A stretch of DNA of 60,459 bases, from the IMG/VR virus record IMGVR_UViG_3300033150_000902, positions 1 through 60,459 of that record. The stretch is one strand, 5' to 3'. This stretch comes from a virus (Duplodnaviria; Caudoviricetes). The notes below the pieces were generated by a model. That model saw only the letters and a list, made by a program, of their open reading frames with translations, ran no database searches and was not told the origin of the DNA. Positions 1 to 60,459 of this stretch are shown here, one piece after another (position 1 is the first letter of the stretch; each line of letters opens with the position of its first letter). A program made the position numbers and the translations under genes.

Positions 1-242
1 CAATCTCCAAAGAATACAATGTCTATCCACGAGCCGATCTGATACACATTGTTGATTCCTATCACGTGCTCATCACGGATGACTCCAAAATACCCAGACA
101 ATATGGAAGGATGAGCCTCTTTCTTTAAGACCTGCTCCTGTGTCTCAGCAGGCACTTTAAGTATGTCAAGGATACTTGGCCCCCCTCCTATTATCCAGCA
201 CGCTTGCTGATCCCAAATTCTATCTGGTATCCATAATTTCAT
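1..242 (-). CDS. Partial CDS (runs off window); GGGPS-motif Rossmann-like protein, paralog of 6957..7616
   Basis: Not in ORF track. Translated by hand: MKLWIPDRIWDQQACWIIGGGPS...VIGINNVYQIGSWIDIVFFGD. ATG overlaps the TGA of 239..607. Confidence 0.75.
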   Translation of the reverse strand, partial: MKLWIPDRIWDQQACWIIGGGPSILDILKVPAETQEQVLKKEAHPSILSGYFGVIRDEHVIGINNVYQIGSWIDIVFFGD

Positions 243-607
243 AAGTTCATATCCACCGCCTTAAAAGTGGCGCGTTTTCCTCCGATAGATTTTAACCTGC
301 CCGTAGTGTCCAGTAGTAGGGCTTGCTGTCCGTACGGCGTAAATTCTAAACCTTTTCCCGATGTGCCGTGATAAGTGATGCTCGCGTCCCCTACTTTTTC
401 GGACTTTGGCCTTTGATCTCTTATAGCCACGAAATGTGCCGCCACCCATTTTTCAATCGAAGCAAGCAACTCATCGCTAACACCAGTTTCATCTTCAAAC
501 AATTCATCTATCAAGTTGCTGGCGTCATTGATAAATGCTTCTACTACGGAATCAGACAAATCCGTGTCCAGAATATCTTTGACTTCCAACGCCGTAACTC
601 TGGCCAT
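239..607 (-). CDS. Putative head-tail connector/adaptor protein
   Basis: 122 aa downstream of the capsid module; WVAAHF...SEKVGDASITY...TPYGQQAL pattern typical of phage head-completion adaptors. Confidence 0.6.
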   Translation of the reverse strand: MARVTALEVKDILDTDLSDSVVEAFINDASNLIDELFEDETGVSDELLASIEKWVAAHFVAIRDQRPKSEKVGDASITYHGTSGKGLEFTPYGQQALLLDTTGRLKSIGGKRATFKAVDMNL

Positions 608-921
608 TATTTGACACCTCCCCCATTGATTATCTTTTGCTTGATATCCAAAGGAAGATCGCTGAATATGATAAACCTTTCAAACATAGCAGAAAGCCGT
701 GCGACCTCTTTACGGGTCTCTTCCGTTTCATTATCCGTGCGATCAAATCGTTCCTTGCACACTTCTGTTTGCCTTTCAAACATGGATTGAGATAAATACC
801 TGTCACTGATATCCCTTATGTTCCTTTTGAATAAAAACTCCTTGCCCATCGCCGTGAAAAATGCGGAAGCACTTACAATAAGCCCGCCCAACAATACTGA
901 TTCAAGACCTGTCAACTGCAT
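607..921 (-). CDS. Membrane-anchored hypothetical protein (possibly lysis-related)
   Basis: N-terminal hydrophobic helix followed by a coiled-coil segment; translationally coupled to neighbours. Confidence 0.35.
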   Translation of the reverse strand: MQLTGLESVLLGGLIVSASAFFTAMGKEFLFKRNIRDISDRYLSQSMFERQTEVCKERFDRTDNETEETRKEVARLSAMFERFIIFSDLPLDIKQKIINGGGVK

Positions 922-1277
922 ATCAGCTTGCCTCCTTTTGTCTCTCGTTCTATGTCGTTTTCTGAATACTCAACATACATCTCCTCAATTACGCCAGAAT
1001 GCTCGTAAACCCGAAACTCATGCCATTGCCGGGGGGCTACAGTAAGAAATTGACCTTCAGTAAGGATTGTCTCTTTTCTGCACCCATCAATTCCTTCAAT
1101 TAAAATGCCTATTTTACCCCACACTACAAAGAACAAGTTGTATTTCTCTTGATGACAATGCCAACTACATCTGTAACCCTCATCCAACTTCAAGAACGAT
1201 GTAGCATGTGTACTGTCTTTTCTAATTAGCCAACGCTGTCCCCATACTTTGCTTTCCCGTTCCATAATTCCTCTCAT
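912..1277 (-). CDS. Cupin-domain protein (sugar isomerase-like)
   Basis: KVWG...CSWHCHQEK...WHEF two-motif cupin signature. Confidence 0.7.
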   Translation of the reverse strand: MRGIMERESKVWGQRWLIRKDSTHATSFLKLDEGYRCSWHCHQEKYNLFFVVWGKIGILIEGIDGCRKETILTEGQFLTVAPRQWHEFRVYEHSGVIEEMYVEYSENDIERETKGGKLICS

Positions 1278-1944
1278 ACAATTCCTTGTTGCGTCGCAAG
1301 GCCTGTCTATGCCCGGCAGGTCTTATTCTCCGATGCCATTGATGTTCAACTACCAAATCATCCCGTACTATAAAGGGGATTCCACTTCTTGCCACACGAT
1401 CACGGAATGCGTCATCATCATAGCCGTAACCGTCTTTGAAACGCTCATCAAACCCGCCTATTTTCCAAAAATTCTCTTGACTAATAGCGGAACAAAAATG
1501 ATAACAAGCGTTTCGGTGTTCCGAATGTTGATACCATCTATAGAATGTCCCATCTTCATTCAATGCCCGGCAAGCACATATTACATAACAATCTTTACCG
1601 TAGCTAAACTCCTCATCCAAACCAGACAATATGTCTACCGTATGTTTACATTCTGGATTGGACAAAACTAAGAATTCACCCTGCGCTTGTTTGGCTCCTA
1701 AATTAAACAACACTGAAGGATTGAAACTATCTTCAAAGCCCTCGACTATCCTTACAGGCATACCACTCTCCTCTACGACTTCTTTCAACTGCCTGTGAAG
1801 CTCTGCATTCTTTACATTTTTAAAATCTTCCACTACAACGACTTCCCAATCTTCCCTGTTTGAATAAAACCGTTCAAAAGACCGTAACGTAACCTCCAAC
1901 AGAAATGACCGATCATAATAAGGCAGCAGAAAACTGTACCTCAT
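1222..1944 (-). CDS. Glycosyltransferase family 2
   Basis: SFLLPYYDR, VVVEDF, NLGAKQAQGEFLV, IGGFDERF..GYGYDDDAF (GT2 / galactosyltransferase C-terminal motif). Confidence 0.85.
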   Translation of the reverse strand: MRYSFLLPYYDRSFLLEVTLRSFERFYSNREDWEVVVVEDFKNVKNAELHRQLKEVVEESGMPVRIVEGFEDSFNPSVLFNLGAKQAQGEFLVLSNPECKHTVDILSGLDEEFSYGKDCYVICACRALNEDGTFYRWYQHSEHRNACYHFCSAISQENFWKIGGFDERFKDGYGYDDDAFRDRVARSGIPFIVRDDLVVEHQWHRRIRPAGHRQALRRNKELYERNYGTGKQSMGTALAN

Positions 1945-1949
1945 TTATA

Positions 1950-2387
1950 CTACGTGCCTTTCGTATCCGGTGTTTTCTTTTCGGGTATCACCTGTACGTA
2001 TCCTCTTTCAGTGTCCTGTTTTACAAGGGAGAATATGTACTGCACCCCATCTTTATAATATGAGTACCCTATCAATACTACCGTGTTTGGAATTGGCGGG
2101 TTCCACTGCATTCCGGGAACAATACCGGCCTCAACCCATTTTATGTCCGCGTCAGGATCGGGATTGGCAAGAATCAAATGATAATGAGGCTCTCCGTTCG
2201 GGCACGGAAAAAATTTCACCGGTTTCCAATGTTTGAATTGATTGGGATCAAGCTCCCCTTCATGCGGGCCTATCACTGTAATATTCAATGGAGCCGTTTC
2301 CTCTTCCCCCATCACTGCTATTGGTATGCTGATAACCATAATCATTAATGCTACCAATGATAAAATTAAACATACATTTCGTCTCAT
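1950..2387 (-). CDS. Secreted or membrane-anchored hypothetical protein
   Basis: N-terminal signal/TM helix; RBS AGGAGG upstream. Confidence 0.5.
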   Translation of the reverse strand: MRRNVCLILSLVALMIMVISIPIAVMGEEETAPLNITVIGPHEGELDPNQFKHWKPVKFFPCPNGEPHYHLILANPDPDADIKWVEAGIVPGMQWNPPIPNTVVLIGYSYYKDGVQYIFSLVKQDTERGYVQVIPEKKTPDTKGT

Positions 2388-2405
2388 AGCCTTGCACCTC
2401 CTTTA

Positions 2406-2969
2406 TTATTGCGCATACCCGAATACCTCAAAGTCCTTCTCACAGTATTCCAATACCAACCGTTTCTGAGAATCACTAAGATAATCATAAGCAGAAACTT
2501 GAGGCTTTGTCACGGTCCTATTCCGATGAGGGAAAGGAGGCACTTTTTTGCCCACAAATGGAAACCTACTCAAACCCTGCGGCACTTCTTCAAGTTTCAC
2601 CCAATCATCTATCCGAGCACGTTCGATCCACATAAACTGAGGTTGATAAAACTCAGGAATCTTTAACCGGCCATCCATCGCCTCAGGTGCCCATTCTCTC
2701 CTTTCTATGATGAATTCCATAAACTGTTCAAAAGAAACGTTCTCACCTCCCCGCTCTTTCCCGAACCACCACCAAGTTAACATACGTTCATAAGGATTAC
2801 GAACTAAACAATAACGTGGATAATGCTCGAACTTCTCTGGTACTCTCCAGGCGTGCTTTGATTGTATTTTACGGGCTTCAAAATACCGACGACACCAAAC
2901 CCCGAAACTTGTGGAGCCTGTATGCGGTATTTGGATGCCTACAAATCTATGTTGCTGACTGACCACCAT
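2406..2969 (-). CDS. Sulfotransferase family 2-like protein
   Basis: IPHTGSTS (5'-PSB-like), VRNPYER (3'-PB-like) and C-terminal DFEVFGY. Confidence 0.75.
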   Translation of the reverse strand: MVVSQQHRFVGIQIPHTGSTSFGVWCRRYFEARKIQSKHAWRVPEKFEHYPRYCLVRNPYERMLTWWWFGKERGGENVSFEQFMEFIIERREWAPEAMDGRLKIPEFYQPQFMWIERARIDDWVKLEEVPQGLSRFPFVGKKVPPFPHRNRTVTKPQVSAYDYLSDSQKRLVLEYCEKDFEVFGYAQ

Positions 2970-3507
2970 TTGATTTATCCTTATATCTATAAGTTCCTAT
3001 AGTCACCAGGCCGTTCGGATTTGTGCCCTCATGAAGAAGTTGAAACCCAAAATTCGTTAACTCCGAATGGCTCCAAAAGCTAACATGCGTTTCATAAGGA
3101 TTCCCGTAAACCGAACCGTCCTGTTCCCGTTCGCCTGCAATGGGAATGATTAAAAAACATTCAGATTTATTCGCTTTAATCTCATTTAGCAACACCCAAC
3201 CGTTCTCTTTTGTTAGATGCTCAAGGACATCCCCCAAAATGATTACATCCCAATACTGGAGCAAATTCCATTTAAGCATACTCATGATATCGGCGACAAA
3301 CAAACGATCGTACCTCTCCATGAGATCGTACTTCTTAACATACTCCGGCCAAATCTCCACTCCGTCTAATTGCTGTACTTTATCGAATAACAAATCTGAC
3401 CACTTGCCGTCTCCGCAACCCACATCCAAAACCCGTCGGTTCGGGTCTTGCAAAATCAATTGCACCACCATATCCTCCGCTACTTTGGGTTGCTGAGACC
3501 TTGGCAT
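2947..3507 (-). CDS. Class I SAM-dependent methyltransferase
   Basis: VLDVGCGDG motif I; GDVLEHL. Confidence 0.85.
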   Translation of the reverse strand: MPRSQQPKVAEDMVVQLILQDPNRRVLDVGCGDGKWSDLLFDKVQQLDGVEIWPEYVKKYDLMERYDRLFVADIMSMLKWNLLQYWDVIILGDVLEHLTKENGWVLLNEIKANKSECFLIIPIAGEREQDGSVYGNPYETHVSFWSHSELTNFGFQLLHEGTNPNGLVTIGTYRYKDKSNGGQSAT

Positions 3508-3508
3508 T

Positions 3509-3787
3509 TTATAACTCGTATGTCCTTACGTCAGGCGCATGATCAAAACCACCACGCTGTATGGCTTCCGCTAACCTGCGATTGATTTCGTCTCTAAGCC
3601 GGACTCTTTGTTCCCCTGCCTTGCGGGCCTTATATTCCAATTCGGATATCCGATTAGCATTTGGTTTGTATTTTCTCCGTTCAGCCAGTATTGCTTCGTT
3701 CGCATGATGACATTTTATATTCTCGATAGACAACTTATCTATTAATTCACCAATCGAACAGATATAATCATATACCTCATCCGCCAT
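3509..3787 (-). CDS. Small helical protein (DUF4254-like)
   Basis: SIGELIDKLSI...R..LRDEIN pattern, often seen near glycosyltransferase genes. Confidence 0.45.
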   Translation of the reverse strand: MADEVYDYICSIGELIDKLSIENIKCHHANEAILAERRKYKPNANRISELEYKARKAGEQRVRLRDEINRRLAEAIQRGGFDHAPDVRTYEL

Positions 3788-4571
3788 GCTTTACCTCTCC
3801 TTCCTCTGGTAAATGTTCCGTCCCTTCGGGACGTCTCACTTTCCTCTCCCCTCCTTCATAATGGTATACAATGCTTCCCATCGCCATGAGAAACTTAGCC
3901 CCATTATCGTGGCAACGCTTTATGAATCGTCGATCTGGAGGAAGTATTCCCTTCCCTACTCCCGTCAATTCCCACGGACCGCATAGCTCCCACCACTTTT
4001 GGTGTATTAAATAAGGCAGTGTGGCAGTACTCATCCATCCACCCCTATCTTCTTCAGTTTCCATTTCACCCAATCTTTGATACTTTGTTACCAATTCATT
4101 GAATCCGACCTCATCAAATTCCCCTGGGCAAGGATATCCTAAGTCAACTCTTATTACATGATCGCCTTTAACACGAGAATGGGTGATGTGCTGACTATTA
4201 ACGATATAAGACTCATCAGTCGCCCACCGTAGTAATTCTCGTAACCAATTAGGCCCATACACCACGTCAATATCTGTATGTACAACCCAAGAATTCAAGG
4301 AGAAGCCCGCCTCAAAAGATTTATTGATTAAAGCACGAAGGTTGGGAACATATCCCACAGACTCGTCAGTGTCATGCCCTACCCAGTAGACGCCAGGTCT
4401 TTCCCTTTCCTTAATCCAGTCAACTACTGCGGCACTTGGATTCCATGTTGCTATTACCAAATCAACATACTCATTCCAATCAACCCCAAGATTCTCCATC
4501 ATTGAAGTTATTGAATAATCCAACATATCAACCGCAGTTGAAACACCACATGTAGCTATGCTAACTCTCAT
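3777..4571 (-). CDS. Putative GT-A fold glycosyltransferase
   Basis: HTDIDVV DxD motif, PPDRRF, IVYHY; cluster context. Confidence 0.6.
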   Translation of the reverse strand: MRVSIATCGVSTAVDMLDYSITSMMENLGVDWNEYVDLVIATWNPSAAVVDWIKERERPGVYWVGHDTDESVGYVPNLRALINKSFEAGFSLNSWVVHTDIDVVYGPNWLRELLRWATDESYIVNSQHITHSRVKGDHVIRVDLGYPCPGEFDEVGFNELVTKYQRLGEMETEEDRGGWMSTATLPYLIHQKWWELCGPWELTGVGKGILPPDRRFIKRCHDNGAKFLMAMGSIVYHYEGGERKVRRPEGTEHLPEEGEVKHGG

Positions 4572-5319
4572 ACGTCACCTGTATAGCTTTGCTTATAGTA
4601 CACGGTTGTTCTTTAAACGTATTGTGTGTCAACCTATTGTTTGTTCGTTGATTGGCCCCCGCATACCAATGAATACCTACCGTCTTTTTAGGGAGTTGGT
4701 CCACTACATGACGGAAAAGGGCCCGTCGCATCCGAGCCCACGGCCAATTATGAAATGGATAAACAGTTTCAGATGGCAACCATCTATGATTATCGGAAAT
4801 AGACAATGCTTGCAGTAAGGGAGCCCCACAACTTTCATAATTATCAGGAGCGTATCTATTTAAAGCAATCTCATAAACCTCCTTCCAGAAACTACAAGGT
4901 TTGCCTTGCATAAAAGAAACAGGACAGTACCCAAAATCAAATCTAATTAATTGCACTTCTTCTGTTATCTCCGGTACAGGCTTGATATAAACAATGTCCA
5001 TATCCGAAACCGTGCCACCATAATCCGCCAGTAACTTCCAAGCCAACAAATCACTTGTATGCACTTCAGGAGCGTGCATCAAAGCAATATCCGGATACAA
5101 CATATCCAAAGGTACAATCTCCAAATTCGGCAAGTCATTCAGGCGTTCGGTGTAATCAGGCCCAGTGTAATGAGTCATGTCTTGCTTTTCCGTCCAATCA
5201 TGGCCTACTCCCTCTGATCTCACTATCAGGACTACTCTATCATTTAAGGCGCAAGCGGAATGCACAGTCATGTACCTCAAGAAACTCATTGTCTTGTTGC
5301 CCCAGTACAGCCATATCAT
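4561..5319 (-). CDS. DXD-motif glycosyltransferase (GT32-like)
   Basis: LYWG, SDLLAWKLLADYGGTVSDMD, GAPL, IHWYA. Confidence 0.7.
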   Translation of the reverse strand: MIWLYWGNKTMSFLRYMTVHSACALNDRVVLIVRSEGVGHDWTEKQDMTHYTGPDYTERLNDLPNLEIVPLDMLYPDIALMHAPEVHTSDLLAWKLLADYGGTVSDMDIVYIKPVPEITEEVQLIRFDFGYCPVSFMQGKPCSFWKEVYEIALNRYAPDNYESCGAPLLQALSISDNHRWLPSETVYPFHNWPWARMRRALFRHVVDQLPKKTVGIHWYAGANQRTNNRLTHNTFKEQPCTISKAIQVTYES

Positions 5320-6287
5320 TACACAAACTCCTCGTGATCTATAGAGTCATTCATGATTCTCAAAGCCTGGTTGTAGTCCTCGTAGTAACACTTGACACAC
5401 TGCCTTCCATCAAACCAATCTTGCTCTTTCCAAATACGCTCCACATCTTCAATCCATCCCATCCTCATAGAAGGCACATAATCATACCCGGGCGGGTCCT
5501 GCGCATATTGCACCCCGCAACAGGGATATATGCCTCCGTCCGCTCCCACCACCGGCTTCAACAAACTCACTCTACAATCTTTGACGCCCGCCGTACACTC
5601 AGACCGGTCTTGAAAGATTACTTTTGAAACATCCACTGCTTTATCTTCCAAGTATTTCTTTACATGCTCCATCTTAGCGGATACCCGTTTTGTATCCATT
5701 ATATCTGTTACCAACCTCACGTGGGTGAACCCCCATTGATTGGCAAATTGAATAGTAGTGCTGATCAAGTGATAATTGGGTTCATTACTAAGTACATATG
5801 AAAACGCCCAATCAACTTGCCCAGTATCACAGACCACCTTATAAATGGCTTCCCAAGGCATCTCACGATGATCACCCACCGATATCCGTATCCACGTCAA
5901 TCGATCCATAGTGGAGCCTAATAGTTTTTCAAATTGGGTTCCATTAGTCACCAATCCTACCTTAATTCCCAATGACACAGACTGTCGGATGAGTTCATTG
6001 ATATTAGGGTACAACAATGGTTCCCCTCCGCCAGTAATTGTCATTGCCCTAGCTCCCATGCCAGCACACGTACGAACAAACTTCATCAATCTTTCAAACT
6101 CCATCCGCTCCCATCTATTCCGCATAGCGCACGAGCAGAACGGGCAATCAAGATTGCACACATTGGTAGGATTGATTTGCAAATGGACTGGCGGTATGAA
6201 TCCTCGTTTAATCGCAGCTACAATTTCAGGTCTCAAAAGCAACTTCCAAGGCACATTACCAGCCGCTGTATAAGATATTCTTTTCAT
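5319..6287 (-). CDS. Radical SAM protein with C-terminal SPASM/twitch-like domain
   Basis: CNLDCPFC (CxxxCxxC), TGGGEPLL, VTNGT, DGGIYPCC, C..CYY. Start moved to 6287 (ATGA overlap with the upstream gene). Confidence 0.85.
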   Translation of the reverse strand: MKRISYTAAGNVPWKLLLRPEIVAAIKRGFIPPVHLQINPTNVCNLDCPFCSCAMRNRWERMEFERLMKFVRTCAGMGARAMTITGGGEPLLYPNINELIRQSVSLGIKVGLVTNGTQFEKLLGSTMDRLTWIRISVGDHREMPWEAIYKVVCDTGQVDWAFSYVLSNEPNYHLISTTIQFANQWGFTHVRLVTDIMDTKRVSAKMEHVKKYLEDKAVDVSKVIFQDRSECTAGVKDCRVSLLKPVVGADGGIYPCCGVQYAQDPPGYDYVPSMRMGWIEDVERIWKEQDWFDGRQCVKCYYEDYNQALRIMNDSIDHEEFV

Positions 6288-6967
6288 GCCTTCCTCCATA
6301 ACTCCGCTACAGGTCCCTCTGTTATAGTGTGTAATCGAGGGGTGCCTGACCACGCCAAAACTCTTGCCTTCTTTGGAATACGGGAACCCTTCCCGGTTCT
6401 TTTCTTACCCACTATGTAGTCATCGGGCAGATAGTCTTGTAAACGTGGTACGTCTAAGCCTACGACGGATGCCACAAAGCCTTGATCACCATGTCTCCAT
6501 CTCTCCCGTTTTGCTTTCATGTGTTCGTCTGGTTTCTGACAAAACGTATGATAGATTTTAGCACAAGAAGGAAAATTACCTGCCATTACTCCTGTCGCCA
6601 GATTCAATTCACGCCTATGTTTAAACGCATAGTGCTGATTGAACCCCCGCAAGGTAATGAAAGGGAATTCAAAAGCCAAACGAGCCAACTCATCTATGTT
6701 ACCCAAAATGATGGTATCAAGATCGAAATATAAGCAAGCCTGAAAGGGTAAATCCGGTCTGAATAATTCAATCTTGCTCCACCATCCCGGCCACTTGTGC
6801 TTTAAAGGTATCGTTTCGCAGAAGTTAACAGAAGAAGGATTATCTGTCAGGCATATAAACTCATGATCCAAAGACAGGTTAGCACTTACTCCCTCATAGA
6901 GCTTTCTGACATACTCCTCTGTATAAACTCTACCTGTTTTATAGACACAAACCACATTAAGCTTCAT
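6284..6967 (-). CDS. Glycosyltransferase (GT8-like, phage type)
   Basis: FICLTD, GWWSKIELF, YFDLDTII, GDQGF. Confidence 0.75.
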   Translation of the reverse strand: MKLNVVCVYKTGRVYTEEYVRKLYEGVSANLSLDHEFICLTDNPSSVNFCETIPLKHKWPGWWSKIELFRPDLPFQACLYFDLDTIILGNIDELARLAFEFPFITLRGFNQHYAFKHRRELNLATGVMAGNFPSCAKIYHTFCQKPDEHMKAKRERWRHGDQGFVASVVGLDVPRLQDYLPDDYIVGKKRTGKGSRIPKKARVLAWSGTPRLHTITEGPVAELWRKA

Positions 6968-7616
6968 TAGCCAAATACTCCTCCAAGGGCATGATCGGAA
7001 AGCAAGATAAAGCCGAACCTGGCGTGCAATTAATTATCTCCAATCCCAACCTATCTGCATCACGAGCAACTGTCTTGAAATGCTTTAGATACAGGTCATA
7101 GGGATTCTTATCTTTCGCCGGATGATCCTTGTGCCAATTTGGTTCCCCATCAACCCGCCTCATATCATACCCTAAAAGCACCGCTCGTTTCGCCCCGAGA
7201 TGATAGGCAAGATTGATTGCGCTTGCTCCGCTGTTCCGATTCCATCCCACCTTATCCGGCTCTTTGCATATACCAGATAGCTTGCCTTTGGCATAATAGA
7301 ATAGCCCTTGAACCTTATCCATTCCATCAGCACACGAGGCAACGAGTCCATGAAACCGCCGCAGATGATCTATATGCCATTCAAGCCATCGGCCATCCCC
7401 GAACCACACGATGTTAACCCAGTCACGAGGCACATACCTACAACGTCTGGGATCATGGGAACCTCCCCCTCGTGTAGGAACAGGGTCTCCGTACGCATTA
7501 TTAATTGCAATAATCCTCCTACCTTTTATTGAGTTAAGGTCTACTTGCTTTAGACTTGGTCCTCCTCCGAGTAGGAACACGGTTTCCTGTTCCCACAGAT
7601 TTGGCGGTAGGATCAT
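6957..7616 (-). CDS. MAF/DUF115 (MptE-like) Rossmann-fold protein, possible sugar transferase
   Basis: LLGGGPSL, IAINNA, NSGASAINLAYHLGAKRAVLLGYD, IINCT. Confidence 0.65.
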   Translation of the reverse strand: MILPPNLWEQETVFLLGGGPSLKQVDLNSIKGRRIIAINNAYGDPVPTRGGGSHDPRRCRYVPRDWVNIVWFGDGRWLEWHIDHLRRFHGLVASCADGMDKVQGLFYYAKGKLSGICKEPDKVGWNRNSGASAINLAYHLGAKRAVLLGYDMRRVDGEPNWHKDHPAKDKNPYDLYLKHFKTVARDADRLGLEIINCTPGSALSCFPIMPLEEYLANEA

Positions 7617-7983
7617 CTTTCTGATTCTCCTTATCTTCCGGGTTTTGCTCCTCTTCTACAATATTGGTATCCCCAATACTCCTACCACGGACTATATCTT
7701 CTGCCTCTTCTCTGGTTAACAATCTGGTATTGATCGGCTTGCCATCCACGCCAAGGACATTGTACTTTCCGCCTCCACGATGTTGGATGGCAAAAGATAC
7801 AGGCTGTTCCAAAACTAACCTTTCCTGCTCTGGATCATCCTCTCCGTCAAGGCGTTGTAACAAGTCCCTATAACCTCTCACCTCGTATGGACTGGCCTCA
7901 AGCACATCGCCAGGTCGGTAAATGACCATTACCCCGTTCTCCCGGCGATGTACTTTACCAGACTTCACTTTGTATTCAGCCAT
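7534..7983 (-). CDS. Hypothetical virion-associated protein downstream of the capsid gene
   Basis: RBS GGAG upstream; HRGGGKYNV motif; position directly after the MCP. Confidence 0.45.
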   Translation of the reverse strand: MAEYKVKSGKVHRRENGVMVIYRPGDVLEASPYEVRGYRDLLQRLDGEDDPEQERLVLEQPVSFAIQHRGGGKYNVLGVDGKPINTRLLTREEAEDIVRGRSIGDTNIVEEEQNPEDKENQKDDPTAKSVGTGNRVPTRRRTKSKASRP

Positions 7984-8048
7984 TTCAACAGCTCCTTAGA
8001 TTGACCGTTTGATTAACGATCTATTTGCCTATCATTCCCACCAACAGA

Positions 8049-9035
8049 CTATGCGCTGTAAACAGCTATCCCGCACCTGCCATCCTGGTCAGCCTGCAAC
8101 TGCGGAACCTTAATAGCCATAACCTTGAAATTAACCTTCATACCGCCCTCGGTCTCCCACTGAACGGTAGTGACATCAAGGCCATTGACTATTCGAACCG
8201 TATCAGACGCCAACTGCACAAGAACGACTTTGCCTGCGGTCAAGAAGTCAGCAACCTTGACAATCTCGATTCCCGAAACTTCCTGAATCCTTTGGCGGAT
8301 GGACTTATCGCTGTTCGCTTTGAAGTCATCATCCAAAGCCGTCTCATAGGCTGTCGGAACGTACAGCGCATAAGGCCCGTATCGCCTGTCGCTAATAAGA
8401 GCCTGCTTCATGGTCAATACGTCATCAAGGATTTCTGAACCGTCCACTGCCGAAGCAGACCAGGCACCCGTCAAACTCCCGGTGTTCCTACTGGTAAAAT
8501 CCTCGTAACCATAAAGGGATCCACCACCAAAGGTATAAGTAGACGCTCCCTGAAAGAGAATCTCCTCAACCTTTTCGGCAACTTTCCGAGCCGCCGCCTC
8601 AGCCATTGCCGTATCCAACGGCATGTTCCCGTTGCGAGAGGCCTCAATCTCCCTGATGGAAAAGGAAAAATCAGCATGGACTATCGGCAAGGGCAGATAA
8701 TTGATATCGTATTTCTGCCGATCGCGCTGCGCACGGGTCACACCATCCATGCTAAGCGAGGCATCCTCAATCTCACTGGCGTTCTGGTAAGCAAACACCG
8801 TCTTGCCGAGACCGTTTGGAATGTTGTAGGTTAGTCCACGAGCTTCAAGATCAGCAACACCCACCAGCCTTTGCTGATAAGCTTTCAGCACGGCCTTGTC
8901 AATTTCTTTCCACTCGTCATACAACAGAAGGTCGTTGGTTCTGAGAGCGGAAACGTCCATACCATTGGCCAACAGTCTGGCCGCCGCAGCCCCCGAACCA
9001 GTGCCTTTATAGATAACGTCAACATTAGCCTTCAT
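8049..9035 (-). CDS. Major capsid protein (HK97 fold, linocin/encapsulin-like)
   Basis: 328 aa; EWKEIDKAV, LPLPIVHADF, AARKVAEKVEEILFQG, YGPYALYV; strong RBS; position after scaffold and decoration genes. Confidence 0.85.
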   Translation of the reverse strand: MKANVDVIYKGTGSGAAAARLLANGMDVSALRTNDLLLYDEWKEIDKAVLKAYQQRLVGVADLEARGLTYNIPNGLGKTVFAYQNASEIEDASLSMDGVTRAQRDRQKYDINYLPLPIVHADFSFSIREIEASRNGNMPLDTAMAEAAARKVAEKVEEILFQGASTYTFGGGSLYGYEDFTSRNTGSLTGAWSASAVDGSEILDDVLTMKQALISDRRYGPYALYVPTAYETALDDDFKANSDKSIRQRIQEVSGIEIVKVADFLTAGKVVLVQLASDTVRIVNGLDVTTVQWETEGGMKVNFKVMAIKVPQLQADQDGRCGIAVYSA

Positions 9036-9053
9036 TTATTTTTACCTCCTTTC

Positions 9054-9518
9054 CTATCGAATTTCCACTTCAATTCTAGAAGCACCCACGGTGGAAGTAG
9101 CTGTATTCACCGTTTCCAAAGCCCTGCCGATCACGGCCTGCACATAACTCGTACCTGTCCAATTTGAAGACTCAGTAGGAGCAGTATACTTCTTGACGTA
9201 GCCGTCACCGTTGGAGCAAACCAAATCCCCCGCAGTGATGTTCTGACCGTCTGCCACATAAAGCAGAATCTCATCACCTGAACGGGGAGCCACAAACTGA
9301 ACCATATCTCCCGTAGCGTAGGAATCGTCTATGTCCTCTCCTTGCAGACTATTCTCAATAGCCACCAGAATAGGGGCAACGTCACCGCCGGAAGTGGAAT
9401 GAGCCTGCACCAATCCAGCACTAGTGCGTTCCAACACAAACCCGGGATAAATAGTCCCCGAACCTTTCGCTTCTTTCTGAAGCGGGTCACCTTTTAGAAC
9501 AATAGTCTTATGAGCCAT
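9054..9518 (-). CDS. Capsid decoration/cement protein
   Basis: 154 aa beta-rich protein between scaffold and MCP; IYPG, GDLVCSNGDG, IGRALE. Confidence 0.65.
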   Translation of the reverse strand: MAHKTIVLKGDPLQKEAKGSGTIYPGFVLERTSAGLVQAHSTSGGDVAPILVAIENSLQGEDIDDSYATGDMVQFVAPRSGDEILLYVADGQNITAGDLVCSNGDGYVKKYTAPTESSNWTGTSYVQAVIGRALETVNTATSTVGASRIEVEIR

Positions 9519-9541
9519 TTATTCTTACCTCCTTTCCTTTC

Positions 9542-11643
9542 TTAGTCCAACCCACTGAAATCGGGCTGTCCGTCCGCCGTCCACTTGGGCTTTGGCGGAG
9601 CAGGGGTCATTTCGTTTTCTTCCTCAGTAGCCTTCATGCGTTCCTCGCCAGCATTGAGTTCAAAATTGCCTTCAGGCTGCGCCAAAACAGCAAGGGCTTT
9701 CAACTCATCCATGCCTTTAGCCCGCAGTTGCTCCTCCGTGAACTGATTTCGTTCGTTAGCCATGATAGCCTTGACCAAACGATCTTTCTGTTCCCGATGG
9801 AGTTTTAGGAATCTGCTTTTCCTCTTGCTGTTCCTGCTTGTCCGTTTCATCTGAAGTATCCTCGGAGTTTGCCTTCACCTCGGCGGCATCATCATTGGCT
9901 TTATCTTCATTCACTTTCGCCTCCGCTTGTTCCGCCTTGGCTTTCACAAGAGATTCAATCTTGTCGAACTGTTCATCAGGCAATTCCTCAAGAAACTTCT
10001 GATCGTTCTCGCAGAAACAACCATTCTCCGCGGAAAGAATAGCCTCTATCCTTTCCTTTCTGTTCTCATCCGCCATCTCTTTTACCTCCTTTCCATTATC
10101 GTCTTTGTTTTCAGAGCCTTCTTCAGAGTCCTCGGAATCCAAGGACTGATCCTGTTTTGAAAGCTCCACATATTCTGATTTAGGAACCACCTCCTTCGGC
10201 TCACCAACGATTTCAACCTTACCGTCCACAATTCGATAATCCCGTTTGAAAAACCTTTCGGCTTCACCCGGCACAATCTCCTTATAGATAAAGTAGTCAT
10301 CAAATACCTCTTCAACATAATTGAAGATTCCTTCAGTTTGCCGAGGTGGTTGGTCCAAACCATCAACATAATTTTGCAGTTGTCCACGCAAATCATCATG
10401 GGAAAGCTCCTCTTCCCCAATCTGAATGCCAAGAGTCTTGCACATCATATGTACAAGCCGCTTGGCAAACCCCAATTGCTGTTGGGCACTGAGCTCGGTA
10501 CCAAACTCCTTGTCCAACAAACTCCTTGCCTTGTCTTGTGCAGATTCTTTAGCGGTATCAGGAATATCCGCTTGCGCCCCCCTGCCACTAATCACCGCTC
10601 GTAAGGCTCCTTCGTTCAATTTGTCTGTTGAAGGATTAACCACCGGGAAAAACACAAGCTCCGCAAAAGTATCTGCGCCAGCGTCACCAAGGAGGCTCTT
10701 AGACGCTATCCACTGTTTCATAGCAGACGGCATCTGTCCCACGCCTGTAATGCCTTCTTCAGGGCGTTCCGCGTCGGTGTTCTTGAAGTAACCATCAATA
10801 AACGCTTCCAAAGTCTTGTCCACGTCAGCCCAGCTAACAGTCTCGGTCCCTGAATAAGACGGATTTCTGGCCGTTGCTCTGATGTTGTTTATCACTTCAT
10901 CTTTACCTCCTTTCTTTATATCTTTATTCGCCCGAATCCCACAACCGTCTTCCCACGAGCAAGCTCCTATTGCCCCGGGGAGCAACGCCAAATGATCTGG
11001 GCGATAGTTCCTTACAATAGAATGATATTCTTCCTCATTCCAAACCCCTTCCACAAGCTCCTCATCACAGTACAACCCTGTTGAAACATCCATTTGGAAT
11101 TGCCGACACTAAAGAGGGCTCAATGGCATTCGCCTTTTCAACATCAATCCAAATCTCGCCTTTGAGTTTGCCGGAATCAAATGACACATTCCACAATCTG
11201 CCCACTACTTGAGTACTTACGATCTCAGGATCGTTACAAGAGATAGGAGTGCCTTCCTGTACTGGATGGTATACAGGGACAGGTATCCCATTCCAAGCCT
11301 CAGGGAATTTTTGTAACTCTTCCGCCGGATAATACACATCATTATGTACACCTTCCACCAGAAGCACTGTAGGAACTACTATGTACTTTCGCCCTTCCCA
11401 TACACGCTCTTGCGGAATGTAGTCCGCCTGATTCATTCGATAACCAGCGGACTTCAAGATGTTAGCTCTGTTGGCAACAGTCCCGTTGGCTTGTCGAATC
11501 GCGCTGGCTTCGCATTCAGACTGAGAGCCCCCGTCAGCCAAGCACCTCTCCAAAACATTGTTTGCCACCTCAACCCATTGCCGCTTTTGGGCATCGGTCA
11601 AACCTTGCTTAAATCGATCTACATCCTCTACTGTCCAAGGCAT
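9542..11643 (-). CDS. Prohead protease/scaffold (ChaB-like N-terminus + DUF2213-like), broken into three ORFs by two +1 frameshifts
   Basis: ORFs 11065..11673, 9756..11093 and 9542..9850 read as consecutive parts of one protein: EGVHN..YYPAEEL...WNGIPV..HP / DVSTG...RPDHLALLP...GACS..DGCG / scaffold tail. Junctions at about 11093 and 9805. Likely start 11643 after GGAGGAG. Confidence 0.7.
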
Positions 11644-11659
11644 TTCTTCATCTCCTCCA

Positions 11660-11797
11660 TCAAACCTCGGCATCGCCTTCAGGATCAGGCGATTCGTCTT
11701 TTGTCAACTTGACCGGTAAAGGTCTCCCTTCCCTATCCACAAAGACGATGGACTCTAACCATTCGTTAAATTCCTTTTCCGATTGTTCGTCTATCAT
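11660..11797 (-). CDS. 45-aa acidic protein coupled to the MuF-topoisomerase gene
   Basis: Hand translation MIDEQSEKEFNEWLESIVFVDREGRPLPVKLTKDESPDPEGDAEV; ATGA overlap with the upstream stop; fills the intergenic gap. Confidence 0.55.
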   Translation of the reverse strand: MIDEQSEKEFNEWLESIVFVDREGRPLPVKLTKDESPDPEGDAEV

Positions 11798-13755
11798 GGA
11801 ATACCTCCTATATAGTCCCATACCATAGGATCAATATAACTGTTTCTGGCCATTGCAGGTGTGTTATGCAAAAACTCACTAACCTTCCTGGATACCTCGC
11901 TTACGATCTTTTTCCTTTCCGTCACAGTCAGTTCTTTCCCCGCGTATTTTTTAAGTTCGTCTCTGGCTATTCTGGTACCGTGATACGTCCTGAAATCCTT
12001 TACCGTATAATTCTTTCCGTCCGCCAATTTTTTAAGGTAACGATTCAGCTTAGTGGAGGGAACGTCAGCAAATAATTTTTCACCTTCCCTTGTCATCATT
12101 TTCCGTTCTTGTAACCAAGGAGCAAGCACATCATCTTCAAGAACGTACTTGGCGTGTTTTCCCTCTTTGGCAATAAATTCCAAAGTAATTTTATTCCCCC
12201 GTACTGTAACGTGTTCATTCAACAGCGTAGTAAGACCGTAAGCCTTTTTTCTTGCCTTGAAATCTTTATCCGTTCCAATTCTGATCGCCGTTTTCTCTTC
12301 CAGTCTCATAAGGTATGCTTCCGGGTGTCCCTGGGCAATACCATCCTCTATTTTCCTTGATATAGCGGGCATGTCACGACTGAACGACTTCACCCGGTTA
12401 AACTTTTTCTGCGCTTGCTCCTTGACAAACTCCGCCGAATATCTGTACTGCCACCGACCGGCAATATCAAGTCCAATGGCCTGTATCTTTTGCGTCGGGT
12501 CTTTTGCGACTACAACACTTCTCCATCCGGGAGGAATTCTCATACTGTCAAGTCTTTTCAACATGGCTTCATCTTCGATCAACTCCCCTTGAAGATACCA
12601 TTTGCCTTCTTCTCGCACGATGTCCCTGCAAGCCTGCGGCCTTTGCAAGACAAAAGGAACCGAGTTAGCCATTAACGTTACAATTCTAGGAGTGCAGGCT
12701 TCCATCCTGCCAATCACGTTCATAGGCTTTTCACGCGCTCCAATTACTCCGGCTTTCTCCCGTTCCAAGGGGGCTCGTCTTGCCTCTCGTACCTCCAATG
12801 GCAGGGCAATACATCGGCACAACGGATGGAAAGGGATCATATTCTCAATTTCTTCAAGCTTGAATACCCTACCTTGTAATGAAGCACAATCACTACATAC
12901 TCTATGATCCCCGGCAGTTGTCCACTCCGCTCTAACTCTTACTCCTTCCACCTCCCAATGTCTGTACTCATTAATAGTGGCGACATGATGTGATCTTATA
13001 ATCTCTGTTCTGGCCAATAACTCCGCCCGTCTCCGCGCCGGGATAAATCTGCCCAACGTATCAGTAATACCAAGATCACCAACAGGACCTGTAATTGTTT
13101 TGGTTAACAATCGCGCCAATCTTCGCGGATTTTCACCATCGGCCATTCCTTGTGCAAGCACCCGCGCCACCTGCTGTTCCATAGTGGTTGTTATGCCTTT
13201 CAACTCGGAAAAAGCACGGGTAGCAACCAGCCCTACACGATCCGCATGAATAGGCAGATTGAATGCAATCCGCAAAGCGTCCGTATCTCCTGGAGCAAGA
13301 GAGGGGACATCGTATCCTGCTTTTACCATTTCATTTCTGGCGCGCAAGACTCCTTTTTGGTATGCTGAATGAATATAAGTATCCGTCCAAGCCTCTCTTA
13401 CCCCCGGCAGCGTACCAGGTAATCTAATGACCTGTGCACCTCTTGCCCCGCCAGATAGTATGAACTCTTTATCCATGCTTTCAAGCCAATCCATAAACGC
13501 GTCCACTTTTTGAGCGGACGTAGCAAAAGCGAACTGCCTTGCTTGTACCCTTTCCATCGCCTGTCGCTTTGTTATCAATGCAACTGGACTCAGTCCGAAT
13601 ACGTCCTTGTCAACTATGGCGTGGCGTATCAAACTTGTGATAATATTAAACCTACGCCTCATCTCAACCGCGAATCTATCCCTTAATGTCTTGGTTCGGG
13701 TAGGGTCCACCTCTTGATTGAAGTGTAGGCGTCTATGTAAGTTATAAGCCAACAT
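11794..13755 (-). CDS. Minor head protein (MuF/SPP1 gp7 family) fused to type IB DNA topoisomerase
   Basis: N-half: RAELLARTE, WTTAGDHRVCSDC, IPFHPLCRC (MuF). C-half: IPPGW, GLD.AGRWQYRY, IRIG, KEGK, KDFRTYHGT, HNTPAMARNSYIDP (TopIB catalytic residues). Confidence 0.85.
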   Translation of the reverse strand: MLAYNLHRRLHFNQEVDPTRTKTLRDRFAVEMRRRFNIITSLIRHAIVDKDVFGLSPVALITKRQAMERVQARQFAFATSAQKVDAFMDWLESMDKEFILSGGARGAQVIRLPGTLPGVREAWTDTYIHSAYQKGVLRARNEMVKAGYDVPSLAPGDTDALRIAFNLPIHADRVGLVATRAFSELKGITTTMEQQVARVLAQGMADGENPRRLARLLTKTITGPVGDLGITDTLGRFIPARRRAELLARTEIIRSHHVATINEYRHWEVEGVRVRAEWTTAGDHRVCSDCASLQGRVFKLEEIENMIPFHPLCRCIALPLEVREARRAPLEREKAGVIGAREKPMNVIGRMEACTPRIVTLMANSVPFVLQRPQACRDIVREEGKWYLQGELIEDEAMLKRLDSMRIPPGWRSVVVAKDPTQKIQAIGLDIAGRWQYRYSAEFVKEQAQKKFNRVKSFSRDMPAISRKIEDGIAQGHPEAYLMRLEEKTAIRIGTDKDFKARKKAYGLTTLLNEHVTVRGNKITLEFIAKEGKHAKYVLEDDVLAPWLQERKMMTREGEKLFADVPSTKLNRYLKKLADGKNYTVKDFRTYHGTRIARDELKKYAGKELTVTERKKIVSEVSRKVSEFLHNTPAMARNSYIDPMVWDYIGGIP

Positions 13756-14087
13756 TATGCGTCCGCCTCGACCTCCGCTATAACGTCAATAGCAACATAC
13801 CCCCAGACAACCCCTTCCGTATTCGTAGCGTCATACACTATAATAGGCACCATGTATCGGTCTGCTGTAATTGACTGGTCACCCAAGGCAAGTCGAATTT
13901 CCCCAGTGTCGTAACCAGACTGTGCCCATGTTATAGGACCATTCGCTGCATCAGTGGATTCAACTAGAGTGTCCTTGAAAGTAGCCGTGATCTTAGTTAC
14001 TCCGCTTAAATCCTGGGCCGTGCCGTCCGCCTTTAGTAGAAGATCGATTGTATTATCGTGCCCTAAATAAACAACTTCAGTTGCCAT
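13755..14087 (-). CDS. Putative virion structural protein (Ig/BppU-like)
   Basis: Beta-rich; DLSGVT motif; in the structural operon. Confidence 0.4.
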   Translation of the reverse strand: MATEVVYLGHDNTIDLLLKADGTAQDLSGVTKITATFKDTLVESTDAANGPITWAQSGYDTGEIRLALGDQSITADRYMVPIIVYDATNTEGVVWGYVAIDVIAEVEADA

Positions 14088-14102
14088 ATTATTTCCCCCA
14101 TC

Positions 14103-14348
14103 CTACTTAGACTCAATCGTTCTAGCTGTAGTCAGACTTGCTATTGTCCTTGCCACTGTTGTGCTTGCTATTGTCCTTAATGTCGTTAAGCTCTCAATGG
14201 TTGTATCAATAATATCCAGTGCCACAGCAACGGCCATTGTCCCAAGCAAGCCTGCGGTAACGGCAAAGCCCGCTCGCTCCGCCGTCGTAGTAGACGAGGG
14301 ATCAGGATAAGTCCCTCTACTTGCTATTGCCAAAAAATCCAAAGCCAT
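14103..14348 (-). CDS. Hypothetical virion protein with T(L/V/A)RTI(A/E)S repeats
   Basis: Coupled to the upstream ORF; 27-bp coding repeats at the C-terminus. Confidence 0.45.
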   Translation of the reverse strand: MALDFLAIASRGTYPDPSSTTTAERAGFAVTAGLLGTMAVAVALDIIDTTIESLTTLRTIASTTVARTIASLTTARTIESK

Positions 14349-17300
14349 TACTCAAGTTTCTTCCTCGTAGTAGTGCCACCAGACGATGTATACGCCGCTG
14401 ATACACTGGCGTATGGAGTAGTATCATCATCCTCATAAATCACCGTGTTTCCCGTGTTTTCATCAATGGTTTGCTTATTGACTACAACTTTCTTGATACG
14501 ATTGATATAATCATTGATACTATCTCCAGTAGGTGAACCAGGAATCGCCGTATCCAAAGCACTATCCACCTCGGCATTAACATCGGCTTTCGCTTGTGTT
14601 CCAAGTTCATTGACTGTACCCACTGTAACCCCGCTTTGATCAGCAGCCAGGTTGAAATCAGACTTGTCTGTTAAAGCTCTTGTAGCTACTGTCCAAACAT
14701 CAGCAGCCGAATGAGTTGACGTTCCATCAATTTGATCACTTAATGTTTCAAGAGTGTCTCCATCTGCTCCAGTCCGTGCTATCTGAGTTGAACCAGTGTC
14801 CGCAGACTTGATCGGAAAAGCAGTGGACTCATCAAACTTAGCCGCAGTGATAGCGTCGTCTGCCAAGTTCATCTCGCTACCAACTGCCGCAGGACTGGCA
14901 GGCAGATTATCTGTTTTAGTCTTGATTGCGTCCACGTTTGAATCTACCGTATCCAGCTTTCCATCATGCGTGCTTTAGTTCTGCGCTGGTAGCAAAGCCT
15001 GTTGCAGTCACCCAATTTCCTTGGTTCGTCTGGAGTTCGTTTGTATCTTCTAAAATCGCATTGATATCCGCCCCATTATCATTGGCTGTCTGAGCAGTGC
15101 CTGATATATGGGTAACATTAACATCCGCGTAAGCATTAAGTATGTAATACTCATCCCCTGCCGCCGGAGTAAATCCAAAAGCACGATCAACCGTGATTTC
15201 TTTTGTAGAACCTGTATAGTCTATAATGCGGCGTGTTTCATAATGACCATCTGTCTTATCTTCCAAGGTAATGATCATGCCGTTGTAAGCGTTATCTACA
15301 GAAGAACCTGAATCTATAATAAACTTAGTGGCATCCGTCGCCGAGACCACATCGCCTTGTACAAGAAACACACGAGATAGATTGTAACCAAGGGTGCCAT
15401 CATCGTGACTGTCATTCGTACTTGACCTTGCCCATACAGCCTTTTGAATTGTATCCGCTGTAAGCCCTGCCGCCTCTTGGGCAACGCTCGCTACATTGAC
15501 ATAATCACAATACCAGACATCCGTACCGGTTTCCGATGTCGAGGTAAACCTGATTTTAACTTCACCGTCCGAAATCTTAACATTATCAATGCCTAAAGCG
15601 TATTCTTCCGTTGTATCCGTTCCCGAATTTCCAAAGTCGTTTGTGGAATTGGATATCTGATCATAGGAGGAAGTATTGTAATTATAAGCCCATACCTGTA
15701 CAGTCCGCTGGGCTCCTGCATCAAAGTGACCTCTGACCACAACTACGGAAGGAATGCGGCCTGTACCGATGCCAAAGGTCAAATTACAATCAAGACCGAA
15801 CCCGCCAACTGCCGCTCCTGGGCTTGTCTCGTAGTAATTAACTCCATCAGCGGTTGCCGTATCGGTATAATCACCATCAACCAGAACCGTATTTCCTTCC
15901 TCGGAATTCGCCGTTGCCGAATGTCCGAGAGGACTTGCGTCCACTAAAGCATCCCGAATTGCTTGTAGACTATCTGTAGTGTTGTCAAAGTTATCCCAGT
16001 CTGCTGTAGCAGATTTGGATACCAACTTGGCAATGATCGAATCATCAGTAATGTCCGTCCCTGTAACTGAAGCACTGATAAGATGGTCAAGTCCTATATC
16101 ACTTAGGGCTGTATCTACTTCAGCATTAACATCCGACTTGGCTTGCGTGCCAAGAGCGTTAGTAGTATCAGTTAAGACAACACCCTGTATTTTATGAGCG
16201 GACGGATCGTATCCCGTATCCACCAAGTCTTTCAAATCAGTAACAGATTGGACATCGTTTTGAATTGTTCCGAGCGTCGAATCCGCAGCTTGTATCTCAT
16301 AATCAGTGGACGAGTTTGGATTAGTAACCCAATTAGGTGAAACCGTAGCTTCTTTAGTTGAACCATTATATGCTGTAATGATTCTGGCTTGTCCTGCGCC
16401 TGTTCCTCCTACCAAGGCGATTCGAGCTCCCTTGTAAATATCATTTGTGCTTGATTCACCCGCCGCCAAAGTAATGCTATTATTCCCTCCGTCTTGAGCA
16501 GTGCCACTTGCAAGAGCGGTAAGTCCCGTACCGCTACCTGTAGTCCAAGCCGCGTCACCGCGATCTCTTATCGCTTCCAAGGAATCCGTAGTATTGTCAA
16601 AATCATCCCAATCCGCCGTGCCTGACTTAGACACCAACTTGGCTATAATGGAATTATCGACAACATCCGTTCCGGTCACCGAGGCTCCTACAAGGTGATC
16701 GAGTCCAATGTCACTTAGAGCGGTGTCCACCTCAGAATTGACATCAGCAGTAGATATGTCATTTAAGGCATCCAAGGTTGTCTTTGTTCCGCTTATACTA
16801 TAACCTGTCTTATCGTTATTGGTCCCAACTATTACCTGATCGGAACTGTTATCAAAATCAGAAATAGTGCCAGCCGGAAGTTTATCATCAATCGCTTTAA
16901 TTCTTTCATTGATACTATTCGCTGTAGGCGATCCTGGGATTTCTGTATTTAAAGCATTATCCACTTCAGCATTTACGTCTGCTTTGGCTTGTGTTCCTAA
17001 AGCATTAACCGTTCCTATTGTCACGCCACTTTGATCTGAGGCAAGATTGAAGTTGCTCTTATCTGTTAAAGCCCGCGTTCCTACAGCCCATACATCCGCC
17101 GCACTGTGACTGGAGCGTGAACTGACAGCTACATCCAAATTAGTAACATCTGCCTTGAAATCATTAACTCCAGAGACCGCTGAGTCATTAACATCCCTGA
17201 TATCTGCCAATACTAACGGGGTTCCATCTGAATTGAAATTGAGGTTATCAGTCTTGGCTTTAATAGCGTCTACATTCGAGTCCACCGTATCGAGCTTGCC

Positions 17301-17825
17301 ATCATGAGTACTCAAAGCCGACGCCGTTGCCGCATTATCCGTCCCACGCATATCCGTATTGGTTGTACAAGTATCGGTCAGGACTACACCTTGAACTTTA
17401 TGAGTGGATGGATCATAACCTGTATCAGCAAAGTCTTTCAGGTCAGTTGCACTTTGAGTGTCCCCACCAACCTGGGTAACATCCACCTGCAACTTATCGG
17501 AGCCATACTTAGAATCCCACACATTAGCAGGCAACACCGCAAACTCTAAACGTACTGCTAACGCACCGGCTACATGTACAAAGATTACTCCAGGGCCTAC
17601 TGTATTGGTATCGGTAGCATCCAGAACGATGTAATAGATACCATTGGACATATGAGTAGCCCCGCCGGAATTTTTATTGACAAGCGATGTTGCTCCCCAC
17701 TTCCAGATTTTGATATCTGTATTGTTAATAGTGAGGGAACCTTCCTCATCATCTCCGTTCGTTGAGTCAAGAAAGTATCCAAGTGGTACTTCTTGATTTG
17801 CTGTTGACTCTCTAAGTTCTATCAT
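14348..17825 (-). CDS. Large repeat-rich virion (fibre-like) protein, interrupted by a +1 frameshift at about 14975
   Basis: 953-aa and 195-aa ORFs join if one A of CTAAAG is removed, restoring the internal repeat LSTHDGKLDTVDSNVDAIK. Asp/Thr/Ser/Gly-rich with modular repeats. Confidence 0.7.
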
Positions 17826-17826
17826 C

Positions 17827-18627
17827 CTACATCATCCTTTGCTCTTTGTAGTGATGTACAAATACTGGAATAGGCACTCCTTCTTCCAAGTAAAAATGCC
17901 TGGCCGAACTTGGCTGGTCGAACATGACGTAAGGGTTAGCATGGAGTAATTTAATCTCGTTTTCAGTTAAAGCCCTGGCATAAATATATACAAACTCAAT
18001 TTGACCATCAAAAAATTGGGGGCCTGGATAGTATGCGGCAATTCTCAGAGCTTCATCAAATGGTCCTGCTGATCCAGTAGCCGAAGACGTCCCTACTGAT
18101 ACCCCATCCCTATAAACCTCATGACTATTTGATGCGCGGGAAACAAAAACAAAATCATGCCACTCATAAGACAGATCACTAACATTCTCGATTATTATAT
18201 TGCCTCCTAAATTACGCCAAAACACACGAGTCCCGCCATTACTACTTACATCGTCATTAGGATATAACAATAAATCATCTGTCCCTGCCCATGCCAATGC
18301 TGGTCTGTCTCTGGTGCCACCATGCTCGTTGAATCTAAATACTGCTGAAAAGTTATATGTAGTAGGCAAAGCTAATAATTCTGGCGATGCCGAGATTGCA
18401 ATATAGTCCGATCCTGAGTTATCAAAATTCAACATAAAACCATGCGGCCCTGCTTGCCAATCAGTTGGCTCCATGTTCGTCATCGTTCCGTGATTTGGAC
18501 CTGCATAGTCCCATACTGTTTCCCCTGCACCCTCATTAAATAGCCAAGCCGCTACTAATCCCCTGGCTAACGGATGGGACTTATCGATCTGAGTTCCACG
18601 AGGAGGTTTTTGTCGGGGAACAATCAT
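17827..18627 (-). CDS. LamG/concanavalin A-like lectin domain protein
   Basis: GLVAAWLFNEGAG, WHDFVF, YRDG, FDGQIEFVYIYARALT. Confidence 0.8.
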   Translation of the reverse strand: MIVPRQKPPRGTQIDKSHPLARGLVAAWLFNEGAGETVWDYAGPNHGTMTNMEPTDWQAGPHGFMLNFDNSGSDYIAISASPELLALPTTYNFSAVFRFNEHGGTRDRPALAWAGTDDLLLYPNDDVSSNGGTRVFWRNLGGNIIIENVSDLSYEWHDFVFVSRASNSHEVYRDGVSVGTSSATGSAGPFDEALRIAAYYPGPQFFDGQIEFVYIYARALTENEIKLLHANPYVMFDQPSSARHFYLEEGVPIPVFVHHYKEQRMM

Positions 18628-19013
18628 CAGCTAATATCCCACCTCCAGCTCTGTTCTTTGGCGGTGATAGTGGCTTCGTTAGCCTCCGAGGACACGTGTT
18701 TGAAACCGACCCGAAAGTGAAGCACGTCCTTGATGATGAAGGAATACTGAACCGTGTTGCCAGCACTGACTTCAAGTTCCTGGGCGAAGAACGGCTCATC
18801 GTCATAATTCGTTCCATCCAAGGAACCATAGAAACTGGCCTGGACGTTCTCAGTACCGGAGGCGTGCCAGGTCACATCTACAATGACATGACTTCCCTCG
18901 TAGCCGTCAGTTTCAAGATCGACATCGCTTGAAAATTCCTCGGTCGTGCCGTTTAAGGTAGTGGCGTTCTCAATAGTGGCTTCGTTTGAGAAAACTCTTT
19001 TTGCAGTTGCCAT
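18627..19013 (-). CDS. Hypothetical structural protein (jelly-roll-like)
   Basis: GSLDGTNYD motif; RBS GGAGG; coupled to the LamG gene. Confidence 0.45.
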   Translation of the reverse strand: MATAKRVFSNEATIENATTLNGTTEEFSSDVDLETDGYEGSHVIVDVTWHASGTENVQASFYGSLDGTNYDDEPFFAQELEVSAGNTVQYSFIIKDVLHFRVGFKHVSSEANEATITAKEQSWRWDIS

Positions 19014-19022
19014 GATTGCCTC

Positions 19023-19310
19023 CTATATCGTCCGAATCTGAATTCGTGTCGGATCAATAGATTCGACCGTGGTCTTGATATCAGATTCAATGGTAGCCAC
19101 GTCCTGCTCTTTGGCTTTTTCAGCCTGGATCATCCGCTCGATGTTAGTCCTCAAAGCATCTCTACCTATGGCTGGATTATATTTGACCGAGTAAGCCCGA
19201 TAGACATTGCCGCCGGACTCATCCTGACCAATGACTTGGCTTGTGTCTTCCACGGTTACAATATAAAGATTGTCTTTCCGTTTGCTGATTGCTTTTAGTT
19301 GGATGGCCAT
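19023..19310 (-). CDS. Hypothetical protein
   Basis: RBS AAGGA; in operon. Confidence 0.5.
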   Translation of the reverse strand: MAIQLKAISKRKDNLYIVTVEDTSQVIGQDESGGNVYRAYSVKYNPAIGRDALRTNIERMIQAEKAKEQDVATIESDIKTTVESIDPTRIQIRTI

Positions 19311-19325
19311 TTTTAAAACATCCTT

Positions 19326-19640
19326 TTATCCAGTATACTTGGTAGCGTCCAAGTAAGTTGCAACCACTTGATATATACTATGTACGATATCCTCAGTCAC
19401 CGTGGCAGTAACCTCAAAAGACCCAATAATCGGTACGCTAACCGTAACAGTTGTTTCCAAGGGAAAAGGGAGGGCCCCCAACGCCCTCATTACAATTCCA
19501 TCTCGGGCGTTCTGAGCCGCCAATAGGGAATCGGCGTTTGCCGGATAATAAGTCTCAGGCTGTTGCAAGTCCCAAAGCTGGCCGTCAAACTCTCGATACA
19601 AGTCTTTACACATTGCAATAATCTCACCAAAAAATGACAT
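19326..19640 (-). CDS. Hypothetical protein
   Basis: RBS AGGAGG; in operon. Confidence 0.5.
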   Translation of the reverse strand: MSFFGEIIAMCKDLYREFDGQLWDLQQPETYYPANADSLLAAQNARDGIVMRALGALPFPLETTVTVSVPIIGSFEVTATVTEDIVHSIYQVVATYLDATKYTG

Positions 19641-19846
19641 TAATTACACCTCCTTCTTTTTTTAATAAGCAGTTGTGTCCAATGATTCAGCGGAAATTTC
19701 TATACCGCCAGTTGAATCCGTGCCGTCACAACCTGTATCTGAAATATCAAACTCAAGCCAGCCTTTTCCTGTCATCAGATTAACAGTAACAATAGTCTTT
19801 TCGGCGCATCCCACACTCTCCCCTGATTTAACGAGCTTAGCAAAAC

Positions 19847-20116
19847 TCATGACGGAGTCCATTTCTTTTGATAATCGAAATTGACGGTATCTATAGTATT
19901 TTCAGGGGTAGGTACAGGATCTTTATACTCACTGCTGTTATTTATTGAATATATCGAGTTTTCACTTGCAGTGGTATATCCTTGGCCATAACCATTACAT
20001 ATGCCTACGCTATACCCTTCCTCATAGCCCTGCTTCTTACCTTGTCTATAAGCAAGGCCAAAACCCACGATGAAAACAACAACGCCCGCAATAAAAACAG
20101 CTAATTCAGAAAACAT
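19847..20116 (-). CDS. Membrane protein with GY..GY repeats
   Basis: N-terminal TM helix; GKKQGYEEGY; coupled to the portal stop. Confidence 0.45.
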   Translation of the reverse strand: MFSELAVFIAGVVVFIVGFGLAYRQGKKQGYEEGYSVGICNGYGQGYTTASENSIYSINNSSEYKDPVPTPENTIDTVNFDYQKKWTPS

Positions 20117-21519
20117 TATTCTATCTCCTCTTCTTCCCCAAAGGACTCAAGCAAAGACTCAATATAAGCCAACTGTTCTGACGAGAAATTCAACCAATCC
20201 CTCAAGAATACCTCCGGCGGCACTATCTGGTCCGCGCCAGGGGACATCACATACTTGGACAAGGCTTCCGCTTTTATTCTACTAACCTCGGCTTCTTCCT
20301 TCTCACTGCGGGGCATTAATTCAGGCCATTTTATAACATATCCGTTCACAGGTTCCGGCAGAATTCCATAATCAATGCACCGATCAATCAATGCCCGTAA
20401 GATAACCGGTTCACAAAAGTTCTTTCGTCTCGCATCCACCCTCTCTAACCACGCCCGTTCATCCTGACTACTTGCTAACTCACCTCTCTCCGAACCTAGC
20501 AAAATGCGTTTGGGAATTTGACAACCCGCACTGATCATGCTTATCAATACGTCAAAATGATCTTTAGGACTAGCAACTTGTATTCCCAAACTTTTCATCT
20601 CGACGCCTTCTAATCGCACGTGCCTTTGTAAGTCATGCAAGAATGCTTGAATCTCATCTTCAAGATCGTCTAACGATTGAGCGTCAAAGGAGGCGTCGTC
20701 TTTGGCCTCCAAACTGTAGCCTGGGAACGCGCCCCGCCAAAACATTTCAGCAGAGCCCCCTACTACGTATTCAAGTGCTTGAAGATGGTTATAAACATTC
20801 TCCAAACGAGGCGTTCCCCATACGTCATTGTCAAGCAACCCTTCCGCTATATGTATCACCCTGGTATGATGCACCTTAAAATCTTTGCTTTGAGTAATGC
20901 CTTTTATGCTGTATCTTGGACTCAATTTGTATATCTTAGGGAGACCATAACGAGGACTCCCTGGGTCTTCCTCCCATTCCGCCACTGCCGAGTCATCAAC
21001 CATATAAGGCCGCAAATACAAGAGCTTTCTTTCCGTCCCCTGCTCCACAGGCAATATCATCTCATCAGAATTCTTGACATCATCCAAGCCCATATACAGG
21101 ATGCCAAACCAACCTATTCCTGATAACACGTCCGCCCGGCTCAGATAATGGTATATGCCATGAGACTTAACCAACTCTTTCCAAGCATTATCAAAGAGGG
21201 CTGCCTGCTTCGGGTCTTTGTCCACTTCCTCTACAGTCGGATGCCTACGCCAACTCGCCTCAGGTTTAGCCTCTATTACATGTTTGGCAATCTCATTCCT
21301 CTTATACATAGACAAGTAATGATTAAACGTCAGATTAAGGACATAGCCTAAAGACTTGTAAATGTCTCGTTCTGCCTTGCCCCCCGCGCTTGGGTAGTAG
21401 CTCTTCCCGGCCAGGCCTCCCAGGCTCATACGGTCTACTAAAATCTTTGCCGTATTCAAGAGTGTAAGAGTATTCCTCTTACGCCGTTCAAGGTTTACCG
21501 GATTATTTGTTCGCTTCAT
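20116..21519 (-). CDS. Portal protein (DUF1073-like)
   Basis: 467 aa directly after TerL; DPGSPRYGLP, VHHTRVIH, IPKRILLGSERGELAS. Confidence 0.85.
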   Translation of the reverse strand: MKRTNNPVNLERRKRNTLTLLNTAKILVDRMSLGGLAGKSYYPSAGGKAERDIYKSLGYVLNLTFNHYLSMYKRNEIAKHVIEAKPEASWRRHPTVEEVDKDPKQAALFDNAWKELVKSHGIYHYLSRADVLSGIGWFGILYMGLDDVKNSDEMILPVEQGTERKLLYLRPYMVDDSAVAEWEEDPGSPRYGLPKIYKLSPRYSIKGITQSKDFKVHHTRVIHIAEGLLDNDVWGTPRLENVYNHLQALEYVVGGSAEMFWRGAFPGYSLEAKDDASFDAQSLDDLEDEIQAFLHDLQRHVRLEGVEMKSLGIQVASPKDHFDVLISMISAGCQIPKRILLGSERGELASSQDERAWLERVDARRKNFCEPVILRALIDRCIDYGILPEPVNGYVIKWPELMPRSEKEEAEVSRIKAEALSKYVMSPGADQIVPPEVFLRDWLNFSSEQLAYIESLLESFGEEEEIE

Positions 21520-21789
21520 CTTCCCTCACCTTTGGTTTTATAGACTGTAGTGAATATATCTCTACTTGTCCGAATCGTGCCGGCCACAACCATGTCCCTG
21601 AAAGGATTCCTCAATTGTTTCCTTGAAAGCCTGCTCGGTCTATAACGTATATTATAACCGTGTATCTCCCGTGCAGGGCGTCGGCGCATCCGTTCTTCCA
21701 TTGTATACCCCTCTTCATCCCGTCCACATGAAGGGCAAGTGCTGCGTTCATTGTCCACATCAAGATCACAGAAATAGCATGTCCACATT

Positions 21790-23352
21790 TTACCGTCTCC
21801 CCCATACTCCGGCTCGTCTTTTCTTCCCGGGAAAGGCCAACTTAGCAAACGCTCCAGACGCCGCGTCCACCTGATCCTTGTAAGTGGAGAAGGGAAAGTT
21901 TCGATGCTCTTCTATAAATTCATTGTTCCAATCGGCCCGCAACAGGAGAACATTGCCAACATTGACCTGAACGCTATAAGGATCGGCCCGGTATACCTTG
22001 TCCCCTGTAGGCGAGTCCGCCTTGGCCACAAACCCTGCAAGATTTCTTGCGGTAGCTTCTGCGCTTTCCTTGCCTCCACTCCCCGGTTCTTGCTCAAAAT
22101 ACACATGCACGTTTGTTCCATCTGCCTGAGCCGTTTGCTTGATAATCGCCTCCCGCTCATCAGTTGACCATTGACCCCTTTTAACGTCCTGCACCACATA
22201 AGCAGGAGTGTTGTCCGTCCTATCCCGCATAATAACTTTGCTCATCTTTACCCCGACTGTATAGGCTCCACCGCCCGCCGTTGCTCCCTTATCCCAGTAG
22301 CGCACCGTTCTTTCAATAGCCCCGATAGGTAAAGCGTCAACAATTTGAAAATGATCAACCTTGAACATGCCCCCGCCCGGAGGTGTGGGACGCTGGCCTA
22401 TCTGTCCGGCGAATCCGTATTGTCCCAGGTCCTGTTCCAACTCCTTCAGAATGAACCAGGGCATTCTTTTAGCGTCAAGCAAATCCTTTTCATAACGGGA
22501 AGCCAGTTCCGCCGGTTTTAGTTCTTCCTTGTAGTTTCTTATTTCGCCGGGCAAGCATATATGAAATGTATTCTCCTTAGCTTTTGCCAACAAATGTCCT
22601 GACGGATCGTTTTGATGAAGTCTTTGCATAATAAGAACAGTGGCACTGGTTTTCTTGTCTACTTTCCTGGTGCTCAATGTTTGATCAAGCCATCTGTTCG
22701 CCTTCCTCAGTTCAACATCACTAACCGCCCTGTTTGGATCAATCGGATCGTCTACTATCAGGATATGACCATGAAAACCAGTCAGGGTACCACCGACCGA
22801 AGTGCTGTACCGATTGCCACCTAACCGATTAACCCCGTTCGGCATCCGTTTTAAAACCCTAAAATTGCTTTTTGTGTCTTTATCTTGTTTGATGGTAAGC
22901 TCAGGGAAACATTGACTAAATTCAGTTGATCTGATCAAATCCCTGCTATACTCCGCGCTTTCAAGCGACAGCTGACCTGAATATGACGCCGTGATAAACC
23001 TCATCCAATGCCATCTTGTCCAGCACCACACCGGGAACATAATACTGCATGTTATTGTTTTGGTAGTGCCAGGAGGAACATTGATAATCAGATCATGTTC
23101 TTTAGGCAGTCCTTTTGCCACTCTTTCCGCCAGTTGTTCTAATTGTTCCGTTAGATATTCTATATGCCAATTCGGAATGAAGGTATCGTTGGATATGACA
23201 GGCCAGAATTCTTGAATGAAATGATACAATGATCTTCTACAACGCTCAGCCTTTATTTGATAGACATTCTCCAAGGCTTGGCGCATTCTTTCTCTTTTAG
23301 GAGCTTTGGTCCTTGCAAGGCCTAATGACGTTTGATTAAGTGCCACAGACAT
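21790..23352 (-). CDS. terL: Terminase large subunit
   Basis: Walker A VPPGTTKT, Walker B ILIVDDP, IMQRLH, nuclease motifs YWDK, EQEPGSGGK, DQVDA. Confidence 0.92.
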   Translation of the reverse strand: MSVALNQTSLGLARTKAPKRERMRQALENVYQIKAERCRRSLYHFIQEFWPVISNDTFIPNWHIEYLTEQLEQLAERVAKGLPKEHDLIINVPPGTTKTITCSIMFPVWCWTRWHWMRFITASYSGQLSLESAEYSRDLIRSTEFSQCFPELTIKQDKDTKSNFRVLKRMPNGVNRLGGNRYSTSVGGTLTGFHGHILIVDDPIDPNRAVSDVELRKANRWLDQTLSTRKVDKKTSATVLIMQRLHQNDPSGHLLAKAKENTFHICLPGEIRNYKEELKPAELASRYEKDLLDAKRMPWFILKELEQDLGQYGFAGQIGQRPTPPGGGMFKVDHFQIVDALPIGAIERTVRYWDKGATAGGGAYTVGVKMSKVIMRDRTDNTPAYVVQDVKRGQWSTDEREAIIKQTAQADGTNVHVYFEQEPGSGGKESAEATARNLAGFVAKADSPTGDKVYRADPYSVQVNVGNVLLLRADWNNEFIEEHRNFPFSTYKDQVDAASGAFAKLAFPGKKRRAGVWGRR

Positions 23353-23356
23353 GTTT

Positions 23357-23929
23357 TTACTTATCTTCTTCCTGTTTCTGCTGTAACGCTTTCAGGCCAA
23401 TCCTTTCCAACATTTTCAATTCCTCGTCGGTCAGGTCAGACAAATCAAGATCGTGTTGTATATTTTGATTCTGGGTTCTGATAGGGCCCCCGCCCTTGCC
23501 TGTTATTTCCGTGCGGGTGATTTCAAGCCAAGGTTGCGCATTGTTCTTGGTTCTGTTTTTCAACCAAATCCAGGCGGCCCCGGTATCAGGCGGGTAATGC
23601 TTGACAATAGGAGTTTTTACTATTTCGCCATTGACTACACGGATATCCACGTCTGGATGGGAATAACCACATGCCTTTCTGTACAGACTGACAGCCACAT
23701 TAGCATCGGCTTCTGTCTTGCCTTTTTTCAGAGCTTCCCTGAAAGACGGAAAACGATTTTTCCAATTCTCAATAGTCTGCGGAGCAACACCAAAAGCAGT
23801 TGCCAACTCCACGTCTGTAAGACCTAACAGGGTGAGCTTATAAGCCCGTTCCGCAATGTCTATAGTATATTTAGTTTTCCTTCCCGGTTTTTGTTTCTCG
23901 TCCATCCGTTCCCCTCTATATATACACAT
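23357..23929 (-). CDS. terS: Terminase small subunit
   Basis: GRKTKY, HTH (GLTDVELATAFGVAPQTIENWK), HYPPDTGAAWIWLKNR, EITGKGGGPI; directly upstream of TerL. Confidence 0.85.
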   Translation of the reverse strand: MCIYRGERMDEKQKPGRKTKYTIDIAERAYKLTLLGLTDVELATAFGVAPQTIENWKNRFPSFREALKKGKTEADANVAVSLYRKACGYSHPDVDIRVVNGEIVKTPIVKHYPPDTGAAWIWLKNRTKNNAQPWLEITRTEITGKGGGPIRTQNQNIQHDLDLSDLTDEELKMLERIGLKALQQKQEEDK

Positions 23930-24129
23930 GGATTGGGTAATATAACGTGTGATATACTACTTGGAATATATTTATATCTGTTTTTTAATAAAAAGTCAAG
24001 AGGGGATAAACGGAAGGAGTCTTTCTTTGTTGAATTTCCTGCGGCCTTTATACTAAGACACGCAACTGTCTTTATGATATTATTTTACTTATATCCCTTA
24101 TGCTATATTAATGCAATGCACTATTTTAC

Positions 24130-25680
24130 TCACCTATAACTCCCTAAAACCGGTCTACCTATCTGCAACCGCTGGAGCACGGTTACCGGCCTGAGTGAGT
24201 CAAAATCCGCCTCCCGCACCACCAGTTCATTTATCCGCACAATTCCGATTCGCTTCTCTTCCGGTGTTTGATTAAGACCGTACATGGCCGTAACATGGGC
24301 GAATTTCCGCTTGTCCTCGCTGAAATCAGACATACTAAGCAAATCTTTTTTATATCCAGCGGCCTTAATCTGGGTTGCCGTAATGACCAAACAATGTTTT
24401 TCCTCCGACAACGACCGCAGTCTCTGCCAAATCTTGCCTTGTTGTTGTCGAAAGTCGGCCCTTGAAAAATCCGGGTCAGGTGCCAGTATATCAGCGTAGT
24501 CTATAATAATCACGTCCGGCACAAATCCATCTCTTCGTTCCCAAGCGGAAAGCAGGGATTTGATTTCGGTGATACTTAACATCTCGTTAGGATAGGTGCT
24601 CAAACGAAATCTGTTTCCGAACCTTTCCCCAAACAACCTCAACATTCTATAAGCCTGTTGCCAAGTCAGAGGCTTTGTCTCTGGCTGCCATTCAAACCAG
24701 GGCGTTCCTACAAGCCGATCACAATTACGACACGGCTTGTGTTCCTTGAAATGTGTTACCGCTTGAATCAGATTATCGTACGTGATTTCCTCTTTTGGTT
24801 TGAAAATACGATCAATCGTTTCCTCCCGGCACTCCATATCGCACTCATCCGTCTGATGTAAGAGGCAGTCCACAACAGGCACCCACATTCCCTTGCAATA
24901 ACGGGACTCATCCGAACGTCTTGCCAAATAAATAGATATCCTCCTGAGTTGTTGCGCCTCGGTCATATCCCCTGCTTGAAAAAAGACAACATTACTGCCT
25001 GATCGAACCGCCCGCAAAGCCAAATCTATAAGCAAAAATGATTTGCCTCGTTTCTCCGCTCCCATGAAAGCCACAAACGCCCCTCGTACCAGCTCTCTAT
25101 TCATCATGTCCCCCAGGGCTTTTGAAAACCGGATCAGAGGTTCCCCCCTCTCTTGGAAGGCGGCTTTGACCTGGCTTCGAACGTCTTGCGAGAAAGGATC
25201 AATAGATTGACTATCCTGTGTAATCGCAGACGAGTAACCAAGGGCGAGATTCTCCGCCTCTGTTACATTGCCATCTTCTATCGCTTGTTGAATTCTTTCA
25301 GCGTGTTGTAATAAATTCCTTTGCCGCAGGTAAGCCTTGGTTTGATCAAGAAGATACTGTAGATTGAACTGACCCCGCTCATACTCGCTTGACAGGCTCC
25401 TTAACAACAGGTCAATAGCTTCCGCTATGTCTTTGCTCAAACCCGCTTTGAGTTTGGTTGTGTAAATGCCTTCTATGTCTCGTTTAGGAGCCTTTCCGTA
25501 TTGATTGAAGTAATCAAAGCACCAGGAAGAAAGCACTCTTGCAAAGCTTGACTCTAATAGGTCCGCACTCCAATGTCCCGATAACTCCCGTATGTAGTCA
25601 GTAGAGACGATCAGACCTATGCAAATTTTACGTTCTATAAACTCATCAATCTGAGTGATATTCATTTTACCCCTGTTCAT
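24130..25680 (-). CDS. Replicative SF4 (DnaB-like) helicase
   Basis: Walker A GAEKRGKS, Walker B IIIDYAD, ITATQ. Confidence 0.8.
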   Translation of the reverse strand: MNRGKMNITQIDEFIERKICIGLIVSTDYIRELSGHWSADLLESSFARVLSSWCFDYFNQYGKAPKRDIEGIYTTKLKAGLSKDIAEAIDLLLRSLSSEYERGQFNLQYLLDQTKAYLRQRNLLQHAERIQQAIEDGNVTEAENLALGYSSAITQDSQSIDPFSQDVRSQVKAAFQERGEPLIRFSKALGDMMNRELVRGAFVAFMGAEKRGKSFLLIDLALRAVRSGSNVVFFQAGDMTEAQQLRRISIYLARRSDESRYCKGMWVPVVDCLLHQTDECDMECREETIDRIFKPKEEITYDNLIQAVTHFKEHKPCRNCDRLVGTPWFEWQPETKPLTWQQAYRMLRLFGERFGNRFRLSTYPNEMLSITEIKSLLSAWERRDGFVPDVIIIDYADILAPDPDFSRADFRQQQGKIWQRLRSLSEEKHCLVITATQIKAAGYKKDLLSMSDFSEDKRKFAHVTAMYGLNQTPEEKRIGIVRINELVVREADFDSLRPVTVLQRLQIGRPVLGSYR

Positions 25681-26294
25681 CCTTTAACCCGATAGTCTTT
25701 GGCGTCCACGTGATAAATCATGCCTTCACACATCTCTTCAATTCGAGAAACAACCCGTGTATCCTGAAATTTTGAGCCTAATTCATCCAACGGAATATTG
25801 GATGTAATTATTGTTGGCAACATCTCGTTGTAACGCTCTCCTATAATCAGGTACAAAGTCTGGTATGTCCAGTCCGTGCTCATCTCCACGCCTACGTCAT
25901 CCAACACCAGCGTCCGGGCGTCCAGAAATTTATCAACTATTTCACTTCTGGGAGGCCCTGTATAGTGAGAATCAAAAGTGTCCTTAATGTCCTGGAGCAA
26001 CCGTGGGAACCAACAGAAGGCATGGTCAAACTTAGGAACATAGTATCGGTCGTACTGTTCAGACTTGGGATCAAGCCTTTGTAAAAACGTTTCGGCGTTG
26101 TGGATTTGTCGTCTCAGGGATTCGGCAAGGATGTGACATGCAAAAGTAGTTTTGCCGTTTCCATTGCCGCCATACCAGTAGCTGCTCCTGCCTATGTATT
26201 TTGCAGGATTACTCAGCTTCCCTGCCAATCTTCTTAAATCATGCCGAACCCGTTTCGGAATGCCTGTGTAAATCAACAAATCATAAAAGTCCAT
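25677..26294 (-). CDS. DnaC/IstB-like AAA+ helicase loader
   Basis: GGNGNGKT, LVLDDVG, RYNEMLPTIITSN, RVVSRI. Confidence 0.85.
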   Translation of the reverse strand: MDFYDLLIYTGIPKRVRHDLRRLAGKLSNPAKYIGRSSYWYGGNGNGKTTFACHILAESLRRQIHNAETFLQRLDPKSEQYDRYYVPKFDHAFCWFPRLLQDIKDTFDSHYTGPPRSEIVDKFLDARTLVLDDVGVEMSTDWTYQTLYLIIGERYNEMLPTIITSNIPLDELGSKFQDTRVVSRIEEMCEGMIYHVDAKDYRVKG

Positions 26295-26469
26295 TTTATC
26301 CTCACAGAAACAAGAGAGAGACGAACAATAAAACGCAAAAAACCGCCTCTAAGCCAAAAACGGCCAGAAACCTATACCAAGGTATAGGGTTAACCGAGAT
26401 CGCCGCTCTGAGAGCCTAAAAAAGCGTCTCAGCATACGCTTTTGCATAAAAATGAAGATACCTCTCCCC

Positions 26470-27216
26470 CTAAATTAAGGCGGTTTTCTTTGCCTGCTTT
26501 CCGTACTGGTCATAATCACCGCCTGCGCGATTATGTTTCGACTTTGTTTTAGACGCTTCCACGGATTCAGGGAACACTCCGGTCCAGCCGTTCTCAATAG
26601 ACCGACGAAGGGCCATGATAACTTCCCTCTTATTGTGCTTACTTAGTTTGTTGGCGATCATCTTTCCGGCGCGGGGAGTGATCGGCTTATGTATCTCTTT
26701 ACGGTGCATGGCGTATTCCTTGAGTATTTTTTTAAGGGCGGTGCTTTGTCTCCACTCTTCAGGGAGATGCTCAAGTATTAAGTCTATCGAAGAGCCTCCC
26801 TTACCTTTTTTACTATTCTTCTTCTTTGTAGTCTTTGGTTGATCTTTGCCTGTCTTTTGGTTGTCCTCTTTTTCTTTGTCATTTTGGTATATATCATAAT
26901 TAACAATAGAAATTATACTATAATGGGCGTTCCTTTGGACAGTCAGTTTTCCCATGCTTCTTAATTTTTCAATTTTGTTGCGGACTGTGCTCTCTGGCAT
27001 ATCAAGCTCCTTTGCGGCGATTTTCCTACCAAAAAGGAACTGCCCCCTTTCAAGAAAAACCTCTATCTGCCTTCTGTAGGTGGACACACTCACCCAGGCG
27101 TCTTCATACTTTGCTTGACAAAGGCACCATATCCAAACCTTAAGGAGCTTCTCATTTTTAAATATCTTGCTGTCTATTATTTTTCTATAAAGGCGGAACC
27201 ATCCTTTGCTGTGCAT
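26470..27216 (-). CDS. Phage replication initiator (replisome organizer)
   Basis: GWFRLYRKI, LERGQF, wHTH, IVNYDIYQ, C-terminal SIENGWTGVF; upstream of the DnaC-like gene. Confidence 0.8.
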   Translation of the reverse strand: MHSKGWFRLYRKIIDSKIFKNEKLLKVWIWCLCQAKYEDAWVSVSTYRRQIEVFLERGQFLFGRKIAAKELDMPESTVRNKIEKLRSMGKLTVQRNAHYSIISIVNYDIYQNDKEKEDNQKTGKDQPKTTKKKNSKKGKGGSSIDLILEHLPEEWRQSTALKKILKEYAMHRKEIHKPITPRAGKMIANKLSKHNKREVIMALRRSIENGWTGVFPESVEASKTKSKHNRAGGDYDQYGKQAKKTALI

Positions 27217-27399
27217 TATATACTCCTAAGATAAAAAATAGTCTGGGTTACATGTCAGTCACTGAAGAGGCTTTCCATCGTACCGCTACAATAAATTTTC
27301 TAAGACGGACTTTATTTTGTAGGTTAGTAAGAGACACCCCTTTCTTTTATTCTTCTTTTCTTTATTCTTTATTTTTTATTCTTATATATTCTTTATATG

Positions 27400-27750
27400 T
27401 GTCCTCTCAGCTGTCCTATTTTTATTTTGCCCCCTATGTAACTATCGTAATTTATTAGAAAAAAACAGTGGTTATGCCTGTCCTCTCAGCTGTCCTTTGC
27501 CTGTCCTATTTTTATTTTGCCCCCTATGTAACTATCATAATTTATTAGAAAAAAACAGTGGTTATGCCTGTCCTTTAATTTCCCTTAATTGTCTTGTGCC
27601 TGTCCTCTCAGCTGTCCTCTCAGCTGTCCTCTCAGCTGTCCTGTTTTTATTTAGTCCTTTGGCAACTATCATAATTTATTACTAAATTCTATCGTCATGC
27701 CTGTCCTCTCAGCTGTCCTCTCAGCTGTCCTCTCAGCTGTCCTGTTTTTT
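27400..27750. repeat. Iteron-like repeat region, probable replication origin
   Basis: CTGTCCTCTCAG in tandem (3x near 27600 and 3x near 27701) plus single copies; a ~74-bp block at 27411 and 27501 (period 90, one mismatch); flanking T-rich tract; adjacent to the initiator gene. Confidence 0.7.
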
Positions 27751-27788
27751 CGATTCGCCCGTAATTGGGGGTTTTTGCATGTTTCATT

Positions 27789-28073
27789 TCATGACCCCTC
27801 GGATTCCTTTTTTCGGACGGCGTCTCTGACCATATCCGGATCAATGTTTAACCAAAAGCAAACCCTTTCTAATCCGTCATCCGTTTCATCCAGGAGAAAT
27901 CGTTTGGCACTTTCATAGTTCGCAGGAGAAGTATTGTTTGTAGATTTTGGATAATTCAGGTAGTCCCGTAGTGCCCTTAACAAGACGGCGGCCCACAGCT
28001 TTTGTTCCGGCGTGTAGGCAGGATGTCTTGTAATCTTACTGAGGTTAGATACACGCGATTTATTGATATTCAT
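27789..28073 (-). CDS. Hypothetical protein (PEQKLWAAVL..ALRD family)
   Basis: Recurrent small phage protein pattern; in operon. Confidence 0.5.
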   Translation of the reverse strand: MNINKSRVSNLSKITRHPAYTPEQKLWAAVLLRALRDYLNYPKSTNNTSPANYESAKRFLLDETDDGLERVCFWLNIDPDMVRDAVRKKESEGS

Positions 28074-28080
28074 GAAATAA

Positions 28081-28980
28081 TTACTCCCACTTCAATGCCT
28101 CTTTTGTTAGTTTACGGGCTTGATCAATAGACAGACTGCCCGGATCACCTTCTATGGTAATAATCCGGGAAGCCACGCCAAATATCTTCAAATCAGACAT
28201 CAGCTTTTTGGCTTGTTCTTGCGCTTGCGGTTCATCATCAAAAATAATTGTTATCTTGTTGAAGTACTTTGCCATTTCGGTGACTTGTTGAGGTTTGTAA
28301 TTGATCCCGAATGTTGCAAACGCTTTTGGACCTAATTTCCAAACATCGGTAATACCTTCAACACATATTCCTGTCCGATCTTTCCAATGTTGTTGAAGTC
28401 CGTACAGTATATTTTTGTGATGTAGAATTTCCCTGTCTTTCGGACACGCTCGATATTTCGGGATGGCATTGTTATTGATTGCCCTGGTTTGAAAAGACAC
28501 CATTCTTTCATTCCAATAGACAGGAGCCAGTATCCTGTGTTTGTAGTCTATTTTGTCAAGCATGGAAACAGGGCCTGTTCCTAGGACGCCCCATTGAGCG
28601 GCTAAATATCCGGGATCAAACCCCCGCTTTTTTAGATACTGGAGATGTGGAGTTTGAAGCTTGTTTGTATTTGAGGGCAGTTGGAAAGGTTTAGGTTGAA
28701 TCCCTTCAGAGGTGAATTGGTGTTCTTTCCCTCCGTATTTTGGAAGAAGATTTCGTATCTCTGTTTGAGACAGCCCTGTTAATTTGGCTAAAGTCTCTAC
28801 TAATGGATGCCAGCCACACCTCCAGCACCTAAATTGATTGGAGGATAGGTTGAAACACAGGTGTTCTGACGGGTCATCACAGAACACACATTTCATACCT
28901 ATCCATCCTTTCCCTATATTCTTGCCTGATGTTAGGTAAGAAACGGAATAATCCTCTAAGAATCGTTTAATTCTCATCAC
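28081..28980 (-). CDS. DNA primase (Zn-binding + TOPRIM)
   Basis: CVFC...HL...CWRCG; VEGITD; IFDDE. Confidence 0.85.
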   Translation of the reverse strand: MMRIKRFLEDYSVSYLTSGKNIGKGWIGMKCVFCDDPSEHLCFNLSSNQFRCWRCGWHPLVETLAKLTGLSQTEIRNLLPKYGGKEHQFTSEGIQPKPFQLPSNTNKLQTPHLQYLKKRGFDPGYLAAQWGVLGTGPVSMLDKIDYKHRILAPVYWNERMVSFQTRAINNNAIPKYRACPKDREILHHKNILYGLQQHWKDRTGICVEGITDVWKLGPKAFATFGINYKPQQVTEMAKYFNKITIIFDDEPQAQEQAKKLMSDLKIFGVASRIITIEGDPGSLSIDQARKLTKEALKWE

Positions 28981-29242
28981 TCGTATTCCTCCAGATTTCC
29001 CTTATTACTTTGCATTGTCTCTTATTAGTCGCAGGACAGGTCGACTCGTCTTTTCTGGTTTGGTTGTAGAGACAAACCTGTAAATGGATACGTTGTTGCC
29101 TAAGATCACAATAGAAATAATCCTTTAGCTTAACGGTCGCACAACTCAAATTGCTCTCTGGAGTGGAATTTACGGAACAGAGAGAATTCTCACTCTCTTT
29201 CTTGGACGATCCATATTCGCAGTAGTTGCAGATTTCTTTCAT
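28967..29242 (-). CDS. Cys-rich hypothetical protein
   Basis: Several Cys pairs; preceded by a TATAAT motif. Confidence 0.4.
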   Translation of the reverse strand: MKEICNYCEYGSSKKESENSLCSVNSTPESNLSCATVKLKDYFYCDLRQQRIHLQVCLYNQTRKDESTCPATNKRQCKVIREIWRNTSDEN

Positions 29243-29272
29243 AGCAGACCCCTCTATACATATTATATCGTT

Positions 29273-29764
29273 TTAAGACGTTTCGTTGACAAATTTTTTC
29301 AATTCCGTGAAAGTTTTTTTAATGTCCGTCTCCTTCCATTCCATGCGTCTTAGAAGCTGTTTGAGTTTCCCCTTGGCTTTTTTAGGAGTAAAACCGCCTA
29401 TATATGGCCTGTGAAAGATTATTCTACAAATGATTTGAGCCTCTTTGCTTAGTTGGCACACCGTCTCCTTGAAGATCAGGTCCTCTTCCGGGGAGGTCGA
29501 ATAAGAAAAATAGTCAAGGTCAGGGGAGTATTTGATTTTCCCTTCCGATTGTTTTTGCTTATCAATATATTGCAACAAATGAGTCCTTATGCAGTGAAAA
29601 ATATAAGTGGTCACTTTTCCTTTATCTGGGTCATATGACTGTATGGCTTTCAGGTAGGCTGTATATGCCTCTTGTAACAAATCTTCCCATTCCAAATCAG
29701 CATTCTTGTTCATAGACCAGGCGACTTTTTGAATTAAATTCTCGACTTCTCGTAATTCAGGCAT
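29273..29764 (-). CDS. Sigma-70 family (ECF-like) phage sigma factor
   Basis: EDLLQEAYTAYLKAIQSYDPDKGKVTTYIFHCIR (region 2); TSPEE...LSKE. Confidence 0.75.
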   Translation of the reverse strand: MPELREVENLIQKVAWSMNKNADLEWEDLLQEAYTAYLKAIQSYDPDKGKVTTYIFHCIRTHLLQYIDKQKQSEGKIKYSPDLDYFSYSTSPEEDLIFKETVCQLSKEAQIICRIIFHRPYIGGFTPKKAKGKLKQLLRRMEWKETDIKKTFTELKKFVNETS

Positions 29765-29767
29765 TTG

Positions 29768-29983
29768 TCATCCTCCTATTTTTAGCCATTTTTCATTTGG
29801 TTGTCGTTCATATGCTTGTCCGCGTCCTTTGCCAAACCCTATACCGTTGTTAGAATAGCATTGCACACAAAAGACGCCCCGTGTTCCCCGCTTTAACTTG
29901 CCGTCAACAAAATAGAAATTTAAAGCACGGCCACACAAATCACATTTTTCAGGAGGGGCTCCTTCCCAATATTTTTTGTTCAT
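29768..29983 (-). CDS. Small Zn-ribbon protein
   Basis: CDLC...FVDGK...CVQC...GFGKGRGQ.Y. Confidence 0.55.
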   Translation of the reverse strand: MNKKYWEGAPPEKCDLCGRALNFYFVDGKLKRGTRGVFCVQCYSNNGIGFGKGRGQAYERQPNEKWLKIGG

Positions 29984-30195
29984 TTGTTTTGCCTCCTTTT
30001 CATGTTGGCTTTGATGTCGTTGATTGCGTCTGCCAGGTTAAGCATAACTATACTAAGTTTATTATTTATGCGCTCCTGTGACTCATCGGTGCAAACATCC
30101 ATTGTGTAGGAGCGTAAATTGTTAAGGATATTCATTACGTTACAAAAACTTTCCGTCATGTGTTTGAAGTTGTACTCCATGATCCAACCTCCTTT

Positions 30196-32646
30196 CTAAG
30201 ATGTATAGGTTCTAAGCAACTCATTGAATGTAGTACTTTCTTCAGGTTCTTTTCCATCCAATACTTTGTCCAGTACCTTTCGTTTCTTGTCCAAAATATA
30301 GGCTATTGTCTCTTCGATTGTTTCTTGAGCGAGAAGGTAATATACATTCACGGCGTTCTTTTGCCCGATTCGGTGGCATCTATCTGTGGCTTGTTCTAGT
30401 TCCCCAGGAGTCCAAGGAAGCTCCAAGAAGGCCACATTAGATGCTGCCGTAAGCGAAATTCCTACGCCCGCCGCCTTGATATTGCCAACGAATAAGCGGC
30501 AGGAGTCATCTGTTTGGAACTTATCAACTGCATCTTGACGCGCTTGCTGAGATGTGGAGCCATCGATCTTGACAGCAACATTTTTGAACTCATCCATTAG
30601 AATGTCAATGGTCATCTTGTGTGTTGCAAATGCAATTAGTTTGCCATCCACTTCAAGAAAGTCTCGTATCCATTCAAGAGCATTGTTTATTTTGCCCTTG
30701 ACCGCCAATTGCTTTAAAGCCTCGATTTTGGCAAGAGCTTCTGCGTTTGAGGCCTTTTTTGCCGCTTCATCTCCTTTGTTACGCCGTATCCAATCAATAA
30801 AGTCTGATTCGGCCTTGTGATATTCTCTTCGATTGTTGATTTCGATAGGGACAATCGAATAGGTTTTGTCGGGCAGATCAGTTAGAACATCCTTTTTTCG
30901 CCGTCTGATCATAACCGTATTGGTAAGTTTTTCGTGGAGTTCTTCAGTGCGTGAGGCCCCTGTGAAGTCCCATCCAAATCCGGTGTGGCGGGCACCACAA
31001 TATCTTTGAGCATACTCCCAAAAGTTAGGAACTACCGTATCATCAATTAGCTTCAGCGCATTGTAAGCCTCGACAGGTCGGTTAACTATAGGTGTGCCTG
31101 ATAAAGCGATCACATGAGGGATATTCTTGCCAAGAGCCTTCACTGCCTTAGTTCTTTTAGCTTTGTTATTTTTGATGTAGTGACAATTATGAACTAAAAA
31201 TCCTTCTGCGTAATATGACGGGTGTCCTGAAACTTCGAGATTATAGACAGTACTTTCGGTAGATCGCTCTCTACTTGGTGATTCCAAAATCTCAATCCCT
31301 TCCACCCTAACTGTTCCAGGAACTTCATTTTCTTTTGGCATGAGATTAAAAACATCTGAAGGAGTTAATAGGCATCTATCTCTACAGTTTCTTGCAAGCG
31401 TCCATCCAACGTCAGTAAAGAAAGGGTGGTTCGGGGTTACCGTTATTTGTTTATTGTTCGACAGGCGGAGATTGATCAATTCTTTTGTTTTTCTTTTTCT
31501 TGCCTTCAATACTGTCCCTACTCCAATGGCGTTGTATACTTGGTCCCCTTCTCGGATGGTTTCTATGTTTTTATCCCCTTCAGGAGTGGATATTTTTGTG
31601 CCAGCAGGGAAACACTCATCTATGATCAATACCTTCGGTTTGATTGCTTGTAATTTTCCAAGCCATCCGGGCAAGATATCATAGTTGATTATGATTATAC
31701 TTCCTGTGATACGCTTGTTGGGTTTAGTCCCGGACAGACGTTGGACGCGGGGGTTTTCCAACCACCTTTTACATTCCCTCTCCCAATTAAGTTTAAGGGA
31801 GGCCGGAACGACTACAATAGCGGGTCGTTTTTCAGGGTGTAATTGCAACCAGGCGAGAGCTTGCGCGGTCTTGCCTAAACCCATCTCATCTGCTATAAGA
31901 GCCCTTCCATTCTTGGCTTCAATGAATCCCACTCCTTTCTTTTGGAATGGATACAAATCCATCTTGAGCCCAGGCACATCTATAGCCTCTACATCATCCA
32001 CGTGTATTTTTGATTTGGATAAGAATTCTTGAAGTCCCTCGTCTAATTCAAAGTCCCATGCCTGCAGGGCCTCCACCGCGTCGATTGTTAAAGGACACGT
32101 CCAAAATTTATCATGAGGGCCGTTGTTGTGGAACCTCCTTCTTGACAAGGTTTTGACGTGATCTACATCCTCTTTATTATAAGGAAACATAATTTTGATT
32201 GCGGGCTTCACCCAACCTTTGAAATGAACAAGTCGGGCATATTTGCGTGTTTGTGATGTTTGTAGCATTCTATGATCCGCAGGCACTTGAATATTCTCAT
32301 TCCAAGGTTCTTGTTTGGTAATGGAAGATTTGGGGAACCACATGTCTATCTTTTTATTTATGATTAATGACCTCAGATAGTTGATGTCATCTTGTGTGAG
32401 GTCATTGAGCACCTCTTTTCTGGCCCCCCAATCCTTTAGGCATTCTGGCCCGATTCCGATTAAGATGGAGCCCGGATGGGTGAGTGTTCTCCCGCAACGG
32501 GCACAAACGCCACGAGGATCAAGCTCGCCGTGTCCGTAAAGATATACAGCCTTGGCTGTCTCCTTGAGTGGAACGGCGACAAGGGAAGTGGGCACATCTT
32601 TGATCTTCGCCACCGCTGGTTTGATTTGATATCGTTTTGTTTTCAT
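30196..32646 (-). CDS. SNF2/SMARCAL1-like helicase with N-terminal DUF6011-like Zn motif; contains an intein
   Basis: ADEMGLGKT, DE|CH, LSGTPIVN, AAGVGISLT, QATDRCHRIGQ; N-terminal CARCGRTLTHPGSILIGIGPEC. Confidence 0.9.
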   Translation of the reverse strand: MKTKRYQIKPAVAKIKDVPTSLVAVPLKETAKAVYLYGHGELDPRGVCARCGRTLTHPGSILIGIGPECLKDWGARKEVLNDLTQDDINYLRSLIINKKIDMWFPKSSITKQEPWNENIQVPADHRMLQTSQTRKYARLVHFKGWVKPAIKIMFPYNKEDVDHVKTLSRRRFHNNGPHDKFWTCPLTIDAVEALQAWDFELDEGLQEFLSKSKIHVDDVEAIDVPGLKMDLYPFQKKGVGFIEAKNGRALIADEMGLGKTAQALAWLQLHPEKRPAIVVVPASLKLNWERECKRWLENPRVQRLSGTKPNKRITGSIIIINYDILPGWLGKLQAIKPKVLIIDECFPAGTKISTPEGDKNIETIREGDQVYNAIGVGTVLKARKRKTKELINLRLSNNKQITVTPNHPFFTDVGWTLARNCRDRCLLTPSDVFNLMPKENEVPGTVRVEGIEILESPSRERSTESTVYNLEVSGHPSYYAEGFLVHNCHYIKNNKAKRTKAVKALGKNIPHVIALSGTPIVNRPVEAYNALKLIDDTVVPNFWEYAQRYCGARHTGFGWDFTGASRTEELHEKLTNTVMIRRRKKDVLTDLPDKTYSIVPIEINNRREYHKAESDFIDWIRRNKGDEAAKKASNAEALAKIEALKQLAVKGKINNALEWIRDFLEVDGKLIAFATHKMTIDILMDEFKNVAVKIDGSTSQQARQDAVDKFQTDDSCRLFVGNIKAAGVGISLTAASNVAFLELPWTPGELEQATDRCHRIGQKNAVNVYYLLAQETIEETIAYILDKKRKVLDKVLDGKEPEESTTFNELLRTYTS
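31186..31614 (-). mobile_element. Mini-intein (143 aa) in the helicase DECH motif
   Basis: Starts CFPAGT, block B TPNHPF, ends VYNLEV...FLVHN, followed by Cys+1; no LAGLIDADG blocks. Confidence 0.92.
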
Positions 32647-32901
32647 AGACAGCTCCTTCTTTTCAAGGTTTTATGTCTATCTTTCTTTTTTCTTGCTATG
32701 ATCGTTTTTCTGCTATAACCATTCCAAGAATGGTCATCAAAGCGAGGCCCGCGAAATTAACTAGTGGAAAATAAGGGCCTTCCGAGCAGACTATAAGAAT
32801 TGAACAGCCTAACAGTAAGCCGAGAATGATGTCAATTATCATTTATGCCCTCCTATTTCTGTCTTTTTATTGGTTTGCAATGTTTATACGGAGCTTCTAT
32901 T

Positions 32902-33558
32902 TTATTCCTCCTCAAATTCCCATGCTTCTGAAAAATCACGATCCGCGAATAATTCCGCTAACCCCGCAATTTGTTTTAATCGTAAAACCTCGTCTGGCTC
33001 CATTCCTAATTCTTTTCCAATTCGTTTGTCGCTCCAGTTGCGGCGCGAAAGTTCTACAATGATATCACTCATTGATTCAATTTGGTGTTTTCCTCGCGCA
33101 CGATTGTGTCTTATTGTTGCGGCTATACGATCATTGCGGCCCTGTCGTTCTTTATTGATAATAGAAAGAGGTAAATATCCTCTTAATCGTTTCTTGATTT
33201 TTTGTGATTCTTTGCCTACTCTGTTACGATGGAATCCGTCAACAACTTCATAACCATTTTCCCCCAACCATGCTACAATGGGTTGGGTGAAACCATCCAT
33301 GCCTATTGAATGTTCTAATAAGCGCATTTCTGGCGGAGCGACCACGTTTGGATTATAATCATTGGCATTAACCGATTCCGCATCAATCCAAAGCACACAA
33401 TCAACCGGCTCTTTGTGCATAGGACTGACTTCGTGCAAGGCAAGCTTGACATGATTAAGCACCTCAATTTTTTCATTGTCTGACAGCATGTTTATTTGTT
33501 CGCAGATGGATTTTATTTGTTCCAGTATTTTTGTGCCTAATAATCCAATATCCCCCAT
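32902..33558 (-). CDS. ibrB: ParB-like protein, IbrB family
   Basis: ANDYNPNVVAPPEM, GFTQPIV, VVDGFHR, TIRHNRARGKH. Confidence 0.8.
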   Translation of the reverse strand: MGDIGLLGTKILEQIKSICEQINMLSDNEKIEVLNHVKLALHEVSPMHKEPVDCVLWIDAESVNANDYNPNVVAPPEMRLLEHSIGMDGFTQPIVAWLGENGYEVVDGFHRNRVGKESQKIKKRLRGYLPLSIINKERQGRNDRIAATIRHNRARGKHQIESMSDIIVELSRRNWSDKRIGKELGMEPDEVLRLKQIAGLAELFADRDFSEAWEFEEE

Positions 33559-34748
33559 TGACGTCTCCTTTTTTTCATCATTTTCATGTAGTTATCGTAT
33601 GCGGGCGATTTATGCTGACTGAAAGACAGGCCCTTGCACCAGTAATCGTTACGTAGCAAGGCCTTGCAAATGCGCCGCCAGGACGGCACTTTCCGCGCCG
33701 CTTCGTCTTTCGGATCGGCCTCATCTGGTATGCCGTGCGGATATCCACGGTCTTGCCACCAGTGCAGGAACACCGCGATTTTGTTTTTGTAATGCTCCTG
33801 TCTTGGGGCGGGGAGACTTTCTAAAATCAGCTTGGCGAACGATTCCCATGTATGTCCTTCCGGGCGGGTTATTTTAAGGTTGCCTAAAATGTTGCCGGAC
33901 TCGCGTGCGTAAAGTGCTCCCTGATTAGCTCCATTGACACGGGCAACAACTCTCCCCCATGTTTCCGGCTCTATGATTTGGAATAACCATAACCCCTTGC
34001 GTTGATCGTCTCCATACGGCTGGCAAATCCGCTGCATGTGGATTGACAAGCCTGCTTTTTGCATCAGGTCATAGAGGCGGTTATAAGGCTTTTTAAATTT
34101 GCCTGTATACGTCCAGACATCTTCCGTCCGCCAATCATAGATCGGGTAGACGTTAAAAAGAGTCTTGCCTACATATGTTGTCCAGGCATGTCCCTCAAAG
34201 CTTGCTTTTTTGCCCATGATCGTGCGGAAACGGTTAAGACTTTCATCTGTCCGAATTCCAACAAAACAAGCCGTTAATTCTCCTTTGGCGTACCAATGGC
34301 CGAATAACGGCACAAACTCCTCAAACTCCATGCCGCGCCAAAAAAAGGGGAAGAAATTCTCATCGGTAATAGCTATTTCTGGTGGCTTGCGCACCCAGGC
34401 TTCTTGTTTATCAGGGTCCCAGCACAACCACTGCGGCTCAAACATAGAAACCGCGTTACGCAGATTGATGGGCAAGGCTACCCAATAGGGTGTGATATGA
34501 TCACGATAGAGATCATAACACTCCAATATATGCTCTATGGTGAGCTTATACTGGGCCTCCAGATCGACAAATAACACGCCGACCTCGCGATCTCTTTTAA
34601 TGGCTTCTTCCATTACCAGATGGAGCATGACGGATGAATCTTTTCCGCCCGAAAAAGAAACATAAACTTTCTGAAACGTATCAAACGTCCATGAAATACG
34701 ATCCCGTGCGGCGGTCAAAACATCTATGCCTAATGGTTTTTTAGCCAT
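33537..34748 (-). CDS. ibrA: PAPS-reductase-like/DUF3440 protein, IbrA family
   Basis: PP-loop SFSGGKDS, GIRTDESLNR, YPIYDW, RICQPYG, NDYWCKGLSF. Confidence 0.85.
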   Translation of the reverse strand: MAKKPLGIDVLTAARDRISWTFDTFQKVYVSFSGGKDSSVMLHLVMEEAIKRDREVGVLFVDLEAQYKLTIEHILECYDLYRDHITPYWVALPINLRNAVSMFEPQWLCWDPDKQEAWVRKPPEIAITDENFFPFFWRGMEFEEFVPLFGHWYAKGELTACFVGIRTDESLNRFRTIMGKKASFEGHAWTTYVGKTLFNVYPIYDWRTEDVWTYTGKFKKPYNRLYDLMQKAGLSIHMQRICQPYGDDQRKGLWLFQIIEPETWGRVVARVNGANQGALYARESGNILGNLKITRPEGHTWESFAKLILESLPAPRQEHYKNKIAVFLHWWQDRGYPHGIPDEADPKDEAARKVPSWRRICKALLRNDYWCKGLSFSQHKSPAYDNYMKMMKKRRRQWGILDY

Positions 34749-35137
34749 TCTTCAACCTTGCTTTTATCTATTCTTTCTGTGCGATTATTTTTTATCTCGC
34801 AGAAATATCTGTCAATTTTACGCCAGCTTTGCGGTGAGCTGACTTCATAAACTTTTCCTTCTTCAAGCCAGTAATACTTATATATGCCGCGACTTCCGAC
34901 ACTATTTGCTTCCGCGTAATCTATGTTAGGCCGCAAAAATTTGCGCTCAAAGCCGTATTTGGTGCTAAGGCCGACTATTTCCGCGACCCAGGCCCGTGAC
35001 TTTAACACATTTTTTAAAAGTATATATGCCATTGGGTCTAATGAAGGCTTAACGCCAATGTCTTCTATTCCGATAGCGACTCTAGGCATAATATACTTCT
35101 CCACGGGCCTTTCCTTCAAATTCATCACGGGAAACAC
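34730..35137 (-). CDS. Hypothetical protein coupled to the IbrA-like gene
   Basis: AWVAEI.G...YGFERKFL...DY..ANS.GSRG; overlaps the ibrA start. Confidence 0.55.
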   Translation of the reverse strand: MFPVMNLKERPVEKYIMPRVAIGIEDIGVKPSLDPMAYILLKNVLKSRAWVAEIVGLSTKYGFERKFLRPNIDYAEANSVGSRGIYKYYWLEEGKVYEVSSPQSWRKIDRYFCEIKNNRTERIDKSKVEEWLKNH

Positions 35138-35618
35138 TGGCCCATTTTAGTAATGAGAGGCCAGCCGGGAAATAACTCCACTGCTCCCCTGTCTCTGATT
35201 TATTAATTTTAACCGCCTCGATTACCAATTCTCGTTGGCCAGGCGTGGGGGATTGAGACGGATTATCAATATGCAGATATCCAATAGTCCCTGGGAAAAC
35301 TATTGGCGGAGGACCATAATGCGCAAGGCTGTTAGGAGTATTGCCGACTTTAATTTCACCAGTGAAGAAAAGCCCGGACAGCGGATGATCGTAGCCGTCC
35401 GCGTATTTTCCGGGGATAACTTGGCGACCTTTAACAATCATACCATTCCAATCGCCACCCGGCGAGTCAATGATTTCGACAACCGGCACATCCGGCGTGT
35501 CCTCGTCAACGTCAAAAAATAAAGATTCTTTTTGCCATTTCAAAACACCTCTAAAACTCGTATTGCTCCAAGTTCCACGAGTGTTCCATGTTACTATAAT
35601 TTCTGCTTTATCTTTCAT
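35082..35618 (-). CDS. Hypothetical protein
   Basis: RBS GAGGAGG; in the early operon. Confidence 0.5.
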   Translation of the reverse strand: MKDKAEIIVTWNTRGTWSNTSFRGVLKWQKESLFFDVDEDTPDVPVVEIIDSPGGDWNGMIVKGRQVIPGKYADGYDHPLSGLFFTGEIKVGNTPNSLAHYGPPPIVFPGTIGYLHIDNPSQSPTPGQRELVIEAVKINKSETGEQWSYFPAGLSLLKWASVSRDEFEGKARGEVYYA

Positions 35619-36372
35619 TTTTCTTTCCTCCTCTTATCACTCACCATACACTCACGCAAGTTGATAATGACGCGGTTTGGAATAGTCCCTGACTTTATAT
35701 TCTGGCCAGGGACACTGATAAATTTTTGTTGGCCCGACTGTGACGGCGGGGCCAGCAGGTGCGGTACGGAGAATTTCTCCGTCCGTCGCGAGCTCTTGCC
35801 AGGTCAGAGAGCCACGATCAAAGCACAACTCCCTGACTTGTACTTTGCGTACTAGGTGATAGATTATCACCCTGGCGCGCTCATCCGGGATGGCCTGCCA
35901 ACTCTCACCCGGCCTACATCGCCGCTCATCACGACGGGCAACCAGCGCGACCTTGCGGCCAGCATTAGTAGTAATAGTGCTGGCTTGACCACCCAGCAAC
36001 ACAACGGCCCGGTATCCGCCCCTTGACGGACTACCGGGCACTACCAAGATAACGTCCCCCTTGTCAACCTGGGGGACAACGCGGGCTATTACGCCCATAT
36101 TATAAGGTTTTTTATTTTTCATTCCCAATGCTCCTCCGACATGCCGGGCACAAATACAGGGTCTCACCTGTACGTGGGTACTGGACTCGCTTAATGGTTC
36201 CCCTGGGAACCAAGAGTGAGCACCCAAACCGGCCAGGCTTTTCCGTGCGCCCGCAAAAGTCGCAGATATATTTATCTCTTCCCCTCATTGTTTTTCCTCC
36301 TCCTTCCTTCTTTAGTCAACCACTCCATCAAGCCCGCCCTCTTTTCAAGAACGGGCAAGACGCAGGGGTTAT

Positions 36373-36624
36373 TTATAGAATCTCGCAAGGCCGGAAGTCC
36401 GCTACGCGCTTGACGCCGCTTTCATCTATCAAGCGTATGGCCATCATAAGTATTGGCTGGCCATAGGCGTCATGCCCGTTCCGGGCAATCGCCTTAATAT
36501 CATCCCAATCACTAATCAGGGTATGGTACCATAAATGGGTCCCATCCTCGCGTCGGACATATAACTGATCAAGCCCAATCACCTTGGCTCCTGGATAGAT
36601 TTTTTCTATTACGCTCATTTTCAA
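36373..36624 (-). CDS. Hypothetical protein
   Basis: RBS AGGAGG; coupled to the upstream gene. Confidence 0.5.
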   Translation of the reverse strand: MKMSVIEKIYPGAKVIGLDQLYVRREDGTHLWYHTLISDWDDIKAIARNGHDAYGQPILMMAIRLIDESGVKRVADFRPCEIL

Positions 36625-36908
36625 TCATCCTCCTTGGTCACTACGTAAGTGACTGGTTCCTCCGCGATCTTGCGCAGGGTCTCAATGTCTAATTCTTTAC
36701 CCCGCATCTCCGGGGTTAAGGCCAGGGGAATCTCGGTCACCCTAGCCGCCTCAGCCGCCAAAAAAAGAGGCAGGACACCATACACGTGCCTGCCTCTGAC
36801 GTCCTCGACGCTGGCGTGGGTTAAGACTTCCACGCCGTCGCCGACCAGTCCCTGTTCCCGGAGATAATCCGCGAGAGCAGGGTGACGTGTTATGATTATT
36901 TTTGTCAT
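36621..36908 (-). CDS. csx16: Csx16 (VVA1548)-like protein, candidate cOA ring nuclease
   Basis: IITRHPAL..YL...G, V.G.LPL.LAA, RGKEL pattern as in the Csx16 family; 95 aa; no cas locus nearby. Confidence 0.65.
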   Translation of the reverse strand: MTKIIITRHPALADYLREQGLVGDGVEVLTHASVEDVRGRHVYGVLPLFLAAEAARVTEIPLALTPEMRGKELDIETLRKIAEEPVTYVVTKEDD

Positions 36909-36909
36909 T

Positions 36910-37149
36910 TTAGACAGCCCTCTTTCCGTACTCTTCCCAAATTCTCATCAAGGGAAGAACAACAGCGGTCAGGGATACCGAATTGGATACTGATCGCCCT
37001 ACTCGAACAGCACCATTCTTACCAACAAAATGGAACTGTTCTTTCCTCAGCGGGTTCATGAATTTACGATATTTCCGGGAAGAACTTGGAACCTCCTGAA
37101 ACCCCTTCCCTTCAATTAAGTACCGCGCCAATCTGTCTTGTAGTTTCAT
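36910..37149 (-). CDS. Hypothetical early protein
   Basis: RBS GGAGG; first gene of the leftward unit; FVGKNGAVRVGR. Confidence 0.55.
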   Translation of the reverse strand: MKLQDRLARYLIEGKGFQEVPSSSRKYRKFMNPLRKEQFHFVGKNGAVRVGRSVSNSVSLTAVVLPLMRIWEEYGKRAV

Positions 37150-37560
37150 GATTGAACATCCCTCCGAAGGTGGGATAGGGACAGGTCACCGGCCCTGCCC
37201 CTGACAGGTTTTTTGATGCTGGCCTCCGGCGAGGTCTGTAGGTGATTAATCATGGCCTTACTATACTATAGTGCGCCATATATACAACAGCGATATATAA
37301 CGATATGGAGCGATTATGAGCGATTATCGCCAAATATCGTCCAATTTCTCATTTTTTCGTAGAAATTCTTCGATTTTTGGTGCATTTTAAAGTAACTTAG
37401 TGATATTATTGAGAAAAATAATATTTTATTAATTATCTAATAAATTCAATAAGTTATTCTAAAAATCAAAAAAAATTGAATTTTTTTGTCATTTTTTCGC
37501 CGTGAAATGAAAAAAAATTATATAATATATGTAGACACGGCCACAAATAGGAGGTCAGGA
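37150..37560. promoter_or_regulatory. Divergent AT-rich control region; rightward promoter motif at 37481-37535
   Basis: Strand switch point; TATAAT at about 37521; motif repeated at 47824-47876. Confidence 0.65.
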
Positions 37561-37561
37561 C

Positions 37562-37951
37562 GTGCATTGGACGCTTAATGGCAGATGGATACCACCGGAG
37601 CCGTCGAAACTGCCCTCAATCATCATAGAGCAGATACCTGATCTCCAATACTGGTCTGGAGAGAGCCTGGAGACATTCCACTTAGGACTGCTCCAACTTA
37701 TGATAGATATGGCTAAGTCAATCGACGACGAAAAAAGAAGATTGACTTTTTTTATTCGCAGAACCGAAAGAAAAATAAAAATAATTGAAAGACTGGCAAA
37801 AAGTCCTGCAACCCAAACGATTGCACTACGGCGAATATATGATCTGCTTCTCTGGTGTGAAGGGCATTCCCCCTTGCCTGGTTTTGGGATGTCCAACCGT
37901 TTTGGAAATAGTTTATTTATAGACCCGGAAAGACAGTCTATCCGTGTGTAG
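37562..37951 (+). CDS. Hypothetical protein
   Basis: RBS AGGAGG before GTG; first rightward gene. Confidence 0.5.
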   Translation: MHWTLNGRWIPPEPSKLPSIIIEQIPDLQYWSGESLETFHLGLLQLMIDMAKSIDDEKRRLTFFIRRTERKIKIIERLAKSPATQTIALRRIYDLLLWCEGHSPLPGFGMSNRFGNSLFIDPERQSIRV

Positions 37952-37983
37952 ACCAAACAATAAGGAAAGGAGAAAAAAATCAA

Positions 37984-38592
37984 ATGGAAATTAAAAGAAG
38001 TCAGTTAAGTGCCGTGGCTAAAGAATTAAATGAGGTTCTTGGTCTTGAGCCTCCTATTGATTTTAAAGCTCCTGTCGGTGAATTAATGGAACAACTTGAA
38101 GAGGCTATTACTCTGATTGATCCTGTTGATGATGAGTTTACGCCCGAAACACAAGCGGTAATTGATCAATTAATGAAGGAAGAGAAACAAGAGGAACAGG
38201 AGAAACAAGAGGAACAGGAGGAAGAAGAGGGGAAGGAAACGCAAGAAGAACAAGAGAAACCAGAAGAGGAACAGCAGGAGGAATCACAAGAGGAAGAACA
38301 AGAAGAGGAAATACAGGAGGAAGATACGCAAGAAATTGTAGAGCCTCAGAAAGCCTTACAAGAAGAGGAATCCCAGGAGCCCCCAAAGAAAAAGAAGGGA
38401 AAATCTTATTTTGCAAAAATTGATGCGTTCATTGAGGATACTGACAAGCCTTTCACAATTGAGGACGTCACAAAACAAGTTGGATGTTCAAAACAGTACG
38501 TGTACTCCTATTTTCCGGCATTAGTTAAAGCTGGAGTATTGATTAAGAGCAGAAACGGGCGTACTGTCATCTTTCAGAAAAAAAATAAGTGA
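37984..38592 (+). CDS. Acidic low-complexity protein with C-terminal winged HTH
   Basis: E/Q-rich linker; FTIEDVTKQVGCSKQYVYSYFPALVKAGVL. Confidence 0.6.
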   Translation: MEIKRSQLSAVAKELNEVLGLEPPIDFKAPVGELMEQLEEAITLIDPVDDEFTPETQAVIDQLMKEEKQEEQEKQEEQEEEEGKETQEEQEKPEEEQQEESQEEEQEEEIQEEDTQEIVEPQKALQEEESQEPPKKKKGKSYFAKIDAFIEDTDKPFTIEDVTKQVGCSKQYVYSYFPALVKAGVLIKSRNGRTVIFQKKNK

Positions 38593-38911
38593 ATGAGTGA
38601 TCATTAAAGGAGAAGAGCAGATGAATAGCGAGGAAATGCTCAAAAAGGAATTGCCTGAGGGATGTATCTTTCACAATCGAAGCCGTCTTGGCGAAAAGCC
38701 AGATTGGGTGATTGTCCCATCAAAAAAGAAAGGGGAAATACAAAAGTATCTGATCATTTATGAAGATAATGTGTATGGTGCCGTTTACGAAAATTTTAAA
38801 GGAACCTTCAAGGAAGCTTTAATCAGAGCTAAAGAAGATGGCAGGTCATACCAGATCAAGGTCTGACGCACGGATCGCCCTTAACCGAATGAAAGGAGAA
38901 AAAATAAAATA

Positions 38912-39928
38912 ATGGAAAAACAAGATTTATTGACGGCGTTGGAAAAAGTGAAACCGGGATTGGCCAACAAGGAAATGATTGAACAGACAACGTCTTTTGC
39001 TTTTATGAATGGATACGTTGTTACTTATAACGACGAGATCAGCGTGTCGCATCCTTTGCCGGATTTAAAAATTGAAGGGGCTGTAAAAGCAAAAGAACTG
39101 CACTCCTTGTTGAATAAATTAAAAGATGATCAGTTAAATCTATCCATAGAAGGGTCTGAATTGCTGATAGCCTGCGGCAAGGCAAAAGCAGGTTTGACTT
39201 TCCAGACAAAAATAAATCTGCCTTTGGACGATCTTGGTGATCCTGGTGAATGGAGATGGGAACCGCTCCCGGATAGCTTTTTAAATGCGGTCAGGTTTTC
39301 GATCTTTTCCTGCTCTAATGACGTGTCCATGCCAGTTTTAGGCTGTTTGCATATTAGTGACCAGGGAATAGTTGAGGCCTGCGATAACTACAGATTAACA
39401 AGGTACAATCTCAAAGATAAAATGCCGGTTTCCACATTTCTTTTGCCTGCGACTTCCGCAAAAGAACTGGTTAAATACAGTCCTGTTGAAATTGCGGAAA
39501 CAGCGGGATGGATTCACTTTAAAACGGATGAGGGAACTTTTTTTCACGCCAGGGTTTACCAGGGAAATTACCCGGATACGTCCACGCTCTTGGCTGTGGA
39601 AGGAAGGAATTTGGTCTTGCCTGATGGGCTGTCTGACGCGCTCGATAAGGCAATGATATTTTCAAAACAAGAAAATTTTATTGATGAGTACGTCAATATT
39701 ACTTTATGGGACGGGCGCATGACAGTGCACGCCAAATCCGATGCGGGATGGTTTGAAGAAGAATTGGAGTTTCAATATATCGGGGAAGATATTACGTTTT
39801 CTATTAATCCCACCTTTCTGAAGCAAATACATGAAAAAATCAAAGAGTGCACTTTGGGGAAAGATAAAATTAAATTTGAAGGGGATGAAAAAACACATGT
39901 AGTGGCGTTGCACGCAACTAACGATTAA
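38912..39928 (+). CDS. dnaN: DNA sliding clamp (beta/DnaN-like)
   Basis: 338 aa; ACDNYRL, GNYPD, INPTFL; replication context. Confidence 0.75.
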   Translation: MEKQDLLTALEKVKPGLANKEMIEQTTSFAFMNGYVVTYNDEISVSHPLPDLKIEGAVKAKELHSLLNKLKDDQLNLSIEGSELLIACGKAKAGLTFQTKINLPLDDLGDPGEWRWEPLPDSFLNAVRFSIFSCSNDVSMPVLGCLHISDQGIVEACDNYRLTRYNLKDKMPVSTFLLPATSAKELVKYSPVEIAETAGWIHFKTDEGTFFHARVYQGNYPDTSTLLAVEGRNLVLPDGLSDALDKAMIFSKQENFIDEYVNITLWDGRMTVHAKSDAGWFEEELEFQYIGEDITFSINPTFLKQIHEKIKECTLGKDKIKFEGDEKTHVVALHATND

Positions 39929-39941
39929 AAGGATTTAACCT

Positions 39942-41174
39942 GTGAAAGAACCGGGAAAATTTTTTCCAAATTCCCAAATCGAAAGTATTGTCAATCTGAA
40001 CGGGCGTCCTTTGTCTTGTCCTTCTTGCGGGTTGTATAAATACGTCCTTTCCCCGCGAATGGAACCGTTTGGAAAGTTCAAGAAAAAAATTCTGAACATC
40101 GGAGAAGCACCTGGCGAGACGGAGGACAAGAAAGGGAGACAATGGCAGGGTAAAGCAGGGCGGGCGTTGCGGCGAATGTATAGACAGTTGGGAATTGACT
40201 TGTTTGAGGATTGCCTTAACATCAACGCGGTAAACTGCCGTCCCATGACCAAACGCGGAACAAACCGAAGCCCGACATCACATGAGATAGCCTGTTGCAG
40301 AAAACGGGTCTTGGACGTTATAGAACAATACAAGCCGCATGTTATTATATGTCTGGGCAATCCCGCGATTGAATGTTTGATAGGTTATAGATGGAAACGA
40401 AATCTGGGGGGAGTTACAAAGTGGAGAGGTTGGATTATCCCTGATCGTGATTTTCAAGCCTGGATTTGCCCCACTTTCCATCCGAGTTATGTAGAGCGCA
40501 TGGACAGTCAGGATATAGACACTATTTGGAGACGGGATTTAGAAGGGGCTTTGTCCATGCAAGCCGTTCCTTTTCCGAGATTTCCAAATGAAGAGAATCA
40601 GGTAGAGATTATTGACAGTCCAGAACTCCTTGAGCCTTTTCCTGAATTGGTAGCCTTTGATTACGAAACCACCGGACTGAAACCTTATGCTAACGGGCAC
40701 CGCATTGTTTGCGCTTCTATCGCTTACAATGAAAATTATGCGGTCTCTTTTATGATGCCTACAGTCCCTTCTGAGAGAAAAAGATTCATACATTTACTCA
40801 GGGCGAAAGACATCGGCAAAATGGCCCATAACATGAAATTTGAAGAGTCGTGGAGCAAAATCAGGCTCCGTCAACCTGTAGAGAATTGGCAATGGGACTC
40901 AATGCTCGCCGCGCATGTATTGGACAACCGTTCAGGAATCACGGGATTGAAATTCCAAACATACGTGAATTTTGGAGTTGTGGATTATGACAGTGAAATA
41001 AACCCGTACCTAAAGGCAAAAGACGAAAAGAACGGAAACTCCCTGAACAGGGTAAACGAACTGATCGAAAGCGCGAACGGAAGGAAGAAATTACTAACAT
41101 ACTGCGGGCTTGATAGCTTATTTGAATACAAGTTGGCAATGAAGCAAATGAAGGAGATAGGAGTGAAAATATGA
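39942..41174 (+). CDS. Uracil-DNA glycosylase family 4-like domain fused to a PolA 3'-5' exonuclease domain
   Basis: CPSCGL, IGEAPG, NAVNCRP, TFHPSY (UDG4); AFDYETTGL, AHNMKFE, YCGLD (Exo I-III). Confidence 0.85.
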   Translation: MKEPGKFFPNSQIESIVNLNGRPLSCPSCGLYKYVLSPRMEPFGKFKKKILNIGEAPGETEDKKGRQWQGKAGRALRRMYRQLGIDLFEDCLNINAVNCRPMTKRGTNRSPTSHEIACCRKRVLDVIEQYKPHVIICLGNPAIECLIGYRWKRNLGGVTKWRGWIIPDRDFQAWICPTFHPSYVERMDSQDIDTIWRRDLEGALSMQAVPFPRFPNEENQVEIIDSPELLEPFPELVAFDYETTGLKPYANGHRIVCASIAYNENYAVSFMMPTVPSERKRFIHLLRAKDIGKMAHNMKFEESWSKIRLRQPVENWQWDSMLAAHVLDNRSGITGLKFQTYVNFGVVDYDSEINPYLKAKDEKNGNSLNRVNELIESANGRKKLLTYCGLDSLFEYKLAMKQMKEIGVKI

Positions 41175-41542
41175 AAGTAGGACTGTATAATCAGAGAATA
41201 CTTGTAGGTCAAAGGAAAGAGGAGGATGTCCAAATCATTCCGAGATTTATTGATAACGTTTCCTCCCTCCTATCCAATACAAGCCCGATTGAAGAACACA
41301 ATTATTTGCTTGGAAAAGAGAATATTCAGTTACAATATTACATATGTCCTACTTTTAATGTTTGCGTCCTCATTTGGCCGCAAACGAACCTGTTCGTATT
41401 TTATTTGACTTCCCTCAAACAATTGCCAGTGCGTGATATAAACAACCTTATAATGGATTACTTCAACACCGATAAATTTGAGTATTCCGCAAGAACGATA
41501 GAGGAAATAGCAAGCAGCGAGTATTCTAATGCTTCTGATTGA
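41171..41542 (+). CDS. Hypothetical protein, possibly a degenerate AdoMetDC/SpeD-like fold
   Basis: Size and the VLIWPQ...YLTS...IMDYF pattern resemble SpeD, but the ESH cleavage motif is absent. Confidence 0.3.
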   Translation: MKVGLYNQRILVGQRKEEDVQIIPRFIDNVSSLLSNTSPIEEHNYLLGKENIQLQYYICPTFNVCVLIWPQTNLFVFYLTSLKQLPVRDINNLIMDYFNTDKFEYSARTIEEIASSEYSNASD

Positions 41543-42374
41543 TTCAAATAACCTTGCTCACATGGCGAAATACAGCGGCAGAGGTTTGGATAACGGCGTG
41601 GTATATGTTTTCCTGATAGGACTACTGACTCTTTGCCGGTTGTATCAAACCACGGATGTTGTGTTTGCTTGGGACAGTCGAAAATCTCTGCGCCGAAAGT
41701 TGTATGATCCGATGTATAAAAAGACCCGTATAGACGCAAGGGCGGCTAAAGACCAGGCAGAGCAAGAATACGATAAGGAGGCGTTCGCTCAATTTAACGA
41801 GCTCCGACGTTTTGTATTGCCTGATATGGGATTCAGAAATATCTTTCAATTCACCGGATACGAGGCGGATGACATACTCGTTGGATTGTGTAGGGACAAC
41901 CCAGATATTAATAAGATCGTGGTAAGCAGTGATCATGATCTGTTTCAAGTGTTGGCGTATTCTCGTACCGTAATCTATAATCCAAGATCGAAGAAAGAAA
42001 TTAATGCTCAAGAGTTCACGGAACAGAAAGGAATAGACCCTGCTGACTGGCCTATTGTCTTGGCCATTGCCGGCGACCCTGGCGACGGCGTGGTTGGCAT
42101 TAAAGGAATAGGTGAAAAGTATGCTATTAGATATTTGCGGAATGAATTATCCTCGTCTTCCAAGCGTTACAAATTGATCACGGAAAATTGGGATACGGTA
42201 GAGAAGAATATTCCTCTTGTGAAATTGCCTCTTGAAACATGGGATAAGCGAATTGCCTTGAATGAAAATGATATTACCGAGGAACGATTAAGAGCCGTGT
42301 TTTCAAAGTATAAATTTAACTCATTCTTGCATGGGAAGTACCGTCAAGGATGGGAAACGTTGTGTGTTTTGTAA
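41529..42374 (+). CDS. 5'-3' exonuclease / flap endonuclease (PolI N-terminal-like)
   Basis: LLIDSNN, YKKTR, YEADD, SSDHDL, GDPGDGVVGIKGIGEK. Confidence 0.9.
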   Translation: MLLIDSNNLAHMAKYSGRGLDNGVVYVFLIGLLTLCRLYQTTDVVFAWDSRKSLRRKLYDPMYKKTRIDARAAKDQAEQEYDKEAFAQFNELRRFVLPDMGFRNIFQFTGYEADDILVGLCRDNPDINKIVVSSDHDLFQVLAYSRTVIYNPRSKKEINAQEFTEQKGIDPADWPIVLAIAGDPGDGVVGIKGIGEKYAIRYLRNELSSSSKRYKLITENWDTVEKNIPLVKLPLETWDKRIALNENDITEERLRAVFSKYKFNSFLHGKYRQGWETLCVL

Positions 42375-42376
42375 GG

Positions 42377-42709
42377 AAGAAGCCAAGGGGCCAAAGAAAC
42401 CCAGGCTCCCCAAGCGAGCCAATGTTTTGAAGAAACCCACGACGCTCAAGCGAGCCAGTGAAGGGAAGAAACCCATGGTTGAGAAGCGAGCCAACCCACA
42501 CGAGAAGCCCAAGGAGCACGAAGTGAGCCAATAATGCGAAGAAACCCAAAGGCAGAAAGCGAGCCAGGTTTTCCAAGAAACCCAATAAGGATAAGCGAGC
42601 CAGTTATGAAAGAAAAGAAACCCAAAAGCTGAAAGCGCGCCATCGAGCTCAAGAAACCCATGATGACAAAGCGAGCCAAGGTCAATAAGAAACCCAGCGT
42701 AACTAAGCG
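42377..42709 (+). repeat. TIGR-type array 1 (nine 36-nt units; predicted guide-RNA precursor)
   Basis: Alternating AAGCGAGCCA and AAGAAACCCA with unique spacers, mostly 8 nt (e.g. 42412, 42430, 42448); one 9-nt and one 12-nt spacer. Confidence 0.9.
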
Positions 42710-42762
42710 TATCGGCCCTGAAACCTAGAAACCTTTAACCCCAAACAGAAAGGAGTCTTAAA

Positions 42763-43731
42763 ATGGCGAAAGAAGAACTGAAAAAGAAAATCCTGAAAAC
42801 CCAGAACGGACTATGCGTTTTGACAGGAGAACCGCTCCCTGAAGATTTATCCCTGTTGGATACTGATCGGGAACAACAGAAAGCCGAGGGCGGCATCTAT
42901 ACAGAGGATAATACCAGGGTGGTAACTCCAGTGGCGCATATGGCAAGACACGGCAACCTGCGATTACGAGACAAAACATTAGACAAACTGAAAGCTCTTG
43001 TAGATGACCGTGAGCAAACAATGAAGTTATACAACAAGATAAATAACCAATTGCTTGCTTACCAAAGACGAACCGACAACCTTAATAATTCCACAATTGC
43101 TTTTCTTACTGACCATCTTGAATCGGTGGAAAAAGCATTGAAAGAAGTGACAAAAAAGGTTGAGAAGGAAGTGAAAAATCTTGCTAAAGTTAACCCTTTT
43201 GTGGCTACCATTCGGGCCGTCTCGGGTATAGGCGACATAACCGTAGCCTACTGTTTGGTCTATATTATTCTTGAAAAGGCTCCGCATGTATCGAGTTTAT
43301 GGAAGTACGCGGGCCTTCACGCACCTTCGCATAAACGGTATCCGAAAAAAGGAGAAAGTACGAAGGGCGGAGGCGGAAATAAAGCCCTGAGAACGGCGTT
43401 GTGGAATATGGCTAATTCGCAAGAGAAAAACATGAAAGGGGCTTACCGTCCAATATATGATCAGGTAAAAGCAAGGCTGGCGCAAAGTGATAAAATTGTT
43501 GAAACCAGAAATACTCAAGGTGTGCTTGTAAAAGTCCCGTGGAAAGAGGCGAAACCGTGTCACAGGCAAGGCGCGGCAAAGCGGGCGGTTATGAAGCATT
43601 TCCTTGCCGATTACTGGTACGTTGGAAGGACGCTGGCGGGGTTGCCTACAAATCCCCCCTATGCCGAGGCCATACTCGGGAAGGAAGGGCACCGAACAGT
43701 CGATCCGAGAGCAAGAGGATGGGTATTCTGA
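42763..43731 (+). CDS. tasH: TIGR-associated protein, TasH architecture (HNH-like + coiled coil + Nop/IS110 C-terminal domain)
   Basis: QNGLCVLTG...GGIYTEDN...AHMARH (HNH-like); VSGIGDITVA, SSLWKYAGL, GNKALRTALW, AKRAVMKHFL (IS110 Transposase_20/Nop-like); no DEDD RuvC domain; RBS AAGGAG; arrays on both sides. Confidence 0.85.
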   Translation: MAKEELKKKILKTQNGLCVLTGEPLPEDLSLLDTDREQQKAEGGIYTEDNTRVVTPVAHMARHGNLRLRDKTLDKLKALVDDREQTMKLYNKINNQLLAYQRRTDNLNNSTIAFLTDHLESVEKALKEVTKKVEKEVKNLAKVNPFVATIRAVSGIGDITVAYCLVYIILEKAPHVSSLWKYAGLHAPSHKRYPKKGESTKGGGGNKALRTALWNMANSQEKNMKGAYRPIYDQVKARLAQSDKIVETRNTQGVLVKVPWKEAKPCHRQGAAKRAVMKHFLADYWYVGRTLAGLPTNPPYAEAILGKEGHRTVDPRARGWVF

Positions 43732-43781
43732 ATGTGAGTAACGCTTTAAGTAAGATAAAAAAGGAATCCATAATAAATGAA

Positions 43782-43935
43782 AAGCGAGCCACGATCCGTA
43801 AGAAACCCATGGAGGGCAAGCGAGCCACGATCTCGAAGAAACCCAGAGGACAAAAGCGAGCCAATAAACCGAAGAAACCCAACGAGAGGTAGCGAGCCAA
43901 AATTAAAAAGAAACCCAATGCGCTCAAGCGAACCA
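43782..43935 (+). repeat. TIGR-type array 2 (four complete 36-nt units)
   Basis: Edge repeats at 43782, 43818, 43854, 43890 and 43926 (exact 36-nt period) with AAGAAACCCA between them; a degenerate half-unit at 43761. Confidence 0.88.
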
Positions 43936-43980
43936 ATAGCCAATAGAGAGAAAAACCAAATACCCAGGAGGAATTAAAAG

Positions 43981-44346
43981 ATGAAACGTTTTATAGTATC
44001 CGTAATGATTGGTCTATTTGCTACAGGTATTTTTTACATTCCGGCACAGGCGCAAGAAACCATTGATGAAAATAGTTTTGAATATCGTTTATCCATTTGC
44101 GCCAAATTTGAAAAGTTTGCCCGAACGATTATGCGATGTAGACAGAAGGGAGGTTCTTTAACGGAAATGCTTAAAATAGTTGATAAGGCGAATATGTCTG
44201 ACAAAGGAAAAGACGTGTGTAGAATAATTATCCTGATGGCTTTTGAAGAGCCGCGATACATGACAAAAGAAGTGCAACGACGAGCGGAAATACAATTCGG
44301 AAACAGGGTCAGTCGTGAATGTCTAAGCGGTTATTTCGATAAATGA
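43981..44346 (+). CDS. Secreted hypothetical protein
   Basis: Signal peptide ending AQA; RBS AGGAGG. Confidence 0.6.
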   Translation: MKRFIVSVMIGLFATGIFYIPAQAQETIDENSFEYRLSICAKFEKFARTIMRCRQKGGSLTEMLKIVDKANMSDKGKDVCRIIILMAFEEPRYMTKEVQRRAEIQFGNRVSRECLSGYFDK

Positions 44347-44756
44347 TTAGAAATAAAGAAGACATTGAAACAGAAGGCTACTATTGGTTTAGATGGGTAT
44401 CGCCTGATCGGGGGCCGTGTAATTCAACAGTAGCCAAGATAATTGATTTGGGCACACAAAAGAAAGTGTTAATATTTGATGATGAAGGAATAGAGGCATG
44501 GAATTTAGAGAAAATGAGATACCCCCATCAGTTTATTGGTCCTATCTTAAATCCCTTTATAGAAGAAAATAAAGAGCAAATGGACTTAATGACTCAATAC
44601 CTAAAAGACCCGAAATACCGGCGTAGGTACAAGTGGAAAAGGCATTGGCCTCGTTGCATAAAAAAAGGGGGAAAGAACAATGTTATCAAAACTAGCACGA
44701 ATTTCTGCCATTTTCTCTTGAGCATAAATTTTCTGAGGAGTGTTATACATATTTAA
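44343..44756 (+). CDS. Hypothetical protein, chimeric C-terminus
   Basis: EGYYW N-terminal motif; contains a duplicated MDLMTQYLKDPKYRRRYKW segment. Confidence 0.45.
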   Translation: MIRNKEDIETEGYYWFRWVSPDRGPCNSTVAKIIDLGTQKKVLIFDDEGIEAWNLEKMRYPHQFIGPILNPFIEENKEQMDLMTQYLKDPKYRRRYKWKRHWPRCIKKGGKNNVIKTSTNFCHFLLSINFLRSVIHI

Positions 44757-44772
44757 TTAAGGGGATAAAACG

Positions 44773-45516
44773 ATGTACAAATTAACTCAATTAGATGGAA
44801 CAGATTTTTATTCAGGTACGATTAATTATGCTGAAAATATAGGTAAAATCATTCGTGTTAAAGATTATGATGGCCCGGAATTTGGAGTATGTGGCAAGGG
44901 TATTCATGCAAGTCGTAATCCTAACGATTGCTTTATTGAAGCGAAAATACCCTGTCGGGCATTTAGAGTACAGGGGATACAACGTATTGTGGGGAATAAA
45001 AAGAAGTCCCAGTATCAAGCAGTAAAAGTATTGGAGGAAATAACTGATTTGGATAAACTATTTGGCTGGAAGTACTCGGAAGCCATTAATCCTATACATC
45101 CCTTTATGATAAAGTCTCCAAAAATAACAGATGAGCATATTAAGTTATTGGAGAAGTGGACTTCGGTCTGGGATTGGTCTATGTATTCTGTCGTGGCTTC
45201 GGTCAGGGATTTGGTCAGGAATTTGGTCGTGGCTTCGGTCAGGGCTTCGGTTGGCGGGAATTCGATTGTGGTTTCAGTCAGGGCTTCGGCCAGGGATTTA
45301 GTTAGGGCTTCGATCTGGAATACGGTCTGGGCTTATGTAGGTTCTATATTTCCGAATATTAAAAAATGGAAATATGTAAAACATAAACTTGGTGAATATC
45401 CTTTTCAACCCGCAGTGGACTTATGGAAGCAGGGATTTGTACCGTCATTTGATGGCAAGACATGGAGATTGCATGCGTGCAAAAAGTCAAAAGTTTTATG
45501 GGAAGGGGAAATTTAA
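44773..45516 (+). CDS. Phage protein with CG.GIHAS domain and 4-aa (xSVR/W) repeats
   Basis: VCGKGIHASRNPNDCF; 12-bp coding repeats at about 45160-45330. Confidence 0.55.
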   Translation: MYKLTQLDGTDFYSGTINYAENIGKIIRVKDYDGPEFGVCGKGIHASRNPNDCFIEAKIPCRAFRVQGIQRIVGNKKKSQYQAVKVLEEITDLDKLFGWKYSEAINPIHPFMIKSPKITDEHIKLLEKWTSVWDWSMYSVVASVRDLVRNLVVASVRASVGGNSIVVSVRASARDLVRASIWNTVWAYVGSIFPNIKKWKYVKHKLGEYPFQPAVDLWKQGFVPSFDGKTWRLHACKKSKVLWEGEI

Positions 45517-46284
45517 TTTTTTACCAATGTTTGTTATGAAGAAATTAAATTTTGTAAGGCTTGTAGATACACCATTGAAATCAGAATACTTGCAGTTGAG
45601 ATTGAGGATATCATAATTCTAACAAGCAAAACCGACAGCGACGACTCAGCCCTGCCATAAGGAGTATAATAGATGAAAAAAGAAACACTCGAACAAATTA
45701 AAAAAGAACTACAGGAAGAATGTCAATACGATCCTAACGAACCGATTGATTATATTCGCTCGGTAGTAGAAGATCAAGAATGTGAATGTAAAATCACAAA
45801 TAGTGATATTGTAATTTGCCCCTGGTGTCAAATTAAGGCGGCTTTGCAAGCTATAGATAGAAAGGAAGGTGATTGAAAATGAAGGAGCCGTGGGAAATGA
45901 CGAAAAAGGATTTTGAGCTTGACTGGTATGAATATTTTGAGAGGTTTGCGGAGCGTGATCCCAACTTGAGTAAAGTCTTACGTGATCATAAAGAGACGGC
46001 GCAGGACTATGCTCAAGAGAAATTAGAAAACCTTCGTAAAAACAGAGAGCATGAAAAGCTGGTTAGACAGGCCATAAATGAGGGCAAGGCTGTGCCGGAT
46101 GAGGTATTGATAGATTATCCTGATTTAAGGGGATAAGACAGAATGCCAAGAAAAGGAGAATATGGTGGATGATATCCCTTAAATATTAATCTTGTTGAAA
46201 CATGGAAGGAAGAAGCGTGCTCCGTATTTCTCTTGAACACAAATTCTCAGAGTAAGAGCAAGTTGCGCCACATAAGGAGTAAAA

Positions 46285-46422
46285 ATGGACTTAATGACTC
46301 AATACCTGAAAGACCCGAAATACCGTCGCAGGTACAAGTGGGAAAGGTTCAAACTGCGCTGGTCAGAAAGATGGTGGTGCTTGAAACTGAAAATTCGGGC
46401 ACTCCTACAGAGACAAAGGTAA
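46285..46422 (+). CDS. 45-aa basic, Trp-rich protein upstream of the polymerase
   Basis: Hand translation MDLMTQYLKDPKYRRRYKWERFKLRWSERWWCLKLKIRALLQRQR; RBS AAGGAG. Confidence 0.55.
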   Translation: MDLMTQYLKDPKYRRRYKWERFKLRWSERWWCLKLKIRALLQRQR

Positions 46423-46428
46423 TCGGTA

Positions 46429-47823
46429 ATGCAAATCACCGCTACAACAAAAGACGCATACTATTTGCTTCATGAAGGGTCGCTGGCGTTCGCACGCGCC
46501 GAGCAGGTAGGACTTAGGATTGACGTTGAGTACTGTGAAAGACAAAAAGTAATCCTCGACAAAAAAATCAATCGATTGAAAACCAAATTTGAGGAAACGA
46601 AATTCGGCCAAAGGTGGAAGCAGATATACGGAGCAAAATTCAATCTGAACTCCAACCCGCAGTTGTCCTATTGCCTGTATAAAGTTTTGAAAATAGAGCC
46701 TGTCAAACTGACCGATACCGGCATGGGTTCGACTGATGAAGAGGCGTTGTCATCCCTTGAAATGCCCGAATTAGACTTGCTCCTGCAAATTCGTAAACTG
46801 ATAAAAGTCAAAGACACCTATTTGGACTCTCTTATCAGGGAGCAAGTGCGGGGAGTGATTCATCCTTTTTTCAATCTACATACAGTGCGGACTTACCGTT
46901 CAAGTTCTGACAGACCTAATTTTCAGAACATCCCGAAAAGGGATAAGGAGTCCCAAAAGATTGTTCGCGGAGCGATCTATCCCCGCCCTGGCCATCAGTT
47001 ATTGGAAGTTGACTACTCAGGGATAGAGGTCAGGATAGCCGGTGTCTATACGCAGGATGAAAAGTTGATTTACGATACAGTTCATGGGGACATGCACACA
47101 GATATGGCTATTGAATTGTACATGCTTGATTCCCTGAACAAACATCATTCAGGAGAAGCCCAGTTGCGGCAAGGGGCGAAAAACGGTTTTGTTTTCCCTC
47201 AATTCTACGGCGATTATTACGGTAATTGTGTTCCTAACCTTCTTAAATGGGCGAAGGACGCTACTCTTGAGGACGGCACGCCTGCCTTAGTCCATCTGAA
47301 CGATAAAGGATTGGTGAAACTGACCAAAACAGGGAAACTTAGAAACTCGGATAAATTCATGGATCATGTAAAACAAGTTGAAGATCAATTTTGGAATGAT
47401 CGTTATAGAAAATACACTGAGTGGAAAGAAAAGACTTGGAGAAGGTACCAAAAGACAGGATACATCGAATTCCTTAGCGGATTTCGTTGTTCGGGAGTCA
47501 TGCGTAAAAATGAGGTGCTGAACACTCCTATTCAGGGAACGGCCTTTCACTGTCTTTTATGGTCATTTATCCAAGTTGACAAACTTTCCCGGAAAGAGAA
47601 GTGGGATACTAAATTAATTGGGCAAATTCATGACTCAATGCTCTTGGATGTAAATCCAAAAGAACTGAATATGGTGGCTAAGAAGGTGCAAGACATTAGT
47701 TGCAACGAATTATCTAAGGCATGGCCCTGGCTAAACGTACCCCTTGAAGTAGAAGCTGAGATTTGTCCCGTGGATAGACCGTGGGCGGACAAGACAGACT
47801 GGGAAATCCCAAACAATTTTTGA
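46429..47823 (+). CDS. polA: Family A DNA polymerase, polymerase domain only
   Basis: FNLNSNPQL, SSDRPNFQNIP, motif A DYSGIEVR, motif B RQGAKN...YG, NTPIQGTA, motif C IHDS. Confidence 0.92.
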   Translation: MQITATTKDAYYLLHEGSLAFARAEQVGLRIDVEYCERQKVILDKKINRLKTKFEETKFGQRWKQIYGAKFNLNSNPQLSYCLYKVLKIEPVKLTDTGMGSTDEEALSSLEMPELDLLLQIRKLIKVKDTYLDSLIREQVRGVIHPFFNLHTVRTYRSSSDRPNFQNIPKRDKESQKIVRGAIYPRPGHQLLEVDYSGIEVRIAGVYTQDEKLIYDTVHGDMHTDMAIELYMLDSLNKHHSGEAQLRQGAKNGFVFPQFYGDYYGNCVPNLLKWAKDATLEDGTPALVHLNDKGLVKLTKTGKLRNSDKFMDHVKQVEDQFWNDRYRKYTEWKEKTWRRYQKTGYIEFLSGFRCSGVMRKNEVLNTPIQGTAFHCLLWSFIQVDKLSRKEKWDTKLIGQIHDSMLLDVNPKELNMVAKKVQDISCNELSKAWPWLNVPLEVEAEICPVDRPWADKTDWEIPNNF

Positions 47824-47876
47824 TTTTTTTCATTTTTTTCGCCACGAAATGAAAAAAAATTATATAATATATGTAG
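47824..47876 (+). promoter_or_regulatory. Second copy of the phage promoter/operator motif
   Basis: CATTTTTTTCGCCACGAAATGAAAAAAAATTATATAATATATGTAGA, near-identical to 37490-37535. Confidence 0.7.
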
Positions 47877-47888
47877 AGGCACGATAGA

Positions 47889-48803
47889 ATGAGTTTATAC
47901 CTGAAATACAGACCTAAGTCACTGGATGAAATATACGGTAATTCCGATCTGGTAAGGACTTTATCCAATATTCTGTCCGATGTTGAAACTTGTCCTCAAG
48001 TCTTTATGCTTCACGGTCCTACCGGTTGTGGAAAAACAACTATCGCCAGAATCATAGCCAACAGATTGGAATGCAAAGGAATGGACTTGCGGGAAGTGGA
48101 CGTTGCCGACTACAGGGGGATTGATTCAATTCGGGAAATCAGAAAGCAGGCGCAGTTCCGTCCTCTTGAAGGCAAGTGCAAAGTTTGGATTCTTGATGAG
48201 TGCCACCGGCTAACGCCGGACGCTCAATCCGCCTTGCTGAAAATACTTGAGGATACTCCTAAAGATGTCTATTTCATTCTTTGCACAACCGACCCTCAAA
48301 AAGTATTGCCTACAATACGCGGACGGTGCAGTCAATTTCAGGTCAAGCAATTGTCACCCGATGATATGTTCGCTTTGTTAAGATCAATAGTCAAGGCGGA
48401 AGGAGAGCGACTGCCAAAAACAGTATACGATCAGATTATTCAGGACAGTTTAGGGCATCCGAGAAACGCCATACAAACGCTTGAACAAGTGCTGCAAGCG
48501 GAGCCGGATGACAGATTAAAGGTAGCCAAGAGAGCGGCGGAGGAACAATCCCAATCTATTGAGCTTTGCCGAGCATTGTTAAAGGGCGCAGGATGGAAAG
48601 AGATCACAAATATCTTGTCCGGTCTACAAGAACAGGACCCTGAAGGAATTCGCCGCCACGTCCTCGCTTACTGCAACAGCATTCTACTGAAGGGAAGAAA
48701 TGATCAGGCGGCGCGGGTAATGGAGGAATTCATTGAACCTTTTTGGAATGCAGGCAAACCGGGATTGACTCTTGCTTGCTATTCCGTGATTTTTGGAGGG
48801 TAA
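47889..48803 (+). CDS. Clamp loader AAA+ subunit (DnaX/RFC-like)
   Basis: KYRPKSLDEIYG, GPTGCGKTT, ILDECH, TIRGRC. Confidence 0.88.
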   Translation: MSLYLKYRPKSLDEIYGNSDLVRTLSNILSDVETCPQVFMLHGPTGCGKTTIARIIANRLECKGMDLREVDVADYRGIDSIREIRKQAQFRPLEGKCKVWILDECHRLTPDAQSALLKILEDTPKDVYFILCTTDPQKVLPTIRGRCSQFQVKQLSPDDMFALLRSIVKAEGERLPKTVYDQIIQDSLGHPRNAIQTLEQVLQAEPDDRLKVAKRAAEEQSQSIELCRALLKGAGWKEITNILSGLQEQDPEGIRRHVLAYCNSILLKGRNDQAARVMEEFIEPFWNAGKPGLTLACYSVIFGG

Positions 48804-48809
48804 ATAATC

Positions 48810-49310
48810 GTGAATTATGAAAGAGACATAAAAATTGATGAATTGGCATTGGATGTGGAATGGTTGGAACAGCCACGCTTAATGTTAAAGTACAGCAGAC
48901 ATGCGGTGGAGACGAGAAAGACGTTGGACAAGGCAAAGTTGAATTTGGATGTTGCGCGGGCGCGGTTGGACAAGAAAATCCGCGCAAACCCGGGAGAATA
49001 CGGCCTGGCCAAAGTAGTGGAGGCTGCGGTGCAAAACGCCATCTTGGACGCACCTGAATATCTTGAAGCGCATGAAGAATATCTAAACGCCAAATACGAG
49101 GCGGAGATGGCTAAGGTGGTTGTCCAATCCATTGAACAAAGAAAAGAAGCCCTTGAAAATCTGGTGCGCTTACATGGCCTTCAGTACTTTGCAGGGCCAA
49201 AAGTGCCCCGCGACCTGTCCAAGGAAGTACAACAGCAACATCAACAAAAACAGGTAGACGGCAGGGTGGCGTCGGCCATGAGGCGTAGAAAGAGGAGTGC
49301 CGACGAATGA
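48810..49310 (+). CDS. Coiled-coil protein, possibly a UvsY-like recombination mediator
   Basis: Helical; located between clamp loader and SSB. Confidence 0.35.
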   Translation: MNYERDIKIDELALDVEWLEQPRLMLKYSRHAVETRKTLDKAKLNLDVARARLDKKIRANPGEYGLAKVVEAAVQNAILDAPEYLEAHEEYLNAKYEAEMAKVVVQSIEQRKEALENLVRLHGLQYFAGPKVPRDLSKEVQQQHQQKQVDGRVASAMRRRKRSADE

Positions 49311-49448
49311 GATGGGAAGTAATACTTATATGTATTATATGCGGTGCCATATTTCTATTCCCTTGTTTTATTTACTTAATCAGCAAAGCGCAAATGTTGG
49401 GATGGTTAACCGGATTAAATCAATTTTTTGAACAGGAGGTAAAAAAAC

Positions 49449-50522
49449 ATGGCAAGAAAAAGCCGGAAAACAAGTAGATTTGCAGGCAAGGTCAAGGCTA
49501 ACGCTAAAAAACAGCGTCAAGCCCAAACTCAGTATGGATACCTGAACCTGCCTCGTGAAATTAGTGTGTTCAACCCTGAGCCTGGCTCACGGGTAAAGCT
49601 GGACTTTTTGCCCTACAAGGTGACGGACGCAAGGCACCCTGATCGTGATAACGAGTTGGGAGTGGCCATTCCCGGAGAGCTTTGGTACAAGCGGCCTTTC
49701 AAGGTTCACCGAAACATAGGCGCGGGCAATGAAACAGTGGTTTGTCCTTCATCCGTGGGCAAAAAATGTCCTATTTGTGAATACCGCGGCAAAAGAATGA
49801 AAGAAGGCGCGGATAAAGAGGAACTGGACGCGTTAAAACTCTCGTATCGCAACTTGTACGTGGTGGTTCCTAAAAATTCCAAGAAGCATGATGAGGAACC
49901 CCATATTTTCGACATCAGTCAATTCCTCTTCCAAAATTTGCTTACGGATGAACTGGACGAGGACGAACGGTATGAAACATTCCCTGATCTTGAAGAGGGA
50001 TGGACTTTGCGCGTTCGATTTGATAGCCGAACAATCGGGAGCGGGAGACCGTTCGCCGACGCTTCCCGGATAGACTTTGAGGAAAGAGACGCGCCCTATG
50101 ATGAAAGCATACTGAAGAAAGTGCCTAACCTGGATGAAGTGTTGAATGTTTTATCGTACACGGAGCTTGAACGGAAGTTTATGGAATTGGAAGATGAACC
50201 GGAACCGGACGAAGAAATTGTAGAAGATGAAGAAATAGTGGAGGATGAAGAAATTGTGGAAGATGATGTTATAGAAGAGGAAGAAGAACCAAACGAGGAT
50301 GACACCTGCATTGCGTGCGAGGGAACAGGGAAGAACTCCAAAGGCAAAACATGCCGAATTTGCAGAGGAACCGGAAAGAAGAGAGAAACCGAAAAAGAGG
50401 ATAATCGTTGTCCTTACGGGCATACCTTTGGCAAGGACTGCGAAGAGTACAGGGAATGCGCGCAGAAATGCGAAGTATGGGATGATTGCATAGACGAGAA
50501 AGAGAGATTTCAAGATGAGTGA
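49449..50522 (+). CDS. Single-stranded DNA-binding protein (gp32-like) with acidic linker and Cys-rich tail
   Basis: LDFLPY, VH...VVCP..VGKKCPICE; DEEIVE repeats; CIACEGTG...CRICRGTG, CPYGH. Confidence 0.65.
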   Translation: MARKSRKTSRFAGKVKANAKKQRQAQTQYGYLNLPREISVFNPEPGSRVKLDFLPYKVTDARHPDRDNELGVAIPGELWYKRPFKVHRNIGAGNETVVCPSSVGKKCPICEYRGKRMKEGADKEELDALKLSYRNLYVVVPKNSKKHDEEPHIFDISQFLFQNLLTDELDEDERYETFPDLEEGWTLRVRFDSRTIGSGRPFADASRIDFEERDAPYDESILKKVPNLDEVLNVLSYTELERKFMELEDEPEPDEEIVEDEEIVEDEEIVEDDVIEEEEEPNEDDTCIACEGTGKNSKGKTCRICRGTGKKRETEKEDNRCPYGHTFGKDCEEYRECAQKCEVWDDCIDEKERFQDE

Positions 50523-50859
50523 TTCTAATCCATTCTACTCAAAAATTGATAAACTGGCCGGGGGATATATCCCTCGGTCTATGGCAGAGCGTTTGGCTTT
50601 GGTGGCAGTATATAAGAACACAACCAGAACCGATCTCATAAAGAAAGCGGTTGAGTCTATTTTGTCTGATCAACCAGATAATAATGAATTAATACAGAAG
50701 ATAGCTCAAATGGCTTTGGATAGTAGAAATGGAGAAGAGGATTGGGATGCATTTTTAAACAGCGTTATCAATAATCTTACTAAACGCAGACTACCTCTTA
50801 CCTTTATTAACTCAATTTTAGATGAAGTTGAAAGGCGGCAAAGGATAAATGAATATTAA
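50515..50859 (+). CDS. Putative ribbon-helix-helix DNA-binding protein
   Basis: GGYIPRSMAERL...TTRTDLIKKAVE. Confidence 0.4.
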   Translation: MSDSNPFYSKIDKLAGGYIPRSMAERLALVAVYKNTTRTDLIKKAVESILSDQPDNNELIQKIAQMALDSRNGEEDWDAFLNSVINNLTKRRLPLTFINSILDEVERRQRINEY

Positions 50860-50982
50860 TATAGTATACAGGGAGGAACCGCACGAGGTCAAAAAACTTA
50901 TGACTGCGGCTCTGCGGCCAGTTCCATGGCCGGGGGACAGAGGGGGTTATTGTGGTGATGACACGTTGTAACGCACATTGGA

Positions 50983-52065
50983 ATGAAAAGGAATGAAAAG
51001 GGAATGAAAAGAACTAAACGAACATCCAAATCCTTAGCGTCCAAAGTAGAAAACTACCTCAATGGCCCTTCAAACCAACAAAGCAAGGAGTTTGACGGGG
51101 ATACTAAACTCATGGTGAGCACAGGCTCCACCTTGCTTGATCTGGCTATCTCAGGCGGACGCTGTAAATATGGGGGAATTCCGGCAGGCATACTTGTAGA
51201 AATATTCGGGCCGAGCGGATGCGGAAAGACCACGCTGCTATGTGAAATCGCCGGAGACGTGCAACGGAAAGGCGGTCAGGTAATGTTCCATGATCCTGAA
51301 GCCAGGCTGAATAAAGAGTTCGCAAAAATCTTTGATCTTGATACTACTAATATGGAATATGTGGTAGTCAATACCGTGCCTGAAGTTTTCTCGTCTGTGA
51401 GGGAGTGGGACGTGGAAAATCCAAAACGGGTGAACGGCATTTTCGCGGACTCTTTAGCCGCCCTATCCACTGACATGGAGATGTCCAAGGAGACAGGCGA
51501 TAAAATGGGCATGAGACGCGCCAAGGAGTTCAGCGAAGAGCTAAGAAAGACTTGCCGGATTTTAGCTCAGAACAATTATCTAATGGTTTGCTCTAATCAG
51601 ATTAGACAGAACATTGACGCAGGTCCTTACGGTCAGCGTTACGTGAGTCCTGGCGGGGAAGCGATAGGATTTTATTCAAGTCTCCGTCTGCGGTGTTTTT
51701 CTCCACAGAAGGTCAAAGTCAAAAAGGTGGTCAATGGAAAAGAATATTCAAGGGTGATAGGTGTGGATACGCAGATCGAGGTTTTCAAGTCGTCTATATG
51801 GAAACCTTATCATATAGCACCTGTTACGATTATTTTTGATTACGGGATTGATGACATCCGGCAAAATCTGCAATTTATAAAGGCGCATCAAAAAAGCACT
51901 ACCTATATCTTACGGGATGAAAAATTAGGAAAGTCGCTGGAGCAGGCGATTCAGACAGTTGAGAAAGAAAAACTTGAGACGGATTTAAAGGATGAGGTAG
52001 TAAGGTTATGGCAGGAGATAGAATCCAAGTTCCAAAGTGACCGCAAGCCTAAGAAACGTTCTTGA
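50983..52065 (+). CDS. recA: RecA/UvsX-like recombinase
   Basis: STGSTLLDLA, EIFGPSGCGKTT, DSLAAL, NQIR, GGEAIGFYSSLR. Confidence 0.9.
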   Translation: MKRNEKGMKRTKRTSKSLASKVENYLNGPSNQQSKEFDGDTKLMVSTGSTLLDLAISGGRCKYGGIPAGILVEIFGPSGCGKTTLLCEIAGDVQRKGGQVMFHDPEARLNKEFAKIFDLDTTNMEYVVVNTVPEVFSSVREWDVENPKRVNGIFADSLAALSTDMEMSKETGDKMGMRRAKEFSEELRKTCRILAQNNYLMVCSNQIRQNIDAGPYGQRYVSPGGEAIGFYSSLRLRCFSPQKVKVKKVVNGKEYSRVIGVDTQIEVFKSSIWKPYHIAPVTIIFDYGIDDIRQNLQFIKAHQKSTTYILRDEKLGKSLEQAIQTVEKEKLETDLKDEVVRLWQEIESKFQSDRKPKKRS

Positions 52066-52313
52066 AAAAGGAGAAAATTACTATGGACACTGCACTATCT
52101 GAAAAACTTGAAAGGATAGAAAAACTATTACTCCAACAAGCGCAAGAGAGGGAAAAGAAGGGAGAGAAAGCAAAAAAGGCATTCGAAGAAATTGTAGTCT
52201 GTATGGTAGGCATACTCAAGATAGCCCTTGTCATTATGGGACTTGCTTTAATGGCGGGGGTTCTCTATGCTTTCTTAGATATGTTGAACGTATAGTCAAG
52301 GAAGATAAACCAA

Positions 52314-52904
52314 ATGGCCAAAGGAAGTCAAAACGAGAGAGATAAATGCCGTGAATGGTCTTTATGGTGGAGCAATGGGCTTGGCATCAAACCACCGAGG
52401 GATGATATTTTTTGGCGATCTGCGGGAAGCGGAGCCCGAGCCAGACTAAGACGTAATATCGGGCATACCGTGCACCAGGGATACGGAGATATGATTGCGG
52501 AGGATTCAATCGGCCAGCCGCTCATAGATGCATGCACTTTTGAATTTAAAAAAGGATATCGCGATCTCTCATTGCTTTCTTGCATAGACAGCAAACAGAA
52601 AACGCCGAGGCTTGTGTCGTTTCTGAAGCAAATAGAAGCGGACGCTGAAGAGAAGGGAAATCATCCTGTATTGGTTTTTCAAAGGGACTACCGAGATGCG
52701 GTTATTTGTATAACCACTGTACTGTACAACCTAATTGTACAGTGGAATGAAATAAACACGGCAAAGATAAGGTTCACCTACCCAGGCTTACAACACAAAT
52801 TCATTATGATGAGGCTTATAGACTTCTTTCATTCGGTAAATCCTAATTTTTTCATTCATTACGCAAACAATAAAACAGATTACATTGCAGGTGACTATGA
52901 CTAA
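52314..52904 (+). CDS. Holliday junction resolvase (Hjc-like PD-(D/E)XK)
   Basis: KGSQNER, RSAGSGA, GDM, FEFKKGY. Confidence 0.7.
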   Translation: MAKGSQNERDKCREWSLWWSNGLGIKPPRDDIFWRSAGSGARARLRRNIGHTVHQGYGDMIAEDSIGQPLIDACTFEFKKGYRDLSLLSCIDSKQKTPRLVSFLKQIEADAEEKGNHPVLVFQRDYRDAVICITTVLYNLIVQWNEINTAKIRFTYPGLQHKFIMMRLIDFFHSVNPNFFIHYANNKTDYIAGDYD

Positions 52905-53952
52905 AGACATGATTAAAGAATTGCATATTCAAAATTTTCAGTCCCACAAACAGACTGATTTGACGCTTGCTCCTGGGATCAATGCTTTCCTCGGTTCCTC
53001 GGATACAGGCAAGTCTGCTATTTTACGAGCCCTTCGTTGGTTAATTTGGAATCGCCCGCAAGGGGACGCCTTCCGTTCAACCTGGGGAGGTGATACTTCT
53101 GTTTCTTTAGTAGTCTCCTCTGATGATCAGGACTTTTCAATTACCCGTGCCAAAAGCAAGTCAGACAATATATACACCTTGAATGACCTTGAGTTTCGGG
53201 CATTCGGAACGGAAGTGCCAGAGGAAATTACGAATGTATTGAATATTAACGGGATAAATTTTCAACAGCAATTGGAGAGACCCTTTCTTCTTGACAGCAG
53301 TCCCGGTGAAGTGGCTTCACATTTCAATCGTGTGGCCCATCTTGACACAATCGATTTCGCAATAAGCAATATTCAAAGATGGATAAGGGAAACAGAACGG
53401 AATATTTCCACTGTTCAAGATCGTAAAACCGATCTGGAAGAAAGCCTTGAACAATACATCCACCTTGATGAAGTGGAAAAAGATATACAAGTAGCCGAGG
53501 CTTTAGAAAGACACCTCTCAAGTTTGACGCAAAGAAAAGTTAATATATCACGGATTCTTCACGAGATTCAAGAGGCGGAAGAAAGAAAAAAGACGTACTC
53601 CCGTTGGACAAAACTGGAAAAGCCTGTAGCCCGATTGATAAAGTTGAATCATGATCATAATGAATTATCCGATATCTTAGACAAGCTAAAGGACGTAAAT
53701 GATGATATCTCCCTTTTCTCCGATGTTCTTGAACTTGAAGATGAAGTCAACATCATTTTGGAGTCAATCTCCAGATTGAAAGTCCTTACTCGACGGTTTG
53801 ATCAATTAGAGTCTCTCATAAGGTCTGCTGTAAAAACAGATCGACAATACTCCCAAACCCAGGCGTTATTGAATGATTATGAATTGCAATTTGAAAGCGC
53901 AATGCCTGATCAATGCCCTTTGTGCGGACAGACAATTCCTAAACAATCATAA
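52885..53952 (+). CDS. Rad50/SbcC N-terminal half (Walker A to zinc hook)
   Basis: IQNFQSH, GSSDTGKSAILRAL, Q-loop, coiled coil, ends CPLCGQ. Confidence 0.85.
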   Translation: MQVTMTKDMIKELHIQNFQSHKQTDLTLAPGINAFLGSSDTGKSAILRALRWLIWNRPQGDAFRSTWGGDTSVSLVVSSDDQDFSITRAKSKSDNIYTLNDLEFRAFGTEVPEEITNVLNINGINFQQQLERPFLLDSSPGEVASHFNRVAHLDTIDFAISNIQRWIRETERNISTVQDRKTDLEESLEQYIHLDEVEKDIQVAEALERHLSSLTQRKVNISRILHEIQEAEERKKTYSRWTKLEKPVARLIKLNHDHNELSDILDKLKDVNDDISLFSDVLELEDEVNIILESISRLKVLTRRFDQLESLIRSAVKTDRQYSQTQALLNDYELQFESAMPDQCPLCGQTIPKQS

Positions 53953-54006
53953 AATGTAGGCACTTCACAATATCTGTTTACATTTACTGTTTTCAAAGGA
54001 GCAAAG

Positions 54007-54906
54007 ATGAAAAGAACCAGACAAACGGTAGGGCCAGACGCAATACTAACTGCTGATTGGCATTTAAGGGAAACCACTCCCATTTGCCGTACTGATGATT
54101 TTTGGAGAGCGCAATGGGACAAGGTGGAGGAAGTTACTAGACTACAGATCAAATATAACTGCCCTGTAATCCACGCCGGTGACCTGTTTGATCATTGGAA
54201 GCCTTCTCCATACTTGCTATCGCAAGCATTCTTGAAATTGCCAAATCGGTTTTGGACTATCTATGGCAATCATGACCTGCCTCAGCATAACCTTGATTTA
54301 TCAGTTAAGAGTGGAGTATACACTTTGGTATCCGGCTTCAGAATTAATCTCCTGGCCTCCGCTCATTGGAATATAGATAACTTACGGGAAGATTTACAAG
54401 CGCACACTATTCACCTGAAAAAGAGTGAGTTATTGGTCTGGCATATTATGACATACCACGGGGAACCTCCTTGGCCTGGATGCACCGACTTCTCGGCAAA
54501 ACAGATTTTAGAGATGTTCCCTCAATTTGACTTAATACTTACGGGGCACAATCACAAGTCCTTTATAGTCGAGCATGAAGGAAGATGGTTGGTTAATCCA
54601 GGGGCATTAACAAGGCAAACGGTGGATCAGATAGATCACCGACCTTGCGTGTATTTATGGTATGGGGAATCCCGTGAGGTGAAGCCCTATTATCTGCCTT
54701 GTAAAAAAGATGTAATTTCAAAAGAACATCTGACTTATGCAAAAGCAAAAGATGAACGGATAGAAGCATTCATTAACCGCTTGAATCAAGACCATCTGAC
54801 CTCTATTAGTTTTGAGCGTAACTTGGAAATATTTGAAAAACAAAATCGAGTGCGAAAGTCCGTCATGGACTTAGTATGGAAGGCGGTACAGGGTGACGAG
54901 TTGTAG
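54007..54906 (+). CDS. Mre11/SbcD-like metallophosphoesterase nuclease
   Basis: ADWH, AGDLFD, GNHD, GHNH, NPGAL. Confidence 0.88.
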   Translation: MKRTRQTVGPDAILTADWHLRETTPICRTDDFWRAQWDKVEEVTRLQIKYNCPVIHAGDLFDHWKPSPYLLSQAFLKLPNRFWTIYGNHDLPQHNLDLSVKSGVYTLVSGFRINLLASAHWNIDNLREDLQAHTIHLKKSELLVWHIMTYHGEPPWPGCTDFSAKQILEMFPQFDLILTGHNHKSFIVEHEGRWLVNPGALTRQTVDQIDHRPCVYLWYGESREVKPYYLPCKKDVISKEHLTYAKAKDERIEAFINRLNQDHLTSISFERNLEIFEKQNRVRKSVMDLVWKAVQGDEL

Positions 54907-54995
54907 AAAAAACCTATGCTGAGTCAGGGTTTTCCGGTCAAATTTAGGAGTTTTTAAGTTAAGGGTACTTTTGTGGTTATAGGGAGGAGTGAAAA

Positions 54996-55223
54996 GTGAA
55001 AGAAAAAGAGCTTTTAGAACTGAAGGAAAAAATTGAACACGCCAAGTCTGAAATCGCCGAACTTACCGGACGGAGGAATTACCTCCTACAGGAGTTGAAC
55101 GACAAATGGGATTGTTCTGATATTACAGAGGCGAAACAGAAGTTGAAACAGATGGAAGCCGAAATAGATACTTTGGAAGAGGACATAAGACATAAGGTCA
55201 AACTAATCGAGGAAAAACTATGA
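54996..55223 (+). CDS. Small coiled-coil protein (possible Rad50 coil fragment)
   Basis: Heptad pattern; RBS GGAGG; coupled to the Rad50 C-half. Confidence 0.5.
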   Translation: MKEKELLELKEKIEHAKSEIAELTGRRNYLLQELNDKWDCSDITEAKQKLKQMEAEIDTLEEDIRHKVKLIEEKL

Positions 55224-55837
55224 ACACCATTCAGCGACTCCGTCTTGAGCTTGAACAGAAAAAAGGCAAAAGAGCCCAGATTCAAAGCGATCTGGAAACC
55301 TGCGCCTCTGAATTAAAGGAACTGAAAAGATACTTGCGCCGATGCGAACGGGCAAGAGAGATTATCCGTCAAGTAGGATTGAGGACCCAACAACAGCTTG
55401 AATTTCACATCTCCGATATAGTGACTATGGCTTTGGAGGCAGTATTTCCCGATCCCTATTTGTTCAAAGCTGAGTTTATCCAGAGAAGAAACAAAACGGA
55501 ATGCGACTTGTGGTTTGTACGAGATGAAGATAAAGTTGATCCCATTTCCTCCACTGGGGGAGGTGTAATAGACATAGCCAGTTTTGCGTTGCGTATAGCG
55601 TCCTGGTCTATTCAACACCCAAGGTCACGGGCTGTTCTGTTTTTAGATGAGCCTTTTAAACATTTGTCCATAGAATTATTGCCAAAGGCTGCCCAAGTAA
55701 TGAAACAATTATCCGAGCAACTCAATCTCCAAGTTATCATGGTAACCCATTCAGAGGAACTTGCAGAAGCTGCAGATAAAACTTTTCTTACTTCCATTGC
55801 AAAAGGAGAATCCACTGTTAAAGAAGTAGACACATAA
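55220..55837 (+). CDS. Rad50/SbcC C-terminal half
   Basis: Signature STGGG, Walker B LFLDEPF, H-loop VTH. Confidence 0.85.
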   Translation: MNTIQRLRLELEQKKGKRAQIQSDLETCASELKELKRYLRRCERAREIIRQVGLRTQQQLEFHISDIVTMALEAVFPDPYLFKAEFIQRRNKTECDLWFVRDEDKVDPISSTGGGVIDIASFALRIASWSIQHPRSRAVLFLDEPFKHLSIELLPKAAQVMKQLSEQLNLQVIMVTHSEELAEAADKTFLTSIAKGESTVKEVDT

Positions 55838-55858
55838 GAAATAAGGAGACTATCACAA

Positions 55859-56752
55859 ATGAATCATGGAAACTTAGGCTTATTGAATTATATACCTACG
55901 AAAAATATAAAAAGAGATTTGTTACAGGCTATCGATAAAGCTATTGAAATAGCCCCAGATGAAGAAGGCTGGTATCCTCTTTATCAAAAAGCCCCTAAAT
56001 ATGGAGGATTCAACCAGGAAGCGGAGATCGAAGAATATACAGAAAGAGTAAGGGAGCACGAAACGGTTCAGTTTCAAGCCTGCGGTACCACCTACACTAT
56101 TATTAATACCAAACCGCGCTTGAAAAATTTTAGGGAGCGGATACAAAGAGATTTTCCCGACAAACCTTTGAATCATCCTGCGGTGCTACCTACAATGAGG
56201 CCCAGCGCGCCTTCTCGTAGTAACCGTATACGAGGGCCTGTTTCATATTATAACCCTTTCAAGGCAAGAACCAATAATATCAAACCCAAACCGGAACCAG
56301 ATGAAATTGTTATAATAGATAAAGAAAAAAGATGGTTGTCAAATGGTTCATACATAGTACTTCTGAAGGACATCTCCTCGATAAAGAATAGGGAAGTTGT
56401 AGAGCGATCTATTGAGAGCATCTGGCCTAAATCTGATGAAACTATTGCTCCTTGTATTCACTTGGCCGAATTTTTCTTAGGTTCCGCTGATCTGACTGAT
56501 AATTTCCATCATTTTCCTGTAAAGGTGCACGCTGTATCTTCTCCGTCGAATCATGAAATCTACCAAGCACGTTATTTTGATCGCATCCTTACCCTTTGGC
56601 CTAAAGCTCAAATTTTCATGCTTGAAGAACGTGAACGGTCGCATGGCCCTGCATTTTTTAAATTTGAGAATAATTTTGTAGGAGCGGTAATGCCTCTTCA
56701 AGTGGGTGAAAATACCTGGGAATTTGTCAGGGCTAATTTTAAAGAGCAATGA
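55859..56752 (+). CDS. Hypothetical protein
   Basis: RBS AAGGAG; C-terminal GAVMPL. Confidence 0.5.
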   Translation: MNHGNLGLLNYIPTKNIKRDLLQAIDKAIEIAPDEEGWYPLYQKAPKYGGFNQEAEIEEYTERVREHETVQFQACGTTYTIINTKPRLKNFRERIQRDFPDKPLNHPAVLPTMRPSAPSRSNRIRGPVSYYNPFKARTNNIKPKPEPDEIVIIDKEKRWLSNGSYIVLLKDISSIKNREVVERSIESIWPKSDETIAPCIHLAEFFLGSADLTDNFHHFPVKVHAVSSPSNHEIYQARYFDRILTLWPKAQIFMLEERERSHGPAFFKFENNFVGAVMPLQVGENTWEFVRANFKEQ

Positions 56753-56767
56753 AGGAGATATCATAGC

Positions 56768-57268
56768 ATGAAAGAAGTCACCATAGAAATTACACAGTTT
56801 TGTCCGAATGAATGTGATTATTGCTCATCAAATGCCAACATAGATGGAGAGCATTTGAGCATCAGTGTTATTAGGAAATTTATAGAATCGCTATCTTCCC
56901 CACCTGATATTATAAACATCTCTGGAGGCGAACCCTTGGCGCATCCCAACTTCTATGAGATTTTGCTCTTAGCCAAGCAGTATGCACCTGAGGTTTGGGT
57001 CTACACAAACGCTTTAACGCATATTCGCTTCAATTCAGATATTTTGCCTGACGGAATCACGTGCCATGCTAACGTTATCCTCAAGCCAGGTTCCCGTATT
57101 CCTAAAGCGGATGGAGTGCATTTTCTAAGGTTAATCAATCAGGGACGAGCAAAACATCTACCTGAAATGAAATACAAAGTATCGGGAGAAGATTGTAAGA
57201 ATTGTGATCATGTCGTTTTGCAGGCAGACGGCAAGGTTGTATTAGCTCCATGCCGAAAGGAATATTGA
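56768..57268 (+). CDS. Short radical SAM protein
   Basis: EITQFCPNECDYC, ISGGEPL, YTN. Confidence 0.75.
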   Translation: MKEVTIEITQFCPNECDYCSSNANIDGEHLSISVIRKFIESLSSPPDIINISGGEPLAHPNFYEILLLAKQYAPEVWVYTNALTHIRFNSDILPDGITCHANVILKPGSRIPKADGVHFLRLINQGRAKHLPEMKYKVSGEDCKNCDHVVLQADGKVVLAPCRKEY

Positions 57269-57280
57269 AAGAGGTGTCTT

Positions 57281-58291
57281 ATGAGTTATATTGAAAATCT
57301 TAAGAGTAAGGGTAGTGGTGTTGTCTGCTGTACTCTACAAACAAATAGATGCCCGGATAATTGTGAAGATTGTTACTTTCAGTCAGACCGGTCGCATCTT
57401 GAACCGTTGGAAGGATACCATCTTAGCGCGTCTCCGCAAGTTCCTACTAATGTCCGAGTCGTACGGGTTAACGTTGGAAATGATGATGGTATACAGCAGG
57501 ATAAAGTGATAAGTCAGCAAGATGAAGTAATCCGACTGACAAATCAACATTCCATGAGATTCTTTGATACTTCAATTCCATACAATCTTGAGAGGTTTCC
57601 CGCACCCGTAGTGCTCACCATAAATCCAGGCAAAATGACGGATGAAAAATTCTATGAAGTATGATCTCATAATTTAATGTTTGTCAGGTTTCGAACTAAT
57701 ACTTGGAATCTATCTCTTGCCGAAGCCGCCATTCAATACTATGCAAAACGAGAAGTGCCAATAGTGCTTACTTTCATGGCATATTTTCATCAAATCATAC
57801 CACCAGAGCATAGGAAGAATTATGTCCTTCGAAAAAGAACTTTGGATTTTTGCTGGGCTATTACCACCGAGGCGTGGCGATCCATTATGGATTCCTATCG
57901 AAACACCCCATACGAGAAATGGGTTTATTCTTGCGGCAGAATTGAAGGGGAATTGGGAACCACTGCCTGCCGACATTGCGGAAATTGTCTTAGAGAATAT
58001 TTTGCAACGATGGAAAGACTGCAAAGAGGAATGGATGCGCGATATTTGGGATTTGATGAACACCTACGAATAGATTGGATGTTGGAGTGGATAAAACGCA
58101 TGACAGAAAAATACGGAGCGACTGTTTATGCGAAAGATGGTAGTGCATTAGATTGGGGTCAAGCTTTACACCGGGAATGTTATGGTAAAGACTGGCAGCA
58201 CAGAACACCATCTACACCTACGTGGAGGGCTATAGAATGTGCTAAAGCATGGGAATCAGGTAAGTTGCCCGATTGGTTACGATTAGTATAA
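57281..58291 (+). pseudogene. Radical SAM-like gene interrupted by an in-frame TGA at 57662-57664
   Basis: ORFs 57281..57664 (CPDNCEDC) and 57677..58291 are in the same frame, separated only by TGA + SHNL. Confidence 0.5.
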
Positions 58292-58400
58292 GAGGAGCCT
58301 ACCATGAAAGAATTTCCTATCATATTTTCAGCTTCAATGATCACCACCACCTTGGACGGCAGGAAAACTACGACCGCGTGCGGACATAAAGTATACTTAA

Positions 58401-59033
58401 ATGAGCAAGGAGATAGAAATGCTTTATTCCTATGATACTATTACTTCTACATGGAAACAAAAAGAAAGCTTAGGTGCCATTAAATACGTTAATCCGCGTA
58501 ATCCAGAAATTTACATTCGCGTCAATAAGAAGGCTGAAATCGGTAAAACCGTACAATTTTCATCGAGAGTAGTTATCCATAAAGCTACCATAGGAGATTT
58601 TTGCATAATTGATGGTAAGGTTACTATAAATGATGATGTAGTGATAGGAGATCGTGTCCAAATAGGGGTGTACGCATATTTATGGGAAGGTGTGCAGATA
58701 AAAAAAGGTTCGCGCATACAAGGAAGTGTAGTAATATATCGGAATACTACAGTGAACGAGCGCATAACAATTTTCAAAGGAATGCAAATAGATGAAAATC
58801 TAATAGTGATAAAAAATCCCACATTTATAAAAGGTTCTAAACACACAGTATACTGGTTCAATGATACAAAAGTGCGGATAGGTTGTAATACTCTTCATAT
58901 TGATGAGTGGCTAAAACGCTATAAAGAGTATGGAGAGACTAACCAATATACCGAGGAAGAAATTGAGGAATACTTAAGTTATATTAAGTTATTAAAAGCA
59001 CAAGGTCCTCCGTATATAAGAAAGGGAGAATAA
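58401..59033 (+). CDS. Left-handed beta-helix (hexapeptide repeat) protein
   Basis: IGDFCII/IGDRVQI repeats; C-terminal IGC...IDEW. Confidence 0.7.
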   Translation: MSKEIEMLYSYDTITSTWKQKESLGAIKYVNPRNPEIYIRVNKKAEIGKTVQFSSRVVIHKATIGDFCIIDGKVTINDDVVIGDRVQIGVYAYLWEGVQIKKGSRIQGSVVIYRNTTVNERITIFKGMQIDENLIVIKNPTFIKGSKHTVYWFNDTKVRIGCNTLHIDEWLKRYKEYGETNQYTEEEIEEYLSYIKLLKAQGPPYIRKGE

Positions 59034-59034
59034 G

Positions 59035-59742
59035 ATGAAAAGAAGCGTGCTTGAACAATACAAAAAAGAGCTGGAGCAAGAATGTCAATGTAAAGAAAAA
59101 GAAGAGACCTGCGTCTTTTGTTATGCTAAGCAAGACATAGAGCAAATATTAAGCATGGCAGATGCGTTAGGCATGGAAGAAGAAATAACAATAAGAAGAA
59201 AAAGGGATGCTGATCGAGAAAGAGCCTTACAACGCTGGGATAGGTATTTTTGGGAAACAGCTAAAGTTGTAGCATTAAATAGCAGATGTCTAAGTAGAAG
59301 AATGGGATGTCTTTTGGTCAAAGATAATAGAATCTTATGCACAGGTTACAACGGGCCTCCCGCAGGTGTTCCTCATTGTGGAACTGCAAGATTAGAAAAA
59401 GATGCCTGGTTGAGAGAAATGGGAGAAGATGTCTTAACAGGAGATAAAGTTGATCGCGTATGCCCAAGAGCATTATTAGGTTATAAATTGGGAGAAAGAT
59501 TGGATATCTGTATCGGCGCACATGCTGAAAGAAACGCCTTAATTACAGCGGCCAGATATGGCATATCCACTGATGGAGCAAGTTTATATGTAACGGGTGA
59601 GGTACCTTGTAAAGATTGTTTAATTGAAATTATCAATGCCGGAATCAAGGAAGTGGTATGTACAAGAATGTCTTTTTATGATGACATGTCTAAATTTTTA
59701 GTAGATGAAAGTGGTTTAAAGGTTAGATTATTTGAACTGTAG
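59035..59742 (+). CDS. dCMP deaminase
   Basis: TGYNG, HAERNA, PCKDC, IINAGI. Confidence 0.9.
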   Translation: MKRSVLEQYKKELEQECQCKEKEETCVFCYAKQDIEQILSMADALGMEEEITIRRKRDADRERALQRWDRYFWETAKVVALNSRCLSRRMGCLLVKDNRILCTGYNGPPAGVPHCGTARLEKDAWLREMGEDVLTGDKVDRVCPRALLGYKLGERLDICIGAHAERNALITAARYGISTDGASLYVTGEVPCKDCLIEIINAGIKEVVCTRMSFYDDMSKFLVDESGLKVRLFEL

Positions 59743-59755
59743 GGGAGATTAAAGC

Positions 59756-60088
59756 GTGAAAAAAGATAAGGAGCAGAAAAAGTTTGACGGTATTTATAAA
59801 ATCACGGAACCCAGCGATTATTTTATAAAACCGCCTACTGTTCAGGATTGGTTGAATTACTCCGTGGGTGAACAAGCGGATCGCTACTATGAGATGGAGG
59901 GAAAAACCATTAGAACCTGGTCACGGCAGAATACAGATTTGAATACTCTCAAAACTATAGTTGAAAAAAGCTTGGAGAAGTGCAACATCTATAGCATTAC
60001 AGCGATTTCGAGCAAAGAGAATGTATTAGATCGCGTAGTAATTAGACTATCAGCTCCCTACACTTTCGGGCCGTGGGAAGATGAATAA
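59756..60088 (+). CDS. Hypothetical protein
   Basis: In operon; RBS GGAG. Confidence 0.4.
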   Translation: MKKDKEQKKFDGIYKITEPSDYFIKPPTVQDWLNYSVGEQADRYYEMEGKTIRTWSRQNTDLNTLKTIVEKSLEKCNIYSITAISSKENVLDRVVIRLSAPYTFGPWEDE

Positions 60089-60099
60089 AGGAGGTACTT

Positions 60100-60354
60100 A
60101 TGGGATATACTACTGATGAAGAAATGGTAAGAGTAGATATTTTCAGAGACAATTTCAAATGGTACACTACAGTAGCTATGTACTGGGATAGATACACTTC
60201 AGAGAATCCTATAACGGGTTATGAAAATATATATGATACATTCAAAAGATGCATGTCAGAACAATTCAGGGAAGAATACCAAGGAATGGTAGCCGTATGT
60301 CTCAAACCTTATCACAAGCATAGTCATCCACTAATGATTAGAATAGGAGAATAG
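60100..60354 (+). CDS. Hypothetical protein
   Basis: RBS AAGGAGG; C-terminal VCLKPYH.HSHP.M. Confidence 0.5.
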   Translation: MGYTTDEEMVRVDIFRDNFKWYTTVAMYWDRYTSENPITGYENIYDTFKRCMSEQFREEYQGMVAVCLKPYHKHSHPLMIRIGE

Positions 60355-60459
60355 GACAATGCAAAAAGGAGATATTGCTTGGAAGGTCGTTGAGAAGCAT
60401 ACCAGGTTATGTACCAATTTAGCAATTCATAGGAAGTACGTAGGAAATAGCAAAATATT

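What the first reader, a model, noticed from the sequence alone, without database searches (positions are those of the whole stretch)
11794..13755. MuF minor head protein fused to an apparently intact type IB topoisomerase
Seen: one 653-aa ORF joining MuF to a TopIB with candidate catalytic R (IRIG), K (KEGK), R (FRT), N (HNT) and Y (SYID). Established: MuF/gp7 proteins are packaged in heads and can carry C-terminal toxin or enzyme domains delivered with the DNA. Inference: a virion-delivered topoisomerase acting on the incoming genome, during packaging, or as a toxin. I do not recall this as a characterised fusion.
Basis: partly seen in the sequence, partly recalled or inferred. Interest (0 to 1): 0.75.

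Follow-up and report, generated by a model that had tools for sequence, protein, structure and literature searches.

The report
Phage head protein carrying topoisomerase IB
An uncultured phage joins its portal-associated head protein (MuF) to an apparently active DNA-relaxing enzyme, followed by a tiny acidic partner gene predicted to plug that enzyme, which suggests the enzyme travels in the capsid as it does in poxviruses.

Summary
ORF 11794..13755 (-) encodes 653 aa. It has a MuF head domain, a flexible basic linker and a complete bacterial-type topoisomerase IB, all above Pfam cut-offs. R492, K530, R589, N631 and Y640 align with the catalytic residues of D. radiodurans TopIB. They are invariant in 41 of 41 related modules.

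It is not an artefact. An independent contig has the same junction, and 31 of 120 listed homologues carry both domains.

New here: a 45-aa acidic gene (11660..11797) starts at an ATGA overlap with the TopIB stop. It follows the close TopIB module in 8 of 8 loci and in none of 77 others. A complex model supports binding in the catalytic cleft (score 0.92, best control 0.00).

Near-identical MuF modules carry other cargos, and TopIB also ends portal fusions.

Best reading: capsid-loaded TopIB with a producer-cell inhibitor. Packaging, delivery and activity are inferred. My searches found no paper describing it. This scan has noted the same cassette on other DNA.

The parts
11794..13755 (-). Whole MuF-TopIB gene, 653 aa, stop TGA at 11794-11796
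   Evidence: ORF list and translation. Three Pfam domains above their cut-offs.
12784..13716 (-). MuF / head-morphogenesis module, residues 14-324 (Pfam core 194-316). It ends in the conserved HPLCRCIALP motif.
   Evidence: phrog_758 E 6.5e-35 over residues 14-324. PF04233 E 1.2e-13. Invariant R249-T250-E251, P311, C313 and C315 in alignment A1.
12634..12783 (-). Linker, residues 325-374: basic (pI 11.2), low-confidence in the fold, variable in length among relatives
   Evidence: pLDDT below 50 for residues 323-348 and 357-374. pI. Gaps in this region in alignment A1.
12694..12729 (-). Conserved leader motif of the TopIB module, residues 343-354 (K-P-M-x-x-I-G-x-x-x-x-C). A second conserved stretch follows at 373-386 (P-x-x-C-x-D-[YI]-V-R-x-x-G-K-W).
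   Evidence: P344 in 32 of 41, M345 in 35 of 41, C354 in 35 of 41, C376 in 36 of 41, W386 in 40 of 41. A profile of the motif hits 50 times just upstream of TopIB; every hit away from a TopIB module is weak, E 0.6 or worse.
11797..12633 (-). Type IB topoisomerase module, residues 375-653 (N-terminal domain plus catalytic domain)
   Evidence: PF21338 and PF01028. 2f4q E 4.7e-34. pLDDT about 78-94 from residue 380 on, apart from a dip to 66-68 at residues 491-510.
11836..11838 (-). Codon of the catalytic tyrosine Y640 (TAT). The other pentad residues are R492, K530, R589 and N631.
   Evidence: Alignment to 2f4q and 2h7f. Invariant in 41 of 41 modules. Codon read.
11660..11797 (-). 45-aa acidic partner gene (pI 4.1). 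Its ATG at 11797-11795 overlaps the TopIB stop as ATGA.
   Evidence: Sequence at the junction. The 45-aa form is the one on record (P0121). Homologues directly downstream of TopIB in 8 of 8 loci and in 0 of 77 others. Invariant W13, S16, I17, F19, D34, D38, D42. Complex model score 0.92 against best control 0.00.
11803..11810 (-). Ribosome-binding site TAGGAGGT, 6 nt before the partner's ATG, inside the end of the TopIB gene
   Evidence: Read directly from the sequence.
20116..23929 (-). Packaging genes of the same late block: small terminase 23357-23929, large terminase 21790-23352, portal 20116-21519
   Evidence: phrog_309 E 3.5e-45, phrog_38 E 1.9e-78, phrog_146 E 1.1e-67.
8049..11673 (-). 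Head genes directly downstream: a phrog_760 gene in three pieces (11065-11673, 9756-11093, 9542-9850), head decoration 9054-9518, major capsid protein 8049-9035
   Evidence: Comparison with the single ORFs of L005 and L004.

Best explanation
This is a two-gene cargo cassette mounted on a head protein. The MuF module places the protein in the procapsid at the portal, as SPP1 gp7 does. A flexible basic linker of about 50 residues tethers a catalytically competent bacterial-type TopIB inside the head. The 45-aa acidic protein is made from the same late mRNA by translational coupling. It occupies the DNA-binding and catalytic cleft of TopIB in the producing cell, so the enzyme cannot nick or relax replicating phage or host DNA before it is stowed. 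After packaging, or on ejection, the plug is displaced by DNA or left behind. The MuF-TopIB then enters the next host with the leading DNA end and relaxes supercoils without ATP. Its target would be the incoming genome (easing early transcription or circle formation), the host chromosome (shutting off supercoiling-dependent host transcription), or both. Shown by sequence and comparison: the fusion, the intact pentad, the cassette behaviour, the gene coupling. Supported only by a model: partner binding in the cleft. Inferred: packaging, release of the plug, delivery, and the target of the activity.
For: Both domains pass Pfam cut-offs. The pentad aligns to solved TopIBs and is invariant in 41 of 41 modules spanning 40-60% identity. 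TopIB is C-terminal, with at most 3 residues left, in 40 of 41. Of the 51 closest cluster representatives of the module, 26 carry Phage_Mu_F, 1 Phage_min_cap2 and 3 Phage_portal, so 29 of 51 sit on a head protein; 5 also carry ADP-ribosyltransferase-type domains. Of the top 52, 43 have TopIB at the C-terminal end behind more than 200 residues. The gene lies in the late block between portal and capsid genes. In relative L004 it directly follows the portal gene. Cargo swap: P0007 and P0008 are 83% and 86% identical over the MuF half, then differ. The partner follows the close TopIB module in 8 of 8 loci (7 distinct) whatever the N-terminal architecture, and is absent from the other 77 loci. In L005 (same phage lineage, other cargo) the downstream ORF is unrelated. 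ATGA overlap plus TAGGAGGT. Complex model: score 0.92, 0.92, 0.91; best of 3 controls 0.00; partner pLDDT 89; runs agree in at least 94% of contacts. The mark was reached by 58 of 80 solved complexes and 2 of 110 mismatched pairs, and these counts hold only roughly because my own alignments were used. The interface includes R492, K530, R589, N631 and residues 638-639. P. aeruginosa TopIB was toxic when expressed in E. coli (PMC2666729, passage seen). [quoted passage not shown] Vaccinia encapsidates its TopIB, which acts mainly in early transcription (PMC12188299, passages and reference titles seen).
Against: Nothing here shows that the protein is in virions, that it leaves with the DNA, or that it relaxes DNA. 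A small gene right after a variable C-terminal module is equally the hallmark of a toxin-immunity pair. The complex is a model, not a measurement. The MuF half folded poorly (pLDDT mostly below 50-65; whole model pTM 0.41), so the geometry of the tether is unknown. If the plug is packaged with the enzyme, the enzyme might stay silent after delivery. The record is only about 80% complete, and one head gene next to the cassette is split into three frames relative to its relatives, so this particular phage might be defective. In L084 a single in-frame TAG separates the leader from TopIB, and in L007 TopIB stands alone, so fusion is not obligatory.
Confidence: 0.5

Rival explanations
1. MuF polymorphic toxin with its immunity protein. 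TopIB is a toxin released with, or carried by, phage particles to harm competing bacteria or freshly infected cells. The acidic protein is the immunity factor that protects cells carrying the phage.
For: The architecture matches the published pattern: a MuF N-terminus, a variable C-terminal module, and a small ORF directly downstream (89.4% of 191 MuF-toxin genes; PMC5576092). Cargo swapping on near-identical MuF modules. The same MuF clade carries ADP-ribosyltransferase-type and metallopeptidase-like cargos. A bacterial TopIB was toxic in E. coli. The partner is modelled in the active site, as an immunity protein would be.
Against: The authors found MuF toxins only in temperate phages. No integrase or repressor family appeared among the ORFs I scanned (54, 19, of the 75 ORFs of at least 120 aa listed; shorter ORFs were not scanned). 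The phage has its own helicase, primase, polymerase, clamp and clamp loader. The record is only about 80% complete, so this is weak evidence. The partner is translationally coupled to a late structural gene. Promoter-like sites in the region are not above chance (10 found; 7.4 +/- 2.5 expected), so it would not be made in a lysogen. An enzyme that religates is an odd choice of toxin.
Confidence: 0.17
2. An assembly-stage enzyme. Tethered at the portal, TopIB acts in the producing cell during DNA packaging, for instance by releasing twist generated by the packaging motor or by replication-linked concatemers. It has no role in the next host.
For: It is fused to proteins that sit at the DNA entry channel, MuF and portal. 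It lies in the late packaging block next to the terminase and portal genes.
Against: A co-translated plug of the DNA cleft is hard to reconcile with an enzyme that must work at the very time it is made. The C-terminal modules that replace TopIB on the same MuF clade include ADP-ribosyltransferase-type domains, which have no conceivable packaging role. Most tailed phages package without any topoisomerase at the portal (established knowledge, not tested here).
Confidence: 0.13
3. The fusion has no targeting meaning. TopIB is an ordinary replication or transcription topoisomerase of the phage that happens to be fused to a late gene, and it is cut off or works in the cytoplasm.
For: Stand-alone phage TopIB genes exist outside head modules, for example in Bacteroides phage BS162P1 among small hypothetical genes, and in loci L067, L071 and L078.
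Against: The close clade is attached to head proteins in 29 of 51 representatives, on at least three different carriers. TopIB is always last in the chain. It has its own leader motif and partner, which the distant stand-alone forms lack.
Confidence: 0.05

Closest known systems
Bacterial type IB topoisomerase (D. radiodurans TopIB, PDB 2f4q/3m4a; P. aeruginosa TopIB, PMC2666729)
   Same: Same two-domain enzyme with the bacterial Arg-Lys-Arg-Asn-Tyr pentad: E 4.7e-34 over residues 395-648, with both the bacterial N-terminal domain and the catalytic core.
   Different: Those are free-standing cellular enzymes of about 300-350 aa. This one is the C-terminal module of a phage head protein. It has an extra conserved leader (residues 343-386) and a dedicated acidic partner gene.
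MuF- and portal-fused effectors: phage 'polyvalent proteins' (Iyer et al. 2017, PMC5512222) and MuF polymorphic toxins (Jamet et al. 2017, PMC5576092; Zhang et al. 2012, PMC3482391)
   Same: A MuF carrier, a swappable C-terminal enzymatic module, a small ORF downstream, and a position among packaging genes. Relatives combine TopIB with ADP-ribosyltransferase-type domains on one chain.
   Different: The word 'topoisomerase' occurs in none of the three main texts as a cargo; it appears only in a reference title in PMC5512222. Supplements were closed and might list it. The described cargos are nucleases, ARTs, peptidases, RelA/SpoT and the like, not a DNA-relaxing enzyme. No lysogeny gene was found here.
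Poxvirus virion topoisomerase IB (vaccinia; Shaffer and Traktman 1987; Da Fonseca and Moss 2003, both as cited in PMC12188299)
   Same: A TopIB carried in the virus particle that serves the earliest steps of the next infection (passages seen). It belongs to the same enzyme family: variola 2h7f E 6e-8, vaccinia 1a41 E 1.6e-4.
   Different: The poxvirus enzyme is a free protein in the core with His at the fourth pentad position, in a virus of animals. Here it is covalently tethered to a head protein of a tailed phage, has Asn at that position, and has a predicted protein plug.
SPP1 gp7, the studied MuF protein
   Same: [quoted passage not shown]
   Different: gp7 is a single-domain protein without an enzyme. 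By sequence, the window's MuF half is closest to MuF proteins of haloarchaeal viruses among cultured viruses (36.8% to Hardycor1).
   Same: The proposed role of the 45-aa acidic partner: a small protein that occupies or blocks the DNA site of a topoisomerase.
   Different: Those act on type IA or type II enzymes. No sequence relation was found: Pfam gave nothing and PHROGs only a weak E 0.0095, and the Atlas gave nothing. I know of no protein inhibitor of a type IB enzyme (recalled).

Membership tests
Type IB DNA topoisomerase (bacterial/poxvirus type) | Catalytic core domain (PF01028) and bacterial N-terminal domain (PF21338) above curated cut-offs | tested here: met
   89.9 bits against 23.7, and 43.3 bits against 27. 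2f4q E 4.7e-34.
Type IB DNA topoisomerase (bacterial/poxvirus type) | Catalytic pentad Arg-Lys-Arg-(His/Asn)-Tyr in register with solved enzymes | tested here: met
   R492, K530, R589, N631 and Y640 align to identical residues of 2f4q. They are invariant in 41 of 41 relatives.
Type IB DNA topoisomerase (bacterial/poxvirus type) | ATP-independent relaxation of supercoiled DNA through a 3'-phosphotyrosyl intermediate | not testable with these tools
   Needs a plasmid relaxation assay with a Tyr-to-Phe control.
MuF / SPP1 gp7 head protein (PF04233) | Phage_Mu_F domain above the curated cut-off | tested here: met
   52.2 bits against 29.6. phrog_758 E 6.5e-35 over residues 14-324.
MuF / SPP1 gp7 head protein (PF04233) | Encoded in the head-packaging block, typically right after the portal gene | tested here: met
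   It lies between the portal (20116-21519) and the capsid genes. In the window, about 6.3 kb of fibre-like genes are inserted after the portal. In relative L004 it abuts the portal gene.
MuF / SPP1 gp7 head protein (PF04233) | Present in the virion, bound to the portal | not testable with these tools
   Needs virion proteomics. No cultured phage with the fused form was found in the phage collection: 0 of 21 matching records cover 80% of the query.
MuF polymorphic toxin (Jamet et al. 2017) | MuF N-terminus with a variable C-terminal module and a small ORF immediately downstream | tested here: met
   Cargo swap on MuF modules 83-86% identical. A 45-aa ORF overlaps the stop codon.
MuF polymorphic toxin (Jamet et al. 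2017) | Encoded by a temperate phage or prophage | tested here: inconclusive
   No integrase or repressor family among the ORFs scanned. An IS110-like transposase and a ParB-like gene are present. The record is about 80% complete.
MuF polymorphic toxin (Jamet et al. 2017) | C-terminal module toxic to bacteria and neutralised by the downstream gene product | not testable with these tools
   Only indirect evidence: P. aeruginosa TopIB was toxic in E. coli, and the complex model places the partner in the active site.
Phage-type polyvalent protein (Iyer et al. 2017) | Several effector domains (2 to 15) in one polypeptide, encoded beside virion-packaging genes | tested here: inconclusive
   The window's protein has one carrier and one effector. 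Relatives with MuF+ART+TopIB (P0013), portal+MuF+TopIB (P0043, L006) and ADPrib+DUF3626+TopIB (P0145) fit the definition.

The most novel reading that the evidence does not exclude
TopIB tethered at the portal does not merely relax DNA. It cleaves close to the last-packaged genome end, which lies in the portal channel, and stays covalently joined to it through Tyr640. The first DNA to enter the host would then be capped by protein, shielded from exonucleases such as RecBCD. The stored phosphotyrosyl bond could then be spent to join that end to the other genome end, circularising the genome without ligase or ATP, as vaccinia topoisomerase does in 'TOPO cloning'. The acidic partner would prevent this suicide reaction until the enzyme is in place. 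Nothing in my data excludes this. It would explain why the enzyme is fused to portal-proximal proteins, always by its N-terminus, and why it must be kept off DNA beforehand.
Probability: 0.07. Interest if true: 0.9.

Novelty: new variant of a known kind. Interest (0 to 1): 0.62.

Why it matters
Tailed phages are known to inject a few proteins with their DNA, and MuF is a known carrier for such cargo. A topoisomerase among them would be a new kind of payload: an enzyme that changes DNA topology at the first moment of infection. Until now that is known only from poxviruses. The module is common. It has 499 cluster representatives at E <= 1e-30. The closest of them are mostly mounted on MuF or portal proteins, so this would be a widespread strategy rather than an oddity. 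The dedicated 45-aa partner would be, as far as I recall, the first natural protein inhibitor of a type IB topoisomerase, and it is a compact tool candidate. The idea is directly testable with two small recombinant proteins.

Tried and rejected
- Read-level check of the junction: the look-up of sequencing runs listed no run. None was listed, which is not evidence that none exists.
- Fused form in cultured phages: 0 of 21 matching records cover 80% of the query. The best cultured TopIB hit, Bacteroides phage BS162P1, is a stand-alone 254-aa gene among small hypothetical genes.
- Named genomes: the first scan found nothing. The second found one locus, on a contig labelled as a Deltaproteobacteria MAG, which is too little to name a host. 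No tRNA genes. The nearest cultured phages are remote: large terminase at most about 35% identical, capsid protein at most 41% (Brevundimonas phages).
- Family for the partner: Pfam gave nothing, PHROGs only phrog_22931 at E 0.0095, and the Atlas gave no usable hit.
- A general 'cargo tag': a profile of the leader motif hit 50 times just upstream of TopIB, once elsewhere in a TopIB protein, and 12 times at E 0.7-22 in short window ORFs that I did not examine further. It never hit before the other cargo domains. I therefore reject a general cargo tag for this family. The test has low power because the motif is short.
- TAG recoding in L084, as an explanation of the in-frame TAG between leader and TopIB: only that gene would fuse under TAG=Q. 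Rejected as a general code change.
- An independent promoter for the partner: promoter-like sites are not above chance.
- Papers: searches on MuF + 'topoisomerase IB', 'type IB topoisomerase' + bacteriophage, TopIB + phage + 'head morphogenesis', and 'topoisomerase IB' + virion + phage gave no paper on a phage head-borne TopIB.
- Earlier findings of this scan, looked up by place and by sequence: nothing.
Full report
THE OBSERVATION. The window is a linear virus record of 60,459 bases, estimated about 80% complete. On its minus strand, 11794..13755 is one open frame of 653 codons. Pfam finds three domains, each above its curated cut-off:
- Phage_Mu_F at residues 194-316.
- Top1B_N_bact at residues 389-430.
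- Topoisom_I at residues 442-637.

PHROGs extends the head-protein part to residues 14-324 (phrog_758, 'head morphogenesis', E 6.5e-35). The C-terminal part matches the solved D. radiodurans TopIB (2f4q/3m4a) at E 4.7e-34 over residues 395-648, and more weakly matches 6z01 and the variola and vaccinia enzymes.

All align with identical residues of 2f4q. By my count along the printed alignment these are R137, K174, R239, N280 and Y289. R492 and K530 also align with R130 and K167 of the variola enzyme. Asn at the fourth position is the bacterial variant of the pentad; the residue numbers agree with what I recall from the literature.

IS THE FUSION REAL? No sequencing run could be listed for the junction, so I have no read-level check. 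Independent assemblies serve instead:
- Viral contig L001 encodes the same protein at 636 of 664 aligned positions. Its linker is identical, and it has an in-frame 11-residue duplication inside TopIB.
- Among the 120 listed homologues, 31 (query included) carry both PF04233 and PF01028 by precomputed Pfam.
- My own phmmer split found the TopIB part in 41 of these 120. In 40 of the 41 it ends within 3 residues of the C-terminus. The exception is P0084, where it is N-terminal.
- The pentad is invariant in 41 of 41, at 40-60% overall identity. That argues for selection on catalysis.

CONTEXT. The late block on the minus strand runs, in order: small terminase, large terminase, portal; about 6.3 kb of fibre-like genes, one with a Laminin_G_3 domain; the fusion; a small gene; a phrog_760 gene; head decoration; major capsid protein. 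In relative L004 (46% identical fusion) the gene directly follows the portal gene. The rest of the window encodes a replisome, a sigma-factor-like protein and recombination genes. No integrase or repressor family appeared among the ORFs I scanned. The nearest cultured phages are remote. The host is unknown.

THE PARTNER GENE. The 53-codon ORF listed at 11660..11821 really starts at its ninth codon. That ATG (11797-11795) overlaps the TopIB stop as ATGA, and TAGGAGGT lies 6 nt upstream. The 45-aa form is the one on record.

I called ORFs in all 84 fetched loci plus the window segment and searched them with a profile of this protein:
- It occurs in 8 of 8 loci that hold the close TopIB module: window, L001, L004, L006, L007, L008, L035 and L084. 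L006 and L008 are near-duplicates, so 7 are distinct.
- In every case it starts between 28 nt before and 1 nt after the TopIB stop.
- It occurs in none of the other 77 loci. Those include the many MuF loci with other cargos and 3 loci with distant stand-alone TopIBs (L067, L071, L078).
- L070 and L077 were listed by tblastn as weak TopIB matches. My ORF caller gave no TopIB ORF for them, so they count among the 77.

The flanking genes of L006, L035 and L084 are unrelated to the window's, yet the pair is kept. In L005, a close relative of the window's phage whose MuF (78% identical) carries a different cargo, the downstream ORF is an unrelated 88-aa one. The partner therefore belongs to TopIB, not to the head module.

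The partner is acidic: pI 4.1, with 14 acidic and 5 basic residues out of 45. It has invariant W13, S16, I17, F19, D34, D38 and D42 across 16 sequences. Ten further clusters of 43-47 aa exist in the large protein collection, none of them named. It matches no Pfam family and no Atlas cluster.

DOES THE PARTNER BIND? A complex model of residues 340-653 (alignment A1) with the partner (alignment A2) supports binding; it does not show it.
- Scores were 0.92, 0.92 and 0.91, against a best control of 0.00 out of 3 controls.
- Partner pLDDT was 89, and the runs agree in at least 94% of contacts.
- The mark was reached by 58 of 80 solved complexes and by 2 of 110 mismatched pairs. These counts hold only roughly because I used my own alignments.
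- The listed interface includes four pentad residues (R492, K530, R589, N631), residues 638-639 next to Y640, the N-domain strand 434-442 and the helix 449-460.

The peptide is therefore modelled inside the clamp where DNA lies. I know of no solved complex of this kind, so recall by the model is unlikely, but I cannot exclude it.

CARGO BEHAVIOUR. P0007 and P0008 are 83% and 86% identical to the window's MuF half up to the motif HPLCRC(I/V)ALP. They then continue with an unrelated module that shows an HExxH motif; Pfam names only the MuF part. The same MuF clade also carries ADP-ribosyltransferase, PI3/PI4-kinase-like, ATLF-like and intein-containing forms.

Conversely, the TopIB module ends other carriers: portal+MuF (L006, P0043), portal (P0057), MuF+ART (P0013), and ADPrib_exo_Tox+DUF3626 (P0145).

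The exhaustive search with residues 340-653 gave 6,590 cluster representatives at E <= 1e-3, 3,404 at E <= 1e-10 and 499 at E <= 1e-30.
- Of the best 52, 45 are at least 500 aa long, and 43 have TopIB at the C-terminal end behind more than 200 residues.
- Of the 51 other than the query, 26 have Phage_Mu_F, 1 has Phage_min_cap2 and 3 have Phage_portal (one of these also has MuF), so 29 of 51 sit on a head protein. Four are stand-alone proteins of 315-349 aa.

In L007 the module is a separate gene. In L084 a single in-frame TAG separates the leader from TopIB, and that contig shows no general TAG recoding.

LINKER AND LEADER. The AlphaFold model (13-row alignment; mean pLDDT 64; pTM 0.41) is confident for TopIB: about 78-94 from residue 380 on, apart from a dip to 66-68 at residues 491-510. 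It is poor for much of MuF and below 50 for residues 323-348 and 357-374. The linker is basic, pI 11.2.

In front of TopIB lies a conserved leader: P344 in 32 of 41, M345 in 35 of 41, C354 in 35 of 41, then P373, C376, D378, R381 and W386. A profile of residues 341-358 hits 50 times just upstream of TopIB among 170 TopIB-bearing targets and never before other cargo domains. Its other hits are weak: one at E 0.6 in a TopIB protein, and 12 at E 0.7-22 in short window ORFs that I did not examine further. In this family I read it as part of the TopIB module, not as a general cargo tag. Its role is open: a protease site, a targeting peptide, or simply the first strand of the N-domain. The two conserved cysteines are unexplained.

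WHAT IT MOST LIKELY DOES. [quoted passage not shown] It treats MuF as a carrier of effector or toxin domains, usually followed by a small putative immunity ORF (PMC5576092, passages; PMC5512222 and PMC3482391, passages). A bacterial TopIB was toxic when expressed in E. coli (PMC2666729, passage). Vaccinia virus encapsidates its TopIB, which acts chiefly in early transcription (PMC12188299, passages and reference titles).

From these facts and the data above, I think the most likely reading (about 0.5) is a capsid-loaded TopIB. The co-translated acidic plug keeps it off DNA in the producing cell. In the next host it is freed to relax the incoming genome, the host chromosome, or both.

The main rival (about 0.17) is a toxin-immunity pair in the sense of Jamet et al. 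The coupling of the partner to a late structural gene, the lack of promoter signal above chance and the absence of lysogeny genes in the ORFs scanned speak against it, though weakly, because the record is incomplete. A packaging-stage role (about 0.13) fits the position at the portal but fits badly with a co-made inhibitor. A meaningless fusion (about 0.05) fits badly with three different head carriers.

NOVELTY. My searches found no paper on a phage head-borne TopIB. They covered MuF + 'topoisomerase IB'; 'type IB topoisomerase' + bacteriophage; TopIB + phage + 'head morphogenesis'; and 'topoisomerase IB' + virion + phage. The three comparative papers on MuF cargos do not mention a topoisomerase in their main text. 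Their supplements were closed and may list it. The library holds open-access papers and preprints only.

This scan has noted the same cassette on other genomes before, including the acidic partner and portal fusions. Those are unchecked AI notes. One of them, on a portal-TopIB fusion, is marked 'part of it fell' without saying which part. I class the finding as a new variant of a known kind: a known carrier and logic, with a new payload and a new partner.

LIMITS. Activity, binding, packaging and delivery are untested. The host and lifestyle are unknown. The phrog_760 head gene next to the cassette is split over three frames in this record, whereas L005 and L004 have one ORF. One break is an 11-nt deletion just before the Met of the second piece. 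So either this phage makes the protein in pieces or the record is imperfect.

Noticed in passing
window 9542-11673 (-): The phrog_760 head gene (protease- or scaffold-like by position) is one ORF in relatives: L005 731 aa, L004 490 aa. In the window it is spread over three frames (ORFs 11065-11673, 9756-11093, 9542-9850). The first break is an 11-nt deletion relative to L005, right before the Met that starts the 445-aa piece. The second break, near 9800, was not resolved.
   Followed up: partly
window 42381-42700 and 43787-43960: Arrays of repeats with 36-nt spacing (two alternating 9-10-nt cores) flank an IS110-like transposase ORF at 42763-43731. The Transposase_20 match scores 20.7 bits, just under the 21.3 cut-off; phrog_4285 gives E 2.9e-27.
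   Followed up: no
window 39942-41174 and 46429-47823 (+): A family A DNA polymerase appears split into two genes 5 kb apart: a UDG-like domain plus 3'-5' exonuclease in the first, the polymerase domain in the second. They match successive parts of phrog_17. An exonuclease, the transposase and small genes lie between them.
   Followed up: no
window 27411-27761: A likely replication origin: CTGTCCTCTCAG in three tandem copies, present twice, plus a 74-nt direct repeat (99% identical). It lies next to a DnaD/O-like initiator gene at 26470-27216.
   Followed up: no
window 37462-37535 and 47804-47877: A 74-nt element (80% identical copies) ending in TATAATATATGTAGA stands at the strand-switch region and before the clamp-loader gene. 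It is a candidate phage promoter, perhaps for the phage's own sigma-like protein at 29273-29764.
   Followed up: no
window 14103-19013 (-): A block of fibre-like genes sits between the portal and MuF. A 953-aa ORF (14964-17825) and a 195-aa ORF (14348-14935) share a 197-nt repeat and repeated peptide motifs. There is also a 266-aa Laminin_G_3 protein (17827-18627). L004 lacks the block, and there the fusion abuts the portal gene.
   Followed up: no
window 912-7616 (-): Next to the capsid genes lies a cluster of three glycosyltransferase-like genes, a radical-SAM protein and a cupin/cysteine-dioxygenase-like protein. This may be virion or host-surface glycan modification.
   Followed up: no
window 32902-34748 (-): A ParB-like protein (phrog_2159 E 7.9e-71) is paired with a PAPS-reductase/DUF3440 protein. 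It looks like a conserved phage gene pair for DNA modification or anti-defence.
   Followed up: no
L084 5974-5976: A single in-frame TAG separates the leader motif (the end of a 460-aa ART-PolyVal-like ORF) from the 285-aa TopIB ORF. Under TAG=Q only this gene fuses, giving 747 aa, so there is no general recoding. Whether it is a split gene, an error or read-through is unknown.
   Followed up: partly
L001 7708-7740 (approx., residues 570-580 of its ORF): The closest relative's TopIB has an in-frame tandem duplication of 11 residues between the catalytic Lys and the second Arg.
   Followed up: no
window residues C354 and C376 of the fusion (12694-12696, 12628-12630): Two cysteines in the leader and N-domain start are conserved in 35 and 36 of 41 modules. 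They lie in a region the fold leaves at low confidence. No explanation.
   Followed up: no

Follow-up and report, generated by a model that had tools for sequence, protein, structure and literature searches.

A dual-repeat TIGR-TasH locus of a tailed phage and its relationship to the system of Salicola phage CGphi29

The presence in a phage genome of a gene enclosed by two arrays of short alternating repeats raises the question of what kind of system these elements form together and on which DNA it might act. The stretch of DNA analysed as a whole (hereafter the window; 60,459 nt, 43.9% GC) is the record of a phage according to its genome annotation. A search of the window for tRNA genes found none and therefore gave no clue to the host, and neither was a terminal repeat found that could give a clue to the completeness of the genome. 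An initial annotation had placed a 322-aa gene between two arrays at positions 42377–43935, coordinates that proved right to within a few bases: the open reading frame (42763–43731, plus strand, 322 aa) is real, with nine array units on its 5' side and four on its 3' side. The features of the locus are the following.

42372–42374: stop codon of a 5'-3' exonuclease gene; the upstream array starts about 2–3 nt later
42376–42709, plus strand: upstream TIGR array of 9 tigRNA units; its first edge is degenerate and 5'-truncated, after which spacer A, loop, spacer B and edge follow in turn up to a truncated edge, AAGCG, at the 3' end
42750–42755, plus strand: Shine-Dalgarno-like AAGGAG, 7 nt 5' of the tasH ATG, as read from the sequence
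42763–43731, plus strand: tasH, 322 aa, a predicted RNA-guided HNH endonuclease of the TIGR-Tas family
42763–42960, plus strand: HNH nuclease domain (about residues 1–66), from a 121-sequence alignment, the structure model and local HNH fold matches
42973–43191, plus strand: two long antiparallel helices of the model (residues 71–101 and 109–143), for which homology to SpTasH predicts a dimerisation domain of coiled-coil type
43195–43728, plus strand: Nop domain (about residues 145–322) including the C-terminal Tyr/His loop (Y300, H310), from sequence, profile and fold matches
43732–43781, plus strand: leader separating tasH from the downstream array, identical in the relative L012 at 44 of 50 positions
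43782–43935, plus strand: downstream TIGR array of 4 tigRNA units; final edge copy AAGCGAACCA, with no terminator after it

The array unit is built from an edge repeat, AAGCGAGCCA, and a loop repeat, AAGAAACCCA, each followed by an 8-nt spacer (10 + 8 + 10 + 8 = 36 nt). Exact copies of the edge (nine) and of the loop (twelve) all lie on the plus strand between positions 42394 and 43917, and outside the locus neither sequence has an exact copy on the plus or the minus strand; a given 10-mer would be expected about 0.1 times in the 60,459 bases under a uniform model. When one mismatch was allowed, 13 of the 15 edge-like and 12 of the 14 loop-like sites of the plus strand fell inside the locus, and the minus strand contained no edge-like and two loop-like sites. 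The unit counts given initially (9 + 4) stand, but the 36-nt period ascribed to them does not hold throughout, the period being 37 nt in unit 4 (spacer B of 9 nt) and 40 nt in unit 7 (spacer A of 12 nt). The canonical 8+8 spacer format is thus found in 11 of 13 units, and five repeat copies depart from the consensus by one or two bases; the repeats are perfect in units U2, U3 and U6 of the upstream and D1 and D2 of the downstream array. All 26 spacers are different from one another, as had been noticed before.

Both repeats have the form AAG....CCA, their 3' side being box C (CCA) and their 5' side a box D that matches it. Such matching box C/box D ends on both repeats are needed by the symmetric dimer described by Faure et al. 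(2025); box D is given as UG in TasR arrays. The same authors define a TIGR array by two alternating repeats of 8–12 nt, short unique spacers and a unit of about 36 nt, and the window arrays agree with this definition in their alternating repeats, unique spacers, unit of about 36 nt and tas gene on the same strand. According to these authors, TIGR arrays typically start and end with truncated edge repeats, followed by a terminator. The upstream array does have such edges: its 5' copy is degenerate and reduced to a sequence ending in AGCCA (42381–42385), and its 3' copy, AAGCG (42705–42709), is truncated at the 3' side. No intrinsic terminator was found after either array; the three terminator-like matches obtained, all within unit 1, compare with 3.7 ± 1.9 in shuffled sequences. 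The four promoter-like sites of the locus (5.2 ± 2.3 in shuffles) include none that is convincing, and an Rfam search returned nothing at threshold, with STnc410 as the sole match (E 0.28; 20 bits against 50). A look-up of sequencing runs for positions 42300–44000 listed none, nor did it list an RNA holder.

A phmmer search with the protein against the PDB sequences retrieved the TasH chains (21kl, 9w03, 9w04 and others) with an E-value of 1.1e-99, residues 7–321 of the query aligning with residues 2–308, and tblastn gave 52.7% identity to Salicola phage CGphi29 over 98% of the query. The NCBIfam model NF052498, named 'TIGR-Tas system RNA-guided endonuclease', is passed with 102.5 bits, its cut-off being 100. 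The AlphaFold2 model of the window TasH (pLDDT 89.3, pTM 0.82) has its best Foldseek match in the TasH-tigRNA-dsDNA complex (9w04_B, TM 0.87/0.90), followed by TasR (9mty, TM 0.50) and then by IS621 (TM 0.43). The comparison of structure and HMM profiles recommended in the initial annotation points to TasH. The IS110/Nop-like C-terminus and Nop-like fold postulated there are borne out by the superposition on 9w04, by Pfam Transposase_20 in this part of the protein (E 5.4e-4, just short of the cut-off) and by NCBIfam TIGR_Tas_endo, which is over its cut-off.

Transposase_20, together with PHROG 4285 ('transposase', E 2.9e-27) and the NCBIfam IS110 entry (E 4.6e-11), would also fit a transposase gene of the IS110 family that is flanked by repeats. 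However, the IS110 model NF033542 reaches 42.5 bits where its cut-off is 140, while the TIGR-Tas model passes its own, and no DEDD/RuvC family appears in Pfam at E <= 10; membership of the IS110 family was rejected on these grounds. Moreover, the N-terminus is HNH-like, the Nop-like domain is the sole part shared, and the flanks are a dual-repeat array and not transposon ends, all of which makes a transposase extremely unlikely. The IS110/IS621 bridge-RNA recombinases do possess a related RNA-binding domain (Nop-like, Transposase_20), but they employ a single bridge RNA and a DEDD domain, whereas the window has arrays of guides and no DEDD domain was found in its protein.

In the model, the N-terminal region that had been called HNH-like consists of two strands (residues 33–36 and 51–54) and a helix (residues 56–63), and the local Foldseek matches of this part are the HNH domains of Cas9, Gme and McrA. 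No Pfam HNH family was found in the window TasH, even at E <= 10, and the HNH call therefore derives from homology to SpTasH and from the local fold matches. Residues D33, R36, G44, Y46, N50, P56, H59 and H63, which are all the positions of the HNH region conserved in at least 95% of the 121-sequence alignment, are kept in the window protein. Table S3 of Faure et al. lists 'H53A/N57A' as an inactivating TasH mutant; the nearest histidines to these positions in the CGphi29 open reading frame are H54 and H58, equivalent to H59 and H63 of the window, the two numberings not being exactly mappable onto each other. Next to this domain, two long helices (residues 71–143) can be superposed in the model on those of TasH, in accordance with the coiled coil expected initially, and would form the dimerisation domain (domain names after PMC13421893).

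The HNH region bears on how the system would act on DNA. Inactive TasR and TasA repress (Xu et al. 2026), and SpTasH is a nickase on mismatched targets (PMC13421893); by analogy with nuclease-dead TasR and TasA, the window system could serve for RNA-guided binding, mainly with repression or nicking as its outcome, instead of double-strand breaks, and the lack of a Pfam HNH family is in line with this. Against it, the family-invariant HNH residues, including those in common with the active SpTasH, are all retained, and since the phage genome contains no site within one mismatch of any guide, the phage offers no site of its own for such regulation. This mode of action is accordingly considered very unlikely.

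The Tyr/His processing loop of the C-terminal domain is a family feature of TasH (PMC13421893), common to SpTasH and the window protein. The processing tyrosine (Y300 in the window) is invariant in the 121 sequences, and all 121 have a histidine 7–10 residues past it. This histidine lies at Tyr+7 in SpTasH and three residues further, at Tyr+10, in the window (H310), a spacing seen in 15 of the 121. Nine SpTasH residues are reported to lower processing when changed to alanine (PMC13421893); the window keeps five of them and differs at A187, N297, A303 and I304, whose columns vary across the family in the alignment.

Altogether, the locus of this tailed phage is, with a probability of about 0.9, a TIGR-TasH system of the dual-repeat type and an ortholog of the one in CGphi29. 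The family assignment made initially agrees with each feature that the sequence allows to be checked, i.e. the protein, the edge repeat, the residues, the fold and the NCBIfam profile. The closest characterised system, SpTIGR-TasH of Salicola phage CGphi29 (Faure et al. 2025; 9w03, 9w04, 21kl), has the same architecture of HNH, (in the window predicted) coiled-coil and Nop domains at about 53% identity and an identical edge repeat, AAGCGAGCCA; its loop repeat, AAGACAACCA, differs from that of the window at two of ten positions. Both SpTIGR repeats start with AAG, as those of the window do, and its 36-nt units likewise carry 8+8-nt spacers (16 variable nt). The CGphi29 array lies downstream only, with a GC stem and a T run after it, whereas the window has arrays on both sides (9+4) without terminator. 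The spacers are all different between the two, and both systems belong to tailed phages.

The presence of arrays on both sides had been taken for a variant, which it is not: Faure et al. (2025) describe TIGR arrays upstream of the tas gene, downstream of it, or both, and both-side arrays were found in 15 of 30 TasH loci (those fetched with at least 300 nt on each flank). The locus is an ordinary member of the TasH family and no new kind of system, and the curated NCBI model would name it TasH. The first 25 residues of the window TasH have no occurrence in four supplementary files of Faure et al., of which the table file was covered in part, and no TasH relatives were found in 185,579 species genomes by two pattern-based scans (protein; 25-sequence alignment).

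More distant systems share parts of this design. TasR/TasA systems (TaTasR, PDB 9mty) have, like TasH, a Nop domain, a coiled-coil dimer and dual-spacer guides with box C/D ends, and 9mty matches the window TasH by sequence with an E-value of 1.2e-11; in place of the HNH-like domain of the window protein, however, TasR has a RuvC domain, whereas TasA lacks any nuclease domain. In the account of Faure et al., TaTIGR (TasR) and FpTIGR (TasA) guides have 18 variable nt against 16 in SpTIGR, 9-nt spacers are typical of the TIGR family, and TasR and TasH need no target-adjacent motif. The archaeal and eukaryotic box C/D snoRNP proteins Nop5 and Nop56/58 also combine the Nop fold, a coiled-coil dimer and C/D-anchored dual guides (Faure et al.), but snoRNPs guide RNA methylation via fibrillarin, unlike the window system; no Nop5 chains were among the Foldseek matches listed for the window TasH. 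CRISPR-Cas loci likewise place a repeat array with unique spacers beside an effector gene, from which the window differs in its two alternating 10-nt repeats, its split 8-nt spacers for both strands and the absence of adaptation genes.

Comparative support for a guide function of the arrays, as far as sequences can provide it, comes from L012, a near-identical phage fragment whose flanking DNA is 88–94% identical to that of the window. Its downstream array also has four units, in which 87 of 90 repeat positions but 23 of 64 spacer positions are identical to the window, an observation that is new here. In this pair all the spacers have changed but scaffold and unit number have stayed the same, an indication that the scaffold is under selection. 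Other relatives of the window are P0002 (91%) and P0003 (84%). In more distant relatives three modes of change were seen, namely internal gain or loss of two units, duplication of a unit with one base different, and a single-base change in a spacer.

The same comparison bears on two other readings of the arrays. The period of the repeats is a multiple of three, and open reading frames of 66–67 aa (42331–42534 and 43777–43977) cross parts of both arrays, as would be expected if the 36-nt repeats encoded a lysine/arginine-rich repeat peptide and not guides. Yet the frame is lost at the 37- and 40-nt units, the L012 spacers differ at 41 of 64 positions with the repeats kept, and TasH genes whose proteins are just 50–57% identical have the same edge repeat at their flanks, so that a peptide has next to no probability. 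The locus might also be a decaying relic whose protein or arrays no longer function, given its irregular units (9- and 12-nt spacers), its five variant repeat copies and the failure to detect a terminator, a promoter or a target. The 322-aa frame is nevertheless intact with every family-invariant residue present, 11 of 13 units are canonical, and the conservation of repeats over spacers in L012 speaks for a scaffold under selection; decay is thus most unlikely.

For a functional TIGR-TasH system, a mechanism can be proposed by analogy with the CGphi29 ortholog. Both arrays would be transcribed on the plus strand, probably within the long plus-strand transcript of the replication genes, since neither a terminator nor a convincing promoter bounds them. 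A TasH dimer would use its Nop domains to bind both kinds of repeat, edge and loop, at their box C (CCA) and box D ends, and its Tyr/His loop (Y300/H310) would cut the precursor inside each edge repeat, giving 13 guides of about 36 nt. Of the two 8-nt spacers, A may then pair with one DNA strand and B with the neighbouring part of the opposite strand, so that the predicted target consists of the spacer A sequence and, directly after it, spacer B in reverse complement. The two HNH domains would finally cut both strands.

The targets predicted in this manner were searched for in several sets of sequences. In the phage genome, the 13 guides in both geometries and with gaps of 0–3 gave no site at one mismatch or fewer, and the five sites at two mismatches are at chance level (roughly three expected). 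Among TasH phages, 349 unique guides from the window and 66 loci (8-nt spacers with a 10-nt middle repeat only, irregular units being dropped by the parser) gave no perfect and 17 one-mismatch sites in 332 kb with the arrays masked, against no perfect and 19 one-mismatch sites for 350 mispaired (B-edge-A) control guides. Exact scans of IMG/VR with four predicted targets and one wrong-geometry control gave the following numbers.

Guide D1: 8 loci in 4 unrelated clusters (DnaB-like helicase, two terminase contexts, one unknown)
D1 control (wrong geometry): 2 loci in 2 unrelated clusters
Guide U2: 7 loci in 6 unrelated clusters
Guide U3: 6 loci in 5 unrelated clusters
Guide D2: 119 loci in 70 unrelated clusters

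One match of guide D2, which belongs to the downstream array (spacers at 43828–43835 and 43846–43853), was considered as a candidate. It is perfect (16/16), has the predicted cutting geometry and falls in a gene for a gp33-like regulator of late transcription (phrog_254), in T4-like phages that make up a clade of 32 contigs. If genuine, it would be the first natural target of a TIGR-TasH system and direct evidence for its use by one phage against another, and the complete re-spacing between the window and L012 would be a trace of that arms race. However, the same 16-mer matches 69 other unrelated clusters, mostly high-GC coding DNA, and the clade has about 36% GC against 43.9% in the window. 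In two whole contigs of the clade (94 kb and 140 kb) D2 alone among the 13 guides has a perfect match, the other twelve giving a single one-mismatch site (D4, in one contig). The 349 TasH guides gave 10 one-mismatch sites in these contigs in the true geometry against 15 for the controls, and the mispaired controls also produced one perfect match. With so many other clusters, no perfect match of the remaining guides and controls that do as well or better, the match was judged to be due to chance, and a genuine target at this site is very improbable.

No convincing natural target was therefore obtained in the phage itself, in the related TasH phages or in the IMG/VR scans of four guides, and the targets proposed initially (competing phages, mobile elements or the host) remain unsupported, none exceeding chance. 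As to the role of the system, it is quite conceivable, although a little short of even odds, that it cuts DNA of mobile elements sharing its host, competing phages among them; an action on host DNA is more doubtful, and since no guide matches the phage genome, the phage is unlikely to regulate its own genes in this way.

The origin and turnover of TIGR spacers and their targets are named as open questions in the discussion of Faure et al. The window and L012 are a natural pair that offers material for these questions, and the window TasH, with 322 aa, is a compact, naturally occurring version of an enzyme that genome engineering already employs.

The tasH gene of the phage lies between two arrays of dual-spacer guide units, and the initial annotation, which had described a TasH-type gene between nine and four such units, proved right almost to the base. 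The features of the locus are the following:

42381, + strand: degenerate 5'-truncated edge repeat (AGCCA), three bases beyond the 5'-3' exonuclease stop codon
From this edge to the 3'-truncated edge, + strand: upstream array, nine units (edge, spacer A, loop, spacer B; U1-U9)
42705, + strand: 3'-truncated edge repeat (AAGCG), end of the upstream array
42763-43731, + strand: tasH ORF, 322 aa, preceded by AAGGAG
43782-43935, + strand: downstream array, four units (D1-D4)

The edge repeat AAGCGAGCCA has nine exact copies and the loop repeat AAGAAACCCA twelve; all are + strand copies within 42394-43917, and none was seen elsewhere in the window on either strand. Another four copies of the edge each depart from this sequence at one position. 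The 10 + 8 + 10 + 8 = 36 nt format is kept in 11 units; in unit 4 spacer B is 9 nt long and the loop is altered at two positions, and in unit 7 spacer A is 12 nt long. All 26 spacers are different (GC content 50.7%). According to a rule published for these systems, edge and loop repeats share the same box D and box C ends, which is explained there by a symmetric dimer whose two halves they bind (PMC12045711); both window repeats start with AAG and end in CCA and thus conform to it. The Rfam search of the arrays gave no match, and no terminator or promoter stood out in a scan against shuffled sequence; the arrays are probably transcribed together with the replication genes, within one long + strand RNA.

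The protein itself is readily assigned, in agreement with the TasH type first proposed. Its best match among PDB sequences by phmmer is TasH of Salicola phage CGphi29 (SpTasH; 21kl, 9w03, 9w04 and others; E 1.1e-99, residues 7-321), followed by a TasR chain (9mty, E 1.2e-11) and IS621 (E 0.016). A tblastn search of 50,697 phage records matched four, with CGphi29 at the top (52.7% identity, 98% coverage). In NCBIfam the protein passes the equivalog model NF052498 (TIGR-Tas system RNA-guided endonuclease) with 102.5 bits, where 100 are required, and reaches 42.5 of the 140 bits required by the IS110 model. The sole Pfam listing is Transposase_20, slightly below its cut-off, with no HNH family listed, and PHROGs labels the protein "transposase", a likely source of misannotation. 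The AlphaFold2 model (25-sequence alignment; pLDDT 89.3, pTM 0.82) superposes on the TasH-tigRNA-dsDNA complex 9w04_B with TM scores of 0.87/0.90; TasR (0.50) and IS621 (0.43) follow at lower scores, and Cas9, Gme and McrA match locally in their HNH domains. The locus is a genuine, apparently intact phage TIGR-TasH system, an additional member of a known family.

This family is large, with 316 proteins at E <= 1e-5 out of 2,882 candidates. Among the matches listed, the closest relatives are 91% and 84% identical to the window protein and most others 51-60%. Two pattern-based scans of 185,579 species genomes found no relatives, and the clade appears limited to contigs from viruses and metagenomes. 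In an alignment of 120 listed proteins plus SpTasH (121 sequences), the HNH-region positions conserved in at least 95% are all present in the window (D33, R36, G44, Y46, N50, P56, H59 and H63). The HNH-inactivating SpTasH mutant is named H53A/N57A in Table S3 of PMC12045711, a numbering that maps only approximately onto the annotated ORF; in ORF numbering the helix histidines H54 and H58 of SpTasH correspond to H59 and H63. SpTasH is reported to process its own guides through Y289 and H296 (PMC13421893; Xu et al.). The tyrosine is invariant throughout the alignment (Y300 in the window) and is followed by a histidine 7-10 residues later in 121/121 sequences, placed at +7 in SpTasH but at +10 in the window, as in 15/121. 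Nine further SpTasH residues are described as important for processing (PMC13421893), five of which are kept in the window; the other four differ, in columns variable across the family.

The CGphi29 array, placed 3' of its tasH, has an edge repeat identical to that of the window (AAGCGAGCCA) but a different loop repeat (AAGACAACCA instead of AAGAAACCCA), and its 8-nt spacers fit the 16 variable nucleotides stated for its guides (PMC12045711). Loci of relatives were fetched from IMG/VR (11) and metagenomes (54), and array position was counted in the 30 TasH loci, CGphi29 included, with at least 300 nt on each side. In this set, which was not deduplicated and holds a few overlapping contigs, arrays lie on both sides in 15, downstream only in 12 and upstream only in 3. 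Flanking arrays, initially regarded as a variant, are thus the commonest arrangement in the clade. Arrays before the gene, after it or in both places are also described in print for the family (PMC12045711).

The window, a whole virus record in a single contig of 60,459 bases (GC 43.9%), encodes by PHROGs a large terminase, portal and head proteins together with a replication module (DnaB-like helicase, primase, family-A polymerase, clamp and clamp loader), and therefore represents a tailed phage. Neither tRNA genes nor a terminal repeat were found in it. The tasH gene sits within the replication module, on the + strand. The family-A polymerase is split into two genes 5.25 kb apart, an exonuclease part (39942-41174; phrog_17 positions 476-828) and a polymerase part (46429-47823; positions 835-1238), separated by the TIGR-tasH locus, several small ORFs and the gene for the 5'-3' exonuclease. 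In the relatives L008/L041 and L010 the halves adjoin, and TIGR-tasH is located just 3' of the polymerase or clamp loader.

Iteron-like repeats at 27411-27743 (CTGTCCTCTCAG as two 3.6-copy blocks, plus 1.8 copies of a 90-nt repeat) lie downstream of the DnaD-like initiator/loader gene (26470-27216) and before that for the primase (28081-28980), a likely replication origin. Two overlapping genes at 32902-34748 on the - strand are ParB-like (phrog_2159, E 7.9e-71) and phosphoadenosine-phosphosulfate-reductase-like (phrog_2302, E 7.3e-91); together with genes for a radical-SAM protein (5319-6353) and a dCMP deaminase (59035-59742) they may hint at DNA or nucleotide modification. A 36-nt tandem repeat (12-nt sub-period) at 45156-45298, within a 247-aa ORF (44773-45516), is part of the coding sequence and has no relation to the TIGR repeats; similar coding repeats occur at 38178-38333 and 50207-50288.

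By homology, and with high confidence, a TasH dimer would bind the repeats and cut the precursor inside the edge repeats; each guide of ~36 nt would then base-pair to one DNA strand through spacer A and to the neighbouring stretch of the opposite strand through spacer B, and the HNH domains would cut both strands. From the cut positions and 3' overhangs described for the family (PMC12045711), we infer a target in which spacer A comes first and the reverse complement of spacer B next; both orders were tested.

No site with at most one mismatch to any of the 13 guides was found in the phage genome, which fits a nuclease obliged to spare its own DNA and argues against self-regulation of the phage by its guides. 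Across 332 kb of DNA from TasH phages, the 349 unique guides of all loci matched nowhere perfectly and gave 17 one-mismatch sites, against 19 for mispaired controls. Exact scans of IMG/VR returned four (D1), six (U2) and five (U3) unrelated clusters, and two for a wrong-order control. Guide D2 matched 119 loci in 70 clusters, most of them high-GC coding DNA, where in our interpretation the 16-mer spells common codons. One cluster, of 32 contigs from T4-like phages (~36% GC), carries a perfect 16-nt match to the predicted D2 target in a gene for a gp33-like late-transcription regulator, adjoining a helicase-loader gene (L209 1402-1632, G001, and 31 related contigs). In two whole contigs of this clade the other window guides have no perfect match (a single D4 site has one mismatch), and the pooled guides do no better than controls. 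The match is probably due to chance and very unlikely to mark a real target; the site is a weak candidate, a useful extra of the locus.

L012 is a 5.7-kb fragment from a very close relative, with a DNA identity to the window of 94.2% in the polymerase region and 93.3% in the clamp-loader region (98-99% in protein). Its polymerase-domain gene reads as two overlapping ORFs (1541-2335 and 2301-2933), a frameshift or assembly error at 2301-2335. The tasH 3' end is identical at 214/238 positions and the leader at 44/50, and the downstream array has four units, as in the window, with 87/90 repeat positions identical against 23/64 in the spacers; the scaffold is therefore conserved and the variable parts completely replaced. 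As the polymerase shows somewhat less divergence than tasH and the gene after it, whole-segment recombination and spacer-by-spacer turnover are indistinguishable in this pair. Other kinds of array change are seen among more distant relatives: two units gained or lost inside the array (L032/L035 and L049/L053), a spacer changed at a single base (L004/L022), neighbouring units with a one-base difference that suggest duplication (L004 3776-3847), and one unit common to otherwise different arrays of 8 and 29 units (L050/L051). The value of the window/L012 pair lies in this complete spacer replacement upon a conserved scaffold, a contrast that provides comparative evidence, at the sequence level, that the spacers would act as guides.

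Follow-up and report, generated by a model that had tools for sequence, protein, structure and literature searches.

The window analysed here, the whole 60,459 bases of the source contig, comes from a phage and contains a tasH gene with a repeat array on either side of it. The neighbouring genes form a replication block that includes a beta-clamp-like protein, a UDG–exonuclease fusion, a DNA polymerase A and a clamp-loader-like ATPase; no relative of the DNA polymerase above 28.6% identity was found among 50,697 phage records. The features referred to below are as follows, in window coordinates.

39942-41174: uracil-DNA-glycosylase fused to a 3'-5' exonuclease domain
41529-42374: 5'-3' exonuclease gene (Pfam 5_3_exonuc_N, E 7e-19)
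42381..42709, + strand: TIGR array 1, dual-repeat, 9 units, period 36
42486..42522, + strand: unit 4 of array 1, 37 nt, degenerate at three places
42595..42634, + strand: unit 7 of array 1, 40 nt
42763..43731, + strand: tasH, 322 aa, with an N-terminal HNH nuclease, a coiled coil and a C-terminal Nop domain
43762..43782, + strand: leader half-unit of array 2, degenerate, consisting of the loop-like AGGAATCCA with 12 nt after it
43783..43935, + strand: TIGR array 2, 4 complete 36-nt units, with edge and loop repeats as in array 1
46429-47823: separate polymerase-domain ORF

Array 1 begins 7 bases past the stop codon of the 5'-3' exonuclease gene and is built from two alternating repeats, an edge repeat (AAGCGAGCCA) and a loop repeat (AAGAAACCCA), each unit running from spacer A through the loop repeat to spacer B and on to the edge repeat. 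It opens on a 5'-truncated edge repeat (AGCCA, 42381-42385) and closes on a 3'-truncated one (AAGCG, 42705-42709), in agreement with the published description of TIGR arrays as starting and ending on truncated edge repeats (PMC12045711); an earlier, sequence-only reading of the window had given the array as 42386-42709, which is the stretch from the first base of spacer A of unit 1 to the end of the terminal AAGCG. The nine spacer pairs listed in that reading are all present as written, each spacer bounded by CCA on its 5' side and AAG on its 3' side, and the motifs CCA and AG are found in both types of repeat. Edge 8-mers start at 42414, 42450, 42486, 42523, 42559, 42595, 42635 and 42671, so that seven of the nine units measure 36 nt, with units 4 and 7 longer, at 37 and 40 nt, as had been stated. 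Unit 4 has G at position 9 of spacer A, a loop repeat with one mismatch (GAAGCCCA) and a spacer B of 9 nt (AGGAGCACG), and is followed by an edge repeat that also has one mismatch (GTGAGCCA). The stretch of unit 7 between the edge repeat and the loop 8-mer is 14 nt long (GTTATGAAAGAAAA) against 10 nt in regular units, and from this we infer an 8-nt spacer with a 4-nt insertion beside the loop repeat. A period-36 repeat was detected by Tandem Repeats Finder at 42394-42475 and again at 43780-43881; within 42395-42696 the exact edge 9-mer AGCGAGCCA occurs six times and the exact loop 9-mer AGAAACCCA eight times, counts that are far beyond chance. Rfam gave no match within 42000-44200 at E <= 1, and a scan for promoters and terminators found none above shuffled expectation, with no terminator-like site after either array.

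The TasH protein matches the chains of solved TasH structures over residues 7-321 (phmmer E 1.1e-99 to 9w04 and others, from Salicola phage CGphi29) and has 52.7% identity to the protein of that phage by tblastn; 316 TasH homologues were found at E <= 1e-10. The view that array 1 encodes tigRNAs holds; the dual-repeat array of period 36 lies beside this gene. Published work on the CGphi29 protein (SpTasH) assigns H58 and the catalytic histidine H54 to the HNH centre and describes stacking of W249 and H256 against the displaced strand and the tigRNA. These four residues, together with Y289, R278 and R305, are conserved in all 61 sequences of an alignment of CGphi29 TasH with 60 homologues, window TasH included, and K211 and N45 are conserved in 59 and 60 of the 61, respectively. 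SpTasH is also reported to process its own RNA via Y289/H296 (PMC13421893). The column of H296 holds a lysine in window TasH; a histidine follows three residues on, the loop there carrying an indel of two residues, and the same lysine with a nearby histidine is seen in its closest relatives. Judged on its residues, window TasH is likely to be an active nuclease and to process its own RNA, self-processing being likely with some uncertainty because H296 aligns with a lysine within an indel loop. Pfam reported no HNH domain in window TasH. Weaker similarity exists to chains of IS110-family transposases in the PDB (phmmer E 1.2e-11 and 0.016) and to Pfam Transposase_20 (20.7 bits, which is under the cut-off of that family).

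Array 2 lies 3' of tasH and ends on the edge-like AGCGAACCA. It could be compared with the downstream array of a relative (L012) whose TasH is 92% identical to window TasH over a C-terminal fragment, the only part present in that locus. The leader half-unit is largely conserved in the relative, and positions 279-440 of L012 hold the same number of units (four) as 43783-43935 of the window. All eight spacers differ between the two arrays, with 23 of 64 spacer bases identical, whilst 86 of the 89 bases of 43783-43935 outside the eight spacers (the repeats and position 9) are identical, as are 206 of 230 in the flanks. The comparison leans weakly towards a replacement of spacers that would act on eight bases and leave position 9 out. 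As an observation on array turnover, it also suggests replacement in place, eight bases at each site, rather than addition at one end. Near-duplicate spacers occur within array 2 (CGATCCGT at 43792-43799 and CGATCTCG at 43828-43835), two repeated unit pairs are present in another locus (L011) and repeated spacers in two more (L004 and L008); such duplications suggest that arrays grow by duplication of units followed by point changes. Spacer acquisition by TIGR arrays is treated as an open question in the papers.

Three other features of the contig were observed. The family A DNA polymerase looks split, its halves standing 5 kb apart with the TIGR-TasH locus and small ORFs between them. The region at 27411-27743 could be an origin or iteron-like: after a tandem repeat with a 90-nt unit (1.8 copies, 98% matches) come two stretches, about 100 nt apart, that each hold 3.6 perfect copies of the 12-mer CTGTCCTCTCAG. 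Finally, a coding repeat of period 12/36 (GGCTTCGGTCAG-like, about four copies of 36) lies at 45156-45298 inside ORF 44773-45516, the protein of which has a weak match to DUF7666; it shares its period with the TIGR units by coincidence and is without TIGR repeats.

The register of the arrays and the constant adenine

It had been noticed from the sequence that the spacers of array 1 consist of eight variable nucleotides followed by a near-invariant A, and the counts agree. When position 9 is taken as the second base before the G of the repeat, it is A in 17 of the 18 half-units of array 1 (the exception being the G in spacer A of unit 4) and in seven of the eight half-units of array 2 (T once), giving 24 of 26 for both arrays. 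The base after position 9 is always A, and the one after that always G; each window spacer therefore has the 3' flank AAG. Eight variable positions thus lie between box C and box D, and not the nine that are the norm of TasR and TasA. The array of CGphi29, the sequence of which was examined, has the same CCA-N8-A-AG register.

The pattern was followed through 13 TasH loci (the window, CGphi29 and 11 viral contigs), which together contain 226 half-units of regular form. In this set positions 1-8 have an information content of 0.00-0.15 bits; A stands at position 9 in 208 half-units and at position 10 in 224, and G at position 11 in 201. Positions 11 and 16 covary, the former being G and sometimes A, the latter (the first base of CCA) C and sometimes T: the combinations were G-C in 187 cases, A-T in 17, G-T in 13 and A-C in 7 (Fisher p 2e-12). 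A base pair between box D and box C has been described for TasR (PMC12045711) and for a stem-loop TasR (10.64898/2026.09.09.750476). The covariation places the G of box D at position 11 and so fixes the register independently of the literature: box C is CCA, nine positions follow, box D is AG and the connector is 4 nt long. The window register is identical to the combination of a 14-nt interval and a 4-bp gap described for TIGRFinder. It follows from the covariation that the earlier alignment onto the TasR scheme was sound, with the A standing in the slot of the ninth spacer base, which in TasR and PlTasA (box C, 9 nt, box D) is a paired one. The CCA...UG motifs and 9-nt spacers that the sequence-only reading gave for characterised tigRNAs are indeed the published TasR norm (PMC12045711).

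A wider survey added 54 metagenome loci, for 67 in all, with a detector whose one fixed element was a box C recurring every 18 nt. Arrays were detected at 55 of the 67 TasH loci. These gave 799 unique half-units, of which 729 had A at position 9; the information at positions 1-8 was at most 0.08 bits, and A was the commonest base at position 9 in every one of the 55 loci. The eight-plus-A pattern is consequently a rule of every TasH array that was parsed and is not particular to this phage. Position 9 also behaves, weakly, as a base of the repeat, in that a base other than A at this position tends to accompany decayed repeats: the next repeat was degenerate in 10 of 18 half-units without A at position 9, against 58 of 208 with it (p 0.03).

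Target searches and the role of the constant adenine

Does the constant A read the target? TasR has been reported to leave 8-nt 3' overhangs (PMC12045711), which implies that the two spacers face each other with their 3' ends at the target centre; the sequence-only reading was therefore right to place spacer A before the reverse complement of spacer B (A8...rc(B8)). That reading had gone on to suggest that, if the ninth base pairs, targets would carry a constant central AT, and that otherwise the spacers are truly 8 nt long. The analysis favours the second course. We consider it probable, with good confidence, that the near-invariant A is a fixed nucleotide of the repeat which in the TasH clade does not read the target, that the reading part is 8+8 nt with no constant AT demanded of targets, and that array and TasH work as they do in CGphi29; if A9 does not read the target, the variable part is 8+8 nt and no constant AT would be required. 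For the CGphi29 system, a spacer of 8 nt has already been published. Variable nucleotides number 16 in the CGphi29 TasH array against 18 in the arrays of TasA and TasR (PMC12045711), and the cryo-EM study of SpTasH describes base pairing between 'the 8 nt Spacer A' and DNA, uses a mismatch series that runs from MM1 to MM16, that is over 16 positions, and finds that the heteroduplex falls one bp short of the 9 bp formed in TaTasR and PlTasA (10.64898/2026.08.11.744272). The fallback of 8-nt spacers thus agrees with the published 16 variable nt and 8-bp heteroduplex of CGphi29 TasH. This evidence for an unpaired A9 belongs to a homologue of 52.7% identity rather than to window TasH, to which it would apply by analogy; the array comparisons made here lean weakly the same way.

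Natural targets were looked for in three sets of sequence. When the 13 units of the window were searched against the window with the arrays masked, at gaps of 0-4 and up to three mismatches, matches showed no excess over controls: three were found at two mismatches and 31 at three, where mis-paired controls (156 pairs) predict 3.9 and 33.8. No excess was seen either when 94 tigRNA pairs from the 13 TasH loci were searched against those same loci (124 kb), with one match at one mismatch and 27 at two, against 1.0 and 25.0 in controls. Viral contigs were scanned with five of the 13 window units, the variable gap serving as an internal control and near-identical contigs being collapsed to contexts. 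Among the matches listed for these five units, the independent contexts pooled over gaps of 0-5 number 27, 30, 55, 47, 19 and 44; the gap distribution differs strongly from unit to unit and has a period-3 structure, as codon phase would produce in coding sequence. The matches fall in unrelated genes of unrelated contigs, and among those listed for the five units no target was shared by several spacers. Searches of ten other units against the contigs from the first three scans gave two matches at one mismatch, with about 2.6 expected. The chance expectation for a 16-mer in 596 billion bases is about 280 per gap setting, and a scan of a collection of that size is for this reason uninformative. 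A preference for AT in targets was not seen in searches that had little power, and the same view of searches with short spacers is taken elsewhere (10.64898/2026.09.09.750476).

An 18-bp footprint, in which two unread bp separate the 8-bp half-sites (A8-NN-rc(B8)) and A9 lies unpaired over the centre of a TasR-like 9+9 geometry kept by the TasH dimer, is unlikely, though it fits several observations. Box C and box D stand as far apart as they do in TasR, and TasR cuts targets with gaps of 1 and 2 bp about as well as ungapped ones (PMC12045711). Among the matches listed, a gap of two gave the most matches of any gap from 0 to 4 in four of the five scans (the unit designated v1 being the exception); counted as independent contexts among the matches listed, it came top in two scans, tied with a gap of three in one and failed in two. 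Against this, v1 has only three contexts at gap 2 and 15 at gaps 1 and 3, and unit 8 has as many contexts at gap 5 as at gap 2 (both among the matches listed), a pattern resembling codon-phase noise, and the scatter of the matches over unrelated genes of unrelated contigs is unlike what true targets would give. A test of codon-phase coherence, which asks in a periodic Markov model how far A8 and rc(B8) share a reading frame at gaps of 0, 1 or 2, could not tell gaps 0 and 2 apart over 352 tigRNA pairs (+3.7 against +4.8 nats, null sd 3.6), with gap 1 mildly disfavoured (z -1.9). The half-sites are, moreover, described as consecutive in the papers, where 16 target positions are numbered.

A variant of this geometry, to which we give a very low probability, would keep the half-sites two bp apart, an 18-bp footprint as in TasR, and let A9 (perhaps with the next A) extend the pairing wherever the target has T, so that a weak and possibly asymmetric central preference might exist. 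Published substrates, if contiguous over 16 bp, would not have revealed it; on a contiguous 8+8 target, A9 pairing would stay hidden even where natural targets permit it. The hint for such extended pairing is the 18-mer A8-TT-rc(B8) of unit 2, which occurs in four unrelated coding contexts on 17 viral contigs (L016, L018, L046, L071 and contigs near-identical to them) and which corresponds to spacer B extended by the two A's after it. Central TT accounts for four of the 13 two-base-gap contexts of unit 2; taking 0.10 as the context-specific TT frequency, p is ~0.03, a value left uncorrected for the choice among 16 dinucleotides in five units. The excess is not repeated in the other four units scanned, and TT is found in six of the 55 two-base-gap contexts of all five, again among the matches listed. 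One of the unit-2 TT contexts has a GVDVAG-type motif that we take to be terminase-like, and another is a long alpha-helical protein. The abundant two-base-gap matches listed for unit 5 come from two large families of contigs, one with GT at the centre (17 matches) and the other with TA (14 matches).

Least probable of all, and in our view highly improbable, is that the ninth base pairs with the target, giving 9-nt functional spacers and a constant central AT (A8-AT-rc(B8)) comparable to the dinucleotide core known from IS110 bridge RNAs. In its favour are the canonical spacing of 9 nt between box C and box D, the 9-bp heteroduplexes of TaTasR and PlTasA and the conservation of A9 in all 55 arrays, which a family-wide need for a central AT would also produce. 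The 8-nt pairing and 16-position mismatch series of SpTasH (10.64898/2026.08.11.744272) and the tendency of decayed repeats to go with other bases at position 9 speak against it. The available text of PMC12045711 reports no motif requirement for TasH, from an assay that randomised the flanks and not the centre. Searching for A8-NN-rc(B8), as the sequence-only reading had proposed, through the window, the 13 TasH loci and the viral contigs (five units) showed no preference for AT among the matches listed. Central AT was found in five of the 55 two-base-gap contexts listed for the five units, slightly above the roughly 3.4 expected and not an excess (binomial p 0.26), and in none of the 13 contexts of unit 2. 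With the published 8-nt pairing of SpTasH set beside these counts, the proposal of a paired ninth base and a fixed central AT is not upheld.

A TIGR-TasH system and its relatives

Returning to the reading in which the A belongs to the repeat, the locus would work along lines known from CGphi29, for which DNA cleavage by TasH guided by tigRNAs has been reported (PMC12045711; PMC13421893; 10.64898/2026.08.11.744272). By homology with that system, the array would be transcribed on the + strand, and TasH would cut the precursor within each edge repeat with the Tyr/His loop of its own Nop domain. We infer the exact processing site to lie between AAGCG and AGCCA, a cut that would release 36-nt tigRNAs of the form AGCCA-N8-AAGAAACCCA-N8-AAGCG. 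A TasH dimer would then grip each tigRNA at two symmetric anchors, each formed of box C (CCA) and box D (AG), with the G of box D paired to the first C of box C. The two 8-nt spacers would pair with opposite strands of adjacent half-sites, making the target A8 plus rc(B8), and both target strands would be cut by the two HNH domains. The 36-nt processing, the 8-bp heteroduplexes and the cleavage would all carry over to this phage from the CGphi29 homologue.

The closest system is SpTIGR-TasH of Salicola phage CGphi29 (NC_020844; PDB 9W03, 9W04 and others). Both have the same architecture of HNH domain, coiled coil and Nop domain, with catalytic and RNA-contact residues conserved alike, and they share an identical edge repeat (AAGCGAGCCA), CCA-N8-A-AG register and 36-nt unit. 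They differ at two positions of the loop repeat, which is AAGAAACCCA in the window and AAGACAACCA in CGphi29, and in their layout, since window arrays flank tasH on both sides whereas CGphi29 has one array downstream of the gene. The window locus stands in a block of replication genes, the CGphi29 locus beside head genes, and no spacer is shared among those compared. With the dual-repeat TIGR-TasR system of TaTasR (Faure et al. 2025, PMC12045711) the window has in common the 36-nt units, the CCA of box C, the distance of 9 nt between box C and box D, the 4-nt connector and two spacers that read opposite strands; in contrast, the nuclease of TasR is RuvC where the window has HNH, its box D is UG rather than AG, and its nine spacer positions are all variable and paired (18 nt), whereas here a fixed ninth A leaves 16 variable nt.

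The IS110 bridge RNAs are a more distant case. A related Nop-like RNA-binding domain is found in both, and split guides flanked by motifs like box C and box D are common to them (PMC12045711), whereas the window locus is without a recombinase or a donor loop, and the constant A lies here in the RNA repeat, with no constant target dinucleotide evident among the matches listed. As in CRISPR arrays, a repeat-spacer array beside an effector gene gives rise to guide RNAs; TIGR arrays differ in having two alternating repeats, each of 8-12 nt in the TasH subtype, and pairs of 8-nt spacers that read both strands, and, so far as the available text of PMC12045711 describes them, in being without a PAM and without known adaptation genes.

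As judged from genes and repeats together, the locus is a new example of a TIGR-TasH system, a known type, and it opens no new mechanism. For finding the natural targets of TIGR systems, a database search alone with 16-nt guides is insufficient, a conclusion likewise found in 10.64898/2026.09.09.750476. What the locus adds is a TIGR-TasH system that is well preserved, has two arrays and comes from a phage without a close cultured relative, and the rule of the constant A is useful both for annotating TasH arrays and for designing guides, in which N8 should be used and AAG kept.
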